DNA of 52,798 nucleotides from a virus. Taxonomy: Duplodnaviria; Caudoviricetes. Positions 1 through 52,798 of the stretch are shown piece by piece; the first letter of the stretch is position 1, and every line of letters starts with the position of its first letter. The translations under genes were made by a program, and so were the position numbers. The notes beneath the pieces are model-generated. The model saw nothing but the letters and a program-made list of their open reading frames with translations, was not told where the DNA came from and did not search any database. The DNA is taken from positions 1 through 52,798 of the IMG/VR virus record IMGVR_UViG_3300009182_000084; one strand, written 5' to 3'.

Positions 1-37
1 CTTCTTCAACGATTTCTGGGGTTGTGTCTTCGGACAT
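1..37 (-). CDS. 5' end of a hypothetical protein (MSEDTTPEIVEE...), continues beyond the window edge
   Basis: ATG at 35-37 on minus strand preceded by GAAAGGT SD-like sequence; frame open to the edge. Confidence 0.6.
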   Translation of the reverse strand, partial: MSEDTTPEIVEE

Positions 38-113
38 TATTTACCTTTCGAAAGGTTAGGGGGAGGGGGTACACCTCTATTGTCCGTTATTTAATACTTA
101 TTTGCAGTATTAA

Positions 114-1502
114 CTAGAACGTTGTAGTAGTAGGCGTGACTGAAGCAGTAGTAGTACTCCAACTACCAAGATTTTTAGTTCCTCCAGCTGTGGTATATGT
201 TGTAGCAGTAGTTGCTCCCGTAATTTTTGTAACTCCAGCAGAAACTGTTGATACAGCGTTTGCCGTGTAGTTAAACGTTACGCCACTGACAACAATTCCA
301 GAAGAAGGAACAGCTCCAGTTGTAGGTATTTTAATAATAATTGGGTCTTTAGTAGTAAATTGATATGCGGCTAAAATGTAAACGTAAGCAGTATTATTTC
401 CAGAAACATTGACGTTGGGTCTACCAAAACCATTAAAGTCATTGTTTGTTATAAGACTTCCAGTAGCTGGAATAAAAGAGTTATTCCAATTTTGTGTTGC
501 AGTACTACCATTATCTGTGTATTTAGCTATCAACAATCCATTTCCAGTTTTACCAGCAATATATACGCTAGTTACAGTAGAAACTGTTTCAGCATAAACT
601 GAGACGTTATTCGTAGATTCAGAAGCAGCTCCTGCAATTTTATAGGACCAAACCACTGCACCATTAGTGTCTAATTTGATAAGCGTAAAGCTATTGTCAA
701 TTTGCCTACCAGCAATGTAAGTATTGTCAGATAAAGTAAAAGATGTTGCAGAAAGTAGTGCTACAGAAAGAAGAGAATCCCAAACTATGGTTGCAAGATT
801 TGAAGCATTAATTTTTAATACTTCAGCAGCTGTGCCTGTAAACGAGCCTTGAACAATAATTGGGTTATTAGATGAGTCGTAAGTAGCATATGAAAATGAT
901 TTATCAATACCAGATACTCCATAACTATAAGTATTTACAGAATTTCCAGAAGAATCAGTTTTTCCTAAAATTGTTCTAATAAAAGAACCTGTGCCATCAT
1001 CACCGATAATATACATAGAACTATCACCAGTTTGCATCATACCTAATACGTCAGTAAATGCGTTTGCATTCCAAGCAACCGAACCAGCAGCACCTCCGCT
1101 AGGTGTTAAATCAGATGCAGCAAATGTTGGAGTAGGATGGTCAGTAACCGTGTTATTAATAAAAGCTATTAAATTACCATCATTTTTTTTCTGAAGTAAT
1201 TGCCTATTATTGGCACTTCCAGAACCGCTTTTAGCTGTTACTGCTGGAGTAGAAGTATCAATTCCTGAAAGTTTTATCATATAAGCAGAACTTCCATTAG
1301 TAGTACTTGCACTACCATACATATATGCAGATGTACCAATTACAACTAATTGAGACACAACAGGAACGTTTGTTCCCACAATCTGTGCAACAAATCCGCC
1401 AATAGTTGCTCCACCACCAGAACCTGCTGGGATATAAATTCGCCCAATGTTAATTGCAGGCTTAAAGTTAATCTGCGTAGTACTCTGCCTAATTTTTGGC
1501 AT
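114..1502 (-). CDS. Ser/Thr/Gly-rich beta-rich protein, probably virion/tail-associated
   Basis: 462 aa; repeated beta-strand-like segments (TYIAG, VYIAG, LIKLDTNGAVVW) reminiscent of beta-propeller blades. Confidence 0.55.
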   Translation of the reverse strand: MPKIRQSTTQINFKPAINIGRIYIPAGSGGGATIGGFVAQIVGTNVPVVSQLVVIGTSAYMYGSASTTNGSSAYMIKLSGIDTSTPAVTAKSGSGSANNRQLLQKKNDGNLIAFINNTVTDHPTPTFAASDLTPSGGAAGSVAWNANAFTDVLGMMQTGDSSMYIIGDDGTGSFIRTILGKTDSSGNSVNTYSYGVSGIDKSFSYATYDSSNNPIIVQGSFTGTAAEVLKINASNLATIVWDSLLSVALLSATSFTLSDNTYIAGRQIDNSFTLIKLDTNGAVVWSYKIAGAASESTNNVSVYAETVSTVTSVYIAGKTGNGLLIAKYTDNGSTATQNWNNSFIPATGSLITNNDFNGFGRPNVNVSGNNTAYVYILAAYQFTTKDPIIIKIPTTGAVPSSGIVVSGVTFNYTANAVSTVSAGVTKITGATTATTYTTAGGTKNLGSWSTTTASVTPTTTTF

Positions 1503-1505
1503 GAG

Positions 1506-1775
1506 TTATCGAACAATAGTTAGAGTTTGTACAGTAGAAGATGCAGATGATACGGCGTAAACAGTTTCTCCTGAAATAAGGTTGTCTAGTGAGATAGACG
1601 AACCTGAAGCAACCTTAATACCATTAGTTGTGGTAACACCAGGTCCACCTACAAAAAGGTCTCCAGAACCTATATTTTGAATAATTATAGTAAAAGTAGC
1701 AACTGGAGATGTAGAAGCAGTAGTTGTAAGTGCTTGAGCAGTAGTGACAGTTACTGTGCTGTTAAAAATGGCCAT
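1506..1775 (-). CDS. small beta-rich hypothetical (structural-like) protein
   Basis: 89 aa, IIIQNIGSGDLFVGG..VTTTNGIKV motif seen in small phage virion proteins; AAGGAG SD. Confidence 0.65.
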   Translation of the reverse strand: MAIFNSTVTVTTAQALTTTASTSPVATFTIIIQNIGSGDLFVGGPGVTTTNGIKVASGSSISLDNLISGETVYAVSSASSTVQTLTIVR

Positions 1776-1830
1776 TTAAACTCCTTAAGTTCAAATACTA
1801 TTATGATTTATTTAATTTAAATTTTCTTGA

Positions 1831-2181
1831 TTAATACGCGGCAGTTCCGCCAACGCTACTGCCTGTAGGGACATCGTCCATTCCAGATTTTTGAGCTACT
1901 GCCTCTGCGCCAAGTTGAACTGCACTTAGATTTGAACCAGGTTGCAAAGTACGTGGGTCAAGCTCTGCTTTTCCAGCTACTGCGTAAGGCCAAAGACTCC
2001 ATGCATATTCTGACCCAGTAGGTTCTCCACGAGTTGCAAAGTCTACTACTGGCGTCGGTTCTCCTAGAGGAGCTCCACCACTGTACTCGGATAAGTTAGA
2101 GTCATCATACTGACCCTGGCTAGTTTTTACACTGCCGTACATACCAGTAGTAGTGTTACGAAGTTTGCGTTGCTGTTGCAC
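1831..2181 (-). CDS. hypothetical protein
   Basis: 116 aa ORF coupled to upstream gene. Confidence 0.6.
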   Translation of the reverse strand: MQQQRKLRNTTTGMYGSVKTSQGQYDDSNLSEYSGGAPLGEPTPVVDFATRGEPTGSEYAWSLWPYAVAGKAELDPRTLQPGSNLSAVQLGAEAVAQKSGMDDVPTGSSVGGTAAY

Positions 2182-2402
2182 TAGGCACCAAATCCAGTTT
2201 TACCAATGTTTGTGTTGGAGGCTGTTCCCTCACTGTGTGCCAAATCAAACTTCACACTTTGAGCAGGGTCTCCTAGGCCAGACTCACTATCACTTCCAGA
2301 ACGACTCTGAGCTCCGTTATTATCCATATAAGGCGTTGCATCTAGATTATCTGCATCTGTCTTGTACACGCCTTGATTTCTACTGCCGCATCCTGCACAC
2401 AT
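2181..2402 (-). CDS. hypothetical protein (N-terminal CxxC)
   Basis: 73 aa, MCAGCG start, TAATG coupling. Confidence 0.65.
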   Translation of the reverse strand: MCAGCGSRNQGVYKTDADNLDATPYMDNNGAQSRSGSDSESGLGDPAQSVKFDLAHSEGTASNTNIGKTGFGA

Positions 2403-2776
2403 TAGTTATTACCTTCCAGAACTTGCTGCTCATGCAGCGCCGCATTTTCTTTTATTTTTGACAGAATTGCATGCGCTCTTAACATGTGGCTACGATGTTT
2501 AGTAGAGTTTCGGTTTGTTTCCGTATTCAAAAGGTTAACAACTGCACCTAATGCCGCAGCCGAATCATGAATATGGCCTATAGAACTTATGTCGCCTGCT
2601 ACGTTAGCATTCATAGCTGCTTTAATGCTGTTATTAGATTTTTCTAAAAGGTTGTCGTAAGAATCGTAGTTTTTTAGTGGAGATTCATCATGCATGGTGC
2701 TAACAATGCCTGAAATATCATTATGGCCAAGAGCAGCAAATACTGTACGTTCTTTTGGATTAAATGTATTATTCAT
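2402..2776 (-). CDS. hypothetical protein
   Basis: 124 aa, TAATG coupling at both ends. Confidence 0.7.
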   Translation of the reverse strand: MNNTFNPKERTVFAALGHNDISGIVSTMHDESPLKNYDSYDNLLEKSNNSIKAAMNANVAGDISSIGHIHDSAAALGAVVNLLNTETNRNSTKHRSHMLRAHAILSKIKENAALHEQQVLEGNN

Positions 2777-2880
2777 TACTTAACCTTCTTTGCTTCAATA
2801 CCTAGCTTTTCAAACATTTTACGATTTCTTTTTCTATCGTTGTAGGCTTCACGAACATCAAACTCGTTATTCTTACTCAT
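2776..2880 (-). CDS. 34-aa microprotein MSKNNEFDVREAYNDRKRNRKMFEKLGIEAKKVK
   Basis: Translated by hand; TAATG coupling to next gene; CATACT-N6-ATG leaderless-type start. Confidence 0.6.
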   Translation of the reverse strand: MSKNNEFDVREAYNDRKRNRKMFEKLGIEAKKVK

Positions 2881-2893
2881 AACCCAAGTATGA

Positions 2894-2928
2894 CAAAAGG
2901 CCTGGACTTTGTCAGTCCAAGCCTTTTG
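2894..2928 (-). terminator. intrinsic terminator-like hairpin after NlpC/P60 gene
   Basis: CAAAAGGC-C-TGGACT...AGTCCA-A-GCCTTTTG inverted repeat with T runs available on both strands. Confidence 0.7.
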
Positions 2929-2931
2929 CTT

Positions 2932-3480
2932 TTAGTTAGTTGTAATAAGCCTTGTATAAGTTACGTCGGTTGTCCAATTTTGTTTGGCCCAATCCATAAC
3001 CTTGATTCGCTGGGTGCGAACTCCAGGATGTGGTGCGTGAATCATATACCCTTTACCTATATAGATACCTACGTGACCTGGGAATCCAATGATGTCACCA
3101 ACTTTTGCTTTTGATTGAGAGTACTTGTGTGGTTTAGCACTGTACTTCTCTACATAAGCGCTGTGGTGCAGCGTGATTCCTATTTGTTCGTAATACCACA
3201 TAACGAGACCTGAGCAGTCCCACCCTTTTGGAGTGTTACCCGAAAATACGTACCATGTTTTGTTTACGTATTTCTTCAGTTCTCTAGTAACGGTTTTTAC
3301 ACGTTGAGTGTAGACAAGGACTACGAGTCCTTTGGCACTCAAGGGATTCCACAATCCCTGTTCCGTCTTTGATGTGACGGCTGTGGAGGCTTTCTCCACG
3401 TTTATAGCAGCGACTGCACCAGAGGCAGAGCAACCTGCCAATGTCAATAGCAGGGCTGCGAATGCAATGAACTTCTTCAT
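2932..3480 (-). CDS. NlpC/P60 family peptidoglycan endopeptidase with lipoprotein signal peptide
   Basis: YVFSG..PKGWDCSGLV, GDII, GHVGIYIGKGYMIHA catalytic motifs; lipobox LAGC. Confidence 0.92.
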   Translation of the reverse strand: MKKFIAFAALLLTLAGCSASGAVAAINVEKASTAVTSKTEQGLWNPLSAKGLVVLVYTQRVKTVTRELKKYVNKTWYVFSGNTPKGWDCSGLVMWYYEQIGITLHHSAYVEKYSAKPHKYSQSKAKVGDIIGFPGHVGIYIGKGYMIHAPHPGVRTQRIKVMDWAKQNWTTDVTYTRLITTN

Positions 3481-3578
3481 TTAGCGACCTACCTTTCCTT
3501 GCGTTAGTAATCGGTCGTTTATTGTCAAAGTGACACTATTCAGTTGTAAAAGAAGACTAGCAAAGCTTTTTAATAAGT

Positions 3579-3914
3579 CTAGCTATTAACTTCTTCTTTT
3601 TTCTTTTTTTGTTTTGCCCTGTATTCTAGGGCAAGATTTTCGGTTGTCTGGTTTTTACTGTGAACTGTCTTGATGCGTTCTGCACGAAAACTTCTCATGC
3701 TTTCGGCACCTTTGGGTCCACCCCATACATCTACCCAACTAGTATTTGGTGTAGTAACCCTTTTAATAAACCTAAACCTGCCACGTTCCTTAGAAATCTT
3801 TAGTTCTGTTCCTGGAATGACTGAGCGGTTATTAATTTGAATCTCAGTCTCTACAGACCAATCATCATTAGGTTTTGGTACTACTGGAACTGCTGTCTTT
3901 TTCTTGCGTCCCAT
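3579..3914 (-). CDS. hypothetical protein
   Basis: 111 aa, coupled to upstream ORF. Confidence 0.75.
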   Translation of the reverse strand: MGRKKKTAVPVVPKPNDDWSVETEIQINNRSVIPGTELKISKERGRFRFIKRVTTPNTSWVDVWGGPKGAESMRSFRAERIKTVHSKNQTTENLALEYRAKQKKKKEEVNS

Positions 3915-4087
3915 TAACGTGCGTCCTTGCCCCAGCCTGTACCCTTAAACGCCACCAGAGGCGCACTGAAGCCCTTTGACATAGGTTTTACACAGTTAGG
4001 GCATAGAATCTCTGGCGAGACCGCCATGGGGTGGGAAACCTCTTGTACGTGTGCACAGGCAACGCACTTATAATCGTAACTTGGCAT
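3914..4087 (-). CDS. FmdB-family zinc-ribbon protein (57 aa)
   Basis: Hand translation MPSYDYKCVAC...CPNC...VAFKGTGWG matches the MPxYxYxC/CPxC/FKGxG FmdB signature. Confidence 0.85.
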   Translation of the reverse strand: MPSYDYKCVACAHVQEVSHPMAVSPEILCPNCVKPMSKGFSAPLVAFKGTGWGKDAR

Positions 4088-4368
4088 CAAAGCAAATCCT
4101 CTTGTTCTAGACCAAACTCATTAACTTTTAGCACGTACTTGTCTCGCGCCTTAAGAAGGAACAATTTAATCTCTTGTCTCTGCTCATTGAAGTGTTTCAA
4201 GACGTCGTTGTATTGCTGCTCAGTCAGCTCAGCTTTGTGGAGCTCTACAACAGCCATAGACTTGTCTAGCTTCTCAGCTGCGGTTGCTGCAGCAATCTGC
4301 TCTCGCTCCCATACCATCTCGGCATGTGCTCTAGACTTATCTTTTTTCTTTTTAGACATAGGGTGCAA
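4087..4368 (-). CDS. hypothetical coiled-coil protein
   Basis: 93 aa ORF within the operon. Confidence 0.7.
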   Translation of the reverse strand: MHPMSKKKKDKSRAHAEMVWEREQIAAATAAEKLDKSMAVVELHKAELTEQQYNDVLKHFNEQRQEIKLFLLKARDKYVLKVNEFGLEQEDLL

Positions 4369-4657
4369 TCTTTTCTACGTACCAGGGAAACGGCTTAGCT
4401 CCCTGGTGTGTCCATACTAGTTCGCCGTCTTTAAACAAGAATACAGTAGGAATAGCTGTTACGTCAAGCTCCTCCATAAGTTCTTGCTCAAGGTCTGCAT
4501 TTACAAGACCTACACTTAGAGCAGGAAGCTGCTCCTCTAGTTGAGACAGAATAGGTTTCATCATTTTACAAGGAGCACACCACTCAGCCCAGAACTCTAC
4601 GAGTACTAGTGGTTTCTTTGTGTATTCTGCAAAATCTTCTTTTGTTAGGTGTTCCAT
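4352..4657 (-). CDS. trxA: thioredoxin
   Basis: FWAEWCAPCK active site, IPT cis-Pro motif; start placed at MEHLTKE after AAGGAG SD. Confidence 0.92.
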   Translation of the reverse strand: MEHLTKEDFAEYTKKPLVLVEFWAEWCAPCKMMKPILSQLEEQLPALSVGLVNADLEQELMEELDVTAIPTVFLFKDGELVWTHQGAKPFPWYVEKIAPYV

Positions 4658-4675
4658 GTTACTCCTTAAATAGAT

Positions 4676-4751
4676 TGGAGCCTCAAGCAGGACTTGAACC
4701 CGCCACCTTCTCATTACAAGTGAGATGCTCTACCAGATGAGCTATTGAGGC
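4676..4751 (-). tRNA. tRNA-Thr(TGT)
   Basis: GCCTCAA acceptor stem, TAGCTCA..GGTAGAGC D arm, CTCA-CTTGTAA-TGAG anticodon arm, GGTTCAAGTCC T arm, encoded CCA. Confidence 0.95.
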
Positions 4752-4804
4752 AATCGGCTTCTCAATCCCTGTGTAAACTGCCACTGGCACATATTGAAGC
4801 CTTG

Positions 4805-4876
4805 CTGACCACCCTGGACTCGAACCAGGAACCTACGAGTTAACAGCTCGGTGCTCTGCCATTGAGCTAGTGGTCA
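4805..4876 (-). tRNA. tRNA-Asn(GTT)
   Basis: TGACCAC/GTGGTCA acceptor stem, CGAG-CTGTTAA-CTCG anticodon arm, GGTTCGAGTCC T arm; CCA not encoded (CAA). Confidence 0.93.
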
Positions 4877-4880
4877 GTAG

Positions 4881-4960
4881 TGGACATGCACAGAATCGAA
4901 CTGTGGTCTTACAGATTCCTACTGGAGGCTTTGTTCTGCAATCGACACCATTTCATGCCC
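4881..4960 (-). ncRNA. miniature tmRNA-like RNA: tRNA-like domain only, no mRNA-like domain
   Basis: GGGCATG/CATGTCC-A acceptor stem with G3.U pair, stemless D-loop AAATGGTGTCGA, helix TTGCAGA/TCTGTAA, GAC linker, CACAG-TTCGATT-CTGTG T arm. Confidence 0.8.
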
Positions 4961-4964
4961 TTGA

Positions 4965-4990
4965 CCTAGAGGAGCCGAAACTCCCCTAGG
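4965..4990. terminator. stem-loop between hsp20 and the RNA genes (terminator or processing signal)
   Basis: CCTAG-AGGAG...CTCC-CCTAGG inverted repeat; T-rich tail on the plus strand only. Confidence 0.5.
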
Positions 4991-5010
4991 ATTTTTAGTT
5001 TACACCAATA

Positions 5011-5526
5011 TTACTTGATGTCAATTACCTTTGGTTTCTTTTCTTCAGGAAGGTTCTTCTTAAAGGTTACAGTTAGCATACCTTCCTTGACTTCTGCTCC
5101 AGCAATTTCCCAGAACTCAGCAATAGCAAGCTCGAGCTTAAAATCACGAGTAGCAATGCCCTGGTAAACAATAAGTCCCTTGTCTTTTTCCTTCTTCTCA
5201 CCCTTAATGGTAATGATTGAATCCTGGAAAACAACAGACAACTCTTCCTTAGAGAAACCAGCAACTGCTACATTGAGCAGGTTCAGGTCAGTCTCAAGTG
5301 CGACAATGTCGTACGGAGGGTAAGAGGGCTTGTTATTGGTAACTTCCTTGAGAGTTTCAAGGATTGGAGACCAGCCAATAGATAGGCGGTCTAGACGTGG
5401 GAACAAATCAGCAATTGTGATTGGCTTTGGAATTGGTGGTACTTCCCAATTCTTCTTCATGTTCTTATCCCAAGGGTCATGAGGGCTACGCTCATAAGGG
5501 CTTGGATAATTATTCTTGTAGTTCAT
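5011..5526 (-). CDS. Hsp20/alpha-crystallin small heat-shock protein
   Basis: SYPPYDI, AVAGFSKEEL, YQGIATRDF, A..KEGMLTV, PEEKKPKVIDIK motifs of IbpA-like sHSPs. Confidence 0.93.
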   Translation of the reverse strand: MNYKNNYPSPYERSPHDPWDKNMKKNWEVPPIPKPITIADLFPRLDRLSIGWSPILETLKEVTNNKPSYPPYDIVALETDLNLLNVAVAGFSKEELSVVFQDSIITIKGEKKEKDKGLIVYQGIATRDFKLELAIAEFWEIAGAEVKEGMLTVTFKKNLPEEKKPKVIDIK

Positions 5527-5694
5527 TTTGTCTCCTTAGACGACAACTGTGTTATGGGAGCACCTCACGAGCATTTCTAAGAATCTGTCCTAGACTCACT
5601 CGTGTGGTTTTTTACTGCCCGTAGCACAGTAAGGGTTTTATAGACACCCGATTGGCGTGTCTATTTATAATTTAGCAGAAAAATTACTTAAAGT

Positions 5695-6051
5695 CTATTC
5701 GTCGTTATGAGTGCCTCTTTTAGGCCTTAATTCAGTTACATTTTTTCTCATAAGTCTTGAAAGAGCTGGATGAGTTGGAGCTAAACCTTTTTTGATAGCT
5801 TCTTGAGCAGCTTGTTCTAGTGCAGCTTTTCCTCTAGGTCCTACAGGCCTATGTTGCTTATCTAGAATATGTCTAACATTTTCTTTTAATACCATATCAG
5901 GAGTACTGTGAGTTTCAATTACAGTACCATTCATAGCTTCTTGCTCAGGCTTGTCTACTTTAGGGTCATGATTATATGTAATCTCATAAATAGGATTATT
6001 ACAAAATAAACATTTACCAGTAGGCTCATTACTATTCATTACAAGTGGCAT
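5695..6051 (-). CDS. hypothetical protein (CxxC)
   Basis: 118 aa, AGGAG SD. Confidence 0.7.
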   Translation of the reverse strand: MPLVMNSNEPTGKCLFCNNPIYEITYNHDPKVDKPEQEAMNGTVIETHSTPDMVLKENVRHILDKQHRPVGPRGKAALEQAAQEAIKKGLAPTHPALSRLMRKNVTELRPKRGTHNDE

Positions 6052-6062
6052 ACTTATCTCCT

Positions 6063-6689
6063 TTAAATCTTATTTATTCCAAAGTTTACACCATGAGCTC
6101 TGTAATAGCTTTTCAGGTTATCTGCAGCCTCATGCCCTAGAGTATTACGAACTATATGAACATGTGCTCTAGCAAACTGCCAACCATGTGTGTCAGGATA
6201 ATAGTGTCCAGCAAACTGAGACTCACTGAGAAGGTGGTGTGCAAGTTCATGTGTTACAAGACCTGCTGGAACTTTACCTGTTCCATCATCTGTTAATTGA
6301 ATTTTAGGAGTGATGCCACTATAGCCACTAACAACGTTACCTGCTCTAATACCAATGACCTCACCCGTCTCTGGGTCTTTAGCAACTAAGCGTTTATGAA
6401 AACTCACATCTTTAGGGTCGTAAGTACTTCTAACGTAGTCTATACCTGGAATATTTTCCATGGCAGGAGAGTGGACAACTGAAGTAGCTAATTTTCTAGC
6501 TTGTTTAATATTAATTAGAGAACTAGCATCGGGGTCTTCACCAATCCAGCCTCTAAAGTCACTGTGAACTCCGTGACCACGTTCAGCTCCATAAAGGGTA
6601 GAAGTCTGGTCTCTATCATTCATAAACCGATTTGCGCCCAGAAATTCTTGCCTTATTCTACGTCCACGTCTTGCTCTAAATGCAGCCAT
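6063..6689 (-). CDS. putative HExxH zinc metallohydrolase (SprT/Rv0185-like)
   Basis: LVTHELAHHLL followed by HGWQF (cf. HGPEF). Confidence 0.7.
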   Translation of the reverse strand: MAAFRARRGRRIRQEFLGANRFMNDRDQTSTLYGAERGHGVHSDFRGWIGEDPDASSLINIKQARKLATSVVHSPAMENIPGIDYVRSTYDPKDVSFHKRLVAKDPETGEVIGIRAGNVVSGYSGITPKIQLTDDGTGKVPAGLVTHELAHHLLSESQFAGHYYPDTHGWQFARAHVHIVRNTLGHEAADNLKSYYRAHGVNFGINKI

Positions 6690-6690
6690 A

Positions 6691-7017
6691 TTATCCGAAC
6701 AACATTCCCTCTGGTGGGTGAATAAAACTAGTGTGTAGTTCTAGTGTCTCAGGAGCATGAAAAGCGGCTCCACAGCCCTCTTCAGTACACTTGTAGCCTG
6801 GGTACTCGGTGTGAGTGCCATGACCATTATCATTCTCAACTTCGATGTCAGCATCGCCATGTCTAAGGCTGTCTTCGCCCTTGGGCTTAATAGGCTGAGC
6901 CAAAGACTCTCTGACCTGCCTCTGAGACATATTGACAGACGCAATACGAAGAATATCTTCATTGCGCTTAATCTGTGCCGCCCTATTTTCAGCAGGGGTA
7001 AGCTTTTTGCGAGCCAT
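6691..7017 (-). CDS. hypothetical protein with C-terminal classical C2H2 zinc finger
   Basis: YKCTEEGCGAAFHAPETLELHTSFIH = Y-x-C-x4-C-x3-F-x5-L-x2-H-x4-H; start placed at MARKK. Confidence 0.7.
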   Translation of the reverse strand: MARKKLTPAENRAAQIKRNEDILRIASVNMSQRQVRESLAQPIKPKGEDSLRHGDADIEVENDNGHGTHTEYPGYKCTEEGCGAAFHAPETLELHTSFIHPPEGMLFG

Positions 7018-7068
7018 TATGTTCCTATCCAACGGCGGAGCCTATTTCGGCCCATCCTTATTTTTTGA

Positions 7069-7248
7069 CTACTTGGCAGGTGGAAGCCACTTGGTTCCAC
7101 CTTGCTCATTTACAATAGTCTTACCTGAACGGCTGCGACGGTTTGATGCATTCTTGACAACAAAAGTGCCTTGCTCTGTTTGGTGGTCTGGACGAGTATC
7201 CTTGGCTTTTGCGTATAAGTCTGTACGCTTTTCGTGGTTATTTCTCAT
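7069..7248 (-). CDS. 59-aa hypothetical protein
   Basis: Hand translation MRNNHEKRTDLYAKAK...WLPPAK; TAATG coupling. Confidence 0.7.
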   Translation of the reverse strand: MRNNHEKRTDLYAKAKDTRPDHQTEQGTFVVKNASNRRSRSGKTIVNEQGGTKWLPPAK

Positions 7249-7559
7249 TAGTGCTTTGACCCACTCTTTGGAAGAGTAATTGGACCATTCTCAGCGTTCA
7301 TCTTACGAACTTTACTGTGGAGACCAGATAGCCAGCCCTGGTATGCTTTGTCAGCATGAGAGTTAATCTGGCTTGAAGAGTTAATCTTTCTAGGAGCCTT
7401 ACCACCAGAGATAGACTTTTGTTCTTGACGGTCCCAAATAGCGTGGCCAGCATCCGTTTCGTGGACAGCATAGCGGTCAACCTTTTGGTTTACAGCATGG
7501 CCCATCTGAACTTTAGCTTTGTCATACATATTTGTACGATTTTCGTGGTTACTGTTCAT
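7248..7559 (-). CDS. hypothetical protein
   Basis: 103 aa, AAGGA SD. Confidence 0.7.
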   Translation of the reverse strand: MNSNHENRTNMYDKAKVQMGHAVNQKVDRYAVHETDAGHAIWDRQEQKSISGGKAPRKINSSSQINSHADKAYQGWLSGLHSKVRKMNAENGPITLPKSGSKH

Positions 7560-7597
7560 GACTTTTCCTTAATTTCAAGGGGTAAAATGCCCCTGTA

Positions 7598-8038
7598 TTA
7601 CTGCTCGCCTCGTTCTAGGCGGTTTTTAATGTTGTCAAACTCGATATCGTTGTCCCATTGCTCGTACTTTTTGTACTCAGCTTTTCTTTTTTGTTCTTTT
7701 TGTAGTGGAGCGACCATTTGGTCAAATGCTTTGTTGGTTCTTTCCTCTGCAGAACGACGACGCATCTCTTCTTCGAGGTTTTTTGGGCTGTAACGGGCAA
7801 TTTTGTGTCCCAATTCACCCAATTTTGACGCAATATTGCGGATGTGACCACCAAATTGGGTTTTATTCATGTTTTCTAGCTGGTCTTCACCGTGCAAATG
7901 AGCATTTCCAGGTGTAATTAGGCCGTGCTGGTACATATGCTCATCAAATTCACCTGGTTCGTGAGAGTAAGACTCTCTACCACACTGTGGGCAGTTGTGA
8001 AAGTCCCCTGGTTCAGGGAGGAATGGTTCTGCGGCCAT
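7598..8038 (-). CDS. hypothetical protein with CxxC...HxxxH zinc-binding motif
   Basis: CPQC...EHMYQH; AAGGA SD. Confidence 0.7.
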   Translation of the reverse strand: MAAEPFLPEPGDFHNCPQCGRESYSHEPGEFDEHMYQHGLITPGNAHLHGEDQLENMNKTQFGGHIRNIASKLGELGHKIARYSPKNLEEEMRRRSAEERTNKAFDQMVAPLQKEQKRKAEYKKYEQWDNDIEFDNIKNRLERGEQ

Positions 8039-8085
8039 GTTTATCCTTACGTTTTAACCATTATGACATGGTTACAGGGGCGTTT

Positions 8086-8571
8086 TTAGCTTAACTTTCG
8101 GTAATTCCATGCCGATTTTTTGTTAGCAGACTCAGAAAGCTTACGAGAGGCTTTTACGGTATCCGAATCTGGAATAAGTTTGGGGTTCTTTTGCAACTTT
8201 AGGTGCAGTTTCTCTTCTTGGCGAGTCATTGGGCGCATTCCGCCATTAATGCCCGAGGTTGTCATTCGCTGCGGGGGCGTTTCACGGTTAAATTTTTCAC
8301 CAGTGTATTCAGGTGTGCAGAGTTGACAATAGGCTGGTTGCTTACCCATATAGAAAATCATCTTGGTTTTGTCTGCATTAGGCACACCTTGCACACGTAC
8401 GTTGAACAAGTGGCCGAGTTTGGCAGCGTTAACCTGCTGCTCAAGAGCGGCTTCGCTTACTAGCTTCTGTCCGTAGCTGCGGTTGCTGTAATTCTCAATG
8501 TGTACGACCTCGTCCTTCCACTTGTGGAGTTTATCGTGGTCGAAACCTGGAACTGTAATTTTTCTTGCCAT
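8086..8571 (-). CDS. hypothetical protein, probably leaderless
   Basis: 161 aa; TAAAAT-N6-ATG. Confidence 0.7.
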   Translation of the reverse strand: MARKITVPGFDHDKLHKWKDEVVHIENYSNRSYGQKLVSEAALEQQVNAAKLGHLFNVRVQGVPNADKTKMIFYMGKQPAYCQLCTPEYTGEKFNRETPPQRMTTSGINGGMRPMTRQEEKLHLKLQKNPKLIPDSDTVKASRKLSESANKKSAWNYRKLS

Positions 8572-8636
8572 AGAGCTATTTTAGGGCTACTGTGTCGATA
8601 ATGTAGGCTCAACCGTGTATTTCACCTGGCCGTATT

Positions 8637-9050
8637 GTTATACAAATGTGACTTAACCCTACCCCCTCGATTGTTATACATTTGTAACGTTACGCACCCG
8701 TTACATTGGGGATTTCTCGGTCTGATAGTCTGATTGAGCGTCAGCAACACCCAGAACCGAGTATAACAATCAGGTAACGCTCGGGGTGTGAAACCAAGTG
8801 TAACACTTGTGTAACATCTCCGTTATCTCTTTGTTATACGCGATAGGTGTCGGCTGTTACACAATAGTTATCAACAATGTATAACAAGTGTGTAACTAGC
8901 GTATTTCAGAAGGCTAACGACCTATGCGTTGGGTCGCCAGATAACATTTAGGTTACAGTGTATAACGAGTGTATAACACTGCTAGGTTTCGTCGCCTAGT
9001 CTGGCACGCATACTCACCAGAGATGCCGTTATGTATAACAAATACGTAAC
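8637..9050. repeat. array of about 11 RTAAC-N6-RTAAC (or reverse/mixed) boxes in the divergent intergenic region
   Basis: Pairs starting at 8637, 8673, 8689, 8763, 8800, 8822, 8856, 8881, 8941, 8962, 9035, each with 6-nt spacer. Confidence 0.85.
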
Positions 9051-9084
9051 GCTAATCGCCAATACTATCTCGAAAGGATAACAA

Positions 9085-9666
9085 ATGGCACGCAACAACA
9101 AGTTACAGACAACCTTCATCAAGGCAAACCGCAAGGATGTTGCCGAAGACCCTGCCGTCAAGGCACTTCGGAAGCAGTTGGCGGATGCGGAAGCAAAGGC
9201 GGCTAAAGCCGTCAGCGCCGAAGTTGACGCAATCCTGATTGGCGACAACAAGCCAACGGCAAACCTTCAGGTTGACGCCTCGTACCTCAAGGTGGCAATC
9301 GAAGGCGCAAAGGCGCTTTGCGCTTCTTGGAGAGTCGTCGAAGACAATGCCGAAAGCCGCAAGGCGTTCGAGAACCGCAAGGCTCGTCGCATCGCCGCTT
9401 ACAACAAGATTGTTGATGAGCAGGGGCAGGCAGAAGCAGACAAGAAGTTCGTCGGGGGTAACCCTGCTGTGGTTGACCAGTTCAACCGCTTCATTGGAGC
9501 AAGCGCTAAGTACGCTTACGAACAAGCCGTTGAAGAAGGCGTAAGCCAGAAGCAGGCATTCTTGGCTGTAATGGCAAAGTACCGCTTCTACCAGCAGACG
9601 CTGGGGTTCAACGAAGCACAACTTGACTCGCTCATTGAGCAAGCCAAGACACTCGTCACAGCGTAA
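9085..9666 (+). CDS. hypothetical helical protein, first gene of the rightward block
   Basis: 193 aa, GAAAGGA SD, strongly biased codon usage. Confidence 0.85.
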   Translation: MARNNKLQTTFIKANRKDVAEDPAVKALRKQLADAEAKAAKAVSAEVDAILIGDNKPTANLQVDASYLKVAIEGAKALCASWRVVEDNAESRKAFENRKARRIAAYNKIVDEQGQAEADKKFVGGNPAVVDQFNRFIGASAKYAYEQAVEEGVSQKQAFLAVMAKYRFYQQTLGFNEAQLDSLIEQAKTLVTA

Positions 9667-9772
9667 CCCAACACGCTACAAGTAGTTTCGGCTACTGCGA
9701 CACAAAGCGGGGGGTTGAGCAAGTCTATCCCCAGACTAGCAAGACCCCCCGTCGCCTGTTATCAGGTACAAA

Positions 9773-9833
9773 GCACTTCTAGTGCCATCGTGTCACAAGC
9801 AAGTCTTGTGGCACTTTGGGGTAAGAAATGCCC
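9773..9833 (+). repeat. triple-hairpin intergenic element, copy 1
   Basis: GCAC-TTCTA-GTGC; GTGTCACAAG-CAAGT-CTTGTGGCAC; GGGT...GCCC. Confidence 0.8.
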
Positions 9834-9892
9834 TGTGTAGACGCTTACACACTAAAAGAACAAGGGGAGCGTTAACCCCGAAAGGAGAAACA

Positions 9893-10021
9893 ATGGCTAC
9901 TAAGCCAAAGAAGCCACACAAGCAGGTCAAGAACGCTGCTCGTGGCACTAAGTCTCAAAAGGCTAACAAGAAGAAGCCTCTGGTCTTTGACCGAGAACTT
10001 CGCAAACTTGTAAGAGCCTAA
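9893..10021 (+). CDS. 42-aa Lys-rich microprotein
   Basis: GAAAGGAG SD then ATG at 9893: MATKPKKPHK...KKKPLVFDRELRKLVRA. Confidence 0.8.
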   Translation: MATKPKKPHKQVKNAARGTKSQKANKKKPLVFDRELRKLVRA

Positions 10022-10081
10022 GCACTTCTAGTGCTGTTGTGTCATAGTTGAAAGCCTATGACACTTCAGGGTTAGAAGCCC
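10022..10081 (+). repeat. triple-hairpin intergenic element, copy 2
   Basis: GCAC-TTCTA-GTGC; GTGTCATAG...CTATGACAC; GGGTT...AGCCC; then AGAAAGGAAGTGTGCT-ATG. Confidence 0.8.
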
Positions 10082-10097
10082 AGAAAGGAAGTGTGCT

Positions 10098-10298
10098 ATG
10101 ACAAAGCGTCAAACCGCTAACGCAAAGCGGAAAGAAGCCAAGTATGGTTTCAATGGACCTCGTTCTTTCCAGCACTGGAGTTGGGAAGACAAGGTGTGGG
10201 TGAAGTGGACTACGAAAGAAGAATCCGACTTTGCTCGTGCTGTACAAGAGTACGACACAGTGGTAGAACTGTGGGCTTTAGGTGGCATCGTAATCTAA
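10098..10298 (+). CDS. hypothetical protein
   Basis: 66 aa, AGAAAGGA SD. Confidence 0.75.
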   Translation: MTKRQTANAKRKEAKYGFNGPRSFQHWSWEDKVWVKWTTKEESDFARAVQEYDTVVELWALGGIVI

Positions 10299-10299
10299 G

Positions 10300-10358
10300 G
10301 CATTTCTAGTGCTGTTTGGTTATAAGCAAGTCTTATAACCATTCAGGGTTAAAAACCC
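10300..10358 (+). repeat. triple-hairpin intergenic element, copy 3
   Basis: GCAT-TTCTA-GTGC; TGGTTATAAG-CAAGT-CTTATAACCA; GGGTT...AACCC; then AGAAAGGAAGTGTGCT-ATG. Confidence 0.8.
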
Positions 10359-10380
10359 AAAGAGAGAAAGGAAGTGTGCT

Positions 10381-10653
10381 ATGTGTAAGCACAAAGAAGT
10401 AATGACGACAGCCCGTAACGCTGTCGTATCGCTAAGAGCAAGTCTAGGCAACTTGCTTGTGGAGAACCACACACTTAACGAAGAGATTTCTCGTCTAGAG
10501 AACTTCTACGACTCTGACAGGCTCATAGATGAAGAGTGGAGAGAGTGTCGTTTCTGTATACACGAAGTGTTCTATGACGACCTTGAGAACGCTCTTTACT
10601 TTGATGAGTGGAAAGAAGGGCTCTTCAAAGAGTCTCTCACTTGGGGTAAGTAA
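10381..10653 (+). CDS. hypothetical protein
   Basis: 90 aa, AGAAAGGA SD. Confidence 0.75.
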   Translation: MCKHKEVMTTARNAVVSLRASLGNLLVENHTLNEEISRLENFYDSDRLIDEEWRECRFCIHEVFYDDLENALYFDEWKEGLFKESLTWGK

Positions 10654-10811
10654 TCCCCTAGCCCGTAACAGGGTGAGAGCATAATGGGATAGTTGTTAGC
10701 GTTGCTATCTTGTTATGTTCTCTCTCTGTTATAGAGAAACCCCTTATGTGTTGTTACATAGGGGGAAACCCCCTAAGACCCCCAAATACAGGGGCGTTAG
10801 AAAGGTAAGTT

Positions 10812-11063
10812 ATGAAAATACAAGTAAATACCCTTACTGATACTGAGCGTGCTATTTACAATGCGGGTAGGCGTTCTGAACGCAATCGTATAGTAAAGAT
10901 GATTGTCTCAAGAGCACAAGGTTCTGTGATAGATGATTGTGATGAAGGTTCTCACCTAACCTTTGCGTCTGTTATGTCTGACTATTGGCACAATGGAAGG
11001 ATGTGCCTATGTGAATTCAGGAAACTTATAGGAGTAACTAAAACAATGAAAGGTAAGAAATGA
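10812..11063 (+). CDS. hypothetical protein
   Basis: 83 aa, AGAAAGG SD. Confidence 0.7.
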   Translation: MKIQVNTLTDTERAIYNAGRRSERNRIVKMIVSRAQGSVIDDCDEGSHLTFASVMSDYWHNGRMCLCEFRKLIGVTKTMKGKK

Positions 11064-11374
11064 CTAAATACAAACCACGATATTTCTTTGGTCCAAGAAA
11101 CAAATCGTATGATGATTTATTTCTTGAACTAACTATGAAACAAAGTATGGAAGGTAGTCTATGGTGGCATGCCCAAGACATAGCCGAAGAGTTGATGGCT
11201 CTCAAACTACCTCGCAAACAACAGCGTAAGCACCCATTGTTTAAACAGTTTCTAAAGGTTAGGCGATTGTCTAAACGATACAGAATGACTCATACTGAAC
11301 ACCAATACTATGAGTCAGAAAGCATTCGCCGTATGATTAGGGCGTCTATTCAATTCGCAAAGGAGAATAACTAA
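11060..11374 (+). CDS. hypothetical protein
   Basis: 104 aa, ATGA overlap. Confidence 0.7.
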   Translation: MTKYKPRYFFGPRNKSYDDLFLELTMKQSMEGSLWWHAQDIAEELMALKLPRKQQRKHPLFKQFLKVRRLSKRYRMTHTEHQYYESESIRRMIRASIQFAKENN

Positions 11375-11523
11375 TGGACTATCTCAAGTGGTTGTTATAC
11401 AAACGATTTGTGTATGCTTACAAAGCAAAGCACATGCCACCACACATGAAAACACGAAGTGTTCTTGTGTATCTATCTAAACACTACATCAAACCTATTC
11501 GAATAGAGATGACTAATGATTGA
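11374..11523 (+). CDS. 49-aa hypothetical protein
   Basis: Hand translation MDYLKWLLYKRF...; AAGGAG SD, TAATG coupling. Confidence 0.55.
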   Translation: MDYLKWLLYKRFVYAYKAKHMPPHMKTRSVLVYLSKHYIKPIRIEMTND

Positions 11524-11713
11524 GTTACTTATGGCTATGGTTGTTGCTTCTGTAGAAGAACAACAAGAACAAGAACAACGACAGCAACGAATCAAGGAAC
11601 GCATACAACGACAAGTGTTTGAGCATTACTATGGCAAACATTACACAGAAAAACAATACAGCGTGTATGTATCACAGATTTCTGTAAGCAACGGGCTTAC
11701 AGATTGTAAATAA
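11516..11713 (+). CDS. hypothetical protein
   Basis: 65 aa ORF in operon. Confidence 0.6.
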   Translation: MIELLMAMVVASVEEQQEQEQRQQRIKERIQRQVFEHYYGKHYTEKQYSVYVSQISVSNGLTDCK

Positions 11714-11723
11714 GGAGAAACAA

Positions 11724-12209
11724 ATGGCACAACAAGTAGTAGTAGCAGTTCTAAAGAAGCAGATTCTAGCCAAGCAGGCAGCCCTCATTGCCGCTCGTAC
11801 TAAGCGAGATGAGATGTCTAAGAAGCGTGAAGATGACGCAAAGAAAGTTCACGACGAATACGAAGCAGCACTTAAGAAGTGGGAAGCAGATGTACTTGCG
11901 ATTGCTATCAAGACTAAGTTGACTAAGGACAACAGTTGCGTAAGCAACCGTGGTTACGGCGAGCGTGAAGTTTGTATTGCTGAGATTACTATCCCAGCGG
12001 CTAAGTTGCCTAAGCGTCCAGAGCGCAAGGCACTTAACTGGGACGAGTATCACGTAGACATTCCTGTCTACTATGACTCATACCACCACGACATTGCTCC
12101 ACAGGCTGTGTTAGCACACTGGGCTAGGGCACTAGAAATGATTGAAGTGTTGCCTGCTGGTACAACCGAAGTAGCAGTCAAAGACTTCAACTTCCTAACC
12201 AAGTTCTAA
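11724..12209 (+). CDS. hypothetical protein
   Basis: 161 aa, AAGGAG SD. Confidence 0.8.
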   Translation: MAQQVVVAVLKKQILAKQAALIAARTKRDEMSKKREDDAKKVHDEYEAALKKWEADVLAIAIKTKLTKDNSCVSNRGYGEREVCIAEITIPAAKLPKRPERKALNWDEYHVDIPVYYDSYHHDIAPQAVLAHWARALEMIEVLPAGTTEVAVKDFNFLTKF

Positions 12210-12224
12210 TTCTGTAAGCAAGTT

Positions 12225-12251
12225 AGAGCAGGGACTAAACATCCCTGCTCT
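12225..12251 (+). terminator. terminator-like hairpin
   Basis: AGAGCAGGGA-CTAAACA-TCCCTGCTCT followed by TTCTT. Confidence 0.65.
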
Positions 12252-12299
12252 TTCTTGTCTACATAATTCCATGTAGGCAATGTAAACAAGGAGTAACAC

Positions 12300-12536
12300 A
12301 TGACTAACAACCAAGTAATCATTGCTGCCTACAAGGTAGTGTTGAAAGACTTCAAGGCAGATGCTGAGAACTATATGTCAGTAGTTGCTGACGCAGTTCT
12401 TAGTGCTTTGAACATGCGTATTGATGAGTTGGAAACTATCTGGCAAGACGAACCACTTGAAGATGTAACCGATGAAGATATGGAAGCACACATCGTTGAA
12501 CTTGCTAACGATGTTGAACCATTACAAGGAGAATAA
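12300..12536 (+). CDS. acidic hypothetical protein
   Basis: 78 aa, AAGGAG SD. Confidence 0.75.
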   Translation: MTNNQVIIAAYKVVLKDFKADAENYMSVVADAVLSALNMRIDELETIWQDEPLEDVTDEDMEAHIVELANDVEPLQGE

Positions 12537-12538
12537 CA

Positions 12539-12826
12539 ATGGATGAAATCAATCCAATCACAAAGTTTGTAGAGATGGTAATGTCAGGCAAACTTAAGGT
12601 AGAAGATTCTGTAGACATAACTCTACGAGAATCAATGGTGCGTGAGTTGTTTGATAAGATAGCGTCTAGTCTTACAGAACTTGAGACTACAGACACATCA
12701 AACTTAGTAGGTGAAGAGAAAGAATTCTACGCTAAGAACTTAGAACTATACACCGATATGTATAACATCTTTCAGGAAGCAGACGCACTGTTTGCTGAAG
12801 ATTATGAAACAGAAGGAGATGAATAA
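12539..12826 (+). CDS. acidic hypothetical protein
   Basis: 95 aa, AAGGAG SD. Confidence 0.75.
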   Translation: MDEINPITKFVEMVMSGKLKVEDSVDITLRESMVRELFDKIASSLTELETTDTSNLVGEEKEFYAKNLELYTDMYNIFQEADALFAEDYETEGDE

Positions 12827-12828
12827 CA

Positions 12829-13035
12829 ATGGGTAACTTCCTAGTTGGTGAGTTGCTTGAACAACAAGCAGGGTTAGTTCAACGCAAATGGCGTTGGATT
12901 AACTTTATCAATCTATCCAGAAAGTCTGGTGGAACGGTGTCGCAAGACACACTTAATGAGTTAGCAAAGACTGAGCGTATGTTGCTTGAGACTGCTAAGC
13001 GCATTGAGCACGCAAAGAAATACATTAGAGGATAA
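12829..13035 (+). CDS. hypothetical protein
   Basis: 68 aa, AAGGAG SD. Confidence 0.7.
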   Translation: MGNFLVGELLEQQAGLVQRKWRWINFINLSRKSGGTVSQDTLNELAKTERMLLETAKRIEHAKKYIRG

Positions 13036-13046
13036 GAAAGGACTCT

Positions 13047-13661
13047 ATGTTTACAATTACAAAAGCACATTCAGATACTATACAACATACAGTTGACAAT
13101 GAACCAACTGATAATTTGTATTTATGGTCAAGACAATCTCGTGGTTATTATGACTACACTATGTATCTCAAAGCAGGTGTTCCATACACTTCACCTAAAA
13201 CTATGTTTGATGCTGAGGGAAACATTGATTACAATACCAAAGAGATAGTTACTTTTGACCAAGATGTTTATCTGATGAAGAAAACATATGACAAAATGCT
13301 GGGTGATGACAGGCAGGTAGGGTATGAGTGTAGATACTTTACCAAATCAGATACTGACATCATGAAGTTGATTACTCTTTATGAAGCACCTAGTAAACAA
13401 ACTCTACGTTTTGAGCCACTTGAAGAAGAACCATTTCTTCGTGCTAGGATACTTGGTACGTATGTTGAAGAGACTAGAAATACTTCTAAGCGTAACTCCC
13501 ATACACTTTATGACTACCCTACCACACTAGATTTCTACGAAGAATGTGATGAACTTGGCACGCTCTTTGCAGAATTGTATGATGTAGGTCTTGACTACAA
13601 CAAGTCTTGGCTGGTTAACAACCCATCATACCAACGTCCACGACACTGGACTAAGCAGTAA
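13047..13661 (+). CDS. hypothetical protein
   Basis: 204 aa, AGAAAGGA SD. Confidence 0.8.
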   Translation: MFTITKAHSDTIQHTVDNEPTDNLYLWSRQSRGYYDYTMYLKAGVPYTSPKTMFDAEGNIDYNTKEIVTFDQDVYLMKKTYDKMLGDDRQVGYECRYFTKSDTDIMKLITLYEAPSKQTLRFEPLEEEPFLRARILGTYVEETRNTSKRNSHTLYDYPTTLDFYEECDELGTLFAELYDVGLDYNKSWLVNNPSYQRPRHWTKQ

Positions 13662-13685
13662 CACCCAACAAAGAAAGAGAGATAT

Positions 13686-15032
13686 ATGTACGCAGTGATT
13701 ATGAAATCAAGCACTCCTATTGGTGTGCGTTCGACAGTCATCATACCTAATGGTGAAGATGACCCACGAATCTTCTCCCGTATTGGAGAAGGTCGTGGTC
13801 GAGCGTTCCCTTGGGAAGAAGGCATCGTAGATATGAAGGAGACTGAACAGGTAATCGGTGAGCCGATTGCCAAACAGATTACTCCATCTGACTACGCTGC
13901 CTTAGCCAATGGTGGCAAGCCAACAGTGTTGCTTGCTAAGTTGGCACAGGCTATGGCTGATGCTGTTGGGGTAACCAACCCTGACCCAGCAACAGCAGTG
14001 TTCGATGACATCTACAACGATGCTTCTGAAGACCCTGCCAACCTAGCAACTTACCTTGAGAAAGTAGTTGCTAACCCTGTAACACCAGCAGTAATTACAG
14101 CACCACAGCCAGTGGTGTACATACCAGAGCAAGAGATTGCTCTACCTAATGTAACCCCAACAGAAAGTGAGACTCCTATGGAGTACGGAACACCTATCCG
14201 CCCAGCATCAAGCGACTTAGCAGTGCTTGAGATTCCTGACAAGGAAGATTACTACGAGCGTTCTTGGTTCGGTCTTACCGAGACTGACCTGTATGACTAC
14301 GCTAGCAAGTTCAGCAAGGCAGTGCTTATTACTGGTCCTGCTGGTACAGGCAAGTCATCAAGTGCTCGTAACTATGCTGCCAAGCGCAACCTGCCATTCG
14401 TTACCATCGAATGTACTCAGCAGATTGACCAGTCAGTTACTCAAGGTCGCTTCGTTCCAACTGGTGTAGGCAACAGCCTGCGTTGGAAATACAGCCAGTT
14501 GGCTACCGCAATCCAGCAGCCGTCAGTCATTCTGCTCAACGAGATGTCTCGTATGAGTGGTAAGTCTGCTGTGCTATTCTTGCGTCTCCTACAAGAGCGT
14601 GAGTTGATTGTAGATGTACACAATGAGGTCATTAAGGTTCACCCACAATGTATCATCATTGCTGACCAGAACGTAGGCTCTGCTTACACTGGTGCTAGCA
14701 AGCAGGATGCTGCGCTGGTTGACCGCTACGCAGTCAAGATGGAGTTTGACTACGACACCAAGATTGAGAAAAACTTCATCAAGTCACCTGCGTTGCTCAA
14801 GTTTGCTAGCGACATTCGTGATGCGTCTCGAGTGACTGATGACTTCTCGGTGCCAATGTCAACTCGTGTGCTGATTGAGTTCCAGCACAAGTTGTCCAAC
14901 CTCAAGAACTGGGACTTCGCACTCTACGATTTCCTCAACAACTTCCCTTCAGAAGAAGGAGAGCGTGAGGCTATCAAGATGCGTCTTGAGGCTGAGGCTG
15001 ACACTATCAAGTCTGAGTATGGTATCAACTAA
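13686..15032 (+). CDS. MoxR/CbbQ/CobS-like AAA+ ATPase
   Basis: Walker A GPAGTGKS, Walker B variant ILLNE, DAALVDR arginine-finger region, STR sensor. Confidence 0.88.
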   Translation: MYAVIMKSSTPIGVRSTVIIPNGEDDPRIFSRIGEGRGRAFPWEEGIVDMKETEQVIGEPIAKQITPSDYAALANGGKPTVLLAKLAQAMADAVGVTNPDPATAVFDDIYNDASEDPANLATYLEKVVANPVTPAVITAPQPVVYIPEQEIALPNVTPTESETPMEYGTPIRPASSDLAVLEIPDKEDYYERSWFGLTETDLYDYASKFSKAVLITGPAGTGKSSSARNYAAKRNLPFVTIECTQQIDQSVTQGRFVPTGVGNSLRWKYSQLATAIQQPSVILLNEMSRMSGKSAVLFLRLLQERELIVDVHNEVIKVHPQCIIIADQNVGSAYTGASKQDAALVDRYAVKMEFDYDTKIEKNFIKSPALLKFASDIRDASRVTDDFSVPMSTRVLIEFQHKLSNLKNWDFALYDFLNNFPSEEGEREAIKMRLEAEADTIKSEYGIN

Positions 15033-15045
15033 TACTCATCTAAAC

Positions 15046-15071
15046 AGGGGGAGGGCAATCGCTCTCCCCCT
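15046..15071 (+). terminator. GC-rich hairpin between AAA and vWA genes
   Basis: AGGGGGAGGGC-AATC-GCTCTCCCCCT followed by TTAT. Confidence 0.6.
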
Positions 15072-15092
15072 TTATGTTATGAAAGGAATACA

Positions 15093-16952
15093 ATGACAAG
15101 TATCGGTACACTTACTGGTCAAGTAGAGGCGTATAACAATGCGCCTGTTGATGACCGTATGGCTCGTGTTGCTCAGGTTATGTCTAAGTTTGCCAGCACA
15201 CTAGTGCTCAAACCTATTGGCGTTGAGTTAGAAAAGAGTGGTCCAGCAGCAGCGTGGTCAGACTCCGACACTATCTGGTTCAACACCAGCGAAGTCATGG
15301 TGCCTACTACACCTGAAGATGTCATCGCTGTTCGTGGTCTTGCTCTTCACGAGATTAGCCACATCATGATGACACCTAGCGTTGGCACTAAACTAGGTAA
15401 GCGTGTTATGGCTGCTAGGTTGTGGCGTGCGTTCAACTGTCTTGAGGACCAGCGCATTGAGACTTGGATGGTATCTAGGTTCAGCAATGTATCCTCTTGG
15501 CTACAAGGTACTGTGTCCTCATTCTTGCTCAAAGAGATTGAGAACTACAGCGTTATGTTCCCGCTCATTCATGGTCGCAAGTATCTACCGCTTGCTCTTC
15601 GTAACAAGATTCAATCTATGTATGAAGACCAAGTAAATGTGTCTGCTATTAGTGCGTTGATTGATGAGTATGTTCAACTCAATGTTATGGACTCTAGGTC
15701 ATACGACAGAGCGTTTGAGATTGTGGAAGAGTATAGTCGCCTAGTCAATCTAGGTCTTGACCGTGCTAGCATTGGTCACCCTTGGATGCGACAAGATGGT
15801 TGGGGTCGTGTTCCTGACCCTAATGGTCACGGCAAGGGTAGACCTGATGAGTATGGTCAGAAGCCTATGACTGGTAAGCAGGCTAACCCCATCATTGTTA
15901 AGGTTCAGCAGGCTATTGCTAAGGACAAGGCACAAGGTGTTGGTAATGGTGAAATTGAGCAATCAACACCACAGCAACAGCCTAGTGAGTCACAGCCTCA
16001 GCGTGAAGCCAATGACCTTAAGGAAGATGTGCCACAAGTCAAGCACATACCACCTGTGTCTAATGGTGCTAGCGAGTTGGAAGGTATCATTGCTTCCGTA
16101 CTTGACCGAGTCAAGGAGGATATGCAGGTAGAGATTGATAAGAACCTGCGACAGTTTAGCGGTGAACTAGAACTCAATAGCAAGCGATTGCCTGACCCAC
16201 CTAAAACTCGTAGTCATTGGTGGGGTAGTGCTGACTTTGCGCCATCAATTGAGGTTGTTCAATCTAGCAAGTCGTTTGCTAATGAGTTGAAGAAACTCAA
16301 GTCAGACAACGAGCCTGGTTGGTTGCGTAAGACTGAGGCAGGCAAACTCAATGTTGCTAGGTACGGCACTGGTTGTGAGACTGACGAAGCCTTTGACCTA
16401 TGGGACTTGGGTCGTGAGGATGCGGTAGACATTGAGTGCGTTATCTTGCTAGACAACTCTGGTTCTATGGGTAATAGGATTCAAGAAGCGTACGAAGCAA
16501 TGTGGGCTATCAAGCGTAGCATGGACAAGGTTGGTGCTTCTACCACTGTCGTTGCGTTTAGCGATACTGATAGAACCATCTACTCAGCCAAGGATAGGGC
16601 AGGTAAGGTTGTGCCACACATTGGTCTAGGTGGTGGCACTATGCCATTCAACTCTCTTCGCTATGCTCGGTCTGTGTTTGCCAATAGCACTCGTGCTATC
16701 AAGATTCTTATACCTATCACCGATGGTGCGTGGGCACAGTCAGAAGAATCTAACCGCGTCATTCGTCAGTTGCGTAGTGCTGGTGTAGTTACCGCACTAG
16801 GTATGATTGATGCTAACAAAGATAACAATGGCAAGTATGTTATTGATGCCCATGGTTGTGAGGTAGCAGTTGCTATTGATGACATTCGTAACCTGTTCCA
16901 TCTAGCCAAGGCTGTAGTCAGGGTTGGCATTGACCGCAACCTTAACAAGTAA
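15093..16952 (+). CDS. vWA-domain protein with N-terminal HExxH metallopeptidase-like domain (CobT-like)
   Basis: LALHEISH and FNCLEDQRIE; MIDAS LLDNSGSM, GGT, ITDG. Confidence 0.88.
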   Translation: MTSIGTLTGQVEAYNNAPVDDRMARVAQVMSKFASTLVLKPIGVELEKSGPAAAWSDSDTIWFNTSEVMVPTTPEDVIAVRGLALHEISHIMMTPSVGTKLGKRVMAARLWRAFNCLEDQRIETWMVSRFSNVSSWLQGTVSSFLLKEIENYSVMFPLIHGRKYLPLALRNKIQSMYEDQVNVSAISALIDEYVQLNVMDSRSYDRAFEIVEEYSRLVNLGLDRASIGHPWMRQDGWGRVPDPNGHGKGRPDEYGQKPMTGKQANPIIVKVQQAIAKDKAQGVGNGEIEQSTPQQQPSESQPQREANDLKEDVPQVKHIPPVSNGASELEGIIASVLDRVKEDMQVEIDKNLRQFSGELELNSKRLPDPPKTRSHWWGSADFAPSIEVVQSSKSFANELKKLKSDNEPGWLRKTEAGKLNVARYGTGCETDEAFDLWDLGREDAVDIECVILLDNSGSMGNRIQEAYEAMWAIKRSMDKVGASTTVVAFSDTDRTIYSAKDRAGKVVPHIGLGGGTMPFNSLRYARSVFANSTRAIKILIPITDGAWAQSEESNRVIRQLRSAGVVTALGMIDANKDNNGKYVIDAHGCEVAVAIDDIRNLFHLAKAVVRVGIDRNLNK

Positions 16953-16963
16953 AGGAGAAATAA

Positions 16964-17266
16964 ATGAGTAACTATTACTACCACGAAGACGGGGCCTATG
17001 GTCCTGTATCAGAGATGGATGATGAGACAGTATGGACAATGATTGTTCCTACTAACTTTTATTCATATGAAATGTGGGAACGCATTGAGAACTGTACCGA
17101 TGACTTTCGGTATGAGTTAGCAAAGCACTTTGGTTATGGCTGTCACACATTCAATAGCAATGAAGTGTGTGATGAATGTCACCTAACCAAATCAGAACTA
17201 GGCGTTGACCTAGCACCAATAAATGAATACGACAATGAAGAATACCAATTGGAGATGAGCGAATGA
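16964..17266 (+). CDS. hypothetical protein
   Basis: 100 aa, AAAGGAG SD. Confidence 0.75.
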   Translation: MSNYYYHEDGAYGPVSEMDDETVWTMIVPTNFYSYEMWERIENCTDDFRYELAKHFGYGCHTFNSNEVCDECHLTKSELGVDLAPINEYDNEEYQLEMSE

Positions 17267-17481
17267 CTATCGCAGCAATAACTATTAACAAATACAAACT
17301 AACTATCACTAATGAAGAAGGCGAGGTAAGCACTCAAACTATTTGGGCTATGCCTACGGCAGTGCCTGAATACATTGCCAAGCACAACTTGGGTGAAGTT
17401 ACCTACGAAGTAATTGATTATGGCATCCAACAGGGTGAAGAGATTACTGATGAACAACGAGAACGAATGATGGAGGTATAA
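17263..17481 (+). CDS. hypothetical protein
   Basis: 72 aa, ATGA overlap. Confidence 0.7.
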   Translation: MTIAAITINKYKLTITNEEGEVSTQTIWAMPTAVPEYIAKHNLGEVTYEVIDYGIQQGEEITDEQRERMMEV

Positions 17482-17484
17482 CAA

Positions 17485-17664
17485 ATGAATGCTATTGAGA
17501 TTGCATTAGTATGTGCATCTGTACTACAGGCTGTAGCCCTAGGTATCCTAACGGTACAGCATGAACGTACTCGCGGTGTGCTTGAGCGTATGGCATTGTT
17601 CGTAGCAACTATGGCTATGACAATTGAAAAAGAAATAAAGACAGAACTTGTCGTTACTGACTGA
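17485..17664 (+). CDS. 59-aa protein with a hydrophobic N-terminal segment
   Basis: GGAGG SD; MNAIEIALVCASVLQAVALGILTV... Confidence 0.65.
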   Translation: MNAIEIALVCASVLQAVALGILTVQHERTRGVLERMALFVATMAMTIEKEIKTELVVTD

Positions 17665-17795
17665 GGCCGAACAAGCAATAGAAGATGACGTTGATGTGCC
17701 TGCGGATGTAGCGTGGAAGTTACTGCGCCTAATGTTCAATGGGCAACCAACACAAACAAAATCAATAGAAACCAATACAACTAAGGAAGATACTA

Positions 17796-18320
17796 ATGCC
17801 TAACTGGTGTGAAAACGAGATAACTATTACAGGTAACAAAGAAGTCATTGATGAGTTGCTTATTCACGCAAGGACAACAACAAACGAAGATGCAAAAAAC
17901 CCTAAGTTTCTTATGGGTTCTTTAGTGCCTATGCCATCAGTAAACTTTGATGACTGGTATGAATGGCGTGTTAAAAATTGGGGGACTAAATGGGACTTCA
18001 ACCAATACGACATAGATTTACACATACAACAAGTAACTCCTAATACTACAGAAGTATTCTTCAGAGTAGAAACGGCGTGGGCTCCACCGTTAGAATTTTG
18101 GAAAGCACTTACTAAAAAATACAAAGTTAGAGTAGAAAACTATTACTGCGAAGAAGGTGTAGGATTTGTAGGCATTGCTAAGTTTAAAGACGGAAAAATG
18201 CGTAACAAAGAAATGCAAATAACTAATGAACTATACGAAAAGGCAGGAGCAACACTGGTAGATGGGGTAGTAGATTGGGAAACAGAACAAGAGTATGACT
18301 TTAGAAAGGTATTCAAATGA
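17796..18320 (+). CDS. DUF1281/YubB ferredoxin-like family phage protein
   Basis: MPNWCEN, WYEWRVKNWGTKWD, ETAWAPP, YCEEG signature. Confidence 0.8.
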   Translation: MPNWCENEITITGNKEVIDELLIHARTTTNEDAKNPKFLMGSLVPMPSVNFDDWYEWRVKNWGTKWDFNQYDIDLHIQQVTPNTTEVFFRVETAWAPPLEFWKALTKKYKVRVENYYCEEGVGFVGIAKFKDGKMRNKEMQITNELYEKAGATLVDGVVDWETEQEYDFRKVFK

Positions 18321-18462
18321 AAATAATGTTTGCAGGATTGTCTATTAGTTGCTTTTTTCTAGCATTAGGAAGCATAGTAGGTAATGATGATAGTATAAAT
18401 TGGCCCTGGCTATGTGTGGCGGGTGCTGTGTTTGGAACCGTAAGTAAAGGAGCAAATGAGTA

Positions 18463-18639
18463 ATGAGTAAGTATTATGTAACAGGTTATTATGTTCAGTC
18501 TTGGACTGTTGAAGTCGAAGCGGATGATGAAGATGAAGCCCTAGAGATTGGTAGTGACTTTCTTGAAGAAGGCAAGGGAGAAGAAGGCGATGGAGCATGG
18601 CAAGATGAATTCAATGTATGGGAAGATGAGGAGGAATAA
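18463..18639 (+). CDS. 58-aa very acidic microprotein
   Basis: MSKYYV...VEVEADDEDEALE...WEDEEE, coupled TAATG. Confidence 0.7.
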   Translation: MSKYYVTGYYVQSWTVEVEADDEDEALEIGSDFLEEGKGEEGDGAWQDEFNVWEDEEE

Positions 18640-18815
18640 TGAACGGATGGTGTGAACACTGCAAGCGTTACGATGTAATGATTGTTACTCAACCAAACAA
18701 AGGCAAAGGTCAAGCCTTGTGCCCTGAATGCTACGACAAATACCTTGATAGTTTCACTATGGTGCAACCACCAAGGCAAGACCCTGATGATGAAAGAAAG
18801 TATGGGAGATACTAA
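18639..18815 (+). CDS. 58-aa CxxC/CxxC microprotein
   Basis: MNGWCEHC...LCPEC; GGAGG SD, TAATG coupling. Confidence 0.65.
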   Translation: MNGWCEHCKRYDVMIVTQPNKGKGQALCPECYDKYLDSFTMVQPPRQDPDDERKYGRY

Positions 18816-18946
18816 TGACTGAACTAATGGAGCCAACCACCTGCGATTGGTGTGACGCAGTATTCGATTATCAACTAGGTGGATATGTAGGGCCTGACCA
18901 CGTATGCCCTGAGTGCCTAGAATTTGAAGATGGGATTGAAAAATAA
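18815..18946 (+). CDS. 43-aa CxxC/CxxC microprotein
   Basis: TTCDWC...VCPEC; TAATG coupling both ends. Confidence 0.65.
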   Translation: MTELMEPTTCDWCDAVFDYQLGGYVGPDHVCPECLEFEDGIEK

Positions 18947-19431
18947 TGCAGACATTCATTACTAAATTAAACTATCGTGACATTGCTAAAGAACTAGACA
19001 ATAAACGATTAAATAAGCAAGCTCTCGAGGGCTGGCAGATTCTTATGAATCTGTTAGCCATTGACCCTGATGGCAACCATCGTGAACCTAAAGGTTGGTC
19101 TAACCATCCAGCAGTCAAGATGTGGCGTGGTTATGAGATGCAACTAGCAATTTATGTTATTGCTATGTGTGATGAATGGATTGAGCGTGGTTACAATACT
19201 GTAGTTAGGCAACGAGTAGAAGATACAATGCGTCATGCTGCCTTATTGAACAGGTCTATTGGAGTAGACTTGCCACCATGGTATGTAAATATTAATACTC
19301 TTGCAGATGTTGCTAGTAGCCACAGAAAAGCATTGCTAAACAAAAACTACAATTGGTATCACCAGTTTGGTTGGCCAGAAGATGATGGCTATCCACCACA
19401 GACCTACGAATACGTATGGCCAGTAGAGTAA
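18946..19431 (+). CDS. MSMEG_6728-family / pyrimidine-dimer DNA glycosylase-like protein
   Basis: MQTF, LDNKRLNKQ..E..QI, GWSNHPAVKMWRGYE, SHRKALL.K, YVWP. Confidence 0.85.
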   Translation: MQTFITKLNYRDIAKELDNKRLNKQALEGWQILMNLLAIDPDGNHREPKGWSNHPAVKMWRGYEMQLAIYVIAMCDEWIERGYNTVVRQRVEDTMRHAALLNRSIGVDLPPWYVNINTLADVASSHRKALLNKNYNWYHQFGWPEDDGYPPQTYEYVWPVE

Positions 19432-19592
19432 AGGAGAGATAATGTCACACCATCCAGTAATACCTAAAACCGATAACTGCGAGCATGAACACGTATACGA
19501 GTACTGGCACGATTGCAGTATAGAATGCGCAGTAAACGAATGTCAAGACTGTGGTGCGTATGCCACAGACTGTGAAGATACATGGCACATAA

Positions 19593-19793
19593 ATGAAAAA
19601 GGAGAAACAAATGAATGAACCAGTAAGCAGTAACCCAGAAACAAGTGCACTATTTGAGATGTTTGAAAAAGGATATGATGCAGGAGTCAATGAAGTACTT
19701 GATGCCCTCACTATCTTTTGCGGACAAGGTGGAGTAATAGACAAAGTTAATGTAGAAGAGTGGATTGAGACTTACGATTTGGAGAGTAAATAA
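19593..19793 (+). CDS. hypothetical protein
   Basis: ORF; true start probably ATG at 19611 after AAAGGAG. Confidence 0.65.
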   Translation: MKKEKQMNEPVSSNPETSALFEMFEKGYDAGVNEVLDALTIFCGQGGVIDKVNVEEWIETYDLESK

Positions 19794-19889
19794 ATGTGTG
19801 AAGACTACCCATGCTGTGGTCATCAAAATGGTGACTGCTCAGATTATGATGGCAGCCTATTTGGTTGGCAAAAAGAAGGAGATAACTAA
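19794..19889 (+). CDS. 31-aa Cys-rich microprotein MCEDYPCCGHQNGDC...
   Basis: Hand translation; GGAG SD; TAATG coupling. Confidence 0.6.
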   Translation: MCEDYPCCGHQNGDCSDYDGSLFGWQKEGDN

Positions 19890-20053
19890 TGAGTGATACA
19901 TACTACAGCATTGAAATCTATTACCCTGACACAGGTTGGATTCCAGTTAGATGGGCTCCAAACTTTGACACAGAAGAAGAGGCCGAGGCATGGCTGTATC
20001 AAGACCATGACTGGGATGGACAAGTACAAGTAGTAAAGATTGAGGAAGACTAA
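19889..20053 (+). CDS. 54-aa acidic microprotein
   Basis: AAGGAG SD; FDTEEEAEAW motif; TAATG coupling. Confidence 0.7.
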   Translation: MSDTYYSIEIYYPDTGWIPVRWAPNFDTEEEAEAWLYQDHDWDGQVQVVKIEED

Positions 20054-20241
20054 TGAGTAAAAAAGCACTAGAAAACTTTGCAATAAGCAAGGAAATGTTT
20101 GAAGAAGCATTACAAGATACACTGACTGATGCTCAATGGGATGCTATTGCCGATGAGATTGACGGCAGGGTAGGTAACTACCTTGATGAACTACTTGGTA
20201 TGCTCATCACGGAAATTGAAGAAGGCGAGTGGGAAGACTAA
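20053..20241 (+). CDS. acidic hypothetical protein
   Basis: 62 aa, coupled. Confidence 0.7.
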   Translation: MSKKALENFAISKEMFEEALQDTLTDAQWDAIADEIDGRVGNYLDELLGMLITEIEEGEWED

Positions 20242-20411
20242 TGACTAATGTAACTCAATCTGAAGAAATAATTGAAAACTTCTCTAAGTCACTAGGTAAG
20301 GATAGCGCTTATCCTTATGCTTTTGGCTATGCTTGGGGAATGCTTACTACTAGGCAGCGCCAGCTGTTGATGGCAGTAAGTGTTGAAATGAAAAACGCAA
20401 CAACCAAATAA
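20241..20411 (+). CDS. hypothetical protein
   Basis: TAATG-coupled start MTNVTQ. Confidence 0.65.
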   Translation: MTNVTQSEEIIENFSKSLGKDSAYPYAFGYAWGMLTTRQRQLLMAVSVEMKNATTK

Positions 20412-20435
20412 CAAACAAGTAAAGGAAAAAATAAT

Positions 20436-20663
20436 ATGAAGAAGTACGAATCAGCACAAAAGACCCAGGTATTCCTTAAGGCTGCCTTGGCACACATGAC
20501 CATCCGTCGGACTGGCAAGCACCTTGTCATTCTTGCACCAGATGGTAAACTGTTCGGCAACAAGAAGCCAGTGCTCACCTACCAGATTACTAAGACCCAG
20601 GGTTGGGATGAGGTTTATGGTAAGGCGTACACTGACATGCACAAAGACCTTGTAGAGGCTTAG
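20436..20663 (+). CDS. hypothetical protein
   Basis: 75 aa, AAAGGA SD, biased codon usage. Confidence 0.75.
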   Translation: MKKYESAQKTQVFLKAALAHMTIRRTGKHLVILAPDGKLFGNKKPVLTYQITKTQGWDEVYGKAYTDMHKDLVEA

Positions 20664-20674
20664 TCAGTAGCTTT

Positions 20675-20701
20675 GGTGGCCCCGCCTAGTGCGGGGCTGC
20701 C
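20675..20701 (+). terminator. GC-rich hairpin
   Basis: GGTGGCCCCGC-CTAGT-GCGGGGCTGCC. Confidence 0.55.
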
Positions 20702-20934
20702 TTAGCACTAAAGAAGGAAAAGATGGGAATTATACTTGGGCTTCTTTTGTTGTTTTGGGTATCTGTTTGGTACCTTACATACAAAGAAGATGACCGTGAT
20801 GCATTATAGAAAGAAGAGTATATGAACGAAGATGAATACGAATCCGATTGCTGTGCATACAAAACCATGTTCTCAATGGAACGTGACCTTATATGTTTAA
20901 AATGTGGTAAACAATGTTTCAGAAAGTTTAAAAA

Positions 20935-21180
20935 ATGAGAGAGTTTAAAAATGAAGGCGCTCAATGCGCTTGTTGTGCCCCTAAAGAAATAGACAACGTA
21001 GAGATTACAGCTGCCTACAGGCTAGGTCAAACAGAGGCTAATAAAAATATTATAGATAAACTACTGGAGTTGGGTGTCTTGAGACGCAGTATGCTTGGTT
21101 CTAACTTCTATGTAATCTATAGTGAGTATGGTCCAAAAGATATAACAATAGAACGACTAACAGAAATGGAAAACAAGTGA
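20935..21180 (+). CDS. hypothetical protein
   Basis: 81 aa ORF in operon. Confidence 0.65.
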   Translation: MREFKNEGAQCACCAPKEIDNVEITAAYRLGQTEANKNIIDKLLELGVLRRSMLGSNFYVIYSEYGPKDITIERLTEMENK

Positions 21181-21401
21181 GTGGAAGTAAAGATTTAAAA
21201 GTATTAATAAAACAAGCGGAACAACAAGGATGGGAAGTTGGGTTAACAAAGAGTGGCCACTGGAGATGGATATCTCCTACTGGTAAATCAATCTTTTGTT
21301 CCAAGACTCCATCCGACTATAGAATGATTCTAAACTTTAAGCGTGAGCTTAAAGGCCTAGGGTTCATTGACATCACAAAACAATCAAGGAGAAAACGATG
21401 A
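21177..21401 (+). CDS. HicA-like (dsRBD-fold) protein
   Basis: LIKQAEQQGWEV...SGHWRW..P.G...TPSD.R pattern of actinophage HicA-like proteins. Confidence 0.7.
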   Translation: MSGSKDLKVLIKQAEQQGWEVGLTKSGHWRWISPTGKSIFCSKTPSDYRMILNFKRELKGLGFIDITKQSRRKR

Positions 21402-21631
21402 TTAATTCAGAACAAGCAGCATGTGCTGGAGAAGACACAGCAATCTTCTTCCCAGAACCTGGGCCACATGCCAGGGGTGACACAGCACTAGCCAAAGCCA
21501 TCTGTGCGTCTTGTCCCATAATCAAAGAATGTCTAGCCTTTGCGTTAGCCAATGATGAGTATGGTATCTGGGGCGGCACTACAGACTACGAACGTCGTCG
21601 CACCAGCAAGTACAAAAATATTGTAGTGTAA
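21398..21631 (+). CDS. whiB: WhiB-family transcription factor
   Basis: AAC..FFP...AKAICASCP..KECL..AL...GIWGG. Confidence 0.95.
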   Translation: MINSEQAACAGEDTAIFFPEPGPHARGDTALAKAICASCPIIKECLAFALANDEYGIWGGTTDYERRRTSKYKNIVV

Positions 21632-21637
21632 ATGAAA

Positions 21638-21664
21638 GGCCCCCTACCGCAATGGCAGGGGGCC
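21638..21664. terminator. hairpin between convergent whiB and nrdJ
   Basis: GGCCCCCT...AGGGGGCC inverted repeat. Confidence 0.7.
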
Positions 21665-21676
21665 CAACACAAACAA

Positions 21677-23713
21677 CTACTGGTTATCTTTAATCAACTT
21701 AACTTCACAAGCGTCTGTTGTACAGTACGCTTCACCAACTGCGTCCGCTGCCAAGCCAGCATAAACACCAGCAAAGTCAATAGGAAAAAGCTCCATAGCA
21801 TACGCCTCGTATTCTTCTTCAGTAATCTGAGTATAAGGCATCTGTGGATAGACGTGGTTACCCATTGGCAAGAAAGAGACAGTCTTTAGTTGACCGTCGT
21901 ACATGTGTAGCGCCGTACCAATAGCGTCGCTTTCCTTTTCACTATCAAAGGTGACAGTTACAGAAACAGAATTGTCACTCCAATAACGTTGTGCAGTAGC
22001 TGCCAATGCCATCTTTTCATACACAGAAACGTCTTTTTCAGACCTTTCTGCCCCAGATTTAATAGGGAAAAATACTACAGAAGTAGTATCTGGCGATTCC
22101 GATGCAGGTTCAACTCTATACTGAGCCATCTTAAACAAAGGCAACATAGGGTCATTATTTCCAAAACGAATAGCTCTAAGGAAGTATTTGCCACCCGCTG
22201 TCCAGTGAACACCTGGCGACTCACCCGCAAGAATAGAAACAGTACCAGAAGGCTTAACTGTAGTCATTTTAATAGACTCGCGAATACCTAGCCACTCACT
22301 GTAAGTCTGGTCATAGTTTTTAACTACACCATAACCTTCATCCATCCATTCACGTAGCACGTGCATGCCCTTAGAGTCTGCAAAGTTTGCTACGCCTGAA
22401 ACTGACGTACCAATACGGCGGTTACGCTGCATGATTGCGTTTGTTTCTTCCCAGTGAGTAGGAAGTAGAGTCACAGTCTTTGCGTAGAGGTAAGCAAATT
22501 TAAGTGTGCGTTTAAAATCTTCTAGTGACTCATGTCTATTCAAATACGTTTCTACAAGCGTACACATTTCAAACGATTCAAGTGACTGCTCAGCGCATGG
22601 GTTGTACCCAACTACACGCCAATCCTTGTTGTTTACACCATCAGCTAGACGCCCATACTTACGACTCATGTCCATCCAGACTACGCCTGGCTCACCATTG
22701 CGTACAATTCCATCCACAATTGGGTCAAAATCCGTACCTACTGATACTTCCACGCTGTTATTACTCATCCACGCCCAACCTGGGGCTTCTGGGTCATAAC
22801 TGTTACGCTCTGGAAACTTCTCTGCATTCTTCAAATTCAGAAAATTCTCGTCATCAATACGGCCAATCAACAACTCTGCCGAACGTCGTACGTTACCCGA
22901 TACCACACATACGCCAATCAGATTACCAATGTCTGCGATGTCTGTACGCGTCAGCTTTTGTCCGCCTCTATTCAAAAATAGATTACGAATGTGGTTGTGC
23001 AAATTAATCAATGGTTCTGGACCCGACGCTGTTCCACCAAACGTGGCAATTGGCGCACCGTATGGTCGAATCAAATCGTAATTAAATTCCCACATTGGCT
23101 GGTCTGCTTTTAGAAATGAATTTATTAATGCGGTTGTGGACTCTGCCCAACCTTCACGCGTGTCTGGAATTACGTATTCCGACACCCCTTGTGGTGCGTA
23201 AATATCAAATCCCTTATCAGCACCCTTGTCATCAAATCCAACACCCACACCCAACATCGATGCCTCCATCAAAAATGCAAATGGCTTGGCTGGATTGTTC
23301 TTGGTCATCTCGTTTGTACTAACAAATGCACAATTCTGCAACGCTGCGCTGTTCTTTTGCTCGTTTACAATTGGCGTACCCATTACCCACAAACCACGAC
23401 CTGGCGGTGTCCACTTCAACTGGAATAGGCGTTCAAATGCTTCTTTTGCTGACGCTGCTGCTTTGGCATCCGACCATGGCAAACGGTTAGACTTTGCGTG
23501 GTCTTTCTGCAATGAATACATGCCGTTAATTACACGTTCGCAAACTTCTGCCCACGTCTCTTTTGTTCCATCGTCTTTCTTGCGGCTGTATGTGCGCAAA
23601 AAGGTAATTTCACCTACCGAGTTGCCCGCAACATCGGTGTAACCAAATGGTGCTTTCTTGTCCTTGTATCCTGATACGAAATCTTCCGCTAAACGGAATG
23701 AAAAATTAGTCAT
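21677..23713 (-). CDS. nrdJ: adenosylcobalamin-dependent class II ribonucleotide reductase (monomeric RTPR type)
   Basis: RTYSR, PPGRGLW, NCAF, GNVRRSAE, NPCAEQSL, TTVKPSGTVS, C-terminal CTTDAC. Confidence 0.95.
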   Translation of the reverse strand: MTNFSFRLAEDFVSGYKDKKAPFGYTDVAGNSVGEITFLRTYSRKKDDGTKETWAEVCERVINGMYSLQKDHAKSNRLPWSDAKAAASAKEAFERLFQLKWTPPGRGLWVMGTPIVNEQKNSAALQNCAFVSTNEMTKNNPAKPFAFLMEASMLGVGVGFDDKGADKGFDIYAPQGVSEYVIPDTREGWAESTTALINSFLKADQPMWEFNYDLIRPYGAPIATFGGTASGPEPLINLHNHIRNLFLNRGGQKLTRTDIADIGNLIGVCVVSGNVRRSAELLIGRIDDENFLNLKNAEKFPERNSYDPEAPGWAWMSNNSVEVSVGTDFDPIVDGIVRNGEPGVVWMDMSRKYGRLADGVNNKDWRVVGYNPCAEQSLESFEMCTLVETYLNRHESLEDFKRTLKFAYLYAKTVTLLPTHWEETNAIMQRNRRIGTSVSGVANFADSKGMHVLREWMDEGYGVVKNYDQTYSEWLGIRESIKMTTVKPSGTVSILAGESPGVHWTAGGKYFLRAIRFGNNDPMLPLFKMAQYRVEPASESPDTTSVVFFPIKSGAERSEKDVSVYEKMALAATAQRYWSDNSVSVTVTFDSEKESDAIGTALHMYDGQLKTVSFLPMGNHVYPQMPYTQITEEEYEAYAMELFPIDFAGVYAGLAADAVGEAYCTTDACEVKLIKDNQ

Positions 23714-23863
23714 GTAACCACCATCTGTTAATTATTTGAAATACCCCGACTGGGGAACCTCTATTATCGCTGGTATTAGCTTAACATGCTTCTACTAATA
23801 TCGTCAAACACACAAATACTCTGACTATTTTCTGGACTATAACGTTTCAATACTTATATGACC

Positions 23864-23878
23864 CTGTTATCAGATACT
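23864..23878. repeat. 15-bp exact direct repeat CTGTTATCAGATACT, copy 1
   Basis: Identical to 24520-24534. Confidence 0.85.
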
Positions 23879-23879
23879 A

Positions 23880-25373
23880 CTATTCTAATGAATCCTTGAT
23901 TATGAACGTGGTTTGCTCTTCGTTTAGTGGCTGATTTAGCTCTCGCAATGCCTGCGCTTTGTCACCAAAAATTGCTGACAGTACACCTCCCGATGTCTGG
24001 CGGCTGGCAGTAATCTGAACAAACTCTTTATTGCTTTCCAGGTCCTTGACTGACGCCACCAACTTCAACAATCTGTCCATTTCCTGGGACGTATTTGGGT
24101 CTGCGTATCCACCATTCAATTCTTCTGCAAACCGCATAAATGCTACTCTCTGGCCCTGCATCTCAACAATTGCGGTCAACAAACCCTTCAGCTGGTCCTT
24201 GGTTTTAACTTCAATTGGCAGGTTAAATGCACACGTGTTTGCTGGCTTAAATGCGGGGCAATTCGCTGCGACAAAACAGGTATCGCACTGTCTCAAACTG
24301 GCACTATTGGACTGAACTACGGGCACATCTTTTAGTACATCACGACCGTCTTCTGTCTCCACAATAGTCTTCATCTGATACCCCAAAACAGGCATTGAAA
24401 TGACTTCATTTGGGTCTCTTTGCACTACCTCTGTGCGTTCAACTTTCCGCACTTCGGACCCCTTGTTATTAGATGGGTCTATATCCAAATCCATCAAACC
24501 ACTGTATAGGGTATTATCACTGTTATCAGATACTTTGTCACCTTGAATGAGCTTCAGCTCTGGTTTTTCTTTATCCATTTGCTTCTCTAACTGTAAATAT
24601 GACCAAACCGCAACTTTTGTTGCTTCTAATGTGTCATCACCTTTGAACTTACCAAAATCAAATCCCGCTTTTTCAACTACACTTTTGTATCTTAAACGGG
24701 CTTGGTCTTTCATCTTTTTTGGATAACGAACCAGCTTTGACCCGTCCCAAATAATTGTTTCACCTCGCCGCATTGGGCTCAACCACGACAATGTGCTGGC
24801 AGTATCAAATGGAATTTGCCTCAGATTGTCTGGTTTTGCTGTTGCCAATGCGTGGAACTCGGTCCCGTATGTTCTTTTTAAACTTCTAACTGTTCCTGAT
24901 AATGACGTAACTGTTTCGATTACATCCCCTGGAATTGCAACATTTTTGTACTCTTCCGACCACTGTCGCAACATGGCAGAACTGTATGTATCGTGCCAAA
25001 CTACCCACATCTTTGGGTCATTTTCAAATGCGGCCCGCTGCTGTTGAACCCAATTTAGGCCCAACACTTGGCTATCAAACTCTACCCAGCCTTCAATTCG
25101 TTCATAATTTAATGCAATAAACTCTTCATAGTCCGCCGCGTACTCCTCGAGCTCACGAACTGACCACCCAGCTTTATCTGCTTGAACTGCTCCTGAATCT
25201 ACCCACACTTTCATGTTTGGGAGGAAATGCTCACCAATTAGATACGCCTTTGTCTTTGGCAAACCTCTTTTGCGCAATCCCCAGTACGACAACATAACTT
25301 GGTCTACGCCTGTGCGTTCCAATAACGTCCTGTTTGATGGTACTTCTACCCCACCAAAAATCAACTTACTCAA
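23880..25373 (-). CDS. two-domain protein: degenerate TGT/DpdA-like TIM-barrel plus Cys4/helical C-terminal domain
   Basis: VWVDSGA, VVWH, VAIPG, FHALA, STLSW echo the phage LDSGAF/PVWH/HGFG/DSSSW TGT-like family; CDTC..NC...TC cluster. Confidence 0.55.
   Translation of the reverse strand: MSKLIFGGVEVPSNRTLLERTGVDQVMLSYWGLRKRGLPKTKAYLIGEHFLPNMKVWVDSGAVQADKAGWSVRELEEYAADYEEFIALNYERIEGWVEFDSQVLGLNWVQQQRAAFENDPKMWVVWHDTYSSAMLRQWSEEYKNVAIPGDVIETVTSLSGTVRSLKRTYGTEFHALATAKPDNLRQIPFDTASTLSWLSPMRRGETIIWDGSKLVRYPKKMKDQARLRYKSVVEKAGFDFGKFKGDDTLEATKVAVWSYLQLEKQMDKEKPELKLIQGDKVSDNSDNTLYSGLMDLDIDPSNNKGSEVRKVERTEVVQRDPNEVISMPVLGYQMKTIVETEDGRDVLKDVPVVQSNSASLRQCDTCFVAANCPAFKPANTCAFNLPIEVKTKDQLKGLLTAIVEMQGQRVAFMRFAEELNGGYADPNTSQEMDRLLKLVASVKDLESNKEFVQITASRQTSGGVLSAIFGDKAQALRELNQPLNEEQTTFIIKDSLE
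24520..24534. repeat. 15-bp exact direct repeat CTGTTATCAGATACT, copy 2
   Basis: Identical to 23864-23878; lies in the inter-domain linker coding region. Confidence 0.85.
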
Positions 25374-25851
25374 AATTTAATGTTTCTGTTCTTGTCAAAC
25401 GTGCATCTTGGGTTCGTAATGCGTTTTGCTTTTCAATCGCTGCCTCAATCTCATTCCATGCACGTACTTTTTTAGGTGCATCTGGTCGAAATTCTGGGCG
25501 TGTGTACGAGGGAACTGCAAACATTACCGATGGGATTCCCTGCTCAAATGCAAATGTCCACGTGCTTGGATTGTTTGTAATAAATAAATCCACTGCGCCC
25601 TTTGCACGGCTCAATGTCAACTGGCGCTGCGCTAACGGAACATCGTGCAGCGCTACTGATGAATCTACAATGTTGTCAAAATCTACAATCTTATTACTGT
25701 CTAACCAGTACCGTGTTTCTCTTTCATCAGACGATGACAATAAGGTCAACTTATTGTACACGCTCAGTGTACCTGCCATAATAACGCCAGTACCAATTGG
25801 CTCATCGTTTGTGCCTCGTAATACGCCGTCTAATTCTACTACTATGTGCAT
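25366..25851 (-). CDS. HAD-fold-like protein with variant motif I
   Basis: IVVELDGVL in place of DxDGV. Confidence 0.6.
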   Translation of the reverse strand: MHIVVELDGVLRGTNDEPIGTGVIMAGTLSVYNKLTLLSSSDERETRYWLDSNKIVDFDNIVDSSVALHDVPLAQRQLTLSRAKGAVDLFITNNPSTWTFAFEQGIPSVMFAVPSYTRPEFRPDAPKKVRAWNEIEAAIEKQNALRTQDARLTRTETLNFE

Positions 25852-25857
25852 TTATTC

Positions 25858-25950
25858 CTAATAACTATCGTCTGTACAATCGCATTTGCAGGTGTCCTCT
25901 ACACAAATGTCTTTGTATAGCTCATGGCCACATTTAATACAGTGTGTCAA
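25858..25950 (-). CDS. 30-aa Cys-rich microprotein
   Basis: TTG start directly after upstream stop; THCIKCGH...C....CKCDC. Confidence 0.5.
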   Translation of the reverse strand: MTHCIKCGHELYKDICVEDTCKCDCTDDSY

Positions 25951-26805
25951 TTACTTGTTCCTATATGTTGCTGCTCGTCGGATTAGTGTGCTGGAATCTG
26001 GGATGTCCATTCCACTTACCATACTAGTCTTGAGATGCTGGCGTATGGTTCTCAACTTATTAATTGTTCCACGCTGCTTGCCTGCTTGCCAACGATAGTT
26101 GTGAAAATCCCCGTAACCTTGACCTGTTGGTGAAAACGCAATGCTTCTATTATTATGAATCTCGTTATACAGTGCATTTGCCTGCATTGCTGCCGCAGTC
26201 ATTTTAACCTCTGAATTACGTCTTACGGCTTCATTTGTGGCCATCTGCACATCTTGCAGGGATGCCTGATAGCGGTTGTATGTATTAGTGGCTAATGATG
26301 CATCTGAATTGGCTACACTATCCCACTCCGCGTTATTAGGAGCTTCCTGGGCTGGATTTGGAGTTACCGTCCACTCGTCGTACTTCAAATCGTATGCAGC
26401 GTATGGCTTAATAGTTTTAATATCATTTGTCGTCAACGCATAATACGTCAACTCAAATCCATTCCAGTCTTCGGTCCCGCTGTTGTGCAGCAGGTCATTC
26501 AACTCATCCGCAATCTCTCGGTCTGACAATCCAGCATACTCTGGGTTTGCTTTTCTAAACTGTATAAAATTAATACCCACTAGACAATCTAGGTCTTTTG
26601 GTTCCCTGGCGGCCTGCCATTGATAACTTACTCCTGAACCTGCCAACCAGGGATGTGTCCACAAATCTGCATGGCGGAATGACTGCCCCAACAAATCAAT
26701 CAAAATGCTCTGGATACCAGAACGCACCTGCGACTTCAATGACCTACCATCAAATAGGGTTGGGTCAAGAGTATCGGCAGGTGCGCTAAAGTATGATGTA
26801 TTCAT
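25951..26805 (-). CDS. nucleotidyltransferase (Pol beta superfamily)
   Basis: LAGSGVSYQW......DLDCLV = hGS-xn-DhD motif; TAAACT-N6-ATG leaderless start. Confidence 0.75.
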   Translation of the reverse strand: MNTSYFSAPADTLDPTLFDGRSLKSQVRSGIQSILIDLLGQSFRHADLWTHPWLAGSGVSYQWQAAREPKDLDCLVGINFIQFRKANPEYAGLSDREIADELNDLLHNSGTEDWNGFELTYYALTTNDIKTIKPYAAYDLKYDEWTVTPNPAQEAPNNAEWDSVANSDASLATNTYNRYQASLQDVQMATNEAVRRNSEVKMTAAAMQANALYNEIHNNRSIAFSPTGQGYGDFHNYRWQAGKQRGTINKLRTIRQHLKTSMVSGMDIPDSSTLIRRAATYRNK

Positions 26806-26821
26806 ACCTCTAGTTTACTGG

Positions 26822-27097
26822 CTATGCAGGTTCTTGTGGTGTAATTCCACGTTCTTTTAGTTTTTCTTTAATTGCATCAGGAACCGTTGGCTCTACTGGG
26901 TTTAGCGCATTTACAATACGGTCTACCAGCATCTGGGTTTCTAGTTCCTTAATGATGGCCTGCAGTGTAATGAAAACATCGTAACTAGATGCCTCTCGCT
27001 GAACCTCAATAACTTCACCAGTTTGCTTTAGATTTACTGCGAAGGTACCGTCTGTGTGAACAACTACGGTAAATGCTGTTTCAATTTGCTTTTCCAT
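26822..27097 (-). CDS. hypothetical protein
   Basis: 91 aa, AAGGAG SD. Confidence 0.75.
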   Translation of the reverse strand: MEKQIETAFTVVVHTDGTFAVNLKQTGEVIEVQREASSYDVFITLQAIIKELETQMLVDRIVNALNPVEPTVPDAIKEKLKERGITPQEPA

Positions 27098-27108
27098 TTA
27101 TATACTCC

Positions 27109-27663
27109 TTAATACATTCCCATGATTTTACGACGCAACTGCACAACCTGACCGTGGTACGGACAGAAATGACACGTGTAAATCTTTGGACCGTCTAGAT
27201 GTTCTGGCTTTGGCAGCCCTAGTTCGCCACGTTCCTTTGCGGTATCTGGCAACAGACGTTTTGATGGTGACTCGTAATCATCACAATTTACTGTGGGCTT
27301 GTTGTGCTTTTCCCAACACGACATAGCGTCATCAGCAAACTGCATCTTGGTTTCGTAGAATGACTTCTCTGGGTCTAGTTCATCTAGACCTCGTGAACCG
27401 CCCTGTTTAAACTGTTCAAGAATGGCCGCTTTTTGTTCTGGGTTTGCCCATGCTTTAACTGGCAGCTTAAACAACTTACCCTTGTGTGGCTCTCCCGAGT
27501 CAAACTTGTGCTTTTCTAGAGAAATCTCCAACAAATAATCGCGGTCTGTTGGCCCCTCATAGTCTGGAAGTTCTTCTAGCGTCTCGCAAACTAGGCACAT
27601 CAGCAAACGAATTACTGGGCCCTCAATAGGTTTTGACCCAATTACTGGTTTAAATTCAGTCAT
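27109..27663 (-). CDS. Cys/His-containing hypothetical protein
   Basis: 184 aa; CLVC, CWEKH, CHFC. Confidence 0.8.
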   Translation of the reverse strand: MTEFKPVIGSKPIEGPVIRLLMCLVCETLEELPDYEGPTDRDYLLEISLEKHKFDSGEPHKGKLFKLPVKAWANPEQKAAILEQFKQGGSRGLDELDPEKSFYETKMQFADDAMSCWEKHNKPTVNCDDYESPSKRLLPDTAKERGELGLPKPEHLDGPKIYTCHFCPYHGQVVQLRRKIMGMY

Positions 27664-27923
27664 TAAACTACCAGCCCGTGCTCAATCAACCAATTAAGGT
27701 TTTCGCTTATCTGCTGAGTAAACCCATGCTTTTCTAGCCATGCCTGACCATCTGGGGTCTGCAGGGCTTGCGCACGACGCTTCAACCATGCTGAACGAGT
27801 TGCTTTTAGTTCATCACTCATATTTGCAGGAAACCACTGAAGATAATAGTTACGTGATTCATCCGACAAAAGGGATGGTTGGCGAAGGTGTCCCTCTGCA
27901 TCAGTCCAGTCATTTAGTTCCAT
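27663..27923 (-). CDS. hypothetical protein
   Basis: 86 aa, AAGGAG SD. Confidence 0.7.
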   Translation of the reverse strand: MELNDWTDAEGHLRQPSLLSDESRNYYLQWFPANMSDELKATRSAWLKRRAQALQTPDGQAWLEKHGFTQQISENLNWLIEHGLVV

Positions 27924-27977
27924 GTTATTCTCCTTATTAGTTGTACGTATTAGTATACCGATATTTTAATAGGTTGT

Positions 27978-28103
27978 CTAGTTGCTTTGACTTTCCCTAC
28001 GAGCTCTCTGACCAGTAGCGTGTGCCTGCTTTGTACCATAAAAAGGTGTATTAAATACCTTGTGGTTGATTGTGCGGCCTTGATTACTTTTTAATCCTGT
28101 CAT
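27978..28103 (-). CDS. 41-aa microprotein
   Basis: Hand translation MTGLKSNQGRTINHKVF... Confidence 0.5.
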   Translation of the reverse strand: MTGLKSNQGRTINHKVFNTPFYGTKQAHATGQRARRESQSN

Positions 28104-28105
28104 TT

Positions 28106-28318
28106 TTACTTCCCTGGATTTACCATAGATTCGGCAGGCGCTTCAGATGTGGCAAAACCGTAACCGTAGAATGGGTGCAATGTCTGCTTGTTGTCCATGA
28201 TACGCTCGTTGTCTTCACTGCCTACAACCTGCGTGTTTGGGCGTACCTTGCGGTACTTGCCGTCAGTTGCGCCTTCGTGAAGGCTTCCGTTCATCGAACG
28301 ACTTGTATTAACTGCCAT
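28106..28318 (-). CDS. hypothetical protein
   Basis: 70 aa, AAGGA SD. Confidence 0.7.
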   Translation of the reverse strand: MAVNTSRSMNGSLHEGATDGKYRKVRPNTQVVGSEDNERIMDNKQTLHPFYGYGFATSEAPAESMVNPGK

Positions 28319-28352
28319 TGTTTCTTCCTTTGTTAACTCTTAGTTTATTGTA

Positions 28353-28544
28353 CTAGACCATGCGATTAACGACACGGTTAGCCATCTTTTTTTCGTGACA
28401 TGTTGGGCACAACAATTGATTCATAACTTGAATAGGATTCATCATAATTCCACATGTAGGGCATGGTCGTGAACCATTCATAATTCCGTCTACTACAGCC
28501 TTGGCTTGTAGGTCCATGGTGTAGCCACCGTCATCAGTATCCAT
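28353..28544 (-). CDS. zinc-finger microprotein
   Basis: CPTC...CPTC. Confidence 0.7.
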   Translation of the reverse strand: MDTDDGGYTMDLQAKAVVDGIMNGSRPCPTCGIMMNPIQVMNQLLCPTCHEKKMANRVVNRMV

Positions 28545-31321
28545 TATTCGCCCCTAAATGCTGCGAGGTTCTTGGCTGCACGGCTATTTGACCCACTAAG
28601 GGTTGGTGGCGGTGCAGTAGGCGTGCTTACAGTTTTCACATTTTTAGGCAATACAGTAGGTACAGATTGAGATTCTGGTCTCTCATTTACGTATTCTTCT
28701 AGATAACGGTGTGGGTCAGTGTAGGCCGTACTTGATGCGTAGTCTTTAGAGTGAGCAGCGTGCTTCTTAAGAAGAGTTGTATATGCTTTTTCATCTTTAG
28801 GATTACCGCTAGTTTCTGATAGCTTTCTTGCAGCAGCTAGCTGGCCAACAGTAGCTGGTGCAGGATTCCAGCTTAGCCAGTCTTTTCTAGCGGCTGCGTG
28901 CGCCACTTCAAATGCATCAAATAGAGGCTTTTGTTTTGCACTGGGGGTCTTTACTGAGCTGTAATCTTTAAGAGTTAGTGGGCCACTAAATTCTTTTTCT
29001 TTTTTAGTTCTCGTAGTAGAACCTACGGATGGCTCTTCTGTAGCCTTTGCAGCCGCAGCTTTTGCACGTGCTTCAATAATCTCTGGGTGGTCCTTAATCC
29101 ATTGAGCATTAAACGCCTCCGTGGATTTACGTGCACGTTGAGCTGAAGGAGAATCCATCTCTGTTCCATGAGTAATGCCCTTGGCTTCCTCTGCTCTACG
29201 AAGTCTGGATGGGTTTGCAGAAACTGTACGGGTAAACTTTTCTCCAGTTTTTGGATTTGTAGCCTCTACTTCTCTAGGGCTGGCGCTTTGACCATTAACA
29301 GTTACTTCACCTTTGTAACCCAAAGTTGTTTGTCCTGCGTCAAGTCCTTTGCGCTGGCGGTATGCCCTGATACTTCTAAGAGTTCCGAGTTCCGCTACCT
29401 TTTTTTCCTTTTCTGCTTCTGCGGCTTGCTTCAGTTCCTCTGGAGTGCGTGGACGTGTACGTTCAGCTTCTTGAGCTGCTCTGTTTGTTTTCTCACGCTC
29501 AGTAATTCTTTGCAAAAGTTCTTCAGGAGAATCAGCAAAACCAACAATGACGCCCTTTTTATTGCCCTGCTTGTACTTAACTTTAATTGGGGCTTCGGCA
29601 ACTTCGGGCGTTCTAACTTGCCTAAAATCATTTACTGTAAAATCTGGAACACGACCAGCTTTGTGCCATTCTTGAATCTGTTTGCTAGTTGCAATGTTAA
29701 AAGCAGCGGTTCGTAGAGGTCCAAGTTCCTCTCCCCTAAAGTTAACCTTGTTTCTAGGAATCTTAATGCCTGCTTGCTGCATGCTTTCGATTTCTTTTTG
29801 GTGCTTTTTTGCAATTGCTTCGGATTTAGAACCGACAAGCAATGACCTGTTATCAAAATTGTTTGCGTGCTGCCAGTCCATGATTTTTTCAGCCATTTCT
29901 GGGTTGGCATACTCGCTCAAATCAGATTTTTTGTACCTATTAACAGCCATAAGGGCTGCTTGACCATAACGAACACCGTGGTAATCGTTTTTAAATCCGT
30001 GTCTGTAAACTTCTTTTCCAGGATAAGCTGCCTCTACACCTTCAAATCCTGGGATGTCTGTTCGAACATTCTTTGCTGGCCTGTCCTCACTAAACATTTC
30101 TGCAGGAATGGGGTTACCCAGTACGGTACGACTAACGTCTTCTAGTTTACCTGCCAAAGTTCCGATATGTTTAGCTGCAAGAAGAGCGTGCTCTACACCT
30201 GTTTGTGCGCCATTAACATCATCATCAACAGTCACGTACTCTTCTTTTGGAGCACGAGCTGTAAAGTCAGCAGGTGAACCACCACCTTCACCTACAGATT
30301 CAAGCTGAGCTGGTGTGTAGTTCTGACTCTGTACTGGACGACCAAATGCATTTAGGTCTTTGGCCTTAACTCTAGGGCTAATAACTCCTTCACCACGTCC
30401 GTGAGCAAGGTTAGCGTTTCCTAGATGGTTCCACATTTCATTTGCTAAACCAGATAGGTGCTCCAAATCTTCGTGGTAAGCTCCAGGAGCAGTTCTTTGA
30501 ATAGCGTCTCTAACTTGTCCAAGTCTGTGATTTAGACTTGATGCAATGAGGTGAAGGTCTCCAAGACCAGGGCCCATGTCATTGGCCGCCTTACGGTCAC
30601 TAGAAGTTATTTCTTCTAGAGCACCTGGACGAGCAGCTTTAGGCATGCGGAAAGTCTCATCTCCACCGCCAGATTCCCTAACTTCTTTAGCTACAGCAGC
30701 TTCGGAAGGAGTTGAAGTAGGGCCACCAGAATCAAGATTCTGGTCACTCTTTATAATATCTTCTCTTTCTGCTTTTAGCATTTTTTTAATAGCGTCTGAG
30801 TAGGCTTCGCTTGCTTGTTTTCTATTGGTATTTACTGCGGGGGCTTTAGCAGCCGAACCAACATTTTGACGTGATACTGTGAAATCACCATTTGGGCCCT
30901 CTGTAGTTGACCCAATAACTGATGCAAGAGTGTCATTAATTTTTGCAATCTTTAACGCATCTTCAGCATTTCTTACTTTTTTACTTCTAGAACGAGGTGG
31001 CTCTACAAGACCTACCTTACGTCGTGCAGCCTTTACCTCATCTGTGGTAGCACCTTTTCTAGGTACGACTCCAGGTACAAGAACACCCGTGTCTTTTAAT
31101 GTCGCTTTTGCTGCGGATTTTGCTACGGTTTTATCTCCAACAGCTTCTGCTTGGTCTTTAGACAGACCTGAATTCTTACGTTTTGCATTTGTTTTACGGG
31201 TTTGTTCAGCCGCCTCTTCAACGCTAGGTTTGCCTGCATTGGCACGACGGCGCGCTTCCTCTAGGTCAACATTAATATCTGCGCCCGAACCACCCGTAGC
31301 ATTTAGGTTTTTCTTAGCCAT
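28544..31321 (-). CDS. large Ala/Lys/Glu-rich, largely disordered hypothetical protein
   Basis: 925 aa, no Cys, no recognisable domain. Confidence 0.85.
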   Translation of the reverse strand: MAKKNLNATGGSGADINVDLEEARRRANAGKPSVEEAAEQTRKTNAKRKNSGLSKDQAEAVGDKTVAKSAAKATLKDTGVLVPGVVPRKGATTDEVKAARRKVGLVEPPRSRSKKVRNAEDALKIAKINDTLASVIGSTTEGPNGDFTVSRQNVGSAAKAPAVNTNRKQASEAYSDAIKKMLKAEREDIIKSDQNLDSGGPTSTPSEAAVAKEVRESGGGDETFRMPKAARPGALEEITSSDRKAANDMGPGLGDLHLIASSLNHRLGQVRDAIQRTAPGAYHEDLEHLSGLANEMWNHLGNANLAHGRGEGVISPRVKAKDLNAFGRPVQSQNYTPAQLESVGEGGGSPADFTARAPKEEYVTVDDDVNGAQTGVEHALLAAKHIGTLAGKLEDVSRTVLGNPIPAEMFSEDRPAKNVRTDIPGFEGVEAAYPGKEVYRHGFKNDYHGVRYGQAALMAVNRYKKSDLSEYANPEMAEKIMDWQHANNFDNRSLLVGSKSEAIAKKHQKEIESMQQAGIKIPRNKVNFRGEELGPLRTAAFNIATSKQIQEWHKAGRVPDFTVNDFRQVRTPEVAEAPIKVKYKQGNKKGVIVGFADSPEELLQRITEREKTNRAAQEAERTRPRTPEELKQAAEAEKEKKVAELGTLRSIRAYRQRKGLDAGQTTLGYKGEVTVNGQSASPREVEATNPKTGEKFTRTVSANPSRLRRAEEAKGITHGTEMDSPSAQRARKSTEAFNAQWIKDHPEIIEARAKAAAAKATEEPSVGSTTRTKKEKEFSGPLTLKDYSSVKTPSAKQKPLFDAFEVAHAAARKDWLSWNPAPATVGQLAAARKLSETSGNPKDEKAYTTLLKKHAAHSKDYASSTAYTDPHRYLEEYVNERPESQSVPTVLPKNVKTVSTPTAPPPTLSGSNSRAAKNLAAFRGE

Positions 31322-31323
31322 TA

Positions 31324-31830
31324 TTAACCTTTATTTCTCTTTAGTGCGATTGGCTTTGGTGGAGCAGGAGTTGGAATAGGCTTTCCAGCAGTCTTAGTAA
31401 CAGGATTTTGGGTTGTCTTTTTAGCAGTTGTTGCTTTTTTTGTTGTCGGTGGTTTTGGAGAAGCGCCTGTGACGTAATGAGCATCTCCACGTTGGCGTGA
31501 ACGACGTGGAGTTCCTGCAGGTTGACCCTTTGCACCACGAGCAGACGCAGTTGAGTAACCTACTCCAGCACCTGTTGGTTTAGTTTCCTTAGCAGCAGGC
31601 TTAGCTTTGGTTGTTGAGTCTGGCTCTGATTTCTTTGTTTTAGCGCCCTTTTCCATGGCAGACAAAAGCCCTTTAAGGGTTTGTGCCTGTCTCTTGTTAA
31701 ATGTAGCTAGAGCCATTCCAGTAAGAGGCTTTCCATTACTATCTTTGGGTACAAAGTTTTTAGCGTTACGTGGCTTATATGTATTAACGTCAATGTCTTT
31801 AGACTTTAGTGGTTTTTTTTCTGCGGCCAT
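31324..31830 (-). CDS. highly basic histone-H1-like low-complexity protein
   Basis: 168 aa; Lys/Thr/Ala/Pro-rich (TTKKATTAKKTT). Confidence 0.7.
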   Translation of the reverse strand: MAAEKKPLKSKDIDVNTYKPRNAKNFVPKDSNGKPLTGMALATFNKRQAQTLKGLLSAMEKGAKTKKSEPDSTTKAKPAAKETKPTGAGVGYSTASARGAKGQPAGTPRRSRQRGDAHYVTGASPKPPTTKKATTAKKTTQNPVTKTAGKPIPTPAPPKPIALKRNKG

Positions 31831-31832
31831 GT

Positions 31833-33593
31833 TTACTCTCCTGCCTGGCTTGGTGCATCAATGGTGGTTGGTTTCCAATAGTGTGTTCTACTCAATTTTA
31901 CCTGTTGTCCACTATTTGGGTCAATATCCCCAGCTACATATGGGACATTTTTCTGTGGGTGGACGTGCTGTCCCTTACTATCTTTAAATGCTTGTTGAGA
32001 TGATGGAAGTTGCCTAACGTCCACTGCCCTCATACGAATTGCAGCTGAGTTACTTGCGTCTGAAAAAGAACGGACAGTTGGAGTAAGAGTAATCGCAGGT
32101 GTTCCTGTACGGCTACTTCTCTGTGGGCCTGCGGTAGCAAGGGCTTCTGCAATTTTGTGCCCCATGACATCGGCCATTCGAGGGTTTGTCCTCTTTAGAA
32201 TTTCGTGGTTTTCATGACTAATTTTCATTTGCTTGGCTACGCCTGCAACACGGTCATTTGTAAGAAATATATGCCCTGGCATAGATTTTTCTTCAGTCAG
32301 TGGGTCAATGTCAACATCGTCTATAGAAACTTGTTTAGGCATACTTTCTGCAACAAGTTCATTTGCACGTCTACTGGCAGCTTCAAGCTCAGTTCTATCT
32401 ACTGGATGTACCATACCTTCTGGTAATTCAGCTTGAACTTTATTATGAATAGTTATTAGGTGTCCAAGGTATCTAGAAACTTGTTTAGCAGTATCTGCGG
32501 TAGGATTTGCTACGCTAAATGTCGGCTGGCTTAGTGAGCGGTAATCAGGAATTTGATTACCTTCTTTATCTACTCCACGAGGAATCGCTACGTCAAGTCG
32601 CTCTTGTCTTGTCTGACCAAATTGTCTAGCAGCAATTTTTCCGCTAACTCCTGCATCAACCAAAACGTCTTGTGCGCCACGTGCTGACACACTTGGCTTT
32701 TCCCAAAGATTTGTTTTCATAATATTTGGAGCGTCTGGTGCAGATAGTGTTCCTGCCCAATCTCTAAGGTCTTTGGCATATGGATGTGTAGGGTCTTTTT
32801 GCTCAATTTTATCCGCAACTTCATGGGCCGCTGCTATTTGAGCGCTTATGTGTCCAGAGGGGTCATTGATAAAAGAGTTAAGGGCTTTGTGGGCCTTATC
32901 TGCAATGCCCATAATAGCGGAAAGACCTGCTGACCGCATAGGGTGCGAATCAGCCGCAGCCAACCTGGTTTCTTTAGGAACTCTAGTTGCACCAAATGCA
33001 AACCTGTGTGCGTTCTTTTCCCAAACTTTATCTCCAGCTTTGCGGCGATTTTTAGCAGCAGTTTCTTCTTTACGAGCTGCACGAGCTTCTGCTTTTAGTT
33101 CTTCTGGGGTCTTTACAGAAGTGTTTGATTGAGGAATGCCGTCCATGGAGCCTCGGGAGTTGTTGCGGTCTTCCGTCGCCATACGCTGTGCGACGTCTCG
33201 CTCAACCTGTGCAGCAGCGGCTGTTCCTGCACGCTGGGAAGTTGATGTGGCGATTACTCGGTTATAGCGTTCAATTTCATGTTGGTGCCACCCGTAAAAA
33301 CGACCCCGACCAGTTTCTGCGGTTGCATTGTTTTCTTTAGTTGATTTTTTACTGGTAGATTTAGTAGCTGACTCTGCTGTCCCTGTTTTTCTGGCAGCTT
33401 CTTGGGCTTGGGCGGATATTAGAATGCCGTTTGCATCTACAAGGTTCTCAGTTGAAGGACTTGTTGTTGCTGGCTTAGATGTCTTCTTGACTTCGGTCGT
33501 AGATTCTTCTGGGGTAGGCTCGGGCTCTGCTCCGCCTACTCTTGTTAGAGCAACGGGGTTGTACTCAAAATACTTTTTAATTTTACGGGCCAT
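31833..33593 (-). CDS. large low-complexity hypothetical protein
   Basis: 586 aa, no Cys, TAATG coupling. Confidence 0.85.
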   Translation of the reverse strand: MARKIKKYFEYNPVALTRVGGAEPEPTPEESTTEVKKTSKPATTSPSTENLVDANGILISAQAQEAARKTGTAESATKSTSKKSTKENNATAETGRGRFYGWHQHEIERYNRVIATSTSQRAGTAAAAQVERDVAQRMATEDRNNSRGSMDGIPQSNTSVKTPEELKAEARAARKEETAAKNRRKAGDKVWEKNAHRFAFGATRVPKETRLAAADSHPMRSAGLSAIMGIADKAHKALNSFINDPSGHISAQIAAAHEVADKIEQKDPTHPYAKDLRDWAGTLSAPDAPNIMKTNLWEKPSVSARGAQDVLVDAGVSGKIAARQFGQTRQERLDVAIPRGVDKEGNQIPDYRSLSQPTFSVANPTADTAKQVSRYLGHLITIHNKVQAELPEGMVHPVDRTELEAASRRANELVAESMPKQVSIDDVDIDPLTEEKSMPGHIFLTNDRVAGVAKQMKISHENHEILKRTNPRMADVMGHKIAEALATAGPQRSSRTGTPAITLTPTVRSFSDASNSAAIRMRAVDVRQLPSSQQAFKDSKGQHVHPQKNVPYVAGDIDPNSGQQVKLSRTHYWKPTTIDAPSQAGE

Positions 33594-33961
33594 TAGTTAG
33601 CTCCTAAGTCATTTCTACTACTACCACTATACCCTGCTGGACCGCCTGAAAACCAGGAAACTCGGGGTTCTGTGTAATTTCTATCGATACTTACTACATC
33701 ATCAATTTCTGGTTGACGTCTCAATCCGTATCCCATTCGTGGTGGGAACAATTGAATTTGTGGAAGGTTTGGGCGTACCATCTGTTGAACCTGTGCCCCA
33801 GTAAGAGTGGCAACTACAAGTGCCTGCTGCGTTAAGCGCTCCTCATTAGATGACCAAGGACCGTTGTAAGTCCACTTAGGCCACCCCTGCTGGTCTGTAA
33901 TACCATTGCGCCAAGGTTTTGTATAATCGTAATTACCATCAAACTGGGACATTATGACCAC
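33593..33961 (-). CDS. hypothetical protein
   Basis: ORF; start probably MSQFD at 33952 by TAATG coupling. Confidence 0.75.
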   Translation of the reverse strand: MVIMSQFDGNYDYTKPWRNGITDQQGWPKWTYNGPWSSNEERLTQQALVVATLTGAQVQQMVRPNLPQIQLFPPRMGYGLRRQPEIDDVVSIDRNYTEPRVSWFSGGPAGYSGSSRNDLGAN

Positions 33962-34485
33962 ACAGGCTTTAAATAGTTAAGTTGGTTAGCTCGTTGTACG
34001 TTAATACTTCCAGGGGAATCTGAAACAAGGTTTGACTTACCATCATTAACTAGATGAGGGGCTGGAACAAAACGTGTGTCTTGGCCTGCACGTGGAATCA
34101 TCCATACAACTGCACCATTAACGTTAACTTGTTTGGCTTTCATCTGACGCTTAATACTTGTTTCATTACTAAAATCTGGTGTCCAGTAATAGGCGTTGGG
34201 CTCAATGCGTTCGCCCTTGTGAACACCACGCTGATATGATTTTTGATTAACACGATTTTTAATTGAATCAAGAAGTCGGTCATCACGACGTGAACGAATA
34301 GTTCCTAGATAACCATCAGGGTATTCTGCAGAAGGTACTCGTCCAGTACCGATTCGCATAGCATCAAGGTCTCCGCGAGCAACTGGGCCTCCATAGCCAC
34401 CTTGGTTGTTATAGCCATTAAGACCATTACCACCAATTGACTGCCAGTTTTGCTGCGGGCTGAAGTTATTGACTGACCCAGCCAT
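33952..34485 (-). CDS. hypothetical protein
   Basis: 177 aa; EYPDGYLG and YQRGVHKGERI look like conserved motifs. Confidence 0.8.
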   Translation of the reverse strand: MAGSVNNFSPQQNWQSIGGNGLNGYNNQGGYGGPVARGDLDAMRIGTGRVPSAEYPDGYLGTIRSRRDDRLLDSIKNRVNQKSYQRGVHKGERIEPNAYYWTPDFSNETSIKRQMKAKQVNVNGAVVWMIPRAGQDTRFVPAPHLVNDGKSNLVSDSPGSINVQRANQLNYLKPVWS

Positions 34486-34808
34486 TAGTCACCACTCATT
34501 GAGCTTAAAGAATGAGGCATTTCAACTGTAGCTTTGTCCCCAAATTGAAGAATACTTCCAACGTTCATAGCCCCAGCACCAGCAATTCGTCCTCCGCCAT
34601 TCATTGATTTAGAATGCCAAACTGTTGGCAGAGAGGTATTTGTGCCTTCAGTTAGCACATTAGGACCCTCAGTAACAGATTGGTGCCCTGCAATAGAGCT
34701 TTTAATTAAATCGTCAGAATTTTGAATACCGTACCGTGCAGCGACTTCACCAGCAGGTGATGCTGGTGCTTGCGGTGTAGGTTGCGGAAGTGAAGGAAAA
34801 CCTGCCAT
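34485..34808 (-). CDS. hypothetical protein
   Basis: 107 aa, coupled. Confidence 0.7.
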   Translation of the reverse strand: MAGFPSLPQPTPQAPASPAGEVAARYGIQNSDDLIKSSIAGHQSVTEGPNVLTEGTNTSLPTVWHSKSMNGGGRIAGAGAMNVGSILQFGDKATVEMPHSLSSMSGD

Positions 34809-34820
34809 TGCACTACCTAC

Positions 34821-35261
34821 TTAAATATTTTGGACGGACTGAATGCCTGATTCAAAGTTAGGGTTGGCACGACCAGCAACCGATGGAATAATGCGAGCAT
34901 TAGCCATAGTTGGTCCAGCTGCAGGGTCAATCTGAACAAATGTAGACTTAGGAGCTACACGGTAAGTTGCACCGATAACTTCCTGGTTTACACGGTTCTG
35001 CTTTGAGCCAGGGTTGGTTGGGTCACCAGCCTGAACATTGTGACGTGGTTCCATTGTGCCACGTAGAGCAGGCATAGGAGTGGTTGCATAAGCATCCATA
35101 CCCATTGCAATGCGGTGACTGCCCGAGTTGCTTGCGTCTTCATATGCCTCGTCTGAGGTTTGGTGCATACGTGCCATTGAATTACCTGCCGATTCTAGAT
35201 GATTTGAGGGTGCTCCAGTACGACGTCTCATACCGTGTCCCATTGATGTCCAATTTGCCAT
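34821..35261 (-). CDS. hypothetical protein
   Basis: 146 aa, AAAGGAG SD. Confidence 0.75.
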   Translation of the reverse strand: MANWTSMGHGMRRRTGAPSNHLESAGNSMARMHQTSDEAYEDASNSGSHRIAMGMDAYATTPMPALRGTMEPRHNVQAGDPTNPGSKQNRVNQEVIGATYRVAPKSTFVQIDPAAGPTMANARIIPSVAGRANPNFESGIQSVQNI

Positions 35262-35294
35262 TGGAAACTCCTTTATACATGTATTGAGTAGCGT

Positions 35295-35588
35295 TTAGCT
35301 CGCGGAGATTGCAAAGACAATTGCTGAAATCTCGCCATCACGAGATTCAATTGTAGTAAAACCAGGCTTGCAGGTTAGGTCTAATCCTCGTGGGGCCACA
35401 TAGCCTCGTGCGATTGCTAGTGCTTTTACTGCTTGGTTTACTGCGCCAGCACCTACGGCACGAAGTTTTACTTCACGCTTGTCATAGATTGCATGGGCCA
35501 CTGCCGATGCGACGGATTGTGGATTGCTACCTGCTGAAACACGAAGGAATGGTTCCTCTGTAGAAGGTAGGATGATTTCTTCACTCAT
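35295..35588 (-). CDS. spoVS: SpoVS-family protein
   Basis: LRVSAGSNPQSVASAVA...AVGAGAVNQAVKALAIARGYVAP.GLDL...PGF. Confidence 0.93.
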   Translation of the reverse strand: MSEEIILPSTEEPFLRVSAGSNPQSVASAVAHAIYDKREVKLRAVGAGAVNQAVKALAIARGYVAPRGLDLTCKPGFTTIESRDGEISAIVFAISAS

Positions 35589-35647
35589 TTGTAGTCCTTA
35601 AATATACGAGTTTATACGCCATCCTCGTTATTAAGAATACATAAGTT

Positions 35648-36214
35648 TTACTCTATAGAATCCCTAAACTTAGGGTCTTTTACTTTTTCTAGAATTTCTT
35701 TTTCAACAGCATCTATGGCTATTCCAGCTGCTAAACGGGCCAAAGAATAAGCATCCGCAGCATTGTCATCATTAAACTCTACGCCATAACGCTTGTATAT
35801 TTGTAGAAGCATTTCTTGCTTCTTAGCCGTACCTTTTCCTGAGGCGTACTTCTTAAGTGTCATTGGGGGAATCTGTAGTGGGAGGATACTCCTCGACCAG
35901 AGCTCTAGCTTAACTGTGGCAGATAACTCACCTAATGCCAAAGCAGAGTGTGATGCTAAAACCGTGCCTTCTATGGCAACGTCTTTAACTATCCAGCCTT
36001 CTAGAGAAAACATTAGCCACATGTTATTTATCCAACCTTGTATGTCTGCTAGGCGTTGGATACCTCGATACTCGGATTTATAAACCCAAGTCTTGTGTTG
36101 TGAGGGGAACTCGACGGAGACCACAGAAAGAGCAAACCCTGTCAATGACTGGTCAATACCAACTGCAACTTCTTGGCTGCCTTGTAGGCCTCCGTCAAAT
36201 TCCTTAACACTCAT
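35648..36214 (-). CDS. ruvC: RuvC-like Holliday junction resolvase
   Basis: VGIDQSLTG, VAIEG, LKKYASGKGTAKK, DNAADA. Confidence 0.88.
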   Translation of the reverse strand: MSVKEFDGGLQGSQEVAVGIDQSLTGFALSVVSVEFPSQHKTWVYKSEYRGIQRLADIQGWINNMWLMFSLEGWIVKDVAIEGTVLASHSALALGELSATVKLELWSRSILPLQIPPMTLKKYASGKGTAKKQEMLLQIYKRYGVEFNDDNAADAYSLARLAAGIAIDAVEKEILEKVKDPKFRDSIE

Positions 36215-36231
36215 TGTACGACTTTCTTTGC

Positions 36232-36360
36232 TTAAGCGTTTACTAGTCGTCTTTTTTCAGCATCAAATTTCTTTGGGTGCTTTTTAAACGCTTTACCGTT
36301 ATTGCGGTCTGGTCCTTTACGGACAGGAGCTGCTGGAGCTCCACCTCTACCTTTTGCCAT
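36232..36360 (-). CDS. 42-aa basic microprotein
   Basis: Hand translation MAKGRGGAPAAPVRKGPDRNNGKAFKKHPKKFDAEKRRLVNA; AGGAG SD. Confidence 0.75.
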   Translation of the reverse strand: MAKGRGGAPAAPVRKGPDRNNGKAFKKHPKKFDAEKRRLVNA

Positions 36361-36362
36361 CT

Positions 36363-36770
36363 TTACTCCTGTGGCCACTCGTTATCAAGAACCAGCATAG
36401 CAATGATTGCGTAGTTAGCCATGTCAAGGAATGAATCTTTTAAACTCTCATTCTCTGGCGTAACGCCACTATCAATAAGGTTATTGATACGTGCAAACTT
36501 ATCCCACATACGTACTCTTAGTCCGTTCAGAGGTCCGCCAGGGCTCTGTGAGATGTTCTTTGGTCCGTAGTCCTTGTGCTTTTGTAGTAGCACTGACTTG
36601 GCGTGCTGGAACTTTTGCTGAACTGCTTCATCAAACTCACCAGTCGCACCCTTACGAATCATATCCACAATCTCCTGTGGCAAGTCCTTAACTTCTCCAA
36701 GAAGACTCATATCAGCTGGGTTGATACCCTGCTCCTCAAGCTCCATGTATAGTTCCTTCATTTTTCCCAT
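36363..36770 (-). CDS. DUF1599/Nmad1-like all-alpha nucleotide pyrophosphohydrolase-like protein
   Basis: KHKDYG..NI, VRMWDKFARINNL, ESLKDSFLDMANYAII. Confidence 0.8.
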   Translation of the reverse strand: MGKMKELYMELEEQGINPADMSLLGEVKDLPQEIVDMIRKGATGEFDEAVQQKFQHAKSVLLQKHKDYGPKNISQSPGGPLNGLRVRMWDKFARINNLIDSGVTPENESLKDSFLDMANYAIIAMLVLDNEWPQE

Positions 36771-37201
36771 TATTCACTAACCTTCCACATTTTTAGATAC
36801 TTCATTAGTCCTTTAATTGATACTAGCACACCATTGCTTGCTGCGGAATGGCGGTTAGCAATAGGCTGCTTGCTCTTTGGTGGCTCTACCAACTCAATAT
36901 AGTTTCGTAGTGCCTCAGTTTTAATCAACAGAATAGCTGTGCCATCTGGAGATGCCTGACCCCACCACTTAGACTGTGTTCCGTATACTCCCGATGGTAC
37001 TGCATCTGATTCATCAGAACGACGGTACTTCTCAGTCTCTACGTAGAAATTGCCAGTCTCATTGGCACGGTAGTCAGTCTTGACTTCAATCGTAACGTTT
37101 GGGTCACGACTGTCCTCAAACAAAAGGTCAAGTAGTTCTTCCCCTACTTCACCACGCTCCATGTCACGGTCAAACCGTGGCTCGAATCCTGTAGCTTTCA
37201 T
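36770..37201 (-). CDS. PD-(D/E)xK-like phage protein
   Basis: FDRDM.RGEVGE, IEVKTD, TGNFYVE; start placed at MKATG after GAAAGGA. Confidence 0.65.
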   Translation of the reverse strand: MKATGFEPRFDRDMERGEVGEELLDLLFEDSRDPNVTIEVKTDYRANETGNFYVETEKYRRSDESDAVPSGVYGTQSKWWGQASPDGTAILLIKTEALRNYIELVEPPKSKQPIANRHSAASNGVLVSIKGLMKYLKMWKVSE

Positions 37202-37202
37202 A

Positions 37203-37649
37203 CTAGTAGTCCTTTCTATTAATTGAGCGCCTTGTAATCTCACGGCTAACCAGAGAAAGGTCACGCTCGTGATTGTTAAGAAGCATTTCAACTAGCTTAC
37301 GATAAGCATACTTCTCTTCATAGTCATTTGACAAGTCCACAACATCCTGATTAACAGAAATCTCTGCCTTGACAGTAGTTACGCGCTCGCCTTTTACCTG
37401 AGCTCCCATGCGTCGCACCAAAAGAGTGTTCTCAAGGAACTCCATTTTTTTAAGTACGGCACGTTCCTCTAGCTGTGCAACAGTTAGCTGAGATGCAATG
37501 TAGTCAGTCCAAGAAGTTAAACGAGTAAACAACTCGCCCAAATCCTCAGAGCTAACTGCAGTGATATCTCGTGGAAGTTTTACCTGCTCGTCTTCAGGCT
37601 TTTCAAAGGCCAGACCCCAAGATTGAAAACGTTCAATAGCACTAGACAT
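37203..37649 (-). CDS. helical protein, possibly UvsY-like recombination mediator
   Basis: Coiled-coil ending SREITRR in the recombination cluster; start at MSSAIE after AGGAGG. Confidence 0.5.
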   Translation of the reverse strand: MSSAIERFQSWGLAFEKPEDEQVKLPRDITAVSSEDLGELFTRLTSWTDYIASQLTVAQLEERAVLKKMEFLENTLLVRRMGAQVKGERVTTVKAEISVNQDVVDLSNDYEEKYAYRKLVEMLLNNHERDLSLVSREITRRSINRKDY

Positions 37650-38497
37650 TAGTCCTCCTTGTATGGTGAGCAGTAGTCGCAGGTTCCTCCAGGGTTGTTG
37701 TTGCAATCTGGCACTACCTTAGCTTCTACAGCTTTTACTACTTTTTCACAGTTGTCAAAGATGTGACGAACCAGTTCGTAGTCTGCCTTGACGGTAAACT
37801 CCTTGTATGACTGGTCAGCCTTGAGCTCGTAAATAAATACAATCTCGTTAACCTCGTGACCCATACGCTTCATCAACTCAAGGTACATTTGACCTTGCAT
37901 AATGTGTGCGCTAAATGGGCGGTTGATGTTTTTCCATGCAGTAAACAAGTCTACGTCTTTCATTAGACCTGGGTCTGCATGGCGGATAGTTCCTGGACCA
38001 ATTGTCTTAAGCTCAATCAGGCAGTCATCGCCAATCCCGCGAACCCAACCATCAGTGTGCCCCTTGATACGTAGAGCATCATCATAAAGAGTTACTTCAC
38101 GGTATTCCATAGTAGGACGGTTACATGATGGGCAGTCTACTGGACCAAAATCAAATAGAGAAAAGTCGCAAGAGGTACAGCTAAAGCGACCATAAAGTAC
38201 ACCCATCTCCTGGAAGTAACGCTGCCACTTAGCATGGGCTGCGTGTCCCTCATCAAAGATAGACTGAAGCTTTAGATTTGGTTTCTTTGCAATCTTTTCG
38301 TGACCACTCAAAAGGAAGTATGACTCACGACGGCACCAATCTTTTTTAATAATTTCAGATGGGTGCAAAACAAGCGTACTGCGGTCTCCAACAGGGCGCT
38401 TTTGCAGATGACGCTCAATGTCACCAAGCAAACGAGTCTGCTTAGTTTTTGCATCCAAGAATCGTTTTAGTTCTGCGCTACTAGCCTTTACTACCAT
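37649..38497 (-). CDS. Cas4/RecB-like PD-(D/E)xK exonuclease
   Basis: HPSE..WC.R, G...H, GHTDG, IELKT, QGQMY, C-terminal C..CDYC. Confidence 0.85.
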   Translation of the reverse strand: MVVKASSAELKRFLDAKTKQTRLLGDIERHLQKRPVGDRSTLVLHPSEIIKKDWCRRESYFLLSGHEKIAKKPNLKLQSIFDEGHAAHAKWQRYFQEMGVLYGRFSCTSCDFSLFDFGPVDCPSCNRPTMEYREVTLYDDALRIKGHTDGWVRGIGDDCLIELKTIGPGTIRHADPGLMKDVDLFTAWKNINRPFSAHIMQGQMYLELMKRMGHEVNEIVFIYELKADQSYKEFTVKADYELVRHIFDNCEKVVKAVEAKVVPDCNNNPGGTCDYCSPYKED

Positions 38498-38822
38498 TTG
38501 TTTTCCTTCTTTCTTGAAAGACATACTCTTTCAAAGTCATACTACTTTTATATTGCCTATTCCATTTTCTTACTAGAGCATTACGTTCACGGTGAGATAG
38601 CCCTCCCCAGATTCCATGTTGCTCATCATTTAAAAGTGCATCCCATAGACACTCTAGTCTAACAGGACAAGGCGGTTTTCCGCTACCCCCATAACAGTAG
38701 GCCTTAGCAAGGTCTGCTGTTTTTTTATATAGAGCCTTATCTCTGGGTGGAAAGAATATCTCTGGCTCAGGTTCTGGAAGCCCTCTACATGAGGCGTCCT
38801 CATACCATCGCTCACTCGCCAT
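38481..38822 (-). CDS. whiB: WhiB-family transcription factor (second copy)
   Basis: W...ASC..IFFP..AKAYC...CPVRLECL..AL...HGIWGGLS..ER. Confidence 0.92.
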   Translation of the reverse strand: MASERWYEDASCRGLPEPEPEIFFPPRDKALYKKTADLAKAYCYGGSGKPPCPVRLECLWDALLNDEQHGIWGGLSHRERNALVRKWNRQYKSSMTLKEYVFQERRKTNGSKG

Positions 38823-39126
38823 TCTTTTCCCACATCTCGATGAAGTCCGTCTCTAGAAGTACTACGTAATCTTCGCCATCCAAGTGGATTCCAAATACAG
38901 GCAGCCTACCATCCATAATAGCTTCTGTGGTAATCTTTTGCAACTCCGCAGCTTGGATAGTCTTTGATTTTTTGCCTGTCCACTTGTGCTCAATCAGTAG
39001 TTCAGCATTGCGGACATCGCCCTTGCGAGACCAGAAGGCACCAGAAGCAGCGGTTGTTTGGCCTCCTACCGCCTTAGCGAGACGTTTCTCGTGCTTCTGG
39101 GACTGCTTTTGGCCCTCACTCTTCAT
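38812..39126 (-). CDS. Hjc-like PD-(D/E)xK resolvase/endonuclease
   Basis: HEKRLAK..GG...SGA...KGDV....IEHK. Confidence 0.75.
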   Translation of the reverse strand: MKSEGQKQSQKHEKRLAKAVGGQTTAASGAFWSRKGDVRNAELLIEHKWTGKKSKTIQAAELQKITTEAIMDGRLPVFGIHLDGEDYVVLLETDFIEMWEKNGE

Positions 39127-39263
39127 TAGGAAATCCAATCTGGAGAGGTGATTACTTCGATAATTTCTTCGAGAATTTCTGCTAGAGACTCATCACCAAA
39201 ATCTCTAAGGTCATTGATTACTAGCTGAATATACTCAATTGCTTTCTCAAGGTCTTTACTCAT
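39126..39263 (-). CDS. 45-aa acidic microprotein
   Basis: Hand translation MSKDLEKAIEYIQLVINDL...; coupled at both ends. Confidence 0.6.
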   Translation of the reverse strand: MSKDLEKAIEYIQLVINDLRDFGDESLAEILEEIIEVITSPDWIS

Positions 39264-40302
39264 CTTGAATTCCTACAAAAGAATCGGGAGTGTTGAGAAC
39301 CTTATCGCGAAGCTCCTCAAACAAATCAAGTTCTTCACGTAGGGAATTAGAAAAAGCTTCTTGCCCGTTCCACTTACGCTCACCGTAGTAAATCCATCCG
39401 CCCTTGCGTTCAACAATTTGCTTTACGATTGTCATAGCTGCAACTTCTTTAGCGGTGTCATAGTCACCCGCATCATAGATGCTGAATGGTGAGAAGTAGA
39501 AATCTACATAAGCTACCTGCTGTGGTGGAGCAGTCTTGTTTTTAATCACACGAATTTTAATACGCTGACCTACACGAGTCTTATTAGTTCCCGACCCTGC
39601 CTCAATCCACTCATCACGACGTACTTCTGAGCGAGTAAAGAATGCGTAGTTCTTTCCCTCACCACCAGGAGTAGTGCGTGGGTCTCCGTGCATTACGCCA
39701 ATTTTCATACGGTACTGGTTAATTACAATACCTAGAATAGGGCGCTCAGACTCTACAAGACTGCGCTTCATTGCCATGCCCGCTTTACGGAAGAACTTGT
39801 TAGTAAGCAGGGCTCCACGACCAACGGTCATTTCGTCCATGTTTTTCTCGTTCTCAGGACCTGGAACTAGGGCAGGAAGAGAGTCAATAACGATAGCGTC
39901 AACAGATTTCGATTCAGCAAAAGCAATAGCCGCATCATACGCTTCCTCCATAATGTTAGTTTCGACAACAATTACACGACTTGTATCCACGCCACACATC
40001 TCTGCGTATTCTGGAACCCACTGCTCAGCAGCAATCCATACAGTCGTGTGCTCTGGGTCCTTGGCCTGGTTGGCTGCGATTGTCTTAAGTGCAATAGCAG
40101 TTTTGCCGTGCGATGGCTCTCCTACAAGTTCGTTCCACTGGTTGGTGGGGAATCCTCCTCCAAGAACGTAATCAAAAGTAGTAGAGCCAGTGGTTGAGCG
40201 AGTGATGAGGTCATTACGAATGTCCCCACCAATCACTACAACGTTCTCTCCAAAGCGCTTGTTAATCAGCGCCATGACTTTCTTTGCCTCTGCATTAATC
40301 AC
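39256..40302 (-). CDS. recA: RecA-family recombinase
   Basis: Walker A GEPSHGKT, IVIDSLPAL, INQYRMKIGVMHGDPRTTPGG, KNKTAPP; start placed at GTG 40302. Confidence 0.95.
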   Translation of the reverse strand: MINAEAKKVMALINKRFGENVVVIGGDIRNDLITRSTTGSTTFDYVLGGGFPTNQWNELVGEPSHGKTAIALKTIAANQAKDPEHTTVWIAAEQWVPEYAEMCGVDTSRVIVVETNIMEEAYDAAIAFAESKSVDAIVIDSLPALVPGPENEKNMDEMTVGRGALLTNKFFRKAGMAMKRSLVESERPILGIVINQYRMKIGVMHGDPRTTPGGEGKNYAFFTRSEVRRDEWIEAGSGTNKTRVGQRIKIRVIKNKTAPPQQVAYVDFYFSPFSIYDAGDYDTAKEVAAMTIVKQIVERKGGWIYYGERKWNGQEAFSNSLREELDLFEELRDKVLNTPDSFVGIQDE

Positions 40303-40489
40303 GGACAGACTCCAAAAGCTCGTATAGTGATACCCATACGTGATTTCCAGTTGGGTCAAATTTCCAGAAACCTGCAACATCATTGCGGGTCTCAAGAATG
40401 CCATGCTCTACGAGAGCTGAGGAAATCTTGGCACGCATGTCCAAAAAGGTTTGTTCTTTTACTAGTTTAACTTGTGATTCGGTAATCAA
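40295..40489 (-). CDS. hypothetical protein
   Basis: 64 aa, AGGAG SD. Confidence 0.65.
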   Translation of the reverse strand: MITESQVKLVKEQTFLDMRAKISSALVEHGILETRNDVAGFWKFDPTGNHVWVSLYELLESVRD

Positions 40490-40490
40490 T

Positions 40491-40874
40491 TTATTCTCCT
40501 ATTCGTCCGATAATCCCTTGTGGATTCCAGTTGTTTGCTACGTCATTTCCTGTTGCTTGTCTTGCTGCTCCCTCGACATGTGCTCCAGCGAGGTTTCCGT
40601 ATCTGCTACCCGATTGAGAAATGGGGTACCCACAATCGTAACATCTCGGTGCAGCATTTGCCACTGCCATGTAATTAACCGACCCGCAGTCAGGACACGT
40701 AGCAGTCTGTTTAGCTGACTGCGCACGCTCCGACGCTTGCGCTTGGGGCTGAAAGGAAGGCATCGGTGTCAATGGCCTCTGAGATGGCGGCATCTGTGGG
40801 GTAGGGTCAGGACGCCCCTGTTGTACGGGCTGCTGGTTACCCAGTTTAGAAGCCCACCAGTCTGCATTACTCAT
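40491..40874 (-). CDS. zinc-ribbon protein with Pro/Gln-rich N-terminus
   Basis: CPDC...CYDC. Confidence 0.75.
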   Translation of the reverse strand: MSNADWWASKLGNQQPVQQGRPDPTPQMPPSQRPLTPMPSFQPQAQASERAQSAKQTATCPDCGSVNYMAVANAAPRCYDCGYPISQSGSRYGNLAGAHVEGAARQATGNDVANNWNPQGIIGRIGE

Positions 40875-41073
40875 CTAGCCCTCCTTCTGGAAGCGGTCCG
40901 TAAGTACCCTCATATTCTTCTGCTGCTTTTAGCATTCTTTTCATAACGTTAGTCATGGTGCTGAGTTGCTTGTCGTCTGCTTCTTTACTTAGTTTAGTAA
41001 ATGCATAGTCATACATAACAATCAGAGTGTTCATTTCTACAGTATCGAGTTTTACATTAAATACGTTTGTCAT
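40867..41073 (-). CDS. hypothetical protein
   Basis: 68 aa, ATGA overlap. Confidence 0.65.
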   Translation of the reverse strand: MTNVFNVKLDTVEMNTLIVMYDYAFTKLSKEADDKQLSTMTNVMKRMLKAAEEYEGTYGPLPEGGLDE

Positions 41074-41474
41074 TTATACTTCCTAGGGATTTCTAGTAGA
41101 CCCATGTCTACAAGTTGAGAGATAGTTCCGAGAAGGGCAGCAAAGCTTGATTGCTCCATCATTCGACGCCCCTCTCTCCACACATCTTCTGGAATAGATT
41201 TTAGTTCATCTCCTACAGAGGATTTTTGTATTTCTACAGCTCCTTCAGCAAGTAGTCGAGAAAAAGCATACAGCAGAGGGACTACATACGACAATTTTTC
41301 TACACGAATGTCGCTCTGCTCCTCTTCTTTATCCATAAGTTCATCGCTAATATTGCTGCAGCCAAGTATTACACTAATTTTGTGAGCGTTGGGCATTTGA
41401 GAGTCAAGCACCACACCACGAACACGTTCGCTAATATCTGCCATAGTTAGCTTTGGAAGTTTACTCTTTCCCAT
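41070..41474 (-). CDS. hypothetical protein
   Basis: 134 aa, TAATG coupling to polA. Confidence 0.75.
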   Translation of the reverse strand: MGKSKLPKLTMADISERVRGVVLDSQMPNAHKISVILGCSNISDELMDKEEEQSDIRVEKLSYVVPLLYAFSRLLAEGAVEIQKSSVGDELKSIPEDVWREGRRMMEQSSFAALLGTISQLVDMGLLEIPRKYK

Positions 41475-43465
41475 TATTTTGCCTCACCCCACTTATCCAC
41501 AACATAGACCTCTGCCTTTAGAGGTACAGTAATTTCTTTCAGTTTAATACCCTCCATTGATGTACGGATAGCCTCAGCAACCTCATCAACCCTGTCTTCA
41601 GGGGCAATGGTTACCAATTCATCGTGAACCGTGAGAATAACATTGATATCGGGCTCATCGGTAAAACATGAGTGAGCACGTACCAAAGCTAGTTTCATGA
41701 TGTCAGCAGCAGAGCCCTGAATCATAGTGTTGAAAGCCTGACGCTCTGCACGTGCCAGCAATCCCTGGTCGTTAACACGCAAGTCTGGAATGTAGCGTCT
41801 ACGACCAAAGATAGTCTCAACAAATGGAACTTGACCAGACTCTTTTGCTAGACGAACAACCCGAGACTTGTAAGTAGCAATTGATTTAAACTTGGCCTCA
41901 AAATCACGGAGAAGTTTTTTAGCTTCTGGTACAGTACAACCAATGCTTGCTGCAATCTTGTCAGGACCTACGCCATATGAAATAGCGAGAACCAGAACCT
42001 TGCCTGCCTTGCGGTCTACTCCCATAGTGTCACCAATAGTTGTATAGATGTCTCCGCCGTTGAGATAGTTAGCCATAAGAATAGGGTCCTGAGAGAATGA
42101 GGCAATAACTCTAGGCTCAATCTGCGAGTAGTCAGCAACCACAAGCTTGTGGCCTGGAGGAGCCACGAACAGGTTACGTACCAGCTTGCCGTACTCACCA
42201 GATGATGGGATGTTCTGCAAGTTAGGCTCAGAGGAACTAAAGCGACCTGTCTCTGCACCGTGAGCCTTGAAGTTAGTGTGCACACGGTTATTAATAAGAA
42301 GAGACTTGCGCTGAGTCAAAGTAGTCTTGCCGTTTGTAACACGCTTGACTTCTCCGCCCTTGTAGGGAGTTACGTACGTAGTCATTAGCTTGTTCAAGTC
42401 GGAGTACTCCAGCAAGGCATCTACAAGAACATCCTTACCGCGATAGTACTCAAGAGCCTCAGCAGAGCATGAGTAATGACTCTCATTAAGAGTTTCACCA
42501 CGCTTTTGAGCATCAAAGCCTTTAGCAGTTAGCACGTTTTTAAACTTAACGTTTGGCTTGATACGAGGAGACGTACCTCCAAACAACAATGCCTGTTTTG
42601 TTGGGACAGAGTTGATGGCAAATGCTTTGCCTGCTAGTTTATAGCATGCTGCTTCGGCAGCCTGCTTGTCTTTTTCAATCTGCTCAGCAAGGTCATCAAG
42701 AGTATCCTGGTCAATGTAAGCACCTGTAAGCTCCATGTCGCACAAAGCTGCAGTTACATCCATCTCAAGTTTCCACACCTTGTTGAGATTGCCAGTAATT
42801 TTTGGAGCAAGGGCTTTGTAAAGTTTCCAAGTCAGGTCAGCATCGATACCAGAGTAAGTAGCAACACTGCTAAACGAGTGTAGCGCAACGTTTTCTCCTA
42901 CTCCCTTTTCCATATCAATGTTAAGTTCACGAAGAACACACGCCTTAAGATTCAGGGCGTTCTTGTTTAGATTATTTACAATAAAAGAAGCAGTCATAGT
43001 ATCAAAGTATGGCTTTGAGGGGACCTTGCCACCGTAGTACTTAGCAACAGATTTCAAATCAAATTTTGCATTGTGGGCAACCTTAAGCTGTGTACCAAAC
43101 ATAAGCGGTTTGATTGCATCAAAGACTTGCTTGGGGGTAAGTTGCTCTGGGGCTTGACCAAACTTAGCGGTCCACTTGCGCTCATCTTTAGAGTAGTGGG
43201 AATCAAGTAGAGTTTTGCCATCTGCTACTCGACGCTGTCCTGAAAGAAGTAGTGGCTTATCATGACCCTCAAGGTCGCCATTAGGATGGCCCATAGGAAT
43301 AACATCTACGCGGTCATCTGTAGCAAAAGAAATCCAGCACACATCATTGATGACTGGATAAAGTCTATTCTCACCGATAGTTTCGGTGTCCCATGCAAAG
43401 GCGTCAACCTTTGAGTAATAATCTACAAATTCTTGTAGTTGTTCTTTGGTAGTAATGATATTCAT
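41474..43465 (-). CDS. polA: family A DNA polymerase with 3'-5' exonuclease domain
   Basis: DTET, HNAKFD, TGRFSSSEPNLQNIP, DYSQIE (motif A), R...K.......YG (motif B), VHDE (motif C). Confidence 0.96.
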   Translation of the reverse strand: MNIITTKEQLQEFVDYYSKVDAFAWDTETIGENRLYPVINDVCWISFATDDRVDVIPMGHPNGDLEGHDKPLLLSGQRRVADGKTLLDSHYSKDERKWTAKFGQAPEQLTPKQVFDAIKPLMFGTQLKVAHNAKFDLKSVAKYYGGKVPSKPYFDTMTASFIVNNLNKNALNLKACVLRELNIDMEKGVGENVALHSFSSVATYSGIDADLTWKLYKALAPKITGNLNKVWKLEMDVTAALCDMELTGAYIDQDTLDDLAEQIEKDKQAAEAACYKLAGKAFAINSVPTKQALLFGGTSPRIKPNVKFKNVLTAKGFDAQKRGETLNESHYSCSAEALEYYRGKDVLVDALLEYSDLNKLMTTYVTPYKGGEVKRVTNGKTTLTQRKSLLINNRVHTNFKAHGAETGRFSSSEPNLQNIPSSGEYGKLVRNLFVAPPGHKLVVADYSQIEPRVIASFSQDPILMANYLNGGDIYTTIGDTMGVDRKAGKVLVLAISYGVGPDKIAASIGCTVPEAKKLLRDFEAKFKSIATYKSRVVRLAKESGQVPFVETIFGRRRYIPDLRVNDQGLLARAERQAFNTMIQGSAADIMKLALVRAHSCFTDEPDINVILTVHDELVTIAPEDRVDEVAEAIRTSMEGIKLKEITVPLKAEVYVVDKWGEAK

Positions 43466-43493
43466 AATGCCCCTAGTAATAGAAGATGAAAGT

Positions 43494-43536
43494 GTGGGGG
43501 GCCAAGGAAAGAAAGGAGAAGACCTTGACCCCCCAC
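43494..43536 (-). promoter_or_regulatory. 14-bp hairpin with 15-nt pyrimidine (anti-SD-like) loop between ssb and polA
   Basis: GTGGGGGGTCAAGG-TCTTCTCCTTTCTTT-CCTTGGCCCCCCAC on minus strand. Confidence 0.7.
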
Positions 43537-43547
43537 GAGGGGAGTGA

Positions 43548-44201
43548 CTAGGAAACTAGCGTACGAGCAAGCTCAAGCAGTTCTTCGCGGGGGCTCACGT
43601 AAACTGCACTTGCGTCGTGCTTACTTGCCGATACCGCAACAGTATCGATTTCCTCAGCGTCCAACTCCCAATCCTCTGCCAGGTCGCTGGCACGGACACG
43701 GTCAAGAACATACTGTGTCTGTGGTCCAGTACCAGTGCGGGAGATTGCCCAGTAGTACTTGGTCAGCGGTCCACGACGGGTGTCGTCGTTTGCTGCCTGA
43801 AGCTGACGTGCCAGTGTTGGTGGCGCAGTCAGAATCTGCACATTAGGGGTTTCTTCCGAAAGGACAAGAATGTTAAACGATGCTTTAGTGCGTGGCTTGT
43901 CGCCTGCAATCGTACACAGTGGACACTCGTCACCTAGACAAACGAATGAACGCTTGCCCTCTGAACGGTCAATCCAGTGCTGATTGTAGACAGCAAACGG
44001 CTCGTCCTCAAGAAAACGAACAAGCTGACCCTGCTCCGAGAAACGGAAGTCGGTAGGGTATTCACTGTTTTCGCGCTTCGGCTTAATGGAAGCGTTTACT
44101 GCTCCCCAACCTGCCTGAACCGTAGTTCCGTGCTTTGGGGTGTTGTCAACGGTGTCTTCAGCAAGGTAGCTGTTGGCGTCAACTGATGGGGTGTTAATCA
44201 T
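43548..44201 (-). CDS. single-stranded DNA-binding protein (gp32-like)
   Basis: VRFLED, HW, CLGDECPLC, ISRTGTGPQTQY pattern; next to polA. Confidence 0.7.
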   Translation of the reverse strand: MINTPSVDANSYLAEDTVDNTPKHGTTVQAGWGAVNASIKPKRENSEYPTDFRFSEQGQLVRFLEDEPFAVYNQHWIDRSEGKRSFVCLGDECPLCTIAGDKPRTKASFNILVLSEETPNVQILTAPPTLARQLQAANDDTRRGPLTKYYWAISRTGTGPQTQYVLDRVRASDLAEDWELDAEEIDTVAVSASKHDASAVYVSPREELLELARTLVS

Positions 44202-44263
44202 GTTGTTATTACTTTCGGTAGTGAGGCTTTCGCTCTCGGTTGAATTTGAGGTCTTGCGACTCT

Positions 44264-44743
44264 CTATTTTGATTGTACAGCATCTCTCCAGCGTTCCACA
44301 AGAACATCTGTCAAGTCACTGTGTAAACTCCACTCTACACGAGGTGAGTTCAAAAGTCCACGACTCTCGAATTCCTCAATGGTTATTTCAATTAGTTCAC
44401 GTGTGTAAACACGATTACCATTAACTTTTTTACCATTAAGGCTCTTAGAACGCAAACGGTAGGGAGCTCCTGGAATGTAGCCCTTCTTCTCCCATAGTCG
44501 GATGGTTACGATTTGTTTTTCTAGTGCTAATGCTAATGCACCAATAGTAAACACCTCGGTCTCCACCCCACGAATGGTTTTAATGATTGGGTTTGAGTCC
44601 CAGCCATTAGAACCAGTCATGGCTTTGGAACGGCGTTTGTCTGCTACTGGAGTAGACACACGACGTTGTTTCTTAGAACCAGGCGCACGGTCTAGACCCT
44701 CAAAAGCTTTGAGGATTTCTTCGTCTGAACGCATTCCTGGCAT
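44264..44743 (-). CDS. MerR-type HTH DNA-binding protein
   Basis: FTIGALALALEKQIVTIRLWEKKGYIP...RVYT. Confidence 0.75.
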   Translation of the reverse strand: MPGMRSDEEILKAFEGLDRAPGSKKQRRVSTPVADKRRSKAMTGSNGWDSNPIIKTIRGVETEVFTIGALALALEKQIVTIRLWEKKGYIPGAPYRLRSKSLNGKKVNGNRVYTRELIEITIEEFESRGLLNSPRVEWSLHSDLTDVLVERWRDAVQSK

Positions 44744-44746
44744 TTA

Positions 44747-45184
44747 TTACTTCCTAGTCCACAAAGCCCATGTTACCTTAGTTGGAAACATCTCGTCAAG
44801 TTGTTCCTCGGTAATTTTGTCTTCGTAGTAGGCAGCCATCAAAGCGTCTTCATTGATGGTGCGTTTAAACTCGTAAACCTCAAGACCAAGACCCAGTTGT
44901 TCAATGATTTCATCTGCCTTGAGTTCATCAAGAACACGACTTGCACGGCGTTGCTTTTCAAGCACAGTTACACCATCGGCACTAAAACCTAGTGATAGTT
45001 GAATGTTGCCACTAGAGTCCTCTTGACCTTCAAGCTCAATCTTTTCCATGAACTTCTTGTTGAGTTCTTTAGCGCGTGCATCCATAATTTTGATGGATTC
45101 TTTGATACGAACAAACTCCCGTACCTGAGCTTCAAAGCTCTCTGGGTCAGCGAACTGACGTCCTTCTTCTGGTATTAATGCCAT
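44747..45184 (-). CDS. hypothetical protein (coiled-coil N-terminus)
   Basis: 145 aa, AGGAGG SD. Confidence 0.8.
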   Translation of the reverse strand: MALIPEEGRQFADPESFEAQVREFVRIKESIKIMDARAKELNKKFMEKIELEGQEDSSGNIQLSLGFSADGVTVLEKQRRASRVLDELKADEIIEQLGLGLEVYEFKRTINEDALMAAYYEDKITEEQLDEMFPTKVTWALWTRK

Positions 45185-45193
45185 AATTGCCTC

Positions 45194-46747
45194 CTAAATT
45201 AATTTGTTACCTAAGAAGTCTATCAAACTTCCTACTGTTAAATCAACACCACCCTTGGAGTTGATATTAGAACCATCTAAGATAGCTCCAGCTATATTGC
45301 CTTTTTGTTTTAACATGTCGTGTTGACGTTGCTCAATCGACCCTGTAACTAATATATCTTGAATTGTAATTGTTGTCCAGTCGCTGGACGTACGATTTAT
45401 TCTACCATTACGTTGAACTGCGAGTCCAGAACTCCATGGCTGGTCGTAGTTAATTAAGAGATTAGCTTGAGGAAGGTCAACACCATAACCCCCAGCATCA
45501 GAAGATACCAAAACTCTGGTGTCTTCTTGAGTCTGGAACGTGACCTTGGCTTCTTCTTTTTGTTTAGCATTCATCTTTCCTGTGTACCCAACAGCCCCAT
45601 AGCCCTTGGCGTTTAACCTAGATACAATCTCATCAACAGAATCTAGATAAGTAGAGAATACAACGGCTTTGTATGTCGGGTCAATGTCAAGATGGTCTTG
45701 TAAGTAAGAGAGGGTGGCATCTAACTTAGGAGTTTTATGTAAGTCTGCTAAGTGTTCTGACAAAGAGTTTATATATGCACTGCCCTTACCAGTGTGGTTG
45801 TCAAACTCTGCGGAGCTCTTTTGTAAAACTTGTGGGCTAGAGCACAACATTCGTAAGGCCCCGATTCTAGACATAATCTGCCCCCGCATTTCATTGGCGG
45901 GGTCACCTGGGTCAAATGACTGTCCATAGTGTGCAGACAAACTAAACGAAGTACCAAAAGATTCTCTAGCTTCTATAAGTAATGTCATTAAATCTGTTGC
46001 TATTAGGTTGTAGAGTTTTTGAGCTTTATTATCTAGAGGTATTGTTAGTGGCTCACGATAAACGGCATCTGGAAGAAAAGGCTTAACATCCCCATCTTTT
46101 TGTGACTTTCGTACAGTGTGATTTTGAATTGTTTTATTTAATACAGGTAAGTTTCTGTATCTTTGAACTCCACCAAAATGATTACGAACAATAAAGGTTT
46201 TGTCAAAAATATCAAAGCGACCAAGAACATGTGGATTAACAAACTGCATAATAGAAAAGATTTCTTCTGGCCTACCATTTTCAATTGGGGTACCAGTTAA
46301 TGCAAACCTGATATCAATATTTTTTGAAATCTCTTTTACTTTTTTAGCTCTTTTAGCACGAAAACCTTTTATAGCGGTCGCTTCGTCACAAACGATAGCA
46401 TCAAAGTTAAAAGTTTTAATAACATCCCAGTCGTTTACCACCTGTTCATAGTTCATGATTACGTACTCGTAATCGAAAATCTGTTCGTATTGTTTGGCCC
46501 TTTGGGCTGGAGTTCCATCAATAACTAAAGCTGTAGAGTCACTAAATTTATTTATTTCTTTTTGCCACTGATACTTCAAAGAAGCCAGGCATAAAACTAA
46601 AGTACGAGAAGGAGAAAGCTCCTCCACCGCAGCAATAGTCATTGGGGTTTTACCTAAGCCCATTTCATAGGCTACTAGGATTTGTTTTGATTCAACCATC
46701 TTTTTGACGGCATCAACTTGGTAGGGTTTAAGAGTTCCCTTGAACAT
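45194..46747 (-). CDS. SNF2-like superfamily 2 helicase
   Basis: MGLGKT, CDEA, LTGTPIEN, GGYGVDL, QRNGRINR; start at MFKGTLKPYQ. Confidence 0.92.
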   Translation of the reverse strand: MFKGTLKPYQVDAVKKMVESKQILVAYEMGLGKTPMTIAAVEELSPSRTLVLCLASLKYQWQKEINKFSDSTALVIDGTPAQRAKQYEQIFDYEYVIMNYEQVVNDWDVIKTFNFDAIVCDEATAIKGFRAKRAKKVKEISKNIDIRFALTGTPIENGRPEEIFSIMQFVNPHVLGRFDIFDKTFIVRNHFGGVQRYRNLPVLNKTIQNHTVRKSQKDGDVKPFLPDAVYREPLTIPLDNKAQKLYNLIATDLMTLLIEARESFGTSFSLSAHYGQSFDPGDPANEMRGQIMSRIGALRMLCSSPQVLQKSSAEFDNHTGKGSAYINSLSEHLADLHKTPKLDATLSYLQDHLDIDPTYKAVVFSTYLDSVDEIVSRLNAKGYGAVGYTGKMNAKQKEEAKVTFQTQEDTRVLVSSDAGGYGVDLPQANLLINYDQPWSSGLAVQRNGRINRTSSDWTTITIQDILVTGSIEQRQHDMLKQKGNIAGAILDGSNINSKGGVDLTVGSLIDFLGNKLI

Positions 46748-47705
46748 AAGCAAGTTCTCCGAGTACTGACGATTTAGCATTCGCAATTCCCCATGCTAGT
46801 TGCTCGTCTGTAAGGTCGCCTGGGTCTTTTGCTCCACTACTACCATAGTTGAAAAAGAACAGATTTAAACCGTATTTGCGTGCAAATTTACGCATCTCAT
46901 TTGAAGCTTTCATTCCTGCTGCATCGGTGTCAAATGCACAAATAATTTTGTCTGATGAACGAAGAAGTTTTACTTGTTCTTCTGAGACAATTGCTCCGCA
47001 AGTTGCTACAGCACCAGGGATACCAGCACTAGAAATACGCAAGCAGTCAAGAGGAGACTCAACGACAATAGCCATGGATTCATTTTGTTTCTCAATTCCA
47101 AATAGGGTAATAGATTTTTTTAGTCCAGCTGGACGATTAAAGAATGTACGAAACTTAGTTCCCTTTTCTTGCCAACCAAGAAGCTTGCCACTTTGAGGTT
47201 CACGCAATGGAAGAATCCATGTTTCTTTTTTACTATCCCACAAAACACCGTACTCGTTTACCGATTCAATAGTGATGTTTCTAGAAACTAGTTGCTCTTT
47301 AGTTGGTTCAACAAAGATTGCTAAACGAGCCTCTGACATTGCTAGTGGTTTTGGAGCTTCTTCAATTCTATTGGGAAGAGCTTTGACCATCTCCAAAAGT
47401 TTTTCTACAGGAATAGAGTAGATGTCGGAAAGCCATGCACGAGCAGCTGCATAATCATATGAATACGAGCCATCATAGTTCTTGAGGTAAAACTCATTTA
47501 CATCGCAAACCAATTGCGCAATGTTGCCCTTGTATCCACAAGAAAAACAAATGTGCATTCCAGTCTCAGTGTTAATCCACCAAGATGGAGAATTATCTTG
47601 TTTACCAGTGCGAGCAATGTGACCTGGGCAAAGACCATTGGCCTCATGTCCTCGTTGGCTAACTTCGATACCTAGCGCATCAAGCGCTTTAACTACATCA
47701 ATCAT
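46728..47705 (-). CDS. dnaG: DNA primase (CHC2 zinc finger + TOPRIM)
   Basis: CPGH...CFSC; VVESPLD; FDTDAAG; KDPGD. Confidence 0.9.
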   Translation of the reverse strand: MIDVVKALDALGIEVSQRGHEANGLCPGHIARTGKQDNSPSWWINTETGMHICFSCGYKGNIAQLVCDVNEFYLKNYDGSYSYDYAAARAWLSDIYSIPVEKLLEMVKALPNRIEEAPKPLAMSEARLAIFVEPTKEQLVSRNITIESVNEYGVLWDSKKETWILPLREPQSGKLLGWQEKGTKFRTFFNRPAGLKKSITLFGIEKQNESMAIVVESPLDCLRISSAGIPGAVATCGAIVSEEQVKLLRSSDKIICAFDTDAAGMKASNEMRKFARKYGLNLFFFNYGSSGAKDPGDLTDEQLAWGIANAKSSVLGELAYVQGNS

Positions 47706-48958
47706 TAGATTTTCATGCTGTAAGGAGTGCAATACTTACAGCTGTCTTTCTTTGCATCGTCGTGAAAACACCCAGTGTCCCATCTCCAAGTAATTGAGTT
47801 AGTTTCAGGACCACAGTTACGAGCCTGAACAACCTTTAGTAGACGAACCTGTTCCTCATCTTCAACTGGCTCAAGACCCAAGATTACATCGGAGTCCTGA
47901 AAAAACGATGAAGAGTAACCAATAGAGTCCGCAGAAACTTTACCGCCCTTCATCTTCCAAAGAAGAGTCTGAGTAGAGATAACTACAGGAATGTCGAGCT
48001 TTTGTGCAACACGCTTCAATGAACGAGTGATATTAGTCAAAGCCTGCGGAGTGTTAGCCTCACCAGTAACCTGGTCAAGCATAAGATACACACCATCAAC
48101 AAAAAGAACGTCTGGCTTCAGCTGCTCTGCTTTTGCGAGCAAAGAGTCTACAGTCAAACCGTTTACAGCATCAACAAAGTGAAACGGGTGTTGAGACTTC
48201 AGGTTGTCAATCACGTTAATCAAACGGTCTTCTTCAATATCATTCAACTTACCTAGACGAAGCTTGTCGCTAGGAACGTGAGCAGTCATAGCCAAGTAAC
48301 GCTGAGTCTGCTCGTGGTTGTTCATCTCAAAAGACTGAAACATAGGAACCTTGCCAGAAGCATGAATGTTTGCAGCAATTCTCAAACAAATTTGAGACTT
48401 ACCAGTTTTAGGAGGAGCAATAACAGTAATCAACTGTCCACCTTGCAGACCAGCCGTTGCCATATCAATCTTCTCAAAGCCAGTAGGAATACCTAGAAAC
48501 TCAGAGTTTTGAACGAGCTGGTATTCTTCCCAAAACTTGTCTGGGTTCTTGGTCAAGTCAATGTGAGTTGTTCCCACAATACCTTGGTCATTAACCAAAG
48601 TAATCGCTTTGCTCATCTCAATAAGCGCTGATTCATGGTCATTGAGGTTAAGCTTTTCAACTACGTTCTCAACACCGTTACGAGTAATAGTACGGCGACG
48701 GAACTCAACCATCTTGTCAATCAAGTAATCAAGGCTGTCTTCAACCTTAAGAGTCTTGAAGTTTGGGAAGTTGTCATTGACCGCTACTGCAGTTGGGACC
48801 TCACGATAGTTTGCGTAGTGGTCACGAACAAACTTCCAAACACGACGCAAGTCATCATCAACAATCCAGTCGTCTTTGATGCCACGTTCCAAAACAGGAA
48901 TAATGTTCCTGTCAAGAATTATTTTACTTACAAGACGATACTCGTTATCTGCTGCCAT
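47705..48958 (-). CDS. dnaB: DnaB-like replicative helicase
   Basis: GIPTGF..ID, APPKTGKS, SFEM, FVDG, LKRVA, QDSD. Confidence 0.92.
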   Translation of the reverse strand: MAADNEYRLVSKIILDRNIIPVLERGIKDDWIVDDDLRRVWKFVRDHYANYREVPTAVAVNDNFPNFKTLKVEDSLDYLIDKMVEFRRRTITRNGVENVVEKLNLNDHESALIEMSKAITLVNDQGIVGTTHIDLTKNPDKFWEEYQLVQNSEFLGIPTGFEKIDMATAGLQGGQLITVIAPPKTGKSQICLRIAANIHASGKVPMFQSFEMNNHEQTQRYLAMTAHVPSDKLRLGKLNDIEEDRLINVIDNLKSQHPFHFVDAVNGLTVDSLLAKAEQLKPDVLFVDGVYLMLDQVTGEANTPQALTNITRSLKRVAQKLDIPVVISTQTLLWKMKGGKVSADSIGYSSSFFQDSDVILGLEPVEDEEQVRLLKVVQARNCGPETNSITWRWDTGCFHDDAKKDSCKYCTPYSMKI

Positions 48959-48975
48959 TTTGCCCTCCTACTTTT

Positions 48976-49395
48976 TTAAAGATTCTCTAGTTCGATTCCT
49001 GCAGAACCATATCTTGCCACACGTTCCCTAATATCCACAACACCTTTCAAATTATTGCGGTAAGGAAGTTCTCCAATAAAGTCCTCGATGTCGTTGTAGA
49101 GTTCCGCATAGTTAAATGGGTTACCTCCACGACGGTCCAACTTATCCATTACATCATCTAGTTTCTTCTGTGTCCAGAGCTCGCTAGAAAAACCAGCCAA
49201 CTCCACTGATAGTCCATACTTGTTTGAGATGTTCCAGAGTTGTGAAAGAGCAAGGTTCTTTAGTCCCCTTACTTTTCTTTCTGTTACTGGTGGTAGAAAT
49301 ATTTTGTTAGTTGTTTCAACATCTGAATCAAGAACCACGTCTACTAGAACAATGATTCGTGGAGATGTTTCATTTGAAATGTCTCCGCCCTTCAT
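48976..49395 (-). CDS. hypothetical protein, possibly degenerate HAD-like fold
   Basis: MKGGDISN...RIIVLVDVVL. Confidence 0.6.
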   Translation of the reverse strand: MKGGDISNETSPRIIVLVDVVLDSDVETTNKIFLPPVTERKVRGLKNLALSQLWNISNKYGLSVELAGFSSELWTQKKLDDVMDKLDRRGGNPFNYAELYNDIEDFIGELPYRNNLKGVVDIRERVARYGSAGIELENL

Positions 49396-49700
49396 TCAAG
49401 CACCTCTACTGGAGCATACTTAATAATGAATTGTCTAAAAGCTTCTGAGTTTGCCATAGCTTCATAAGCCTCTTCATCTGGAACATTTTCGGGAATACGT
49501 ATTGCGTAATGTCCTTCGTTCTTTTCCATGTGTTCTTTTACGTAATTAACGTGCTTGCACCTTGCTCTAGACATGAATGATGGGCAACTACAGCGCACTT
49601 TTTTATTATTTTCCACATCAATTTGAACTTCACAAACACCGTCTTCAGACAAAAACATTTGAACGGTTCTCCAGTCAATATCCATTTTTTGTCCCTTCAT
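49392..49700 (-). CDS. SWIM zinc-finger protein
   Basis: CSCPSF....CKH. Confidence 0.8.
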   Translation of the reverse strand: MKGQKMDIDWRTVQMFLSEDGVCEVQIDVENNKKVRCSCPSFMSRARCKHVNYVKEHMEKNEGHYAIRIPENVPDEEAYEAMANSEAFRQFIIKYAPVEVLE

Positions 49701-50422
49701 TATTTCTTGCGAAGGTCTTCACCCTTGATACGGACACGAATAAACGCTTCGTGTGCAAAGCTGCCCATAGCTTCGCCATACTGTTCTTTCCAAACTTCAC
49801 GGGCCACGTTTGTAGTGATGATTGTTGGGAGTGCTTTGTCATAACGACTACGAAGAATCTCATCAAACGAAGTGTCGTCATACTTTGAACCATATTCCTT
49901 GCCAAGGTCATCAAGAACCAAAACACGGACATTCAAGTGGTCATCTTTTGCACGACCATGAAACCCCTCCATCTCTCGATAAAGGTCTTTCTTGCTTTCA
50001 GAGTCAGCGTCAATCAAAGCCTTCTTGCGAGAAAGAAATTCTGGGAAAGTCATGTAGTAAACAGGACGAGCATTCATCCCATAGTTTTCTGCACTCATTC
50101 CAAGAACCTCACGAGCCTGGTCGTTTTCTTCTGGAAGACGACGAACAAACTCCATCAAAGAAGTTACAGCATGCGTAGTTTTTCCTAGACCTGGACCACC
50201 ATCAAACAAAAGTCCAACGCCAGTAGTTCCTAGTCCACCTACCTGCTTGATAACCTCGCCATCAAGAGCCTGCTCTAGCCAGTCCTCAATGATTGCAGGA
50301 AAACTGCCCATGGTCTTTGCGATATCCGATGGCTCAAGACCAAGAAATCTGCGTGGAATGTTTGAATTTTTAAGCAACCAGTAGCGCTTGTTGCTTGATA
50401 GTGAATTGATGTCGTATGACAT
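49700..50422 (-). CDS. DnaC/IstB-like AAA+ ATPase (helicase loader)
   Basis: IPRRF, GGPGLGKT, LVLDDLGKE, RY....PTIITTN, GEDLR. Confidence 0.88.
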   Translation of the reverse strand: MSYDINSLSSNKRYWLLKNSNIPRRFLGLEPSDIAKTMGSFPAIIEDWLEQALDGEVIKQVGGLGTTGVGLLFDGGPGLGKTTHAVTSLMEFVRRLPEENDQAREVLGMSAENYGMNARPVYYMTFPEFLSRKKALIDADSESKKDLYREMEGFHGRAKDDHLNVRVLVLDDLGKEYGSKYDDTSFDEILRSRYDKALPTIITTNVAREVWKEQYGEAMGSFAHEAFIRVRIKGEDLRKK

Positions 50423-51369
50423 TATGCCCTCCTTAGTTTTTCTTCGTAACGTTCTAATGCTGCCCTACCTGGCATAGAGTTGTCAAACTCAGTACCATCT
50501 GATGCTTTAATAACTTCATCCATCTTAGTCTCAACCACAGTTACTGATGACTGCTCAGCTACAAAATTAGTGATTGCATTCAAGAAAACTCCGTGAGTAT
50601 TTTTTGGAAACTTACGAAGAGTAGCGACGTTTCTAGCATCTGAAAAGAACTTGTCCATTGCAGCTATTTCTACTGCAGCAGTAGTCCCATACTTCTTGCG
50701 GTTAGTAGCTAGAGCAATGGAAAGGCGTTTGGTATTGACCATCCCTGGAACTCCAGGAATCTTTGCATAAACACGGCTTGCAAATTCTGAAGCAACCATC
50801 TGTGCAGTCCACGATTCAGTAGGACGCTCACTACGGTGTGCCTTTGTCTTTGCCTGCTTTTGCGCTGCTGGTAGTTCGCCCTCAAGCAAACCTACACCAG
50901 CAATATCATCGTCATCATTCCAACGATTAACCATCTTGCCCTCCATCGGGGCCTTGGCCCCAAAAGAATACGAAGTATTCTTTACTATTGTCTTATCTGT
51001 ACCAGTAGTAACAATTACAGTATTACTATCAGCTGTTGATGTTGCATCTGTGAAACATGGTACAACACTATTTGGTGCTGTGTCAACACCCTCATGTTTA
51101 TTTTTGAAACATGGACTAATCAAACGATAATTGTTTTTATGGAGCTTGCCAAGATTGCGCTTGGTGCGGTTAATTGCTAGCAGACCCTTTGACTCTAGCA
51201 CAGACATGTCCCGCCACAATGTTGTGCGGCTAAGGCCCGTTGCTATTCCTAAAGTATCCATGGTTGCGTCTACCCCACCATTAGAATCTGCCATTCGATT
51301 CATAATAGCAAACAGGTAGAATTCATTAGGTTTTAGACCCATGTCCAAAACCTCATCAGGTATTTCCAA
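50422..51369 (-). CDS. putative replication initiator with N-terminal winged HTH
   Basis: TLGIATGLSRTTLWRDMSVLESKGLL..NNYRL; directly upstream of DnaC-like gene. Confidence 0.7.
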   Translation of the reverse strand: MEIPDEVLDMGLKPNEFYLFAIMNRMADSNGGVDATMDTLGIATGLSRTTLWRDMSVLESKGLLAINRTKRNLGKLHKNNYRLISPCFKNKHEGVDTAPNSVVPCFTDATSTADSNTVIVTTGTDKTIVKNTSYSFGAKAPMEGKMVNRWNDDDDIAGVGLLEGELPAAQKQAKTKAHRSERPTESWTAQMVASEFASRVYAKIPGVPGMVNTKRLSIALATNRKKYGTTAAVEIAAMDKFFSDARNVATLRKFPKNTHGVFLNAITNFVAEQSSVTVVETKMDEVIKASDGTEFDNSMPGRAALERYEEKLRRA

Positions 51370-51377
51370 TTGCCCTC

Positions 51378-51638
51378 CTAGTAGTTACGTCTGGAAGTCT
51401 GAACAACAGTTGGTTTATTAACCAACTTCATCAGAGCCAGAGCTATAAAACTAGCAGCTGGGGCAGAAATAAACAAGTGCAACTGAAATCCAGAAAAAAT
51501 ACACATTGCAAGTGTGGCAAGAGGAAGGGTAAAAATTCCTTTAACAAATCCCGCAGGAATAGTGAGAATCAGTAAAATAGCTTCAACAATATATGCCACT
51601 GCACTACCAGCAAGCACTACTTCAAAAAAAGTTTCCAT
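51378..51638 (-). CDS. small membrane protein (holin-like)
   Basis: 86 aa, about three hydrophobic segments, basic C-terminus; TAGTAT-N6-ATG. Confidence 0.6.
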   Translation of the reverse strand: METFFEVVLAGSAVAYIVEAILLILTIPAGFVKGIFTLPLATLAMCIFSGFQLHLFISAPAASFIALALMKLVNKPTVVQTSRRNY

Positions 51639-51650
51639 GTTTCTATACTA

Positions 51651-52798
51651 CTATGAAATTCCATATGGCAATATGCCAGAAGGTCCATACGCATTTGTAA
51701 CTCCAGCAGAACCATTTCCTGCCGTAATTACGTAGGGGGTGTTTATTGGAAGAATATTACTAATTTGATATTTTAAAAGTTCAATATTATTTGTAATATC
51801 TCGGTATAAACCACAACCAAAATTAGCAGAAGTAATATTATTTATTGAAAAAGTATTTGGAGTAACTCCAGGTTGAAAATAATCAGTTGCAGAATAAGTA
51901 TTTTCAAGTTGAGGAGATGAAACTTCTACTATTTGGCCAGTGCCAGTTCCCGAAATTCCCACTAAATAACTAAAGTTATTATAAGAAGTTGTTGTTTTTG
52001 GTACGTACAGTGTTGTTTGAAATCTTTGCCACGTAGTTGTAAGAGTAGCTGTAACAGTAGAACTTATAACCGAAGTGGGCCAAGAATCAGAGGAGTATCC
52101 TTGAATGTAAACAGAAGTATTTAAATTTGAACCAGTAGTAACTCTCGCATACACAGAAAAAGTTACATATACTCCAGAAGGTGCGACTCCAAAAGTAATT
52201 GGGACCTTGCTCAAACTAAACGCTGTTGAACTAGTGGTAGTTAAAGCTTTGGCGTTTGATAGTGCGAGTGCTCCAGCATATGGTAGTGCTGAACCAGTAG
52301 TTACCGATGACCAACTTCCACCAGTACCAGTCCACGAAGGAAGGTTACTTCCACCATCGTTAATATAATTAAGTTTATTAGGTAATAGCCTAATTTTTAC
52401 AGAGCGAGCATCTCCATGGTAAAATCCATCATACATTTGTATGTAGCTAATACCTGTGTATGTACCCAAAACAGTAACCATGCTATTTGATGCGGAAATA
52501 ACCTCTGCAGCAGTTCCATTAATATCAATTATATCGCCTAATTTATACGGCATATTAGTGCCATTGTTGTATTCATTGGTCAAAGTTTTAGAAAAAAATC
52601 TAGTACTAGTTAACTGATTATTTCCACCAGCACCCGTTCCAGTAATACTTGAGATACTTACTACTGGAATTCTTTTAACTACACTAATTTTATCTACGTA
52701 ATAAGTTCCTGCAGTTTGCAAAACAATATTGATGAACATATAAACTGCGCCTGTAGGTGCCTGAATATTTTTATAACTTAAATAACTACTAGTAGTTA
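51651..52798 (-). CDS. 3' part of a tail/baseplate-associated protein with carbohydrate-binding-like modules; starts beyond window
   Basis: Frame stays open from 52739 to the edge (APTGAVY); YVTFSVYAR, LTTTWQRF, QLE motifs typical of phage tail CBM-like domains. Confidence 0.7.
   Translation of the reverse strand, partial: TTSSYLSYKNIQAPTGAVYMFINIVLQTAGTYYVDKISVVKRIPVVSISSITGTGAGGNNQLTSTRFFSKTLTNEYNNGTNMPYKLGDIIDINGTAAEVISASNSMVTVLGTYTGISYIQMYDGFYHGDARSVKIRLLPNKLNYINDGGSNLPSWTGTGGSWSSVTTGSALPYAGALALSNAKALTTTSSTAFSLSKVPITFGVAPSGVYVTFSVYARVTTGSNLNTSVYIQGYSSDSWPTSVISSTVTATLTTTWQRFQTTLYVPKTTTSYNNFSYLVGISGTGTGQIVEVSSPQLENTYSATDYFQPGVTPNTFSINNITSANFGCGLYRDITNNIELLKYQISNILPINTPYVITAGNGSAGVTNAYGPSGILPYGIS

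What the first reader, a model, noticed from the sequence alone, without database searches (positions are those of the whole stretch)
4881..4960. 80-nt 'mini-tmRNA': intact tRNA-like domain with the whole mRNA-like domain missing
Seen (minus strand): GGGCATG AAATGGTGTCGA TTGCAGA ACAAAGCCTCCAGTAGGAA TCTGTAA GAC CACAG TTCGATT CTGTG CATGTCC A. Established tmRNA hallmarks present: 7-bp acceptor stem with the G3.U alanine identity pair and A discriminator, stemless D-loop with GG..TCGA, helix 2a, GAC linker, canonical T arm. The roughly 250-300 nt of pseudoknots and tag ORF are replaced by 19 nt. Both ends are present in normal order and pair perfectly, unlike an integration scar or a permuted gene. 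It heads the tRNA cluster; CCA would have to be added, as for the adjacent tRNA-Asn. Inference: an alanylatable SmpB-binding RNA that either sponges SmpB and blocks host trans-translation, or enters stalled ribosomes without adding a degradation tag. I know tag-less tmRNAs from some mitochondria, not from phages.
Basis: partly seen in the sequence, partly recalled or inferred. Interest (0 to 1): 0.9.

Follow-up and report, generated by a model that had tools for sequence, protein, structure and literature searches.

The report
Phage mini-tmRNA lacking its coding part
A freshwater phage carries an 80-base RNA gene that is only the tRNA-like end of the bacterial ribosome-rescue RNA (tmRNA); it belongs to a widespread, mostly unannotated phage family whose one published member was reported to block the host's rescue-and-tagging system.

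Summary
Window 4881-4960 (-) reads exactly as described and is a real, selected RNA gene. A covariance model built from it finds 75 full-length copies, 59 of them distinct, in 74 IMG/VR contigs plus the window. In these, 98.3% of cells are paired, 17 of 22 pairs show compensatory changes and G3·U70 is kept in 56 of 58.

The same model hits the published "TLD-only" tmRNA of mycobacteriophage DS6A end to end (58.8 bits). It also hits an unannotated copy in Streptomyces phage LuckySocke, and BLAST finds full-length copies in four more cultured Streptomyces phages. Seven relatives pass Rfam's tmRNA threshold with about 300 model positions deleted. The window copy itself does not.

Eleven phage genomes that carry the gene, eight of them at least 90% complete, have no SmpB and no full-length tmRNA. 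WhiB points to an actinobacterial host.

The phage precedent exists: DS6A is in print (PMC4131195, PMC11915505). This is therefore a new member of a known but barely studied kind. The likeliest role is an alanine-accepting RNA that binds host SmpB and competes with host tmRNA, suppressing tagging. Tag-free ribosome rescue is the main rival. Function is untested.

The parts
4881..4960 (-). 80-nt TLD-only (coding-part-less) tmRNA gene
   Evidence: Sequence. Model R1 scores 108.3 bits, E 1.5e-31. 75 family copies. Homolog of the DS6A element.
4954..4960 (-). Acceptor stem, 5' strand (GGGCATG). G1, G2 and G3 were not imposed by any search pattern.
   Evidence: Pairs with 4882-4888. G1:C 57 of 58, G2:C 58 of 58, G3·U 56 of 58. 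Pairs 4-6 covary.
4942..4953 (-). Stemless D-loop AAATGGTGTCGA (tmRNA-type GG..UCGA)
   Evidence: In relatives it aligns without gaps to the RF00023 consensus D-loop.
4935..4941 (-). Helix P2a, 5' strand (TTGCAGA)
   Evidence: All 7 pairs with 4909-4915 show compensatory changes across the family; 97% of cells paired.
4929..4934 (-). A-rich 5' bulge (ACAAAG) between P2a and the cap hairpin
   Evidence: Alignment columns 36-39 are A 53 of 59, A 55 of 59, A 40 of 59, and A or G 57 of 59. These lay inside the free gap of the search pattern.
4918..4928 (-). Cap hairpin CCT-CCAGT-AGG that replaces about 300 nt of tmRNA interior
   Evidence: All 3 pairs have compensatory changes; 94.8% of cells paired. 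Variants are listed.
4909..4917 (-). 3' bulge AA (4916-4917) and P2a 3' strand TCTGTAA (4909-4915)
4906..4908 (-). GAC linker before the T arm
   Evidence: G 57 of 59, A 59 of 59, C 55 of 59; not imposed by the pattern. Matches GGAC of the RF00023 consensus.
4889..4905 (-). T arm CACAG-TTCGATT-CTGTG
   Evidence: 100% of cells paired; 4 of 5 pairs have compensatory changes.
4881..4888 (-). Acceptor stem 3' strand CATGTCC and discriminator A (4881); no encoded CCA
   Evidence: The TCCA end is kept in all 59 distinct copies. A scan without TCCA added 0 members among the 15 new loci listed.
4804..4876 (-). tRNA-Asn (GTT), 4 nt downstream of the mini-tmRNA on the same strand
   Evidence: ARAGORN. 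Rfam tRNA 63.7 bits.
4676..4751 (-). tRNA-Thr (TGT), same strand, with encoded CCA
4964..4996 (-). Stem-loop between the hsp20 stop and the mini-tmRNA. It has no T-run, so it is not a canonical terminator.
   Evidence: Seen as a weak CrcZ/beta_tmRNA-like hairpin. No terminator was called.
4997..5024 (-). Promoter-like site TTGACA-16-TAAACT about 37 nt upstream of the RNA's 5' end
   Evidence: 10 of 12 matches, but the number of sites in the region is no higher than in shuffles. This is only a lead.

Best explanation
This is a phage gene for a TLD-only tmRNA. It is an ~80-nt RNA made of the tmRNA acceptor stem, stemless D-loop, T arm, helix P2a and a short conserved cap, with no pseudoknots and no tag reading frame.

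Shown:
- It belongs to a conserved, covarying family of phage genes that includes the published DS6A element.
- It keeps the full alanine identity set (G1:C72, G2:C71, G3·U70, A73) and the D-loop and GAC platform.
- It sits in the phage tRNA array.
- Carrier phages encode neither SmpB nor a full tmRNA.

Inferred:
- It is transcribed with the neighbouring tRNAs and trimmed by the tRNA processing enzymes.
- The host adds CCA, and host AlaRS charges it with alanine.
- It has no template to offer, so it competes with host tmRNA for SmpB and for stalled ribosomes. This lowers ssrA tagging, and the proteolysis that follows, during infection.
For: Identity:
- Exact sequence and segmentation.
- R1 model hits on 75 copies, all 75-81 nt.
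- Covariation in all four helices.
- DS6A hit at 58.8 bits, E 6e-16, model positions 1-80.
- LuckySocke hit at 47.7 bits.
- RF00023 above its 47-bit threshold for L200 (69), L121 (67.8), L202 (50.8), LuckySocke (57.1), L122 (51.3), L144 (51.4) and L093 (47.1), each a global alignment with the interior deleted.

Not a recent deletion:
- All relatives are short.
- The window and L002 share the element at 72 of 80 identical bases, while their Hsp20 proteins are 68% identical and the flanks do not align.

Charging is selected:
- G3 is G in 56 of 58 copies although A-U would pair as well. G1, G2 and G7 are near-invariant, and none was imposed by the pattern.
- 15 of 68 loci encode CCA.

tRNA-like processing:
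- 22 of 68 loci have a same-strand tRNA within 300 nt, often 0-4 nt away.

Dependence on host SmpB:
- 0 of 11 carrier genomes have SmpB. 0 of 11 have a long tmRNA. The window has none either.

Function in print:
- PMC4131195 (passages): a molecule like the DS6A TLD, chargeable or not, strongly inhibits tmRNA, perhaps by titrating SmpB.
- PMC11915505 (passages): the DS6A form was shown to inhibit endogenous tmRNA when expressed in E. coli.
Against: - No expression, charging or SmpB-binding data exist for this family member.
- The three lake metatranscriptome runs laid hold contigs over hsp20, and one of them (X6) also over thioredoxin. None covers 4676-4980, which is uninformative for a small structured RNA.
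- The window copy gets no RF00023 hit even at E<=10. tRNA-sized hits in ordinary genomes score 30-43 bits on RF00023 in this deletion mode, so scores near 40, as for DS6A at 43.2, do not discriminate on their own.
- The primary paper (Mao et al. 2009) could not be read. According to PMC4131195 inhibition did not need charging, yet the family conserves the alanine identity. A pure sponge does not explain that.
- The strongly conserved A-rich bulge and cap hairpin are not explained by this mechanism.
- Blocking ribosome rescue could also hurt the phage.
- The gene is accessory. 5 of 5 Hsp20-relatives without it beside hsp20 lack it elsewhere on their contigs, including one 98% complete genome.
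Confidence: 0.55

Rival explanations
1. Tag-free ribosome rescue for the phage's benefit. The charged RNA with host SmpB enters stalled ribosomes, accepts the nascent chain and displaces the broken mRNA. The peptidyl-RNA is then released by drop-off and peptidyl-tRNA hydrolase, or by an ArfB-type factor. Ribosomes are recycled without marking proteins for degradation. This role has been proposed for mitochondrial tmRNAs that lack a coding part.
For: - The alanine identity set and the UCCA end are conserved. This is needed for ribosome entry but, according to PMC4131195, not for inhibition.
- 15 of 68 loci encode CCA.
- The conserved bulge and hairpin suggest a job beyond SmpB binding.
- PMC11915505 argues that mitochondrial tmRNAs without a coding part still help cells deal with incomplete mRNAs.
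Against: - The only experimental statement available is inhibition.
- No Pth, ArfB, RtcB or SmpB gene was found in the window.
- No release mechanism is known for such an RNA.
Confidence: 0.25
2. Decoy or counter-defence RNA. It binds or distracts a host factor other than the rescue machinery, for example defence proteins with SmpB-like domains, RNase R, or nucleases and ligases acting on tmRNA or tRNA.
For: - CoCoNuT restriction systems carry SmpB-like domains predicted to bind tmRNA, and RtcB's most frequent target is reported to be tmRNA (PMC11090510, passages).
- tmRNA and tRNA fragments take part in an anti-CRISPR complex (PMC11662646, passages).
- DS6A also encodes an RtcB-like ligase.
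Against: - This rests on prediction only. Nothing in the window links the RNA to a defence or anti-defence gene.
- It does not explain the conserved alanine identity.
Confidence: 0.06
3. A complete but tiny tmRNA. The cap encodes a micro tag of about six codons (in the window GCC TCC AGT AGG AAT CTG TAA) that is translated after the alanine.
For: 36 of 59 distinct copies have an in-frame stop before the T arm when read from the RCC triplet, mostly after 6 codons. The other two frames give 11 and 20 of 59.
Against: - 23 of 59 copies lack the stop, including DS6A. LuckySocke, read in frame by eye from the alignment, also has none.
- Close relatives differ by 1-nt indels that break the frame (L141 against L103; L134 and L097 against L151 and L156).
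- The 'stop' is the paired 3' end of P2a. A full-length actinobacterial tmRNA has TAG at the same place before GAC, so the triplet is structural.
- A loop of about 33 nt can hardly thread the mRNA channel while the TLD sits in the P site (inference).
Confidence: 0.03
4. A remnant without function: an integration-site scar, a decaying tmRNA gene or an odd tRNA pseudogene.
For: - Phages often integrate into ssrA and carry pieces of it (PMC9004378, passage).
- The window copy is missed by ARAGORN and by Rfam thresholds.
Against: - Both halves are present in normal order with perfect pairing.
- Covariation spans GC 31-69% lineages.
- Length is fixed at 75-81 nt.
- No integrase was found in the window. 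In DS6A the element lies about 10 kb from the integrase.
- There is no D stem or anticodon loop, and the Rfam tRNA model does not match.
Confidence: 0.03

Closest known systems
TLD-only tmRNA of mycobacteriophage DS6A (tmRNA Website tmID 11587; 'Phage__Mycobacterium.9')
   Same: - Same 80-nt length and the same order of parts.
- Same G3·U acceptor, stemless D-loop with AATGG..TCGA, and 7-bp P2a.
- Same A-rich bulge plus a 3-bp CCG/CGG cap hairpin, T arm and discriminator A with no CCA.
- R1 model hit of 58.8 bits over positions 1-80.
   Different: - Only 44 invariant columns in the 4-way alignment.
- The DS6A record is GC-rich (locus GC 0.69) and its phage carries a tyrosine integrase. The window phage is 40-47% GC, comes from fresh water and shows no integrase in the fragment.
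- DS6A's copy lies between gp33 and the DNA polymerase III gene, not in a tRNA array.
- Its linker is CAC rather than GAC, and its cap loop is 4 nt.
Canonical one-piece tmRNA (Rfam RF00023)
   Same: The tRNA-like domain and P2a. Relatives align to both ends of the model without gaps in the D-loop, T arm and acceptor.
   Different: - The whole interior is absent: P2b-d, PK1-PK4, the resume codon, the tag frame and helix 5. That is about 302-304 of 374 model positions.
- The window copy does not reach the model's threshold.
- The D-loop signature GGGNNNGNAATGGTGTCGA gave one match in 401 sampled Actinomycetota genomes, and that match is not a tmRNA.
Mitochondrial and plastid tmRNAs without a coding part (Rfam RF02544; Mallomonadaceae plastids)
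   Same: A TLD with no tag reading frame and reliance on an SmpB encoded elsewhere (PMC11915505, passage).
   Different: - No RF02544 match at E<=10.
- Organellar rather than viral.
- No evidence of shared descent with the phage family.
Phage-encoded full-length and two-piece tmRNAs (mycobacteriophages Bxz1 and Wildcat, Bacillus phage G, Melnitz-like marine phages)
   Same: Phage-borne ssrA-type genes, often near tRNA genes (PMC4131195; PMC9004378).
   Different: - Those keep the tag frame. For example, the EniyanLRS record annotates a tag peptide.
- The permuted model RF04321 gives only 14.2 bits here, and the halves are in standard order.

Membership tests
tmRNA (tRNA-like domain, Rfam RF00023) | 7-bp acceptor stem with G3·U70 and discriminator A73 (alanine identity; this definition is recalled knowledge) | tested here: met
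   In the family G3·U is kept in 56 of 58 copies, G1:C in 57 of 58 and G2:C in 58 of 58.
tmRNA (tRNA-like domain, Rfam RF00023) | D-loop without a D stem carrying GG..UCGA, helix P2a, a GAC linker and a T arm with a GUUCRAUUC loop | tested here: met
   Relatives align gap-free to the consensus of these parts. P2a and the T arm covary.
tmRNA (tRNA-like domain, Rfam RF00023) | Score at or above the Rfam gathering threshold (47 bits) | tested here: inconclusive
   The window copy has no hit at threshold or at E<=10. Seven family members pass: L200, L121, L202, LuckySocke, L122, L144 and L093. tRNA-sized hits in ordinary genomes reach 30-43 bits in the same mode.
Canonical (complete) tmRNA | mRNA-like domain with a resume codon and a tag reading frame ending in a stop | tested here: not met
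   Only 19 nt lie between the P2a strands. The micro-frame is not conserved: 23 of 59 copies have no stop, and indels break the frame.
Canonical (complete) tmRNA | Pseudoknots PK1-PK4 and the long helix 2 | tested here: not met
   About 302-304 model positions are missing in relatives. The total length is 80 nt.
Phage TLD-only tmRNA (DS6A type) | Sequence and structure homology to the DS6A element over its whole length | tested here: met
   R1, built without DS6A, hits JN698994 28478-28557 at 58.8 bits, E 6e-16, positions 1-80. Alignment.
Phage TLD-only tmRNA (DS6A type) | Inhibits host tmRNA activity; binds SmpB; chargeable with alanine | not testable with these tools
   Known only from statements in PMC4131195 and PMC11915505 about the DS6A-like molecule. 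The primary paper is not held.
Two-piece (permuted) tmRNA, Rfam RF04321 | The 3' acceptor piece precedes the 5' coding piece; model score at or above 47 bits | tested here: not met
   14.2 bits, E 0.28, covering the 3' half only. The halves are in standard order.
Mitochondrial tmRNA, Rfam RF02544 | Match to the family model | tested here: not met
   No match at E<=10 on 4850-5000.
tRNA, Rfam RF00005 | Cloverleaf with a D stem and a 7-nt anticodon loop | tested here: not met
   Not called by ARAGORN or by Rfam at threshold or at E<=10. The 12-nt D region has no stem, and the cap loop is 5 nt.

The most novel reading that the evidence does not exclude
The phage mini-tmRNA is not a mere sponge but a self-sufficient, template-free rescue RNA. 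Charged with alanine, it takes the nascent chain from stalled ribosomes. Its invariant A-rich bulge and CC/GG cap hairpin then serve as the signal that gets the complex resolved, through factor recruitment or programmed drop-off. Phages across many lineages (GC 31-69%) would thereby recycle ribosomes during host mRNA destruction while keeping proteins untagged. That would be a second, minimal mode of trans-translation. It would also be a working model for the unexplained organellar tmRNAs that lack a coding part.
Probability: 0.2. Interest if true: 0.85.

Novelty: new member of a known kind. Interest (0 to 1): 0.55.

Why it matters
TLD-only tmRNA has so far been a curiosity in the literature held here. 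It appears as one phage (DS6A) in a table and two sentences, beside organellar forms whose function is unknown.

This window shows the phage form is not a one-off. It is a conserved, covarying gene present in at least 74 uncultured viral contigs, one of them the DS6A genome itself, and in five cultured Streptomyces phages, where it is unannotated.

If it does what the DS6A-like molecule was reported to do, many phages deliberately interfere with host ribosome rescue or tagging using about 80 nt of RNA.

The cultured Streptomyces phages offer a harmless system in which to ask what a tmRNA without a message does. That question is also open for mitochondria and plastids. In practice, annotation pipelines (ARAGORN, Rfam thresholds) miss most of these genes.

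Tried and rejected
- **Micro tag frame.** Rejected after counting frames and seeing the same TAG-GAC in a full-length tmRNA.
- **Expression.** One run search and one lay. RNA contigs from the three lake metatranscriptome runs laid cover hsp20, and X6 also covers thioredoxin, but nothing lies over 4676-4980. One contig ends at 4981. Contigs cannot show a small RNA, so this is no evidence either way.
- **Host through prophage copies.** The genome-contig scan (68 loci) gave only two short forms of this family. L200 sits on a 7.3-kb contig of a Saccharibacteria MAG, and L202 on a 16.6-kb contig of a cyanobacterial MAG. Both genomes also hold a normal tmRNA. The other loci are 3' parts of normal tmRNAs, a different Eremiobacterota RNA, or fall below the model's E 0.01 cut.
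- **Host tmRNA mimicry.** The family's D-loop signature matched 1 of 401 sampled Actinomycetota genomes, and that match is neither a tmRNA nor a mini form.
- **BLAST of the window element against GenBank phages.** Nothing relevant was found. Megablast of 20 kb of the window gave no match.
- **ARAGORN's permuted 'tmRNA*' over the L146 copy**. Judged spurious: it has an odd tag starting with V, and the mini form there is complete with CCA.
- **Promoter and terminator scan**. One good-looking -35/-10 pair, but the count is no higher than in shuffles.
- **Not tried.** The metagenome-contig scan was not used.

Full report
**1. What is in the sequence**

In order it has:
- a 7-bp acceptor stem (GGGCATG/CATGTCC) whose third pair is G·T;
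- a 12-nt D region, AAATGGTGTCGA, with no stem;
- a 7-bp helix (TTGCAGA/TCTGTAA);
- 19 nt between its strands;
- GAC, a T arm (CACAG-TTCGATT-CTGTG) and an unpaired A.

Four bases further on the same strand lies tRNA-Asn (4804-4876), then tRNA-Thr (4676-4751). Upstream lies an Hsp20 gene (5011-5526) and downstream a thioredoxin gene. Neither ARAGORN nor Rfam at its thresholds calls the element. With permissive settings only the 3' half gives weak tmRNA-type matches (tmRNA_permuted 14.2 bits, beta_tmRNA 10.1 bits). The mitochondrial tmRNA model gives none. Alone, the fold is only modestly better than shuffled sequence (z -2.17).

The window is an IMG/VR viral contig estimated 38% complete. It has 40-47% GC and is held by freshwater and lake sequencing runs.

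**2. It is a conserved gene family, not a chance hairpin or a fresh deletion**

Of six viral contigs that encode a related Hsp20 (64-78% identity), one (L002) has the element at the same place. It is 72 of 80 bases identical there, while the flanks do not align.

Two exact-pattern scans of the viral collection found more copies. Ten distinct close variants pair in all 220 cells of the proposed structure. Eight of 22 pairs carry compensatory changes, and 0 of 500 shuffles did as well.

A wider degenerate pattern fixed only parts of the D-loop, the T loop and the TCCA end. It returned 79 stretches holding 63 distinct sequences, with locus GC from 0.31 to 0.69.

The covariance model R1 was built from the ten close variants. 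It matched 75 of the 80 sources searched, all full length at 75-81 nt. Five longer pattern hits were not matched (L095, L109, L138, L139, L153).

On the 59 distinct sequences:
- 98.3% of cells are paired;
- 17 of 22 pairs have compensatory changes;
- the covariation score is 0.690, against 0.172 in shuffles (0 of 500 as high) and at most 0.105 when partners are slid.

This alignment was fitted to the model, which favours the structure. The size of the effect and the independent ten-sequence test make that a minor caveat.

**3. It is a tmRNA tRNA-like domain, and a homolog of a published phage element**

Literature search turned up two papers.
- Hudson, Lau and Williams 2014 (PMC4131195; passages read) list "Mycobacterium phage DS6A (TLD only)". 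[quoted passage not shown] They add that a similar molecule, chargeable or not, strongly inhibits tmRNA, perhaps by titrating SmpB, citing Mao et al. 2009.
- The 2025 tmRNA database paper (PMC11915505; passages read) says the DS6A form was shown to inhibit endogenous tmRNA when expressed in E. coli. It places that form beside mitochondrial and two plastid tmRNAs that lack a coding part.

Mao et al. 2009 is not held, so I saw none of its data.

R1 contains no DS6A sequence. It hits the DS6A genome once, at 28478-28557, with 58.8 bits (E 6e-16) over model positions 1-80. The two RNAs have the same length and the same parts, including the A-rich bulge and a 3-bp CCG/CGG cap hairpin. The DS6A copy is unannotated in GenBank. 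It lies between gp33 and the DNA polymerase III gene, about 10 kb from the integrase.

Independently, Rfam's tmRNA model RF00023 (threshold 47 bits) matches seven family members globally:

| Member | Bits |
|---|---|
| L200 | 69 |
| L121 | 67.8 |
| LuckySocke | 57.1 |
| L144 | 51.4 |
| L122 | 51.3 |
| L202 | 50.8 |
| L093 | 47.1 |

In the two alignments shown (L200 and L121) the D-loop, P2a, GGAC, T arm and acceptor align, and 302-304 interior positions are replaced by 9-11 nt. L122 is a close relative of the window copy (R1 87.8 bits).

Two cautions apply. The window copy itself does not reach RF00023. tRNA-sized hits in ordinary genomes score 30-43 bits in this deletion mode, so DS6A's 43.2 bits would not be convincing alone.

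**4. Features under selection**

The search pattern did not impose the following, yet they are nearly invariant:
- G1, G2, G3 and G7 of the acceptor: G3·U70 in 56 of 58 copies, with A-U in L111 and L137;
- the GAC linker;
- an A-rich stretch on the 5' side of the cap (A 53, A 55, A 40, and A or G 57, each of 59);
- the CC..GG hairpin (52 of 59);
- an A after the hairpin (54 of 59).

A further scan that dropped the TCCA requirement found 97 stretches, of which 80 were listed. None of the 15 new listed loci is a family member. The TCCA end is therefore a real property, with the caveat that 17 stretches were not listed.

The RF00023 consensus shows a short GA-rich bulge followed by a C-rich strand after P2a. 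The cap may be the stump of the P2a/P2b junction. This is inference.

**5. Context**

Among 68 distinct loci, 22 have a same-strand tRNA within 300 nt, often 0-4 nt away, and 15 encode CCA after the discriminator. The window copy does not encode CCA.

In 11 carrier genomes (8 at least 90% complete, plus the complete LuckySocke genome) there is no SmpB gene. There is also no full-length tmRNA. The only RF00023 hits above threshold are the mini forms themselves. The window has no SmpB either.

The gene is accessory. The five Hsp20 relatives that lack it beside hsp20 lack it on their whole contigs, including one 98% complete genome.

**6. Hosts**

The window encodes a WhiB-type regulator (38481-38822; Pfam 59.2 bits against a cut-off of 23.6). 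WhiB as a hallmark of Actinobacteria and their phages is recalled knowledge. It is supported by the control, where only Corynebacterium among 14 reference genomes matched.

WhiB is found in 7 of 9 carrier genomes that are at least 90% complete, weakly in two of them. It is absent from two complete ones.

Cultured carriers are DS6A and five Streptomyces phages: LuckySocke, GiJojo, pSt2308, Alone3 and BRock.
- BLAST finds full-length copies in all five Streptomyces phages, at 78-100% identity to the LuckySocke copy.
- The model was run on LuckySocke only, where it scores 47.7 bits.
- In LuckySocke the gene sits unannotated in a tRNA array next to a thioredoxin gene, much as in the window.

Family loci with GC near 0.31, and copies in Saccharibacteria and cyanobacterial MAG contigs, suggest the family is not confined to actinophages.

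The family's D-loop signature is not that of sampled host tmRNAs. It matched 1 of 401 Actinomycetota genomes, and that match is not a tmRNA. A Geodermatophilus tmRNA has a similar but shorter D-loop. The phage form therefore looks like an old lineage of its own rather than repeated recent captures.

**7. How it most likely works**

Shown: an intact tmRNA tRNA-like domain with its alanine identity, no template, tRNA-array context, and no phage SmpB.

Recalled knowledge, not from any call: isolated TLD constructs can be alanylated, bind SmpB and EF-Tu, and accept a peptide on stalled ribosomes in vitro.

Inferred: the RNA is processed like a tRNA, receives CCA, is charged, binds host SmpB, and competes with host tmRNA for SmpB and for stalled ribosomes. 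ssrA tagging then falls. This agrees with what is reported for the DS6A-like molecule. I give it 0.55.

The main rival, at 0.25, is tag-free rescue. It explains better why the charging identity and the cap are conserved, but it has no experimental support and no known release step. The decoy, micro-tag and remnant readings are each at or below 0.06, for the reasons listed under Rival explanations.

**8. Novelty and verdict**

The kind is already in print for one phage, so this is a new member of a known kind.

What I did not find in print is the breadth of the family or any experiment on a natural carrier phage. That rests on searches. The library lacks most subscription journals, and I could not see supplements of the tmRNA database paper, which may list more phage entries. 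Interest is moderate (0.55).

Noticed in passing
L169, L171, L180, L182, L197, L203, L204, L206, L212, L214, L223 (genome-contig loci; element at about 2001-2073 in most): Eleven Eremiobacterota, Vulcanimicrobiota or WPS-2 MAG loci hold a different 72-73-nt tmRNA-TLD-like RNA. It has a GGGGCGG acceptor with G3·U, a D-loop TTCGATGGTGTCGA, an 8-bp helix, a 9-nt loop often centred on CGA, and a T arm. Scores are R1 25-34 bits and RF00023 39.7 bits for L214. ARAGORN calls one of them tRNA-Ser(cga). One such genome also has a normal tmRNA (114 bits). It could be a chromosomal TLD-only RNA or a D-arm-less tRNA with alanine identity.
   Followed up: partly
L200:1867-1921 (-): A type III hammerhead ribozyme match (41.2 bits, threshold 48.5, E 5.8e-06) lies about 80 nt downstream of the mini-tmRNA on the 7.3-kb contig of a Saccharibacteria MAG.
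   Followed up: no
JN698994.1 28478-28557; OR725497.1 17977-18054; also PP725410.1, PV588686.1, OR725492.1, KX925554.1: The mini-tmRNA genes of cultured phages DS6A, LuckySocke, GiJojo, pSt2308, Alone3 and BRock are unannotated in GenBank, or lie under a 'hypothetical protein'.
   Followed up: yes
window 23880-25373 (-), 36363-36770 (-): A queuine tRNA-ribosyltransferase-like gene (PHROG 887, no Pfam hit at 1e-3) and a DUF1599 'nucleotide modification associated domain 1' gene. Together they hint at a DNA base-modification module.
   Followed up: no
window 13686-16952 (+): An AAA_5 (MoxR-like) ATPase is followed by a 619-aa protein with a C-terminal VWA domain. The function of this pair in a phage is unclear.
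   Followed up: no
window 35295-35588 (-), 2932-3480 (-): A SpoVS-family protein (Pfam 100.7 bits) and an NlpC/P60 peptidase with a lipoprotein signal, both in a WhiB-carrying freshwater phage.
   Followed up: no
L085 (DS6A) 49300-50502: DS6A, the published carrier of a TLD-only tmRNA, also encodes an RtcB-like RNA ligase. A paper passage says tmRNA is RtcB's most frequent target in bacteria. No RtcB was seen in the window fragment.
   Followed up: no
L005:3560-3690 (+): In a 98% complete Hsp20-relative that lacks the mini-tmRNA, the space before tRNA-Asn holds a GC-rich hairpin ending in A (GGGGCACC...GGGTGCCCC A). It looks like an acceptor/T-arm minihelix.
   Followed up: no
L111, L137: Two family members have A3-U70 instead of G3·U70 and a weaker cap hairpin. 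They may be uncharged variants.
   Followed up: no

Follow-up and report, generated by a model that had tools for sequence, protein, structure and literature searches.

A strand-specific RAG desert maintained by selection over one operon in a clade of freshwater phages

In a 52,798-nucleotide stretch of DNA from a virus of the Caudoviricetes (IMG/VR record IMGVR_UViG_3300009182_000084; the whole stretch is hereafter called the window), we found that the word 5'-RAG-3' is avoided on the plus strand, the template strand of a leftward operon, which amounts to an avoidance of CTY on the sense strand. As the template strand is almost devoid of RAG, the sense strand and the mRNA are almost devoid of CTY and CUY, respectively. 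The word is rarer than under a null that preserves both the proteins and the codon usage, and the same word is concerned across lineages. Selection maintains the stretch as a motif-avoidance island, which related freshwater phages of one clade have inherited and preserved. As a tentative explanation, we propose that selection may shield the transcription unit from a nuclease or a tight binder specific for CUY or RAG.

The initial annotation had described an AG-poor stretch of the plus strand at 22680-26750, fading by roughly 28 kb. Its hand counts (6 AG in 23041-23700 and 17 AG in 21721-21900) proved exact, and the depletion is stronger than it stated. The AG odds ratio (rho) falls to 0.26-0.46 in the 1-kb windows starting at 22501-25001, versus about 1.0-1.4 elsewhere (0.76-1.60 in the 1-kb windows lying wholly outside 22-28 kb), which is far from the value of the other minus-strand genes; CT on the plus strand is normal. 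Between 22680 and 26750 there are 74 AG (rho 0.41), the rho values of CT and GA being 1.04 and 0.70, and the AG desert is the sole combination of dinucleotide and window whose robust z falls below -4 across the 52.8 kb. The left edge is abrupt (14-20 AG per 200-nt bin up to 22600, then 1-5), and no RAG occurs between 22580 and 23602. The interval first proposed thus does contain a desert, but its right end had been placed too early, since the RAG desert continues to ~28.56 kb, where a three-gene insertion specific to the window starts. What had been taken for fading is mostly the return past ~26.3 kb of YAG, which is also about halved in the core (roughly 22.6-26.3 kb). From 22583 to 28543 there are 27 RAG, i.e. 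4.5/kb versus 28.8/kb in the other minus-gene territory, and CTY counted on the plus strand as an opposite-strand control has the same density inside (42.6/kb) and outside (42.3/kb). Contigs of five DNA runs (three of them possibly the source) contain the desert sequence, and pieces of it occur in the contigs of three RNA libraries.

Table 1. Coordinates of the desert and of the genes and elements of the locus (CTY values are observed/expected on the sense strand)
Feature	Position	Strand	Remarks
RAG desert (sense strand CTY/CUY-free, leftward operon)	22581..28564	+	flanking RAGs at 22580 and 28565
Deep core	22581..26750	+	RAG n=10 in 4168 nt; YAG about half from ~22.75 to ~26.25 kb
Terminator-like hairpin (strong), operon end	21637..21665	-	12-bp stem, 9 G-C pairs
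nrdJ, class II ribonucleotide reductase	21677..23713	-	Pfam RNR_Alpha E 9.9e-30, RNR-II insertion domain E 3.2e-12
Spacer, TGT-like gene/nrdJ	23714..23879	-	2 AG, 0 RAG in 166 nt
Putative TGT/DpdA-like protein, 497 aa	23880..25373	-	phrog_887; CTY 0.12
orf161	25366..25851	-	CTY 0.20
orf284, conserved neighbour	25951..26805	-	CTY 0.32
orf91, orf184, orf86, orf70, orf63 (shallower desert)	26822..28544	-	CTY 0.19 (orf91), 0.34 (orf184), 0.24 (orf70), 0.00 (orf63); orf86 not significant

The desert takes in the first ~1130 nt of nrdJ (22583-23713), and the last ~900 nt of this gene are normal (Table 1). The gene orf161, which is usually the deepest desert gene in the relatives, gave no Pfam, NCBIfam or PDB match; its N-terminal hhhh(D/E)x(D/E/N/S)GV segment bears a mere resemblance to HAD motif I, its aspartates not being invariant. 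No significant family or PDB match was found for orf284, initially annotated as an NTase. The hairpin is placed where the operon converges with plus-strand genes. No nuclease, methylase or RNase of RAG/CTY specificity was found, the unknown ORFs having given no hit when scanned with PADLOC, Pfam and PHROG.

The avoidance is graded. Between 22680 and 26750 the observed numbers (with those expected at control density) are 2 (67) for AAG, 8 (50) for GAG, 26 (79) for TAG and 38 (68) for CAG, in agreement with the near-loss of AAG and GAG noticed initially. In 14 diverged lineages pooled together, the densities relative to control are 0.14 for CTT, 0.26 for CTC, 0.51 for CTA and 0.61 for CTG, and, according to the 5' neighbour of CT, 0.27 for G, 0.33 for T, 0.43 for A and 0.61 for C; this word hierarchy is common to the 14 lineages. 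The weaker forms (YAG, that is CTR) are lost only in the core, namely orf161, the TGT-like gene and the 5' part of nrdJ. Such a graded hierarchy is of the kind expected of a sequence-preferring nuclease or binder.

The order AAG > GAG > TAG > CAG also resembles the PAM preference of type I-E CRISPR systems, whose PAM is AAG and whose primed adaptation is strand-biased. Hosts bearing a type I-E-like system that repeatedly took up spacers from this conserved region with a strand bias might have driven the phages to drop the PAMs of that strand, and the feature is local, confined to one strand, sharp on one side and patchy among close relatives. We nevertheless regard PAM purging as unlikely on three grounds. 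First, ATG and AGG, which are functional PAMs in E. coli, are not depleted on their own account, ATG being enriched 1.62-fold in the desert and AGG being no lower than the other AGN words. Second, the deepest depletion lies far from the single priming site expected from the strand rule. Third, in several lineages the desert has persisted at this same locus while about one substitution per synonymous site accumulated. In a listing of literature titles, no description of local PAM deserts was found.

The counts were compared with those of 2000 synonymous resamplings made with the window's own codon usage. CT occurs 15 times in the 5' part of nrdJ (null mean 65.6, null minimum 46; CTY 2 versus 31.6), 28 times in the TGT-like gene (92.4, minimum 72; CTY 3 versus 44), 8 times in orf161 (mean 33.7) and 27 times in orf284 (mean 60.5), and none of the 2000 resamplings reached the observed count in any of the four. 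The 3' part of nrdJ is normal (CT 69 versus 59.7). From the 5' to the 3' part of this gene, NCT codons go from 3/82 to 15/52 and CTN leucine codons from 6/23 to 43/69, while NNC before T is found 2 times versus 25 NNT before T in the 5' part, and 15 versus 20 in the 3' part. The replacements are NCA or NCG for NCT, TTG or TTA for the CTT and CTA leucine codons, and NNT for NNC before T. All three motif positions have therefore been altered, always synonymously, leaving the protein sequences untouched. The spacers are depleted too, with no RAG in 23714-23879 or in 25852-25950. As the three codon phases and the spacers are all affected, the avoidance operates at the level of the nucleic acid, and the early statement that it is positional, not codon bias, is borne out. 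Neither codon bias nor a compositional island brought by horizontal transfer fits these observations, nor the local character of the desert in four whole genomes.

The nature of the changes bears on the possibility that a local, transcription-linked and motif-targeted mutator (AID-like or kataegis-like, or a retroelement) acted here with no selection on the motif. The desert is indeed local, coordinated on one strand and restricted to a single transcription unit, but the C, the T and the following Y are all replaced, with no single substitution type, and the state has been kept through heavy synonymous turnover, so that we hold such hypermutation to be very improbable. AID/APOBEC-like kataegis and DGR activity do not fit, one dominant substitution type being absent. 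The initial annotation had also envisaged erosion by a locally acting base-exchange or glycosylase enzyme; one substitution type does not fit this either, given the synonymous replacement of all three positions. The only version of hypermutation that survives combines damage with a ratchet, and it merges with the base-exchange proposal discussed below.

Among the relatives, the desert surrounds the homologues of 23880-25373 in 18 of the 34 distinct members of one clade of the TGT-like gene tree (100% support) and in none of the 70 outside; 10 of the 34 clade members show no depletion. It is always local and centred on the orf284/orf161/TGT-like gene trio. The desert lineages differ at 45-58% of four-fold sites, and each has at most 11 CT in the first 750 nt of nrdJ, versus about 53-76 in desert-free relatives of the same clade. 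The desert is the strongest dinucleotide outlier in the complete relatives G001, G002 and G004, and in G003 a second, broad AG-low stretch comes to a near-tie with it. In each of the four complete desert-bearing genomes, which have 108-121 ORFs, CT is lowest in the genes of the module, and CTY is normal or high in the remainder of each phage genome (median observed/expected 1.06-1.15).

These comparisons also concern two other origins, a cassette from a donor that is CT-poor throughout and, as the initial annotation suggested, a packaging-start zone cleared of decoy sites. Both would suit the sharp edges, and a co-occurring strain from run X4, which shares the 3' part of nrdJ at 90-95% identity and diverges near 22.4-22.5 kb, indicates that recombination within nrdJ does occur. 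However, the desert stays local throughout the relatives examined, the four whole desert-bearing genomes included, and persists under turnover; a donor CT-poor genome-wide, which according to the initial annotation would have overturned its view, turned up neither in 104 distinct relatives nor in seven whole genomes of relatives; and the trees of the two halves of nrdJ show no clear conflict. As for packaging, the edge shifts from one relative to another, and a word of 3 nt cannot serve as a pac decoy. We thus give hardly any credit to either origin.

The desert is tied to the sense of transcription. In the four lineages devoid of nrdJ it stops no later than the end of the TGT-like gene, without running on along the same physical strand into the convergent genes; the sense strand of the latter shows no clear depletion. 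It is limited to the sense strand, independent of frame and confined to the transcription unit, as is characteristic of mRNA-interferase-type avoidance. In several lineages the downstream edge lies inside nrdJ, at about nt 300, 870-950, 1130 or 1500 of the gene, and no hairpin, terminator or conserved element was found at this edge.

We propose, as the best though far from assured reading, that the island protects the expression of the orf284/orf161/TGT-like gene trio from an enzyme that would cut or tightly bind a short word, either in the transcript, at C-U-(U>C>A>G), or in the transcribed DNA strand, at (A>G>T>C)-A-G. We favour the RNA level, at which the mRNA of the module would stay whole while CUY-containing transcripts are attacked, like ACA-less mRNAs under MazF. 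First, synonymous changes at all three motif positions, with counts far outside the resampling null, point to selection and not to a single mutation type. Second, one graded motif is common to 14 diverged lineages, and has been actively maintained despite their divergence at four-fold sites. Third, the desert is limited to the transcribed sense and is a unique locus in the genomes. Fourth, word-less transcripts have a precedent with MazF, under which ACA-less transcripts are still translated, the MazF-mt3 and MazF-mt7 sites being under-represented in M. tuberculosis PPE genes (PMC5408214, in excerpt). Against this protection, the agent would also strike the other phage genes, because CTY is normal or high in the rest of the genome, unless it acted for a limited time, and the downstream edge inside nrdJ is variable and marked by no element. 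That this trio should need shielding is a rationalisation on our part. In these hosts, no nuclease or binder specific for CUY or RAG is known to us.

A rather unlikely alternative is that the avoided word is the recognition word of an enzyme encoded in the desert itself. The 497-aa protein matches phrog_887 (E 9.1e-62, residues 3-489; annotated 'queuine tRNA-ribosyltransferase') and is 34-35% identical to Streptomyces phage proteins annotated as TGT/queuine tRNA-ribosyltransferase or dpdA-like, and its family possesses an invariant CxxCx5Cx8C cluster. It matched no Pfam family, TGT included, at E up to 5, and a profile of 28 sequences retrieved no PDB chain at E up to 1; its identity as a TGT/DpdA-like enzyme is putative and comes from the PHROG annotation only. 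Such an enzyme might read the G in 5'-RAG-3', and this word would then have been removed from the template strand of the operon that encodes it. Made beside its own gene, it would act first on the adjoining DNA, and the purge would avoid transcription-stopping roadblocks or lesions, or else targeted damage would ratchet the motif away. Consistent with this proposal, the desert lies on the putative DNA base-exchange module genes in every lineage and is confined to a single clade of the enzyme tree, and the invariant template-strand letters include the G that a guanine-exchange enzyme needs. Furthermore, DpdA enzymes are reported to recognise 2-3-nt motifs, namely GA in iggy, and GA and GGC in CAjan (PMC10484667, PMC7544227, both in excerpt). 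However, in CAjan and iggy, where the GA motif is experimentally known, there is no GA or TC desert around dpdA, and BRock has no such desert around its homologue of the 497-aa protein. No desert of an alternative motif was seen in the module's other clades, and the undepleted members of the desert-bearing clade also speak against it. QueC, the one gene of the preQ0 pathway searched for, is absent from all five complete relatives (control genomes being positive), so that on QueC alone the pathway expected for a 7-deazaguanine DNA modification was not found. Finally, the cis-preferential action and the strand polarity are assumptions. The zone kept free of an AG-context base modification, which the initial annotation had suggested, is possible in itself, and it likewise meets the difficulty of the desert-free dpdA surroundings in CAjan and iggy.

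We also considered, as had the initial annotation, a zone free of primase starts, in which a phage or host primase of the DnaG type would begin at 5'-CTY-3' on the template of the lagging strand and the stretch would be kept start-free. Genes for a primase and a DnaB-like helicase are present in the window, a strand-specific CTN-type trinucleotide fits DnaG-type start sites, which include CTG and CTA, and, should forks move in the direction of transcription, the lagging strand would be synthesised on the depleted strand. The proposal is quite unlikely, as the benefit of a start-free zone is not evident, as the desert is confined to one module with variable ends, and as it does not follow the primase tree, in which genomes with and without the desert are intermingled. 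A search for iterons and origin-like repeats gave nothing.

We found no description of this local trinucleotide desert in the literature. Short-motif avoidance is normally weak and genome-wide; here one strand has lost a 3-nt word almost completely over ~6 kb. This near-erasure, kept by selection in many diverged phages, implies a strong reader of the word, which may be an RNase, a nickase, a modifying enzyme, a primase or a CRISPR system. As the word and the strand are now defined, this reader can be sought directly, and the pattern may offer a purely computational route to the recognition words of uncharacterised nucleic-acid enzymes in uncultured viruses. Should the desert be due to the TGT/DpdA-like enzyme, the DNA motif of an enzyme would be readable from a local 'self-avoidance' desert in sequence alone, and the cis-preferential action of a DNA-modifying enzyme would be seen to shape a genome.

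The desert shares features with several known systems. Like the DpdA systems, whose enzymes read 2-3-nt words (PMC10484667, PMC7544227, both in excerpt), it contains a TGT-like gene, but the reference phages have no local desert, and here there is neither a Pfam TGT hit nor QueC. As in type I-E PAM escape, the word is NAG with A preferred first, and the feature is on one strand, local and patchy; here, however, ATG and AGG are not avoided, and a maintained multi-kb purge is not described among the papers listed for PAM escape. The removal of a recognition word by synonymous change is also seen in the avoidance of restriction sites by phages, which is known to be genome-wide and to concern 4-8-nt words, mostly on both strands, whereas the present desert concerns a 3-nt word on one strand, over 6 of roughly 90 kb; phage sites in one orientation are known to evade type III restriction enzymes. 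Strand-specific readers of such 3-nt words exist in the DnaG-type primases (CTN) and in the R^AG nicking enzymes that chloroviruses encode, although we know of no local primase-start-free or nick-free zones, and neither kind of enzyme showed a link with the present locus. Compared with the MazF cases, the word is CUY, for which no specific RNase is known to us, so that the candidate RNase is only hypothetical; the island spans ~eight genes and ends inside a gene; and the desert occurs in phages, conserved across diverged lineages. As in MazF-site-free transcripts, a short word is missing from the sense strand whatever the frame, in a way that would allow survival of a sequence-specific RNase (PMC5408214, in excerpt).

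The initial annotation had described a local scarcity of AG on the plus strand from two hand counts, both of which were exact on recount. Computed in windows of 1 kb, the odds ratio of AG on the plus strand is 0.26-0.46 across 22.5-26 kb, as compared with 0.76-1.60 in those lying wholly outside 22-28 kb, while CT on the same strand is normal (0.90-1.15), as had been noted. This AG desert is the sole combination of dinucleotide and window with a robust z below -4 in the 52.8-kb contig. Knowing that the densities in the desert, relative to 28-41 kb, are 0.04 for AAG, 0.14 for GAG, 0.29 for TAG and 0.55 for CAG, we regard the avoided word as RAG on the plus strand, which corresponds to CTY in the sense of the minus-strand genes. 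RAG occurs only 27 times in the 5961 nt counted between 22581 and 28564 (4.5 per kb), against 28.8 per kb in the other minus-gene territory, and plus-strand CTY is equally frequent inside and outside the desert (42.6 vs 42.3 per kb). The left edge is abrupt, the number of AG per 200-nt bin being 14-20 up to 22600, then 1-5. The rightward fading that had been proposed holds for total AG but not for RAG, which stays nearly absent up to 28564; AG only seems to fade because YAG is halved in the core alone (about 22.75-26.25 kb). The desert ends at the start of a three-gene insertion (orf586-orf168-orf925), none of whose genes has a homologue at the loci of the relatives or matches a family. The window, a virus record in its own right, is also reproduced by contigs from five DNA runs (three possible sources) and, piecewise, in three RNA libraries, and an assembly artefact is therefore an unlikely cause of the desert.

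The desert lies in the last part of a leftward replication and nucleotide-metabolism operon, which encodes an O-like initiator, a DnaB-like helicase, a primase, a helicase, PolA and a UvsX-like recombinase, and ends in the order orf63-orf70-orf86-orf184-orf91-orf284-orf161, a gene for a 497-aa TGT-like protein and nrdJ, followed by a strong hairpin where the operon converges with plus-strand genes. The 497-aa protein matches phrog_887 (E 9.1e-62; annotated 'queuine tRNA-ribosyltransferase') and shares 34-35% identity with proteins of Streptomyces phages that carry this annotation; no sequence match was found in Pfam, NCBIfam or PDB. As for its neighbours, orf161, initially called a HAD protein, bears only a loose likeness to HAD motif I, in which the aspartates are not invariant, and for orf284, initially taken for an NTase, family and PDB searches returned no name. 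QueC and ThyA are absent from all five complete relatives searched. The phage carries two tRNA genes, one of them for tRNA-Asn(GUU), which is among the tRNAs modified by classical TGT, so that tRNA, and not DNA, could be the substrate of the TGT-like protein.

Positions of the features discussed, in the window unless another genome or locus is named
Feature	Genome or locus	Position	Strand	Remark
nrdJ	window	21677-23713	minus	
TGT-like gene	window	23880-25373	minus	
tRNA-Thr(UGU), tRNA-Asn(GUU)	window	4676-4751, 4804-4876		
Insertion orf925, orf168, orf586	window	28544-33593		adjoins right end of desert; CT normal or high
15-nt direct repeat, copy 1	window	23864-23878		just past TGT-like stop codon
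15-nt direct repeat, copy 2	window	24520-24534		within TGT-like gene
TC-low stretch	window	17001-21000	plus	rho (dinucleotide odds ratio) 0.52-0.60, z about -3
Promoter-like match	window	22632-22659	plus	weak, 9 of 12
Strain-contig breaks (run X4)	window	near 21867-21911, 22413-22504, 24093		contigs 90-95% alike
Lys-rich gene	G001 (L165)	22231-22509 (2231-2509)	minus	
Lys-rich gene	G001 (L165)	22771-22962 (2771-2962)	minus	
Broad AG-low stretch	G003	23001-32000		mild, rho 0.64-0.78
Broad AG-low stretch	G006	55501-58500		mild, rho 0.64-0.78
CT-low stretch, gp1-gp2	BRock (L206)	1001-4000	sense	rho 0.57-0.67, z to -4.8
Downstream end of desert	L095, L102, L087, L089, L100, L109, L083	at or before TGT-like gene end		
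Downstream end of desert	L002	nrdJ start		
Downstream end of desert	L008	about 300 nt into nrdJ		
Downstream end of desert	L082, L085, L006, L004	about 870-950 nt into nrdJ		
Downstream end of desert	window	about 1130 nt into nrdJ		
Downstream end of desert	L108	about 1500 nt into nrdJ		

Codon bias does not account for the depletion, in agreement with the initial annotation, for each of the three codon phases has lost sense-strand CT when the 5' part of nrdJ is compared with its 3' part: NCT codons number 3/82 vs 15/52, CTN codons make up 6/23 vs 43/69 of the Leu codons, and NNC and NNT before a T number 2 and 25 in the 5' part vs 15 and 20 in the 3' part. Codon usage in the desert moves toward GCA/GCG, CCA, ACA/ACG, TCA/TCG and TTG/TTA, the CTT share of Leu codons falls from 0.30 to 0.00, and both spacers are free of RAG. 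CT is always removable synonymously, and this is the course taken: the C, the T and the letter after them have all been swapped wherever the code permits, which a context-specific deaminase or similar activity would not bring about. In 2000 synonymous resamplings, with the protein sequence and the codon usage of the window kept fixed, none reached the observed counts for the 5' part of nrdJ, the TGT-like gene, orf161 or orf284; this null shows nothing unusual for orf925, polA or the 3' part of nrdJ.

Searches of IMG/VR with the nrdJ and TGT-like proteins yielded hundreds of relatives each (314 for the TGT-like gene), of which the best 80 loci were used; we profiled all 80 nrdJ loci plus DSL-LC01, and 62 of the 80 TGT-like loci (short ones and three already in the nrdJ set were left out). 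Near-identical DNA was not matched among named phages, the closest of which, DSL-LC01, has no desert. The order orf184-orf91-orf284-orf161-TGT-like-nrdJ is conserved among relatives. Whether the same desert surrounds the homologues of the TGT-like gene had been raised as a test, and it does so in a subset of them; others are without sense-strand CT depletion; where present, it always lies within about 3 kb either side of the TGT-like gene start. When 88 distinct TGT-like proteins are placed in a tree, every depleted row belongs to one clade of 35 (100% support), inside which the depletion is patchy. By a sharper score, the CTY observed/expected ratio in the TGT-like gene of distinct relatives, the clade (n=34) has 18 values below 0.5, 6 of 0.5-0.75 and 10 of at least 0.75, and the outside (n=70) has none below 0.5 and two of 0.5-0.75, one being L105, a close relative of the L091 group. 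Other clades of the module show no desert of an alternative motif. Pooled from 14 lineages (43,750 nt of desert vs 87,666 nt upstream), the densities are 0.14 for CTT, 0.26 for CTC, 0.51 for CTA and 0.61 for CTG, the same hierarchy as in the window, and those of CT by 5' neighbour are 0.27 (G), 0.33 (T), 0.43 (A) and 0.61 (C). A purging of the word as a CRISPR PAM, or a zone kept free of primase starts, would fit such a word but little else.

The following lines of evidence bear on maintenance and on uniqueness within the genome. First, between desert lineages 45-58% of the four-fold sites in nrdJ are different (as between the window and L082, L085, L006 and L004), and each lineage has only 6-11 CT in the first 750 nt of nrdJ, vs about 53-76 in desert-free relatives of the same clade. 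Second, nrdJ has an ordinary 3' part in these lineages (61-68 CT), so that the pressure does end within the gene there. Third, in seven relative genomes scanned whole (desert in G001-G004; no CT desert in G006, G007 and G008), no dinucleotide outlier of G001, G002 and G004 is stronger than the module (z -6.0 to -7.1); its value in G003 is -4.0, vs -5.0 for a second, broad AG-low stretch. The lowest-CT ORFs among the 108-121 of the four desert genomes are orf161, the TGT-like gene, and orf284 or orf91, and CTY observed/expected in G001 is 0.10-0.21 in five adjacent genes (genome median 1.06). G006 has a moderate desert of CTY only (0.28-0.49), and G007 and G008 have none. Fourth, genome-wide CT and CTY usage is alike in both groups; a donor CT-poor genome-wide, which had been envisaged as a refuting case, did not appear among the relatives, none of which is CT-poor throughout. 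As a whole, the analysis shows that, in one clade, selection has long kept a short word off a single strand of a single transcription unit.

Regarding the shape of the island in the relatives, its upstream onset is a modest step near -3 kb, and its downstream end is abrupt, at a position that varies by lineage. In lineages lacking nrdJ, the desert halts at the convergent-gene junction without continuing along that strand, and the convergent genes have no convincing depletion on their own sense strand (L095 is slightly low, the rest resemble the desert-free L104). In nearly every lineage orf161 is among the lowest-CT genes of the module. At the sharp edge there is neither an outstanding RNA hairpin (eight lineages) nor a terminator, and the search for an edge signal yielded no Rfam family, iterons or repeat clusters; promoter-like matches such as the one tabulated are rarer than in shuffles. 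A recombination junction in nrdJ was looked for in identity profiles and in trees of the two halves of the gene, which are not in clear conflict. Co-occurring strain contigs break at several places, which indicates that the population is mosaic below the gene level, also near the left edge of the desert. As separate observations, each copy of the exact 15-nt repeat holds one of the few surviving CAG, and plus-strand TC is about halved (lowest words TCG, TCT, CTC and GTC) in a stretch with small ORFs on both strands, directly across the convergence point from the desert.

As a step towards the agent, a comparison of the seven genomes (ORFs of at least 50 aa) showed that only two adjacent small Lys-rich genes separate the groups, both occurring in 4/4 desert-bearing and 0/3 desert-free genomes. 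The 63-aa gene is present in 10/10 strong-desert records at least 51% complete, a count that omits five desert-bearing records of 30-66% completeness lacking it, and in 0/4 clade members without a CT desert and 2/15 desert-free records at least 75% complete (association assessed with Fisher tests). Copies from different genomes share 82-95% identity, in genomes whose primases share just 57-70% with that of the window. The primase tree does not separate the two groups, so that backbone ancestry alone does not explain the association. The family is very large and has no name; a weak Atlas lead (score 0.87) points to DUF5872, which the 92-aa neighbour (a 78-aa ORF in other genomes) presumably also resembles. 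Because of this family, and because G006 has its moderate CTY desert although the gene is absent, we treat the gene as a lead, possibly a lineage marker.

We propose that something reads the short word, and that being read there would be costly. The reader may be an enzyme whose substrate is the transcript or the transcribed strand, which fits the link to transcription sense, the independence of frame, the graded word and the removal of weak forms in the core only. Two candidates were rejected: mycobacterial RNase E cleaves at RN|CNU, and sense-strand CAT and CGT are not depleted; type IA topoisomerases prefer a C four nt 5' of the cut, and C is not favoured at the second position 5' of CT. 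A less probable reading, kept alive by the co-location of the desert with the module's own putative base-exchange enzyme, is that the word is the motif of that enzyme, but the comparison with the phages CAjan and iggy is negative: their DpdA motif is GA, as established by experiment (PMC10484667), and there is no local GA or TC desert around dpdA. The Streptomyces phage BRock likewise lacks a desert at its homologue of the TGT-like protein; its CT-low stretch at the left genome end is the sole dinucleotide outlier of such size in its first 45 kb. A local one-strand trinucleotide desert is not described in the accessible parts of the literature on DpdA motifs, phage strand-specific motif avoidance, PAM depletion and primed adaptation, or interferase-free transcripts (including PMC10516641, PMC10484667 and PMC5408214). 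For the proposed shielding from a CUY/RAG-specific enzyme, we tentatively favour an action at the RNA level. Neither the position of the edge in mid-gene nor the normal CTY content of every other phage gene is explained; the preference for RNA is by analogy with the interferase-free transcripts (PMC5408214).
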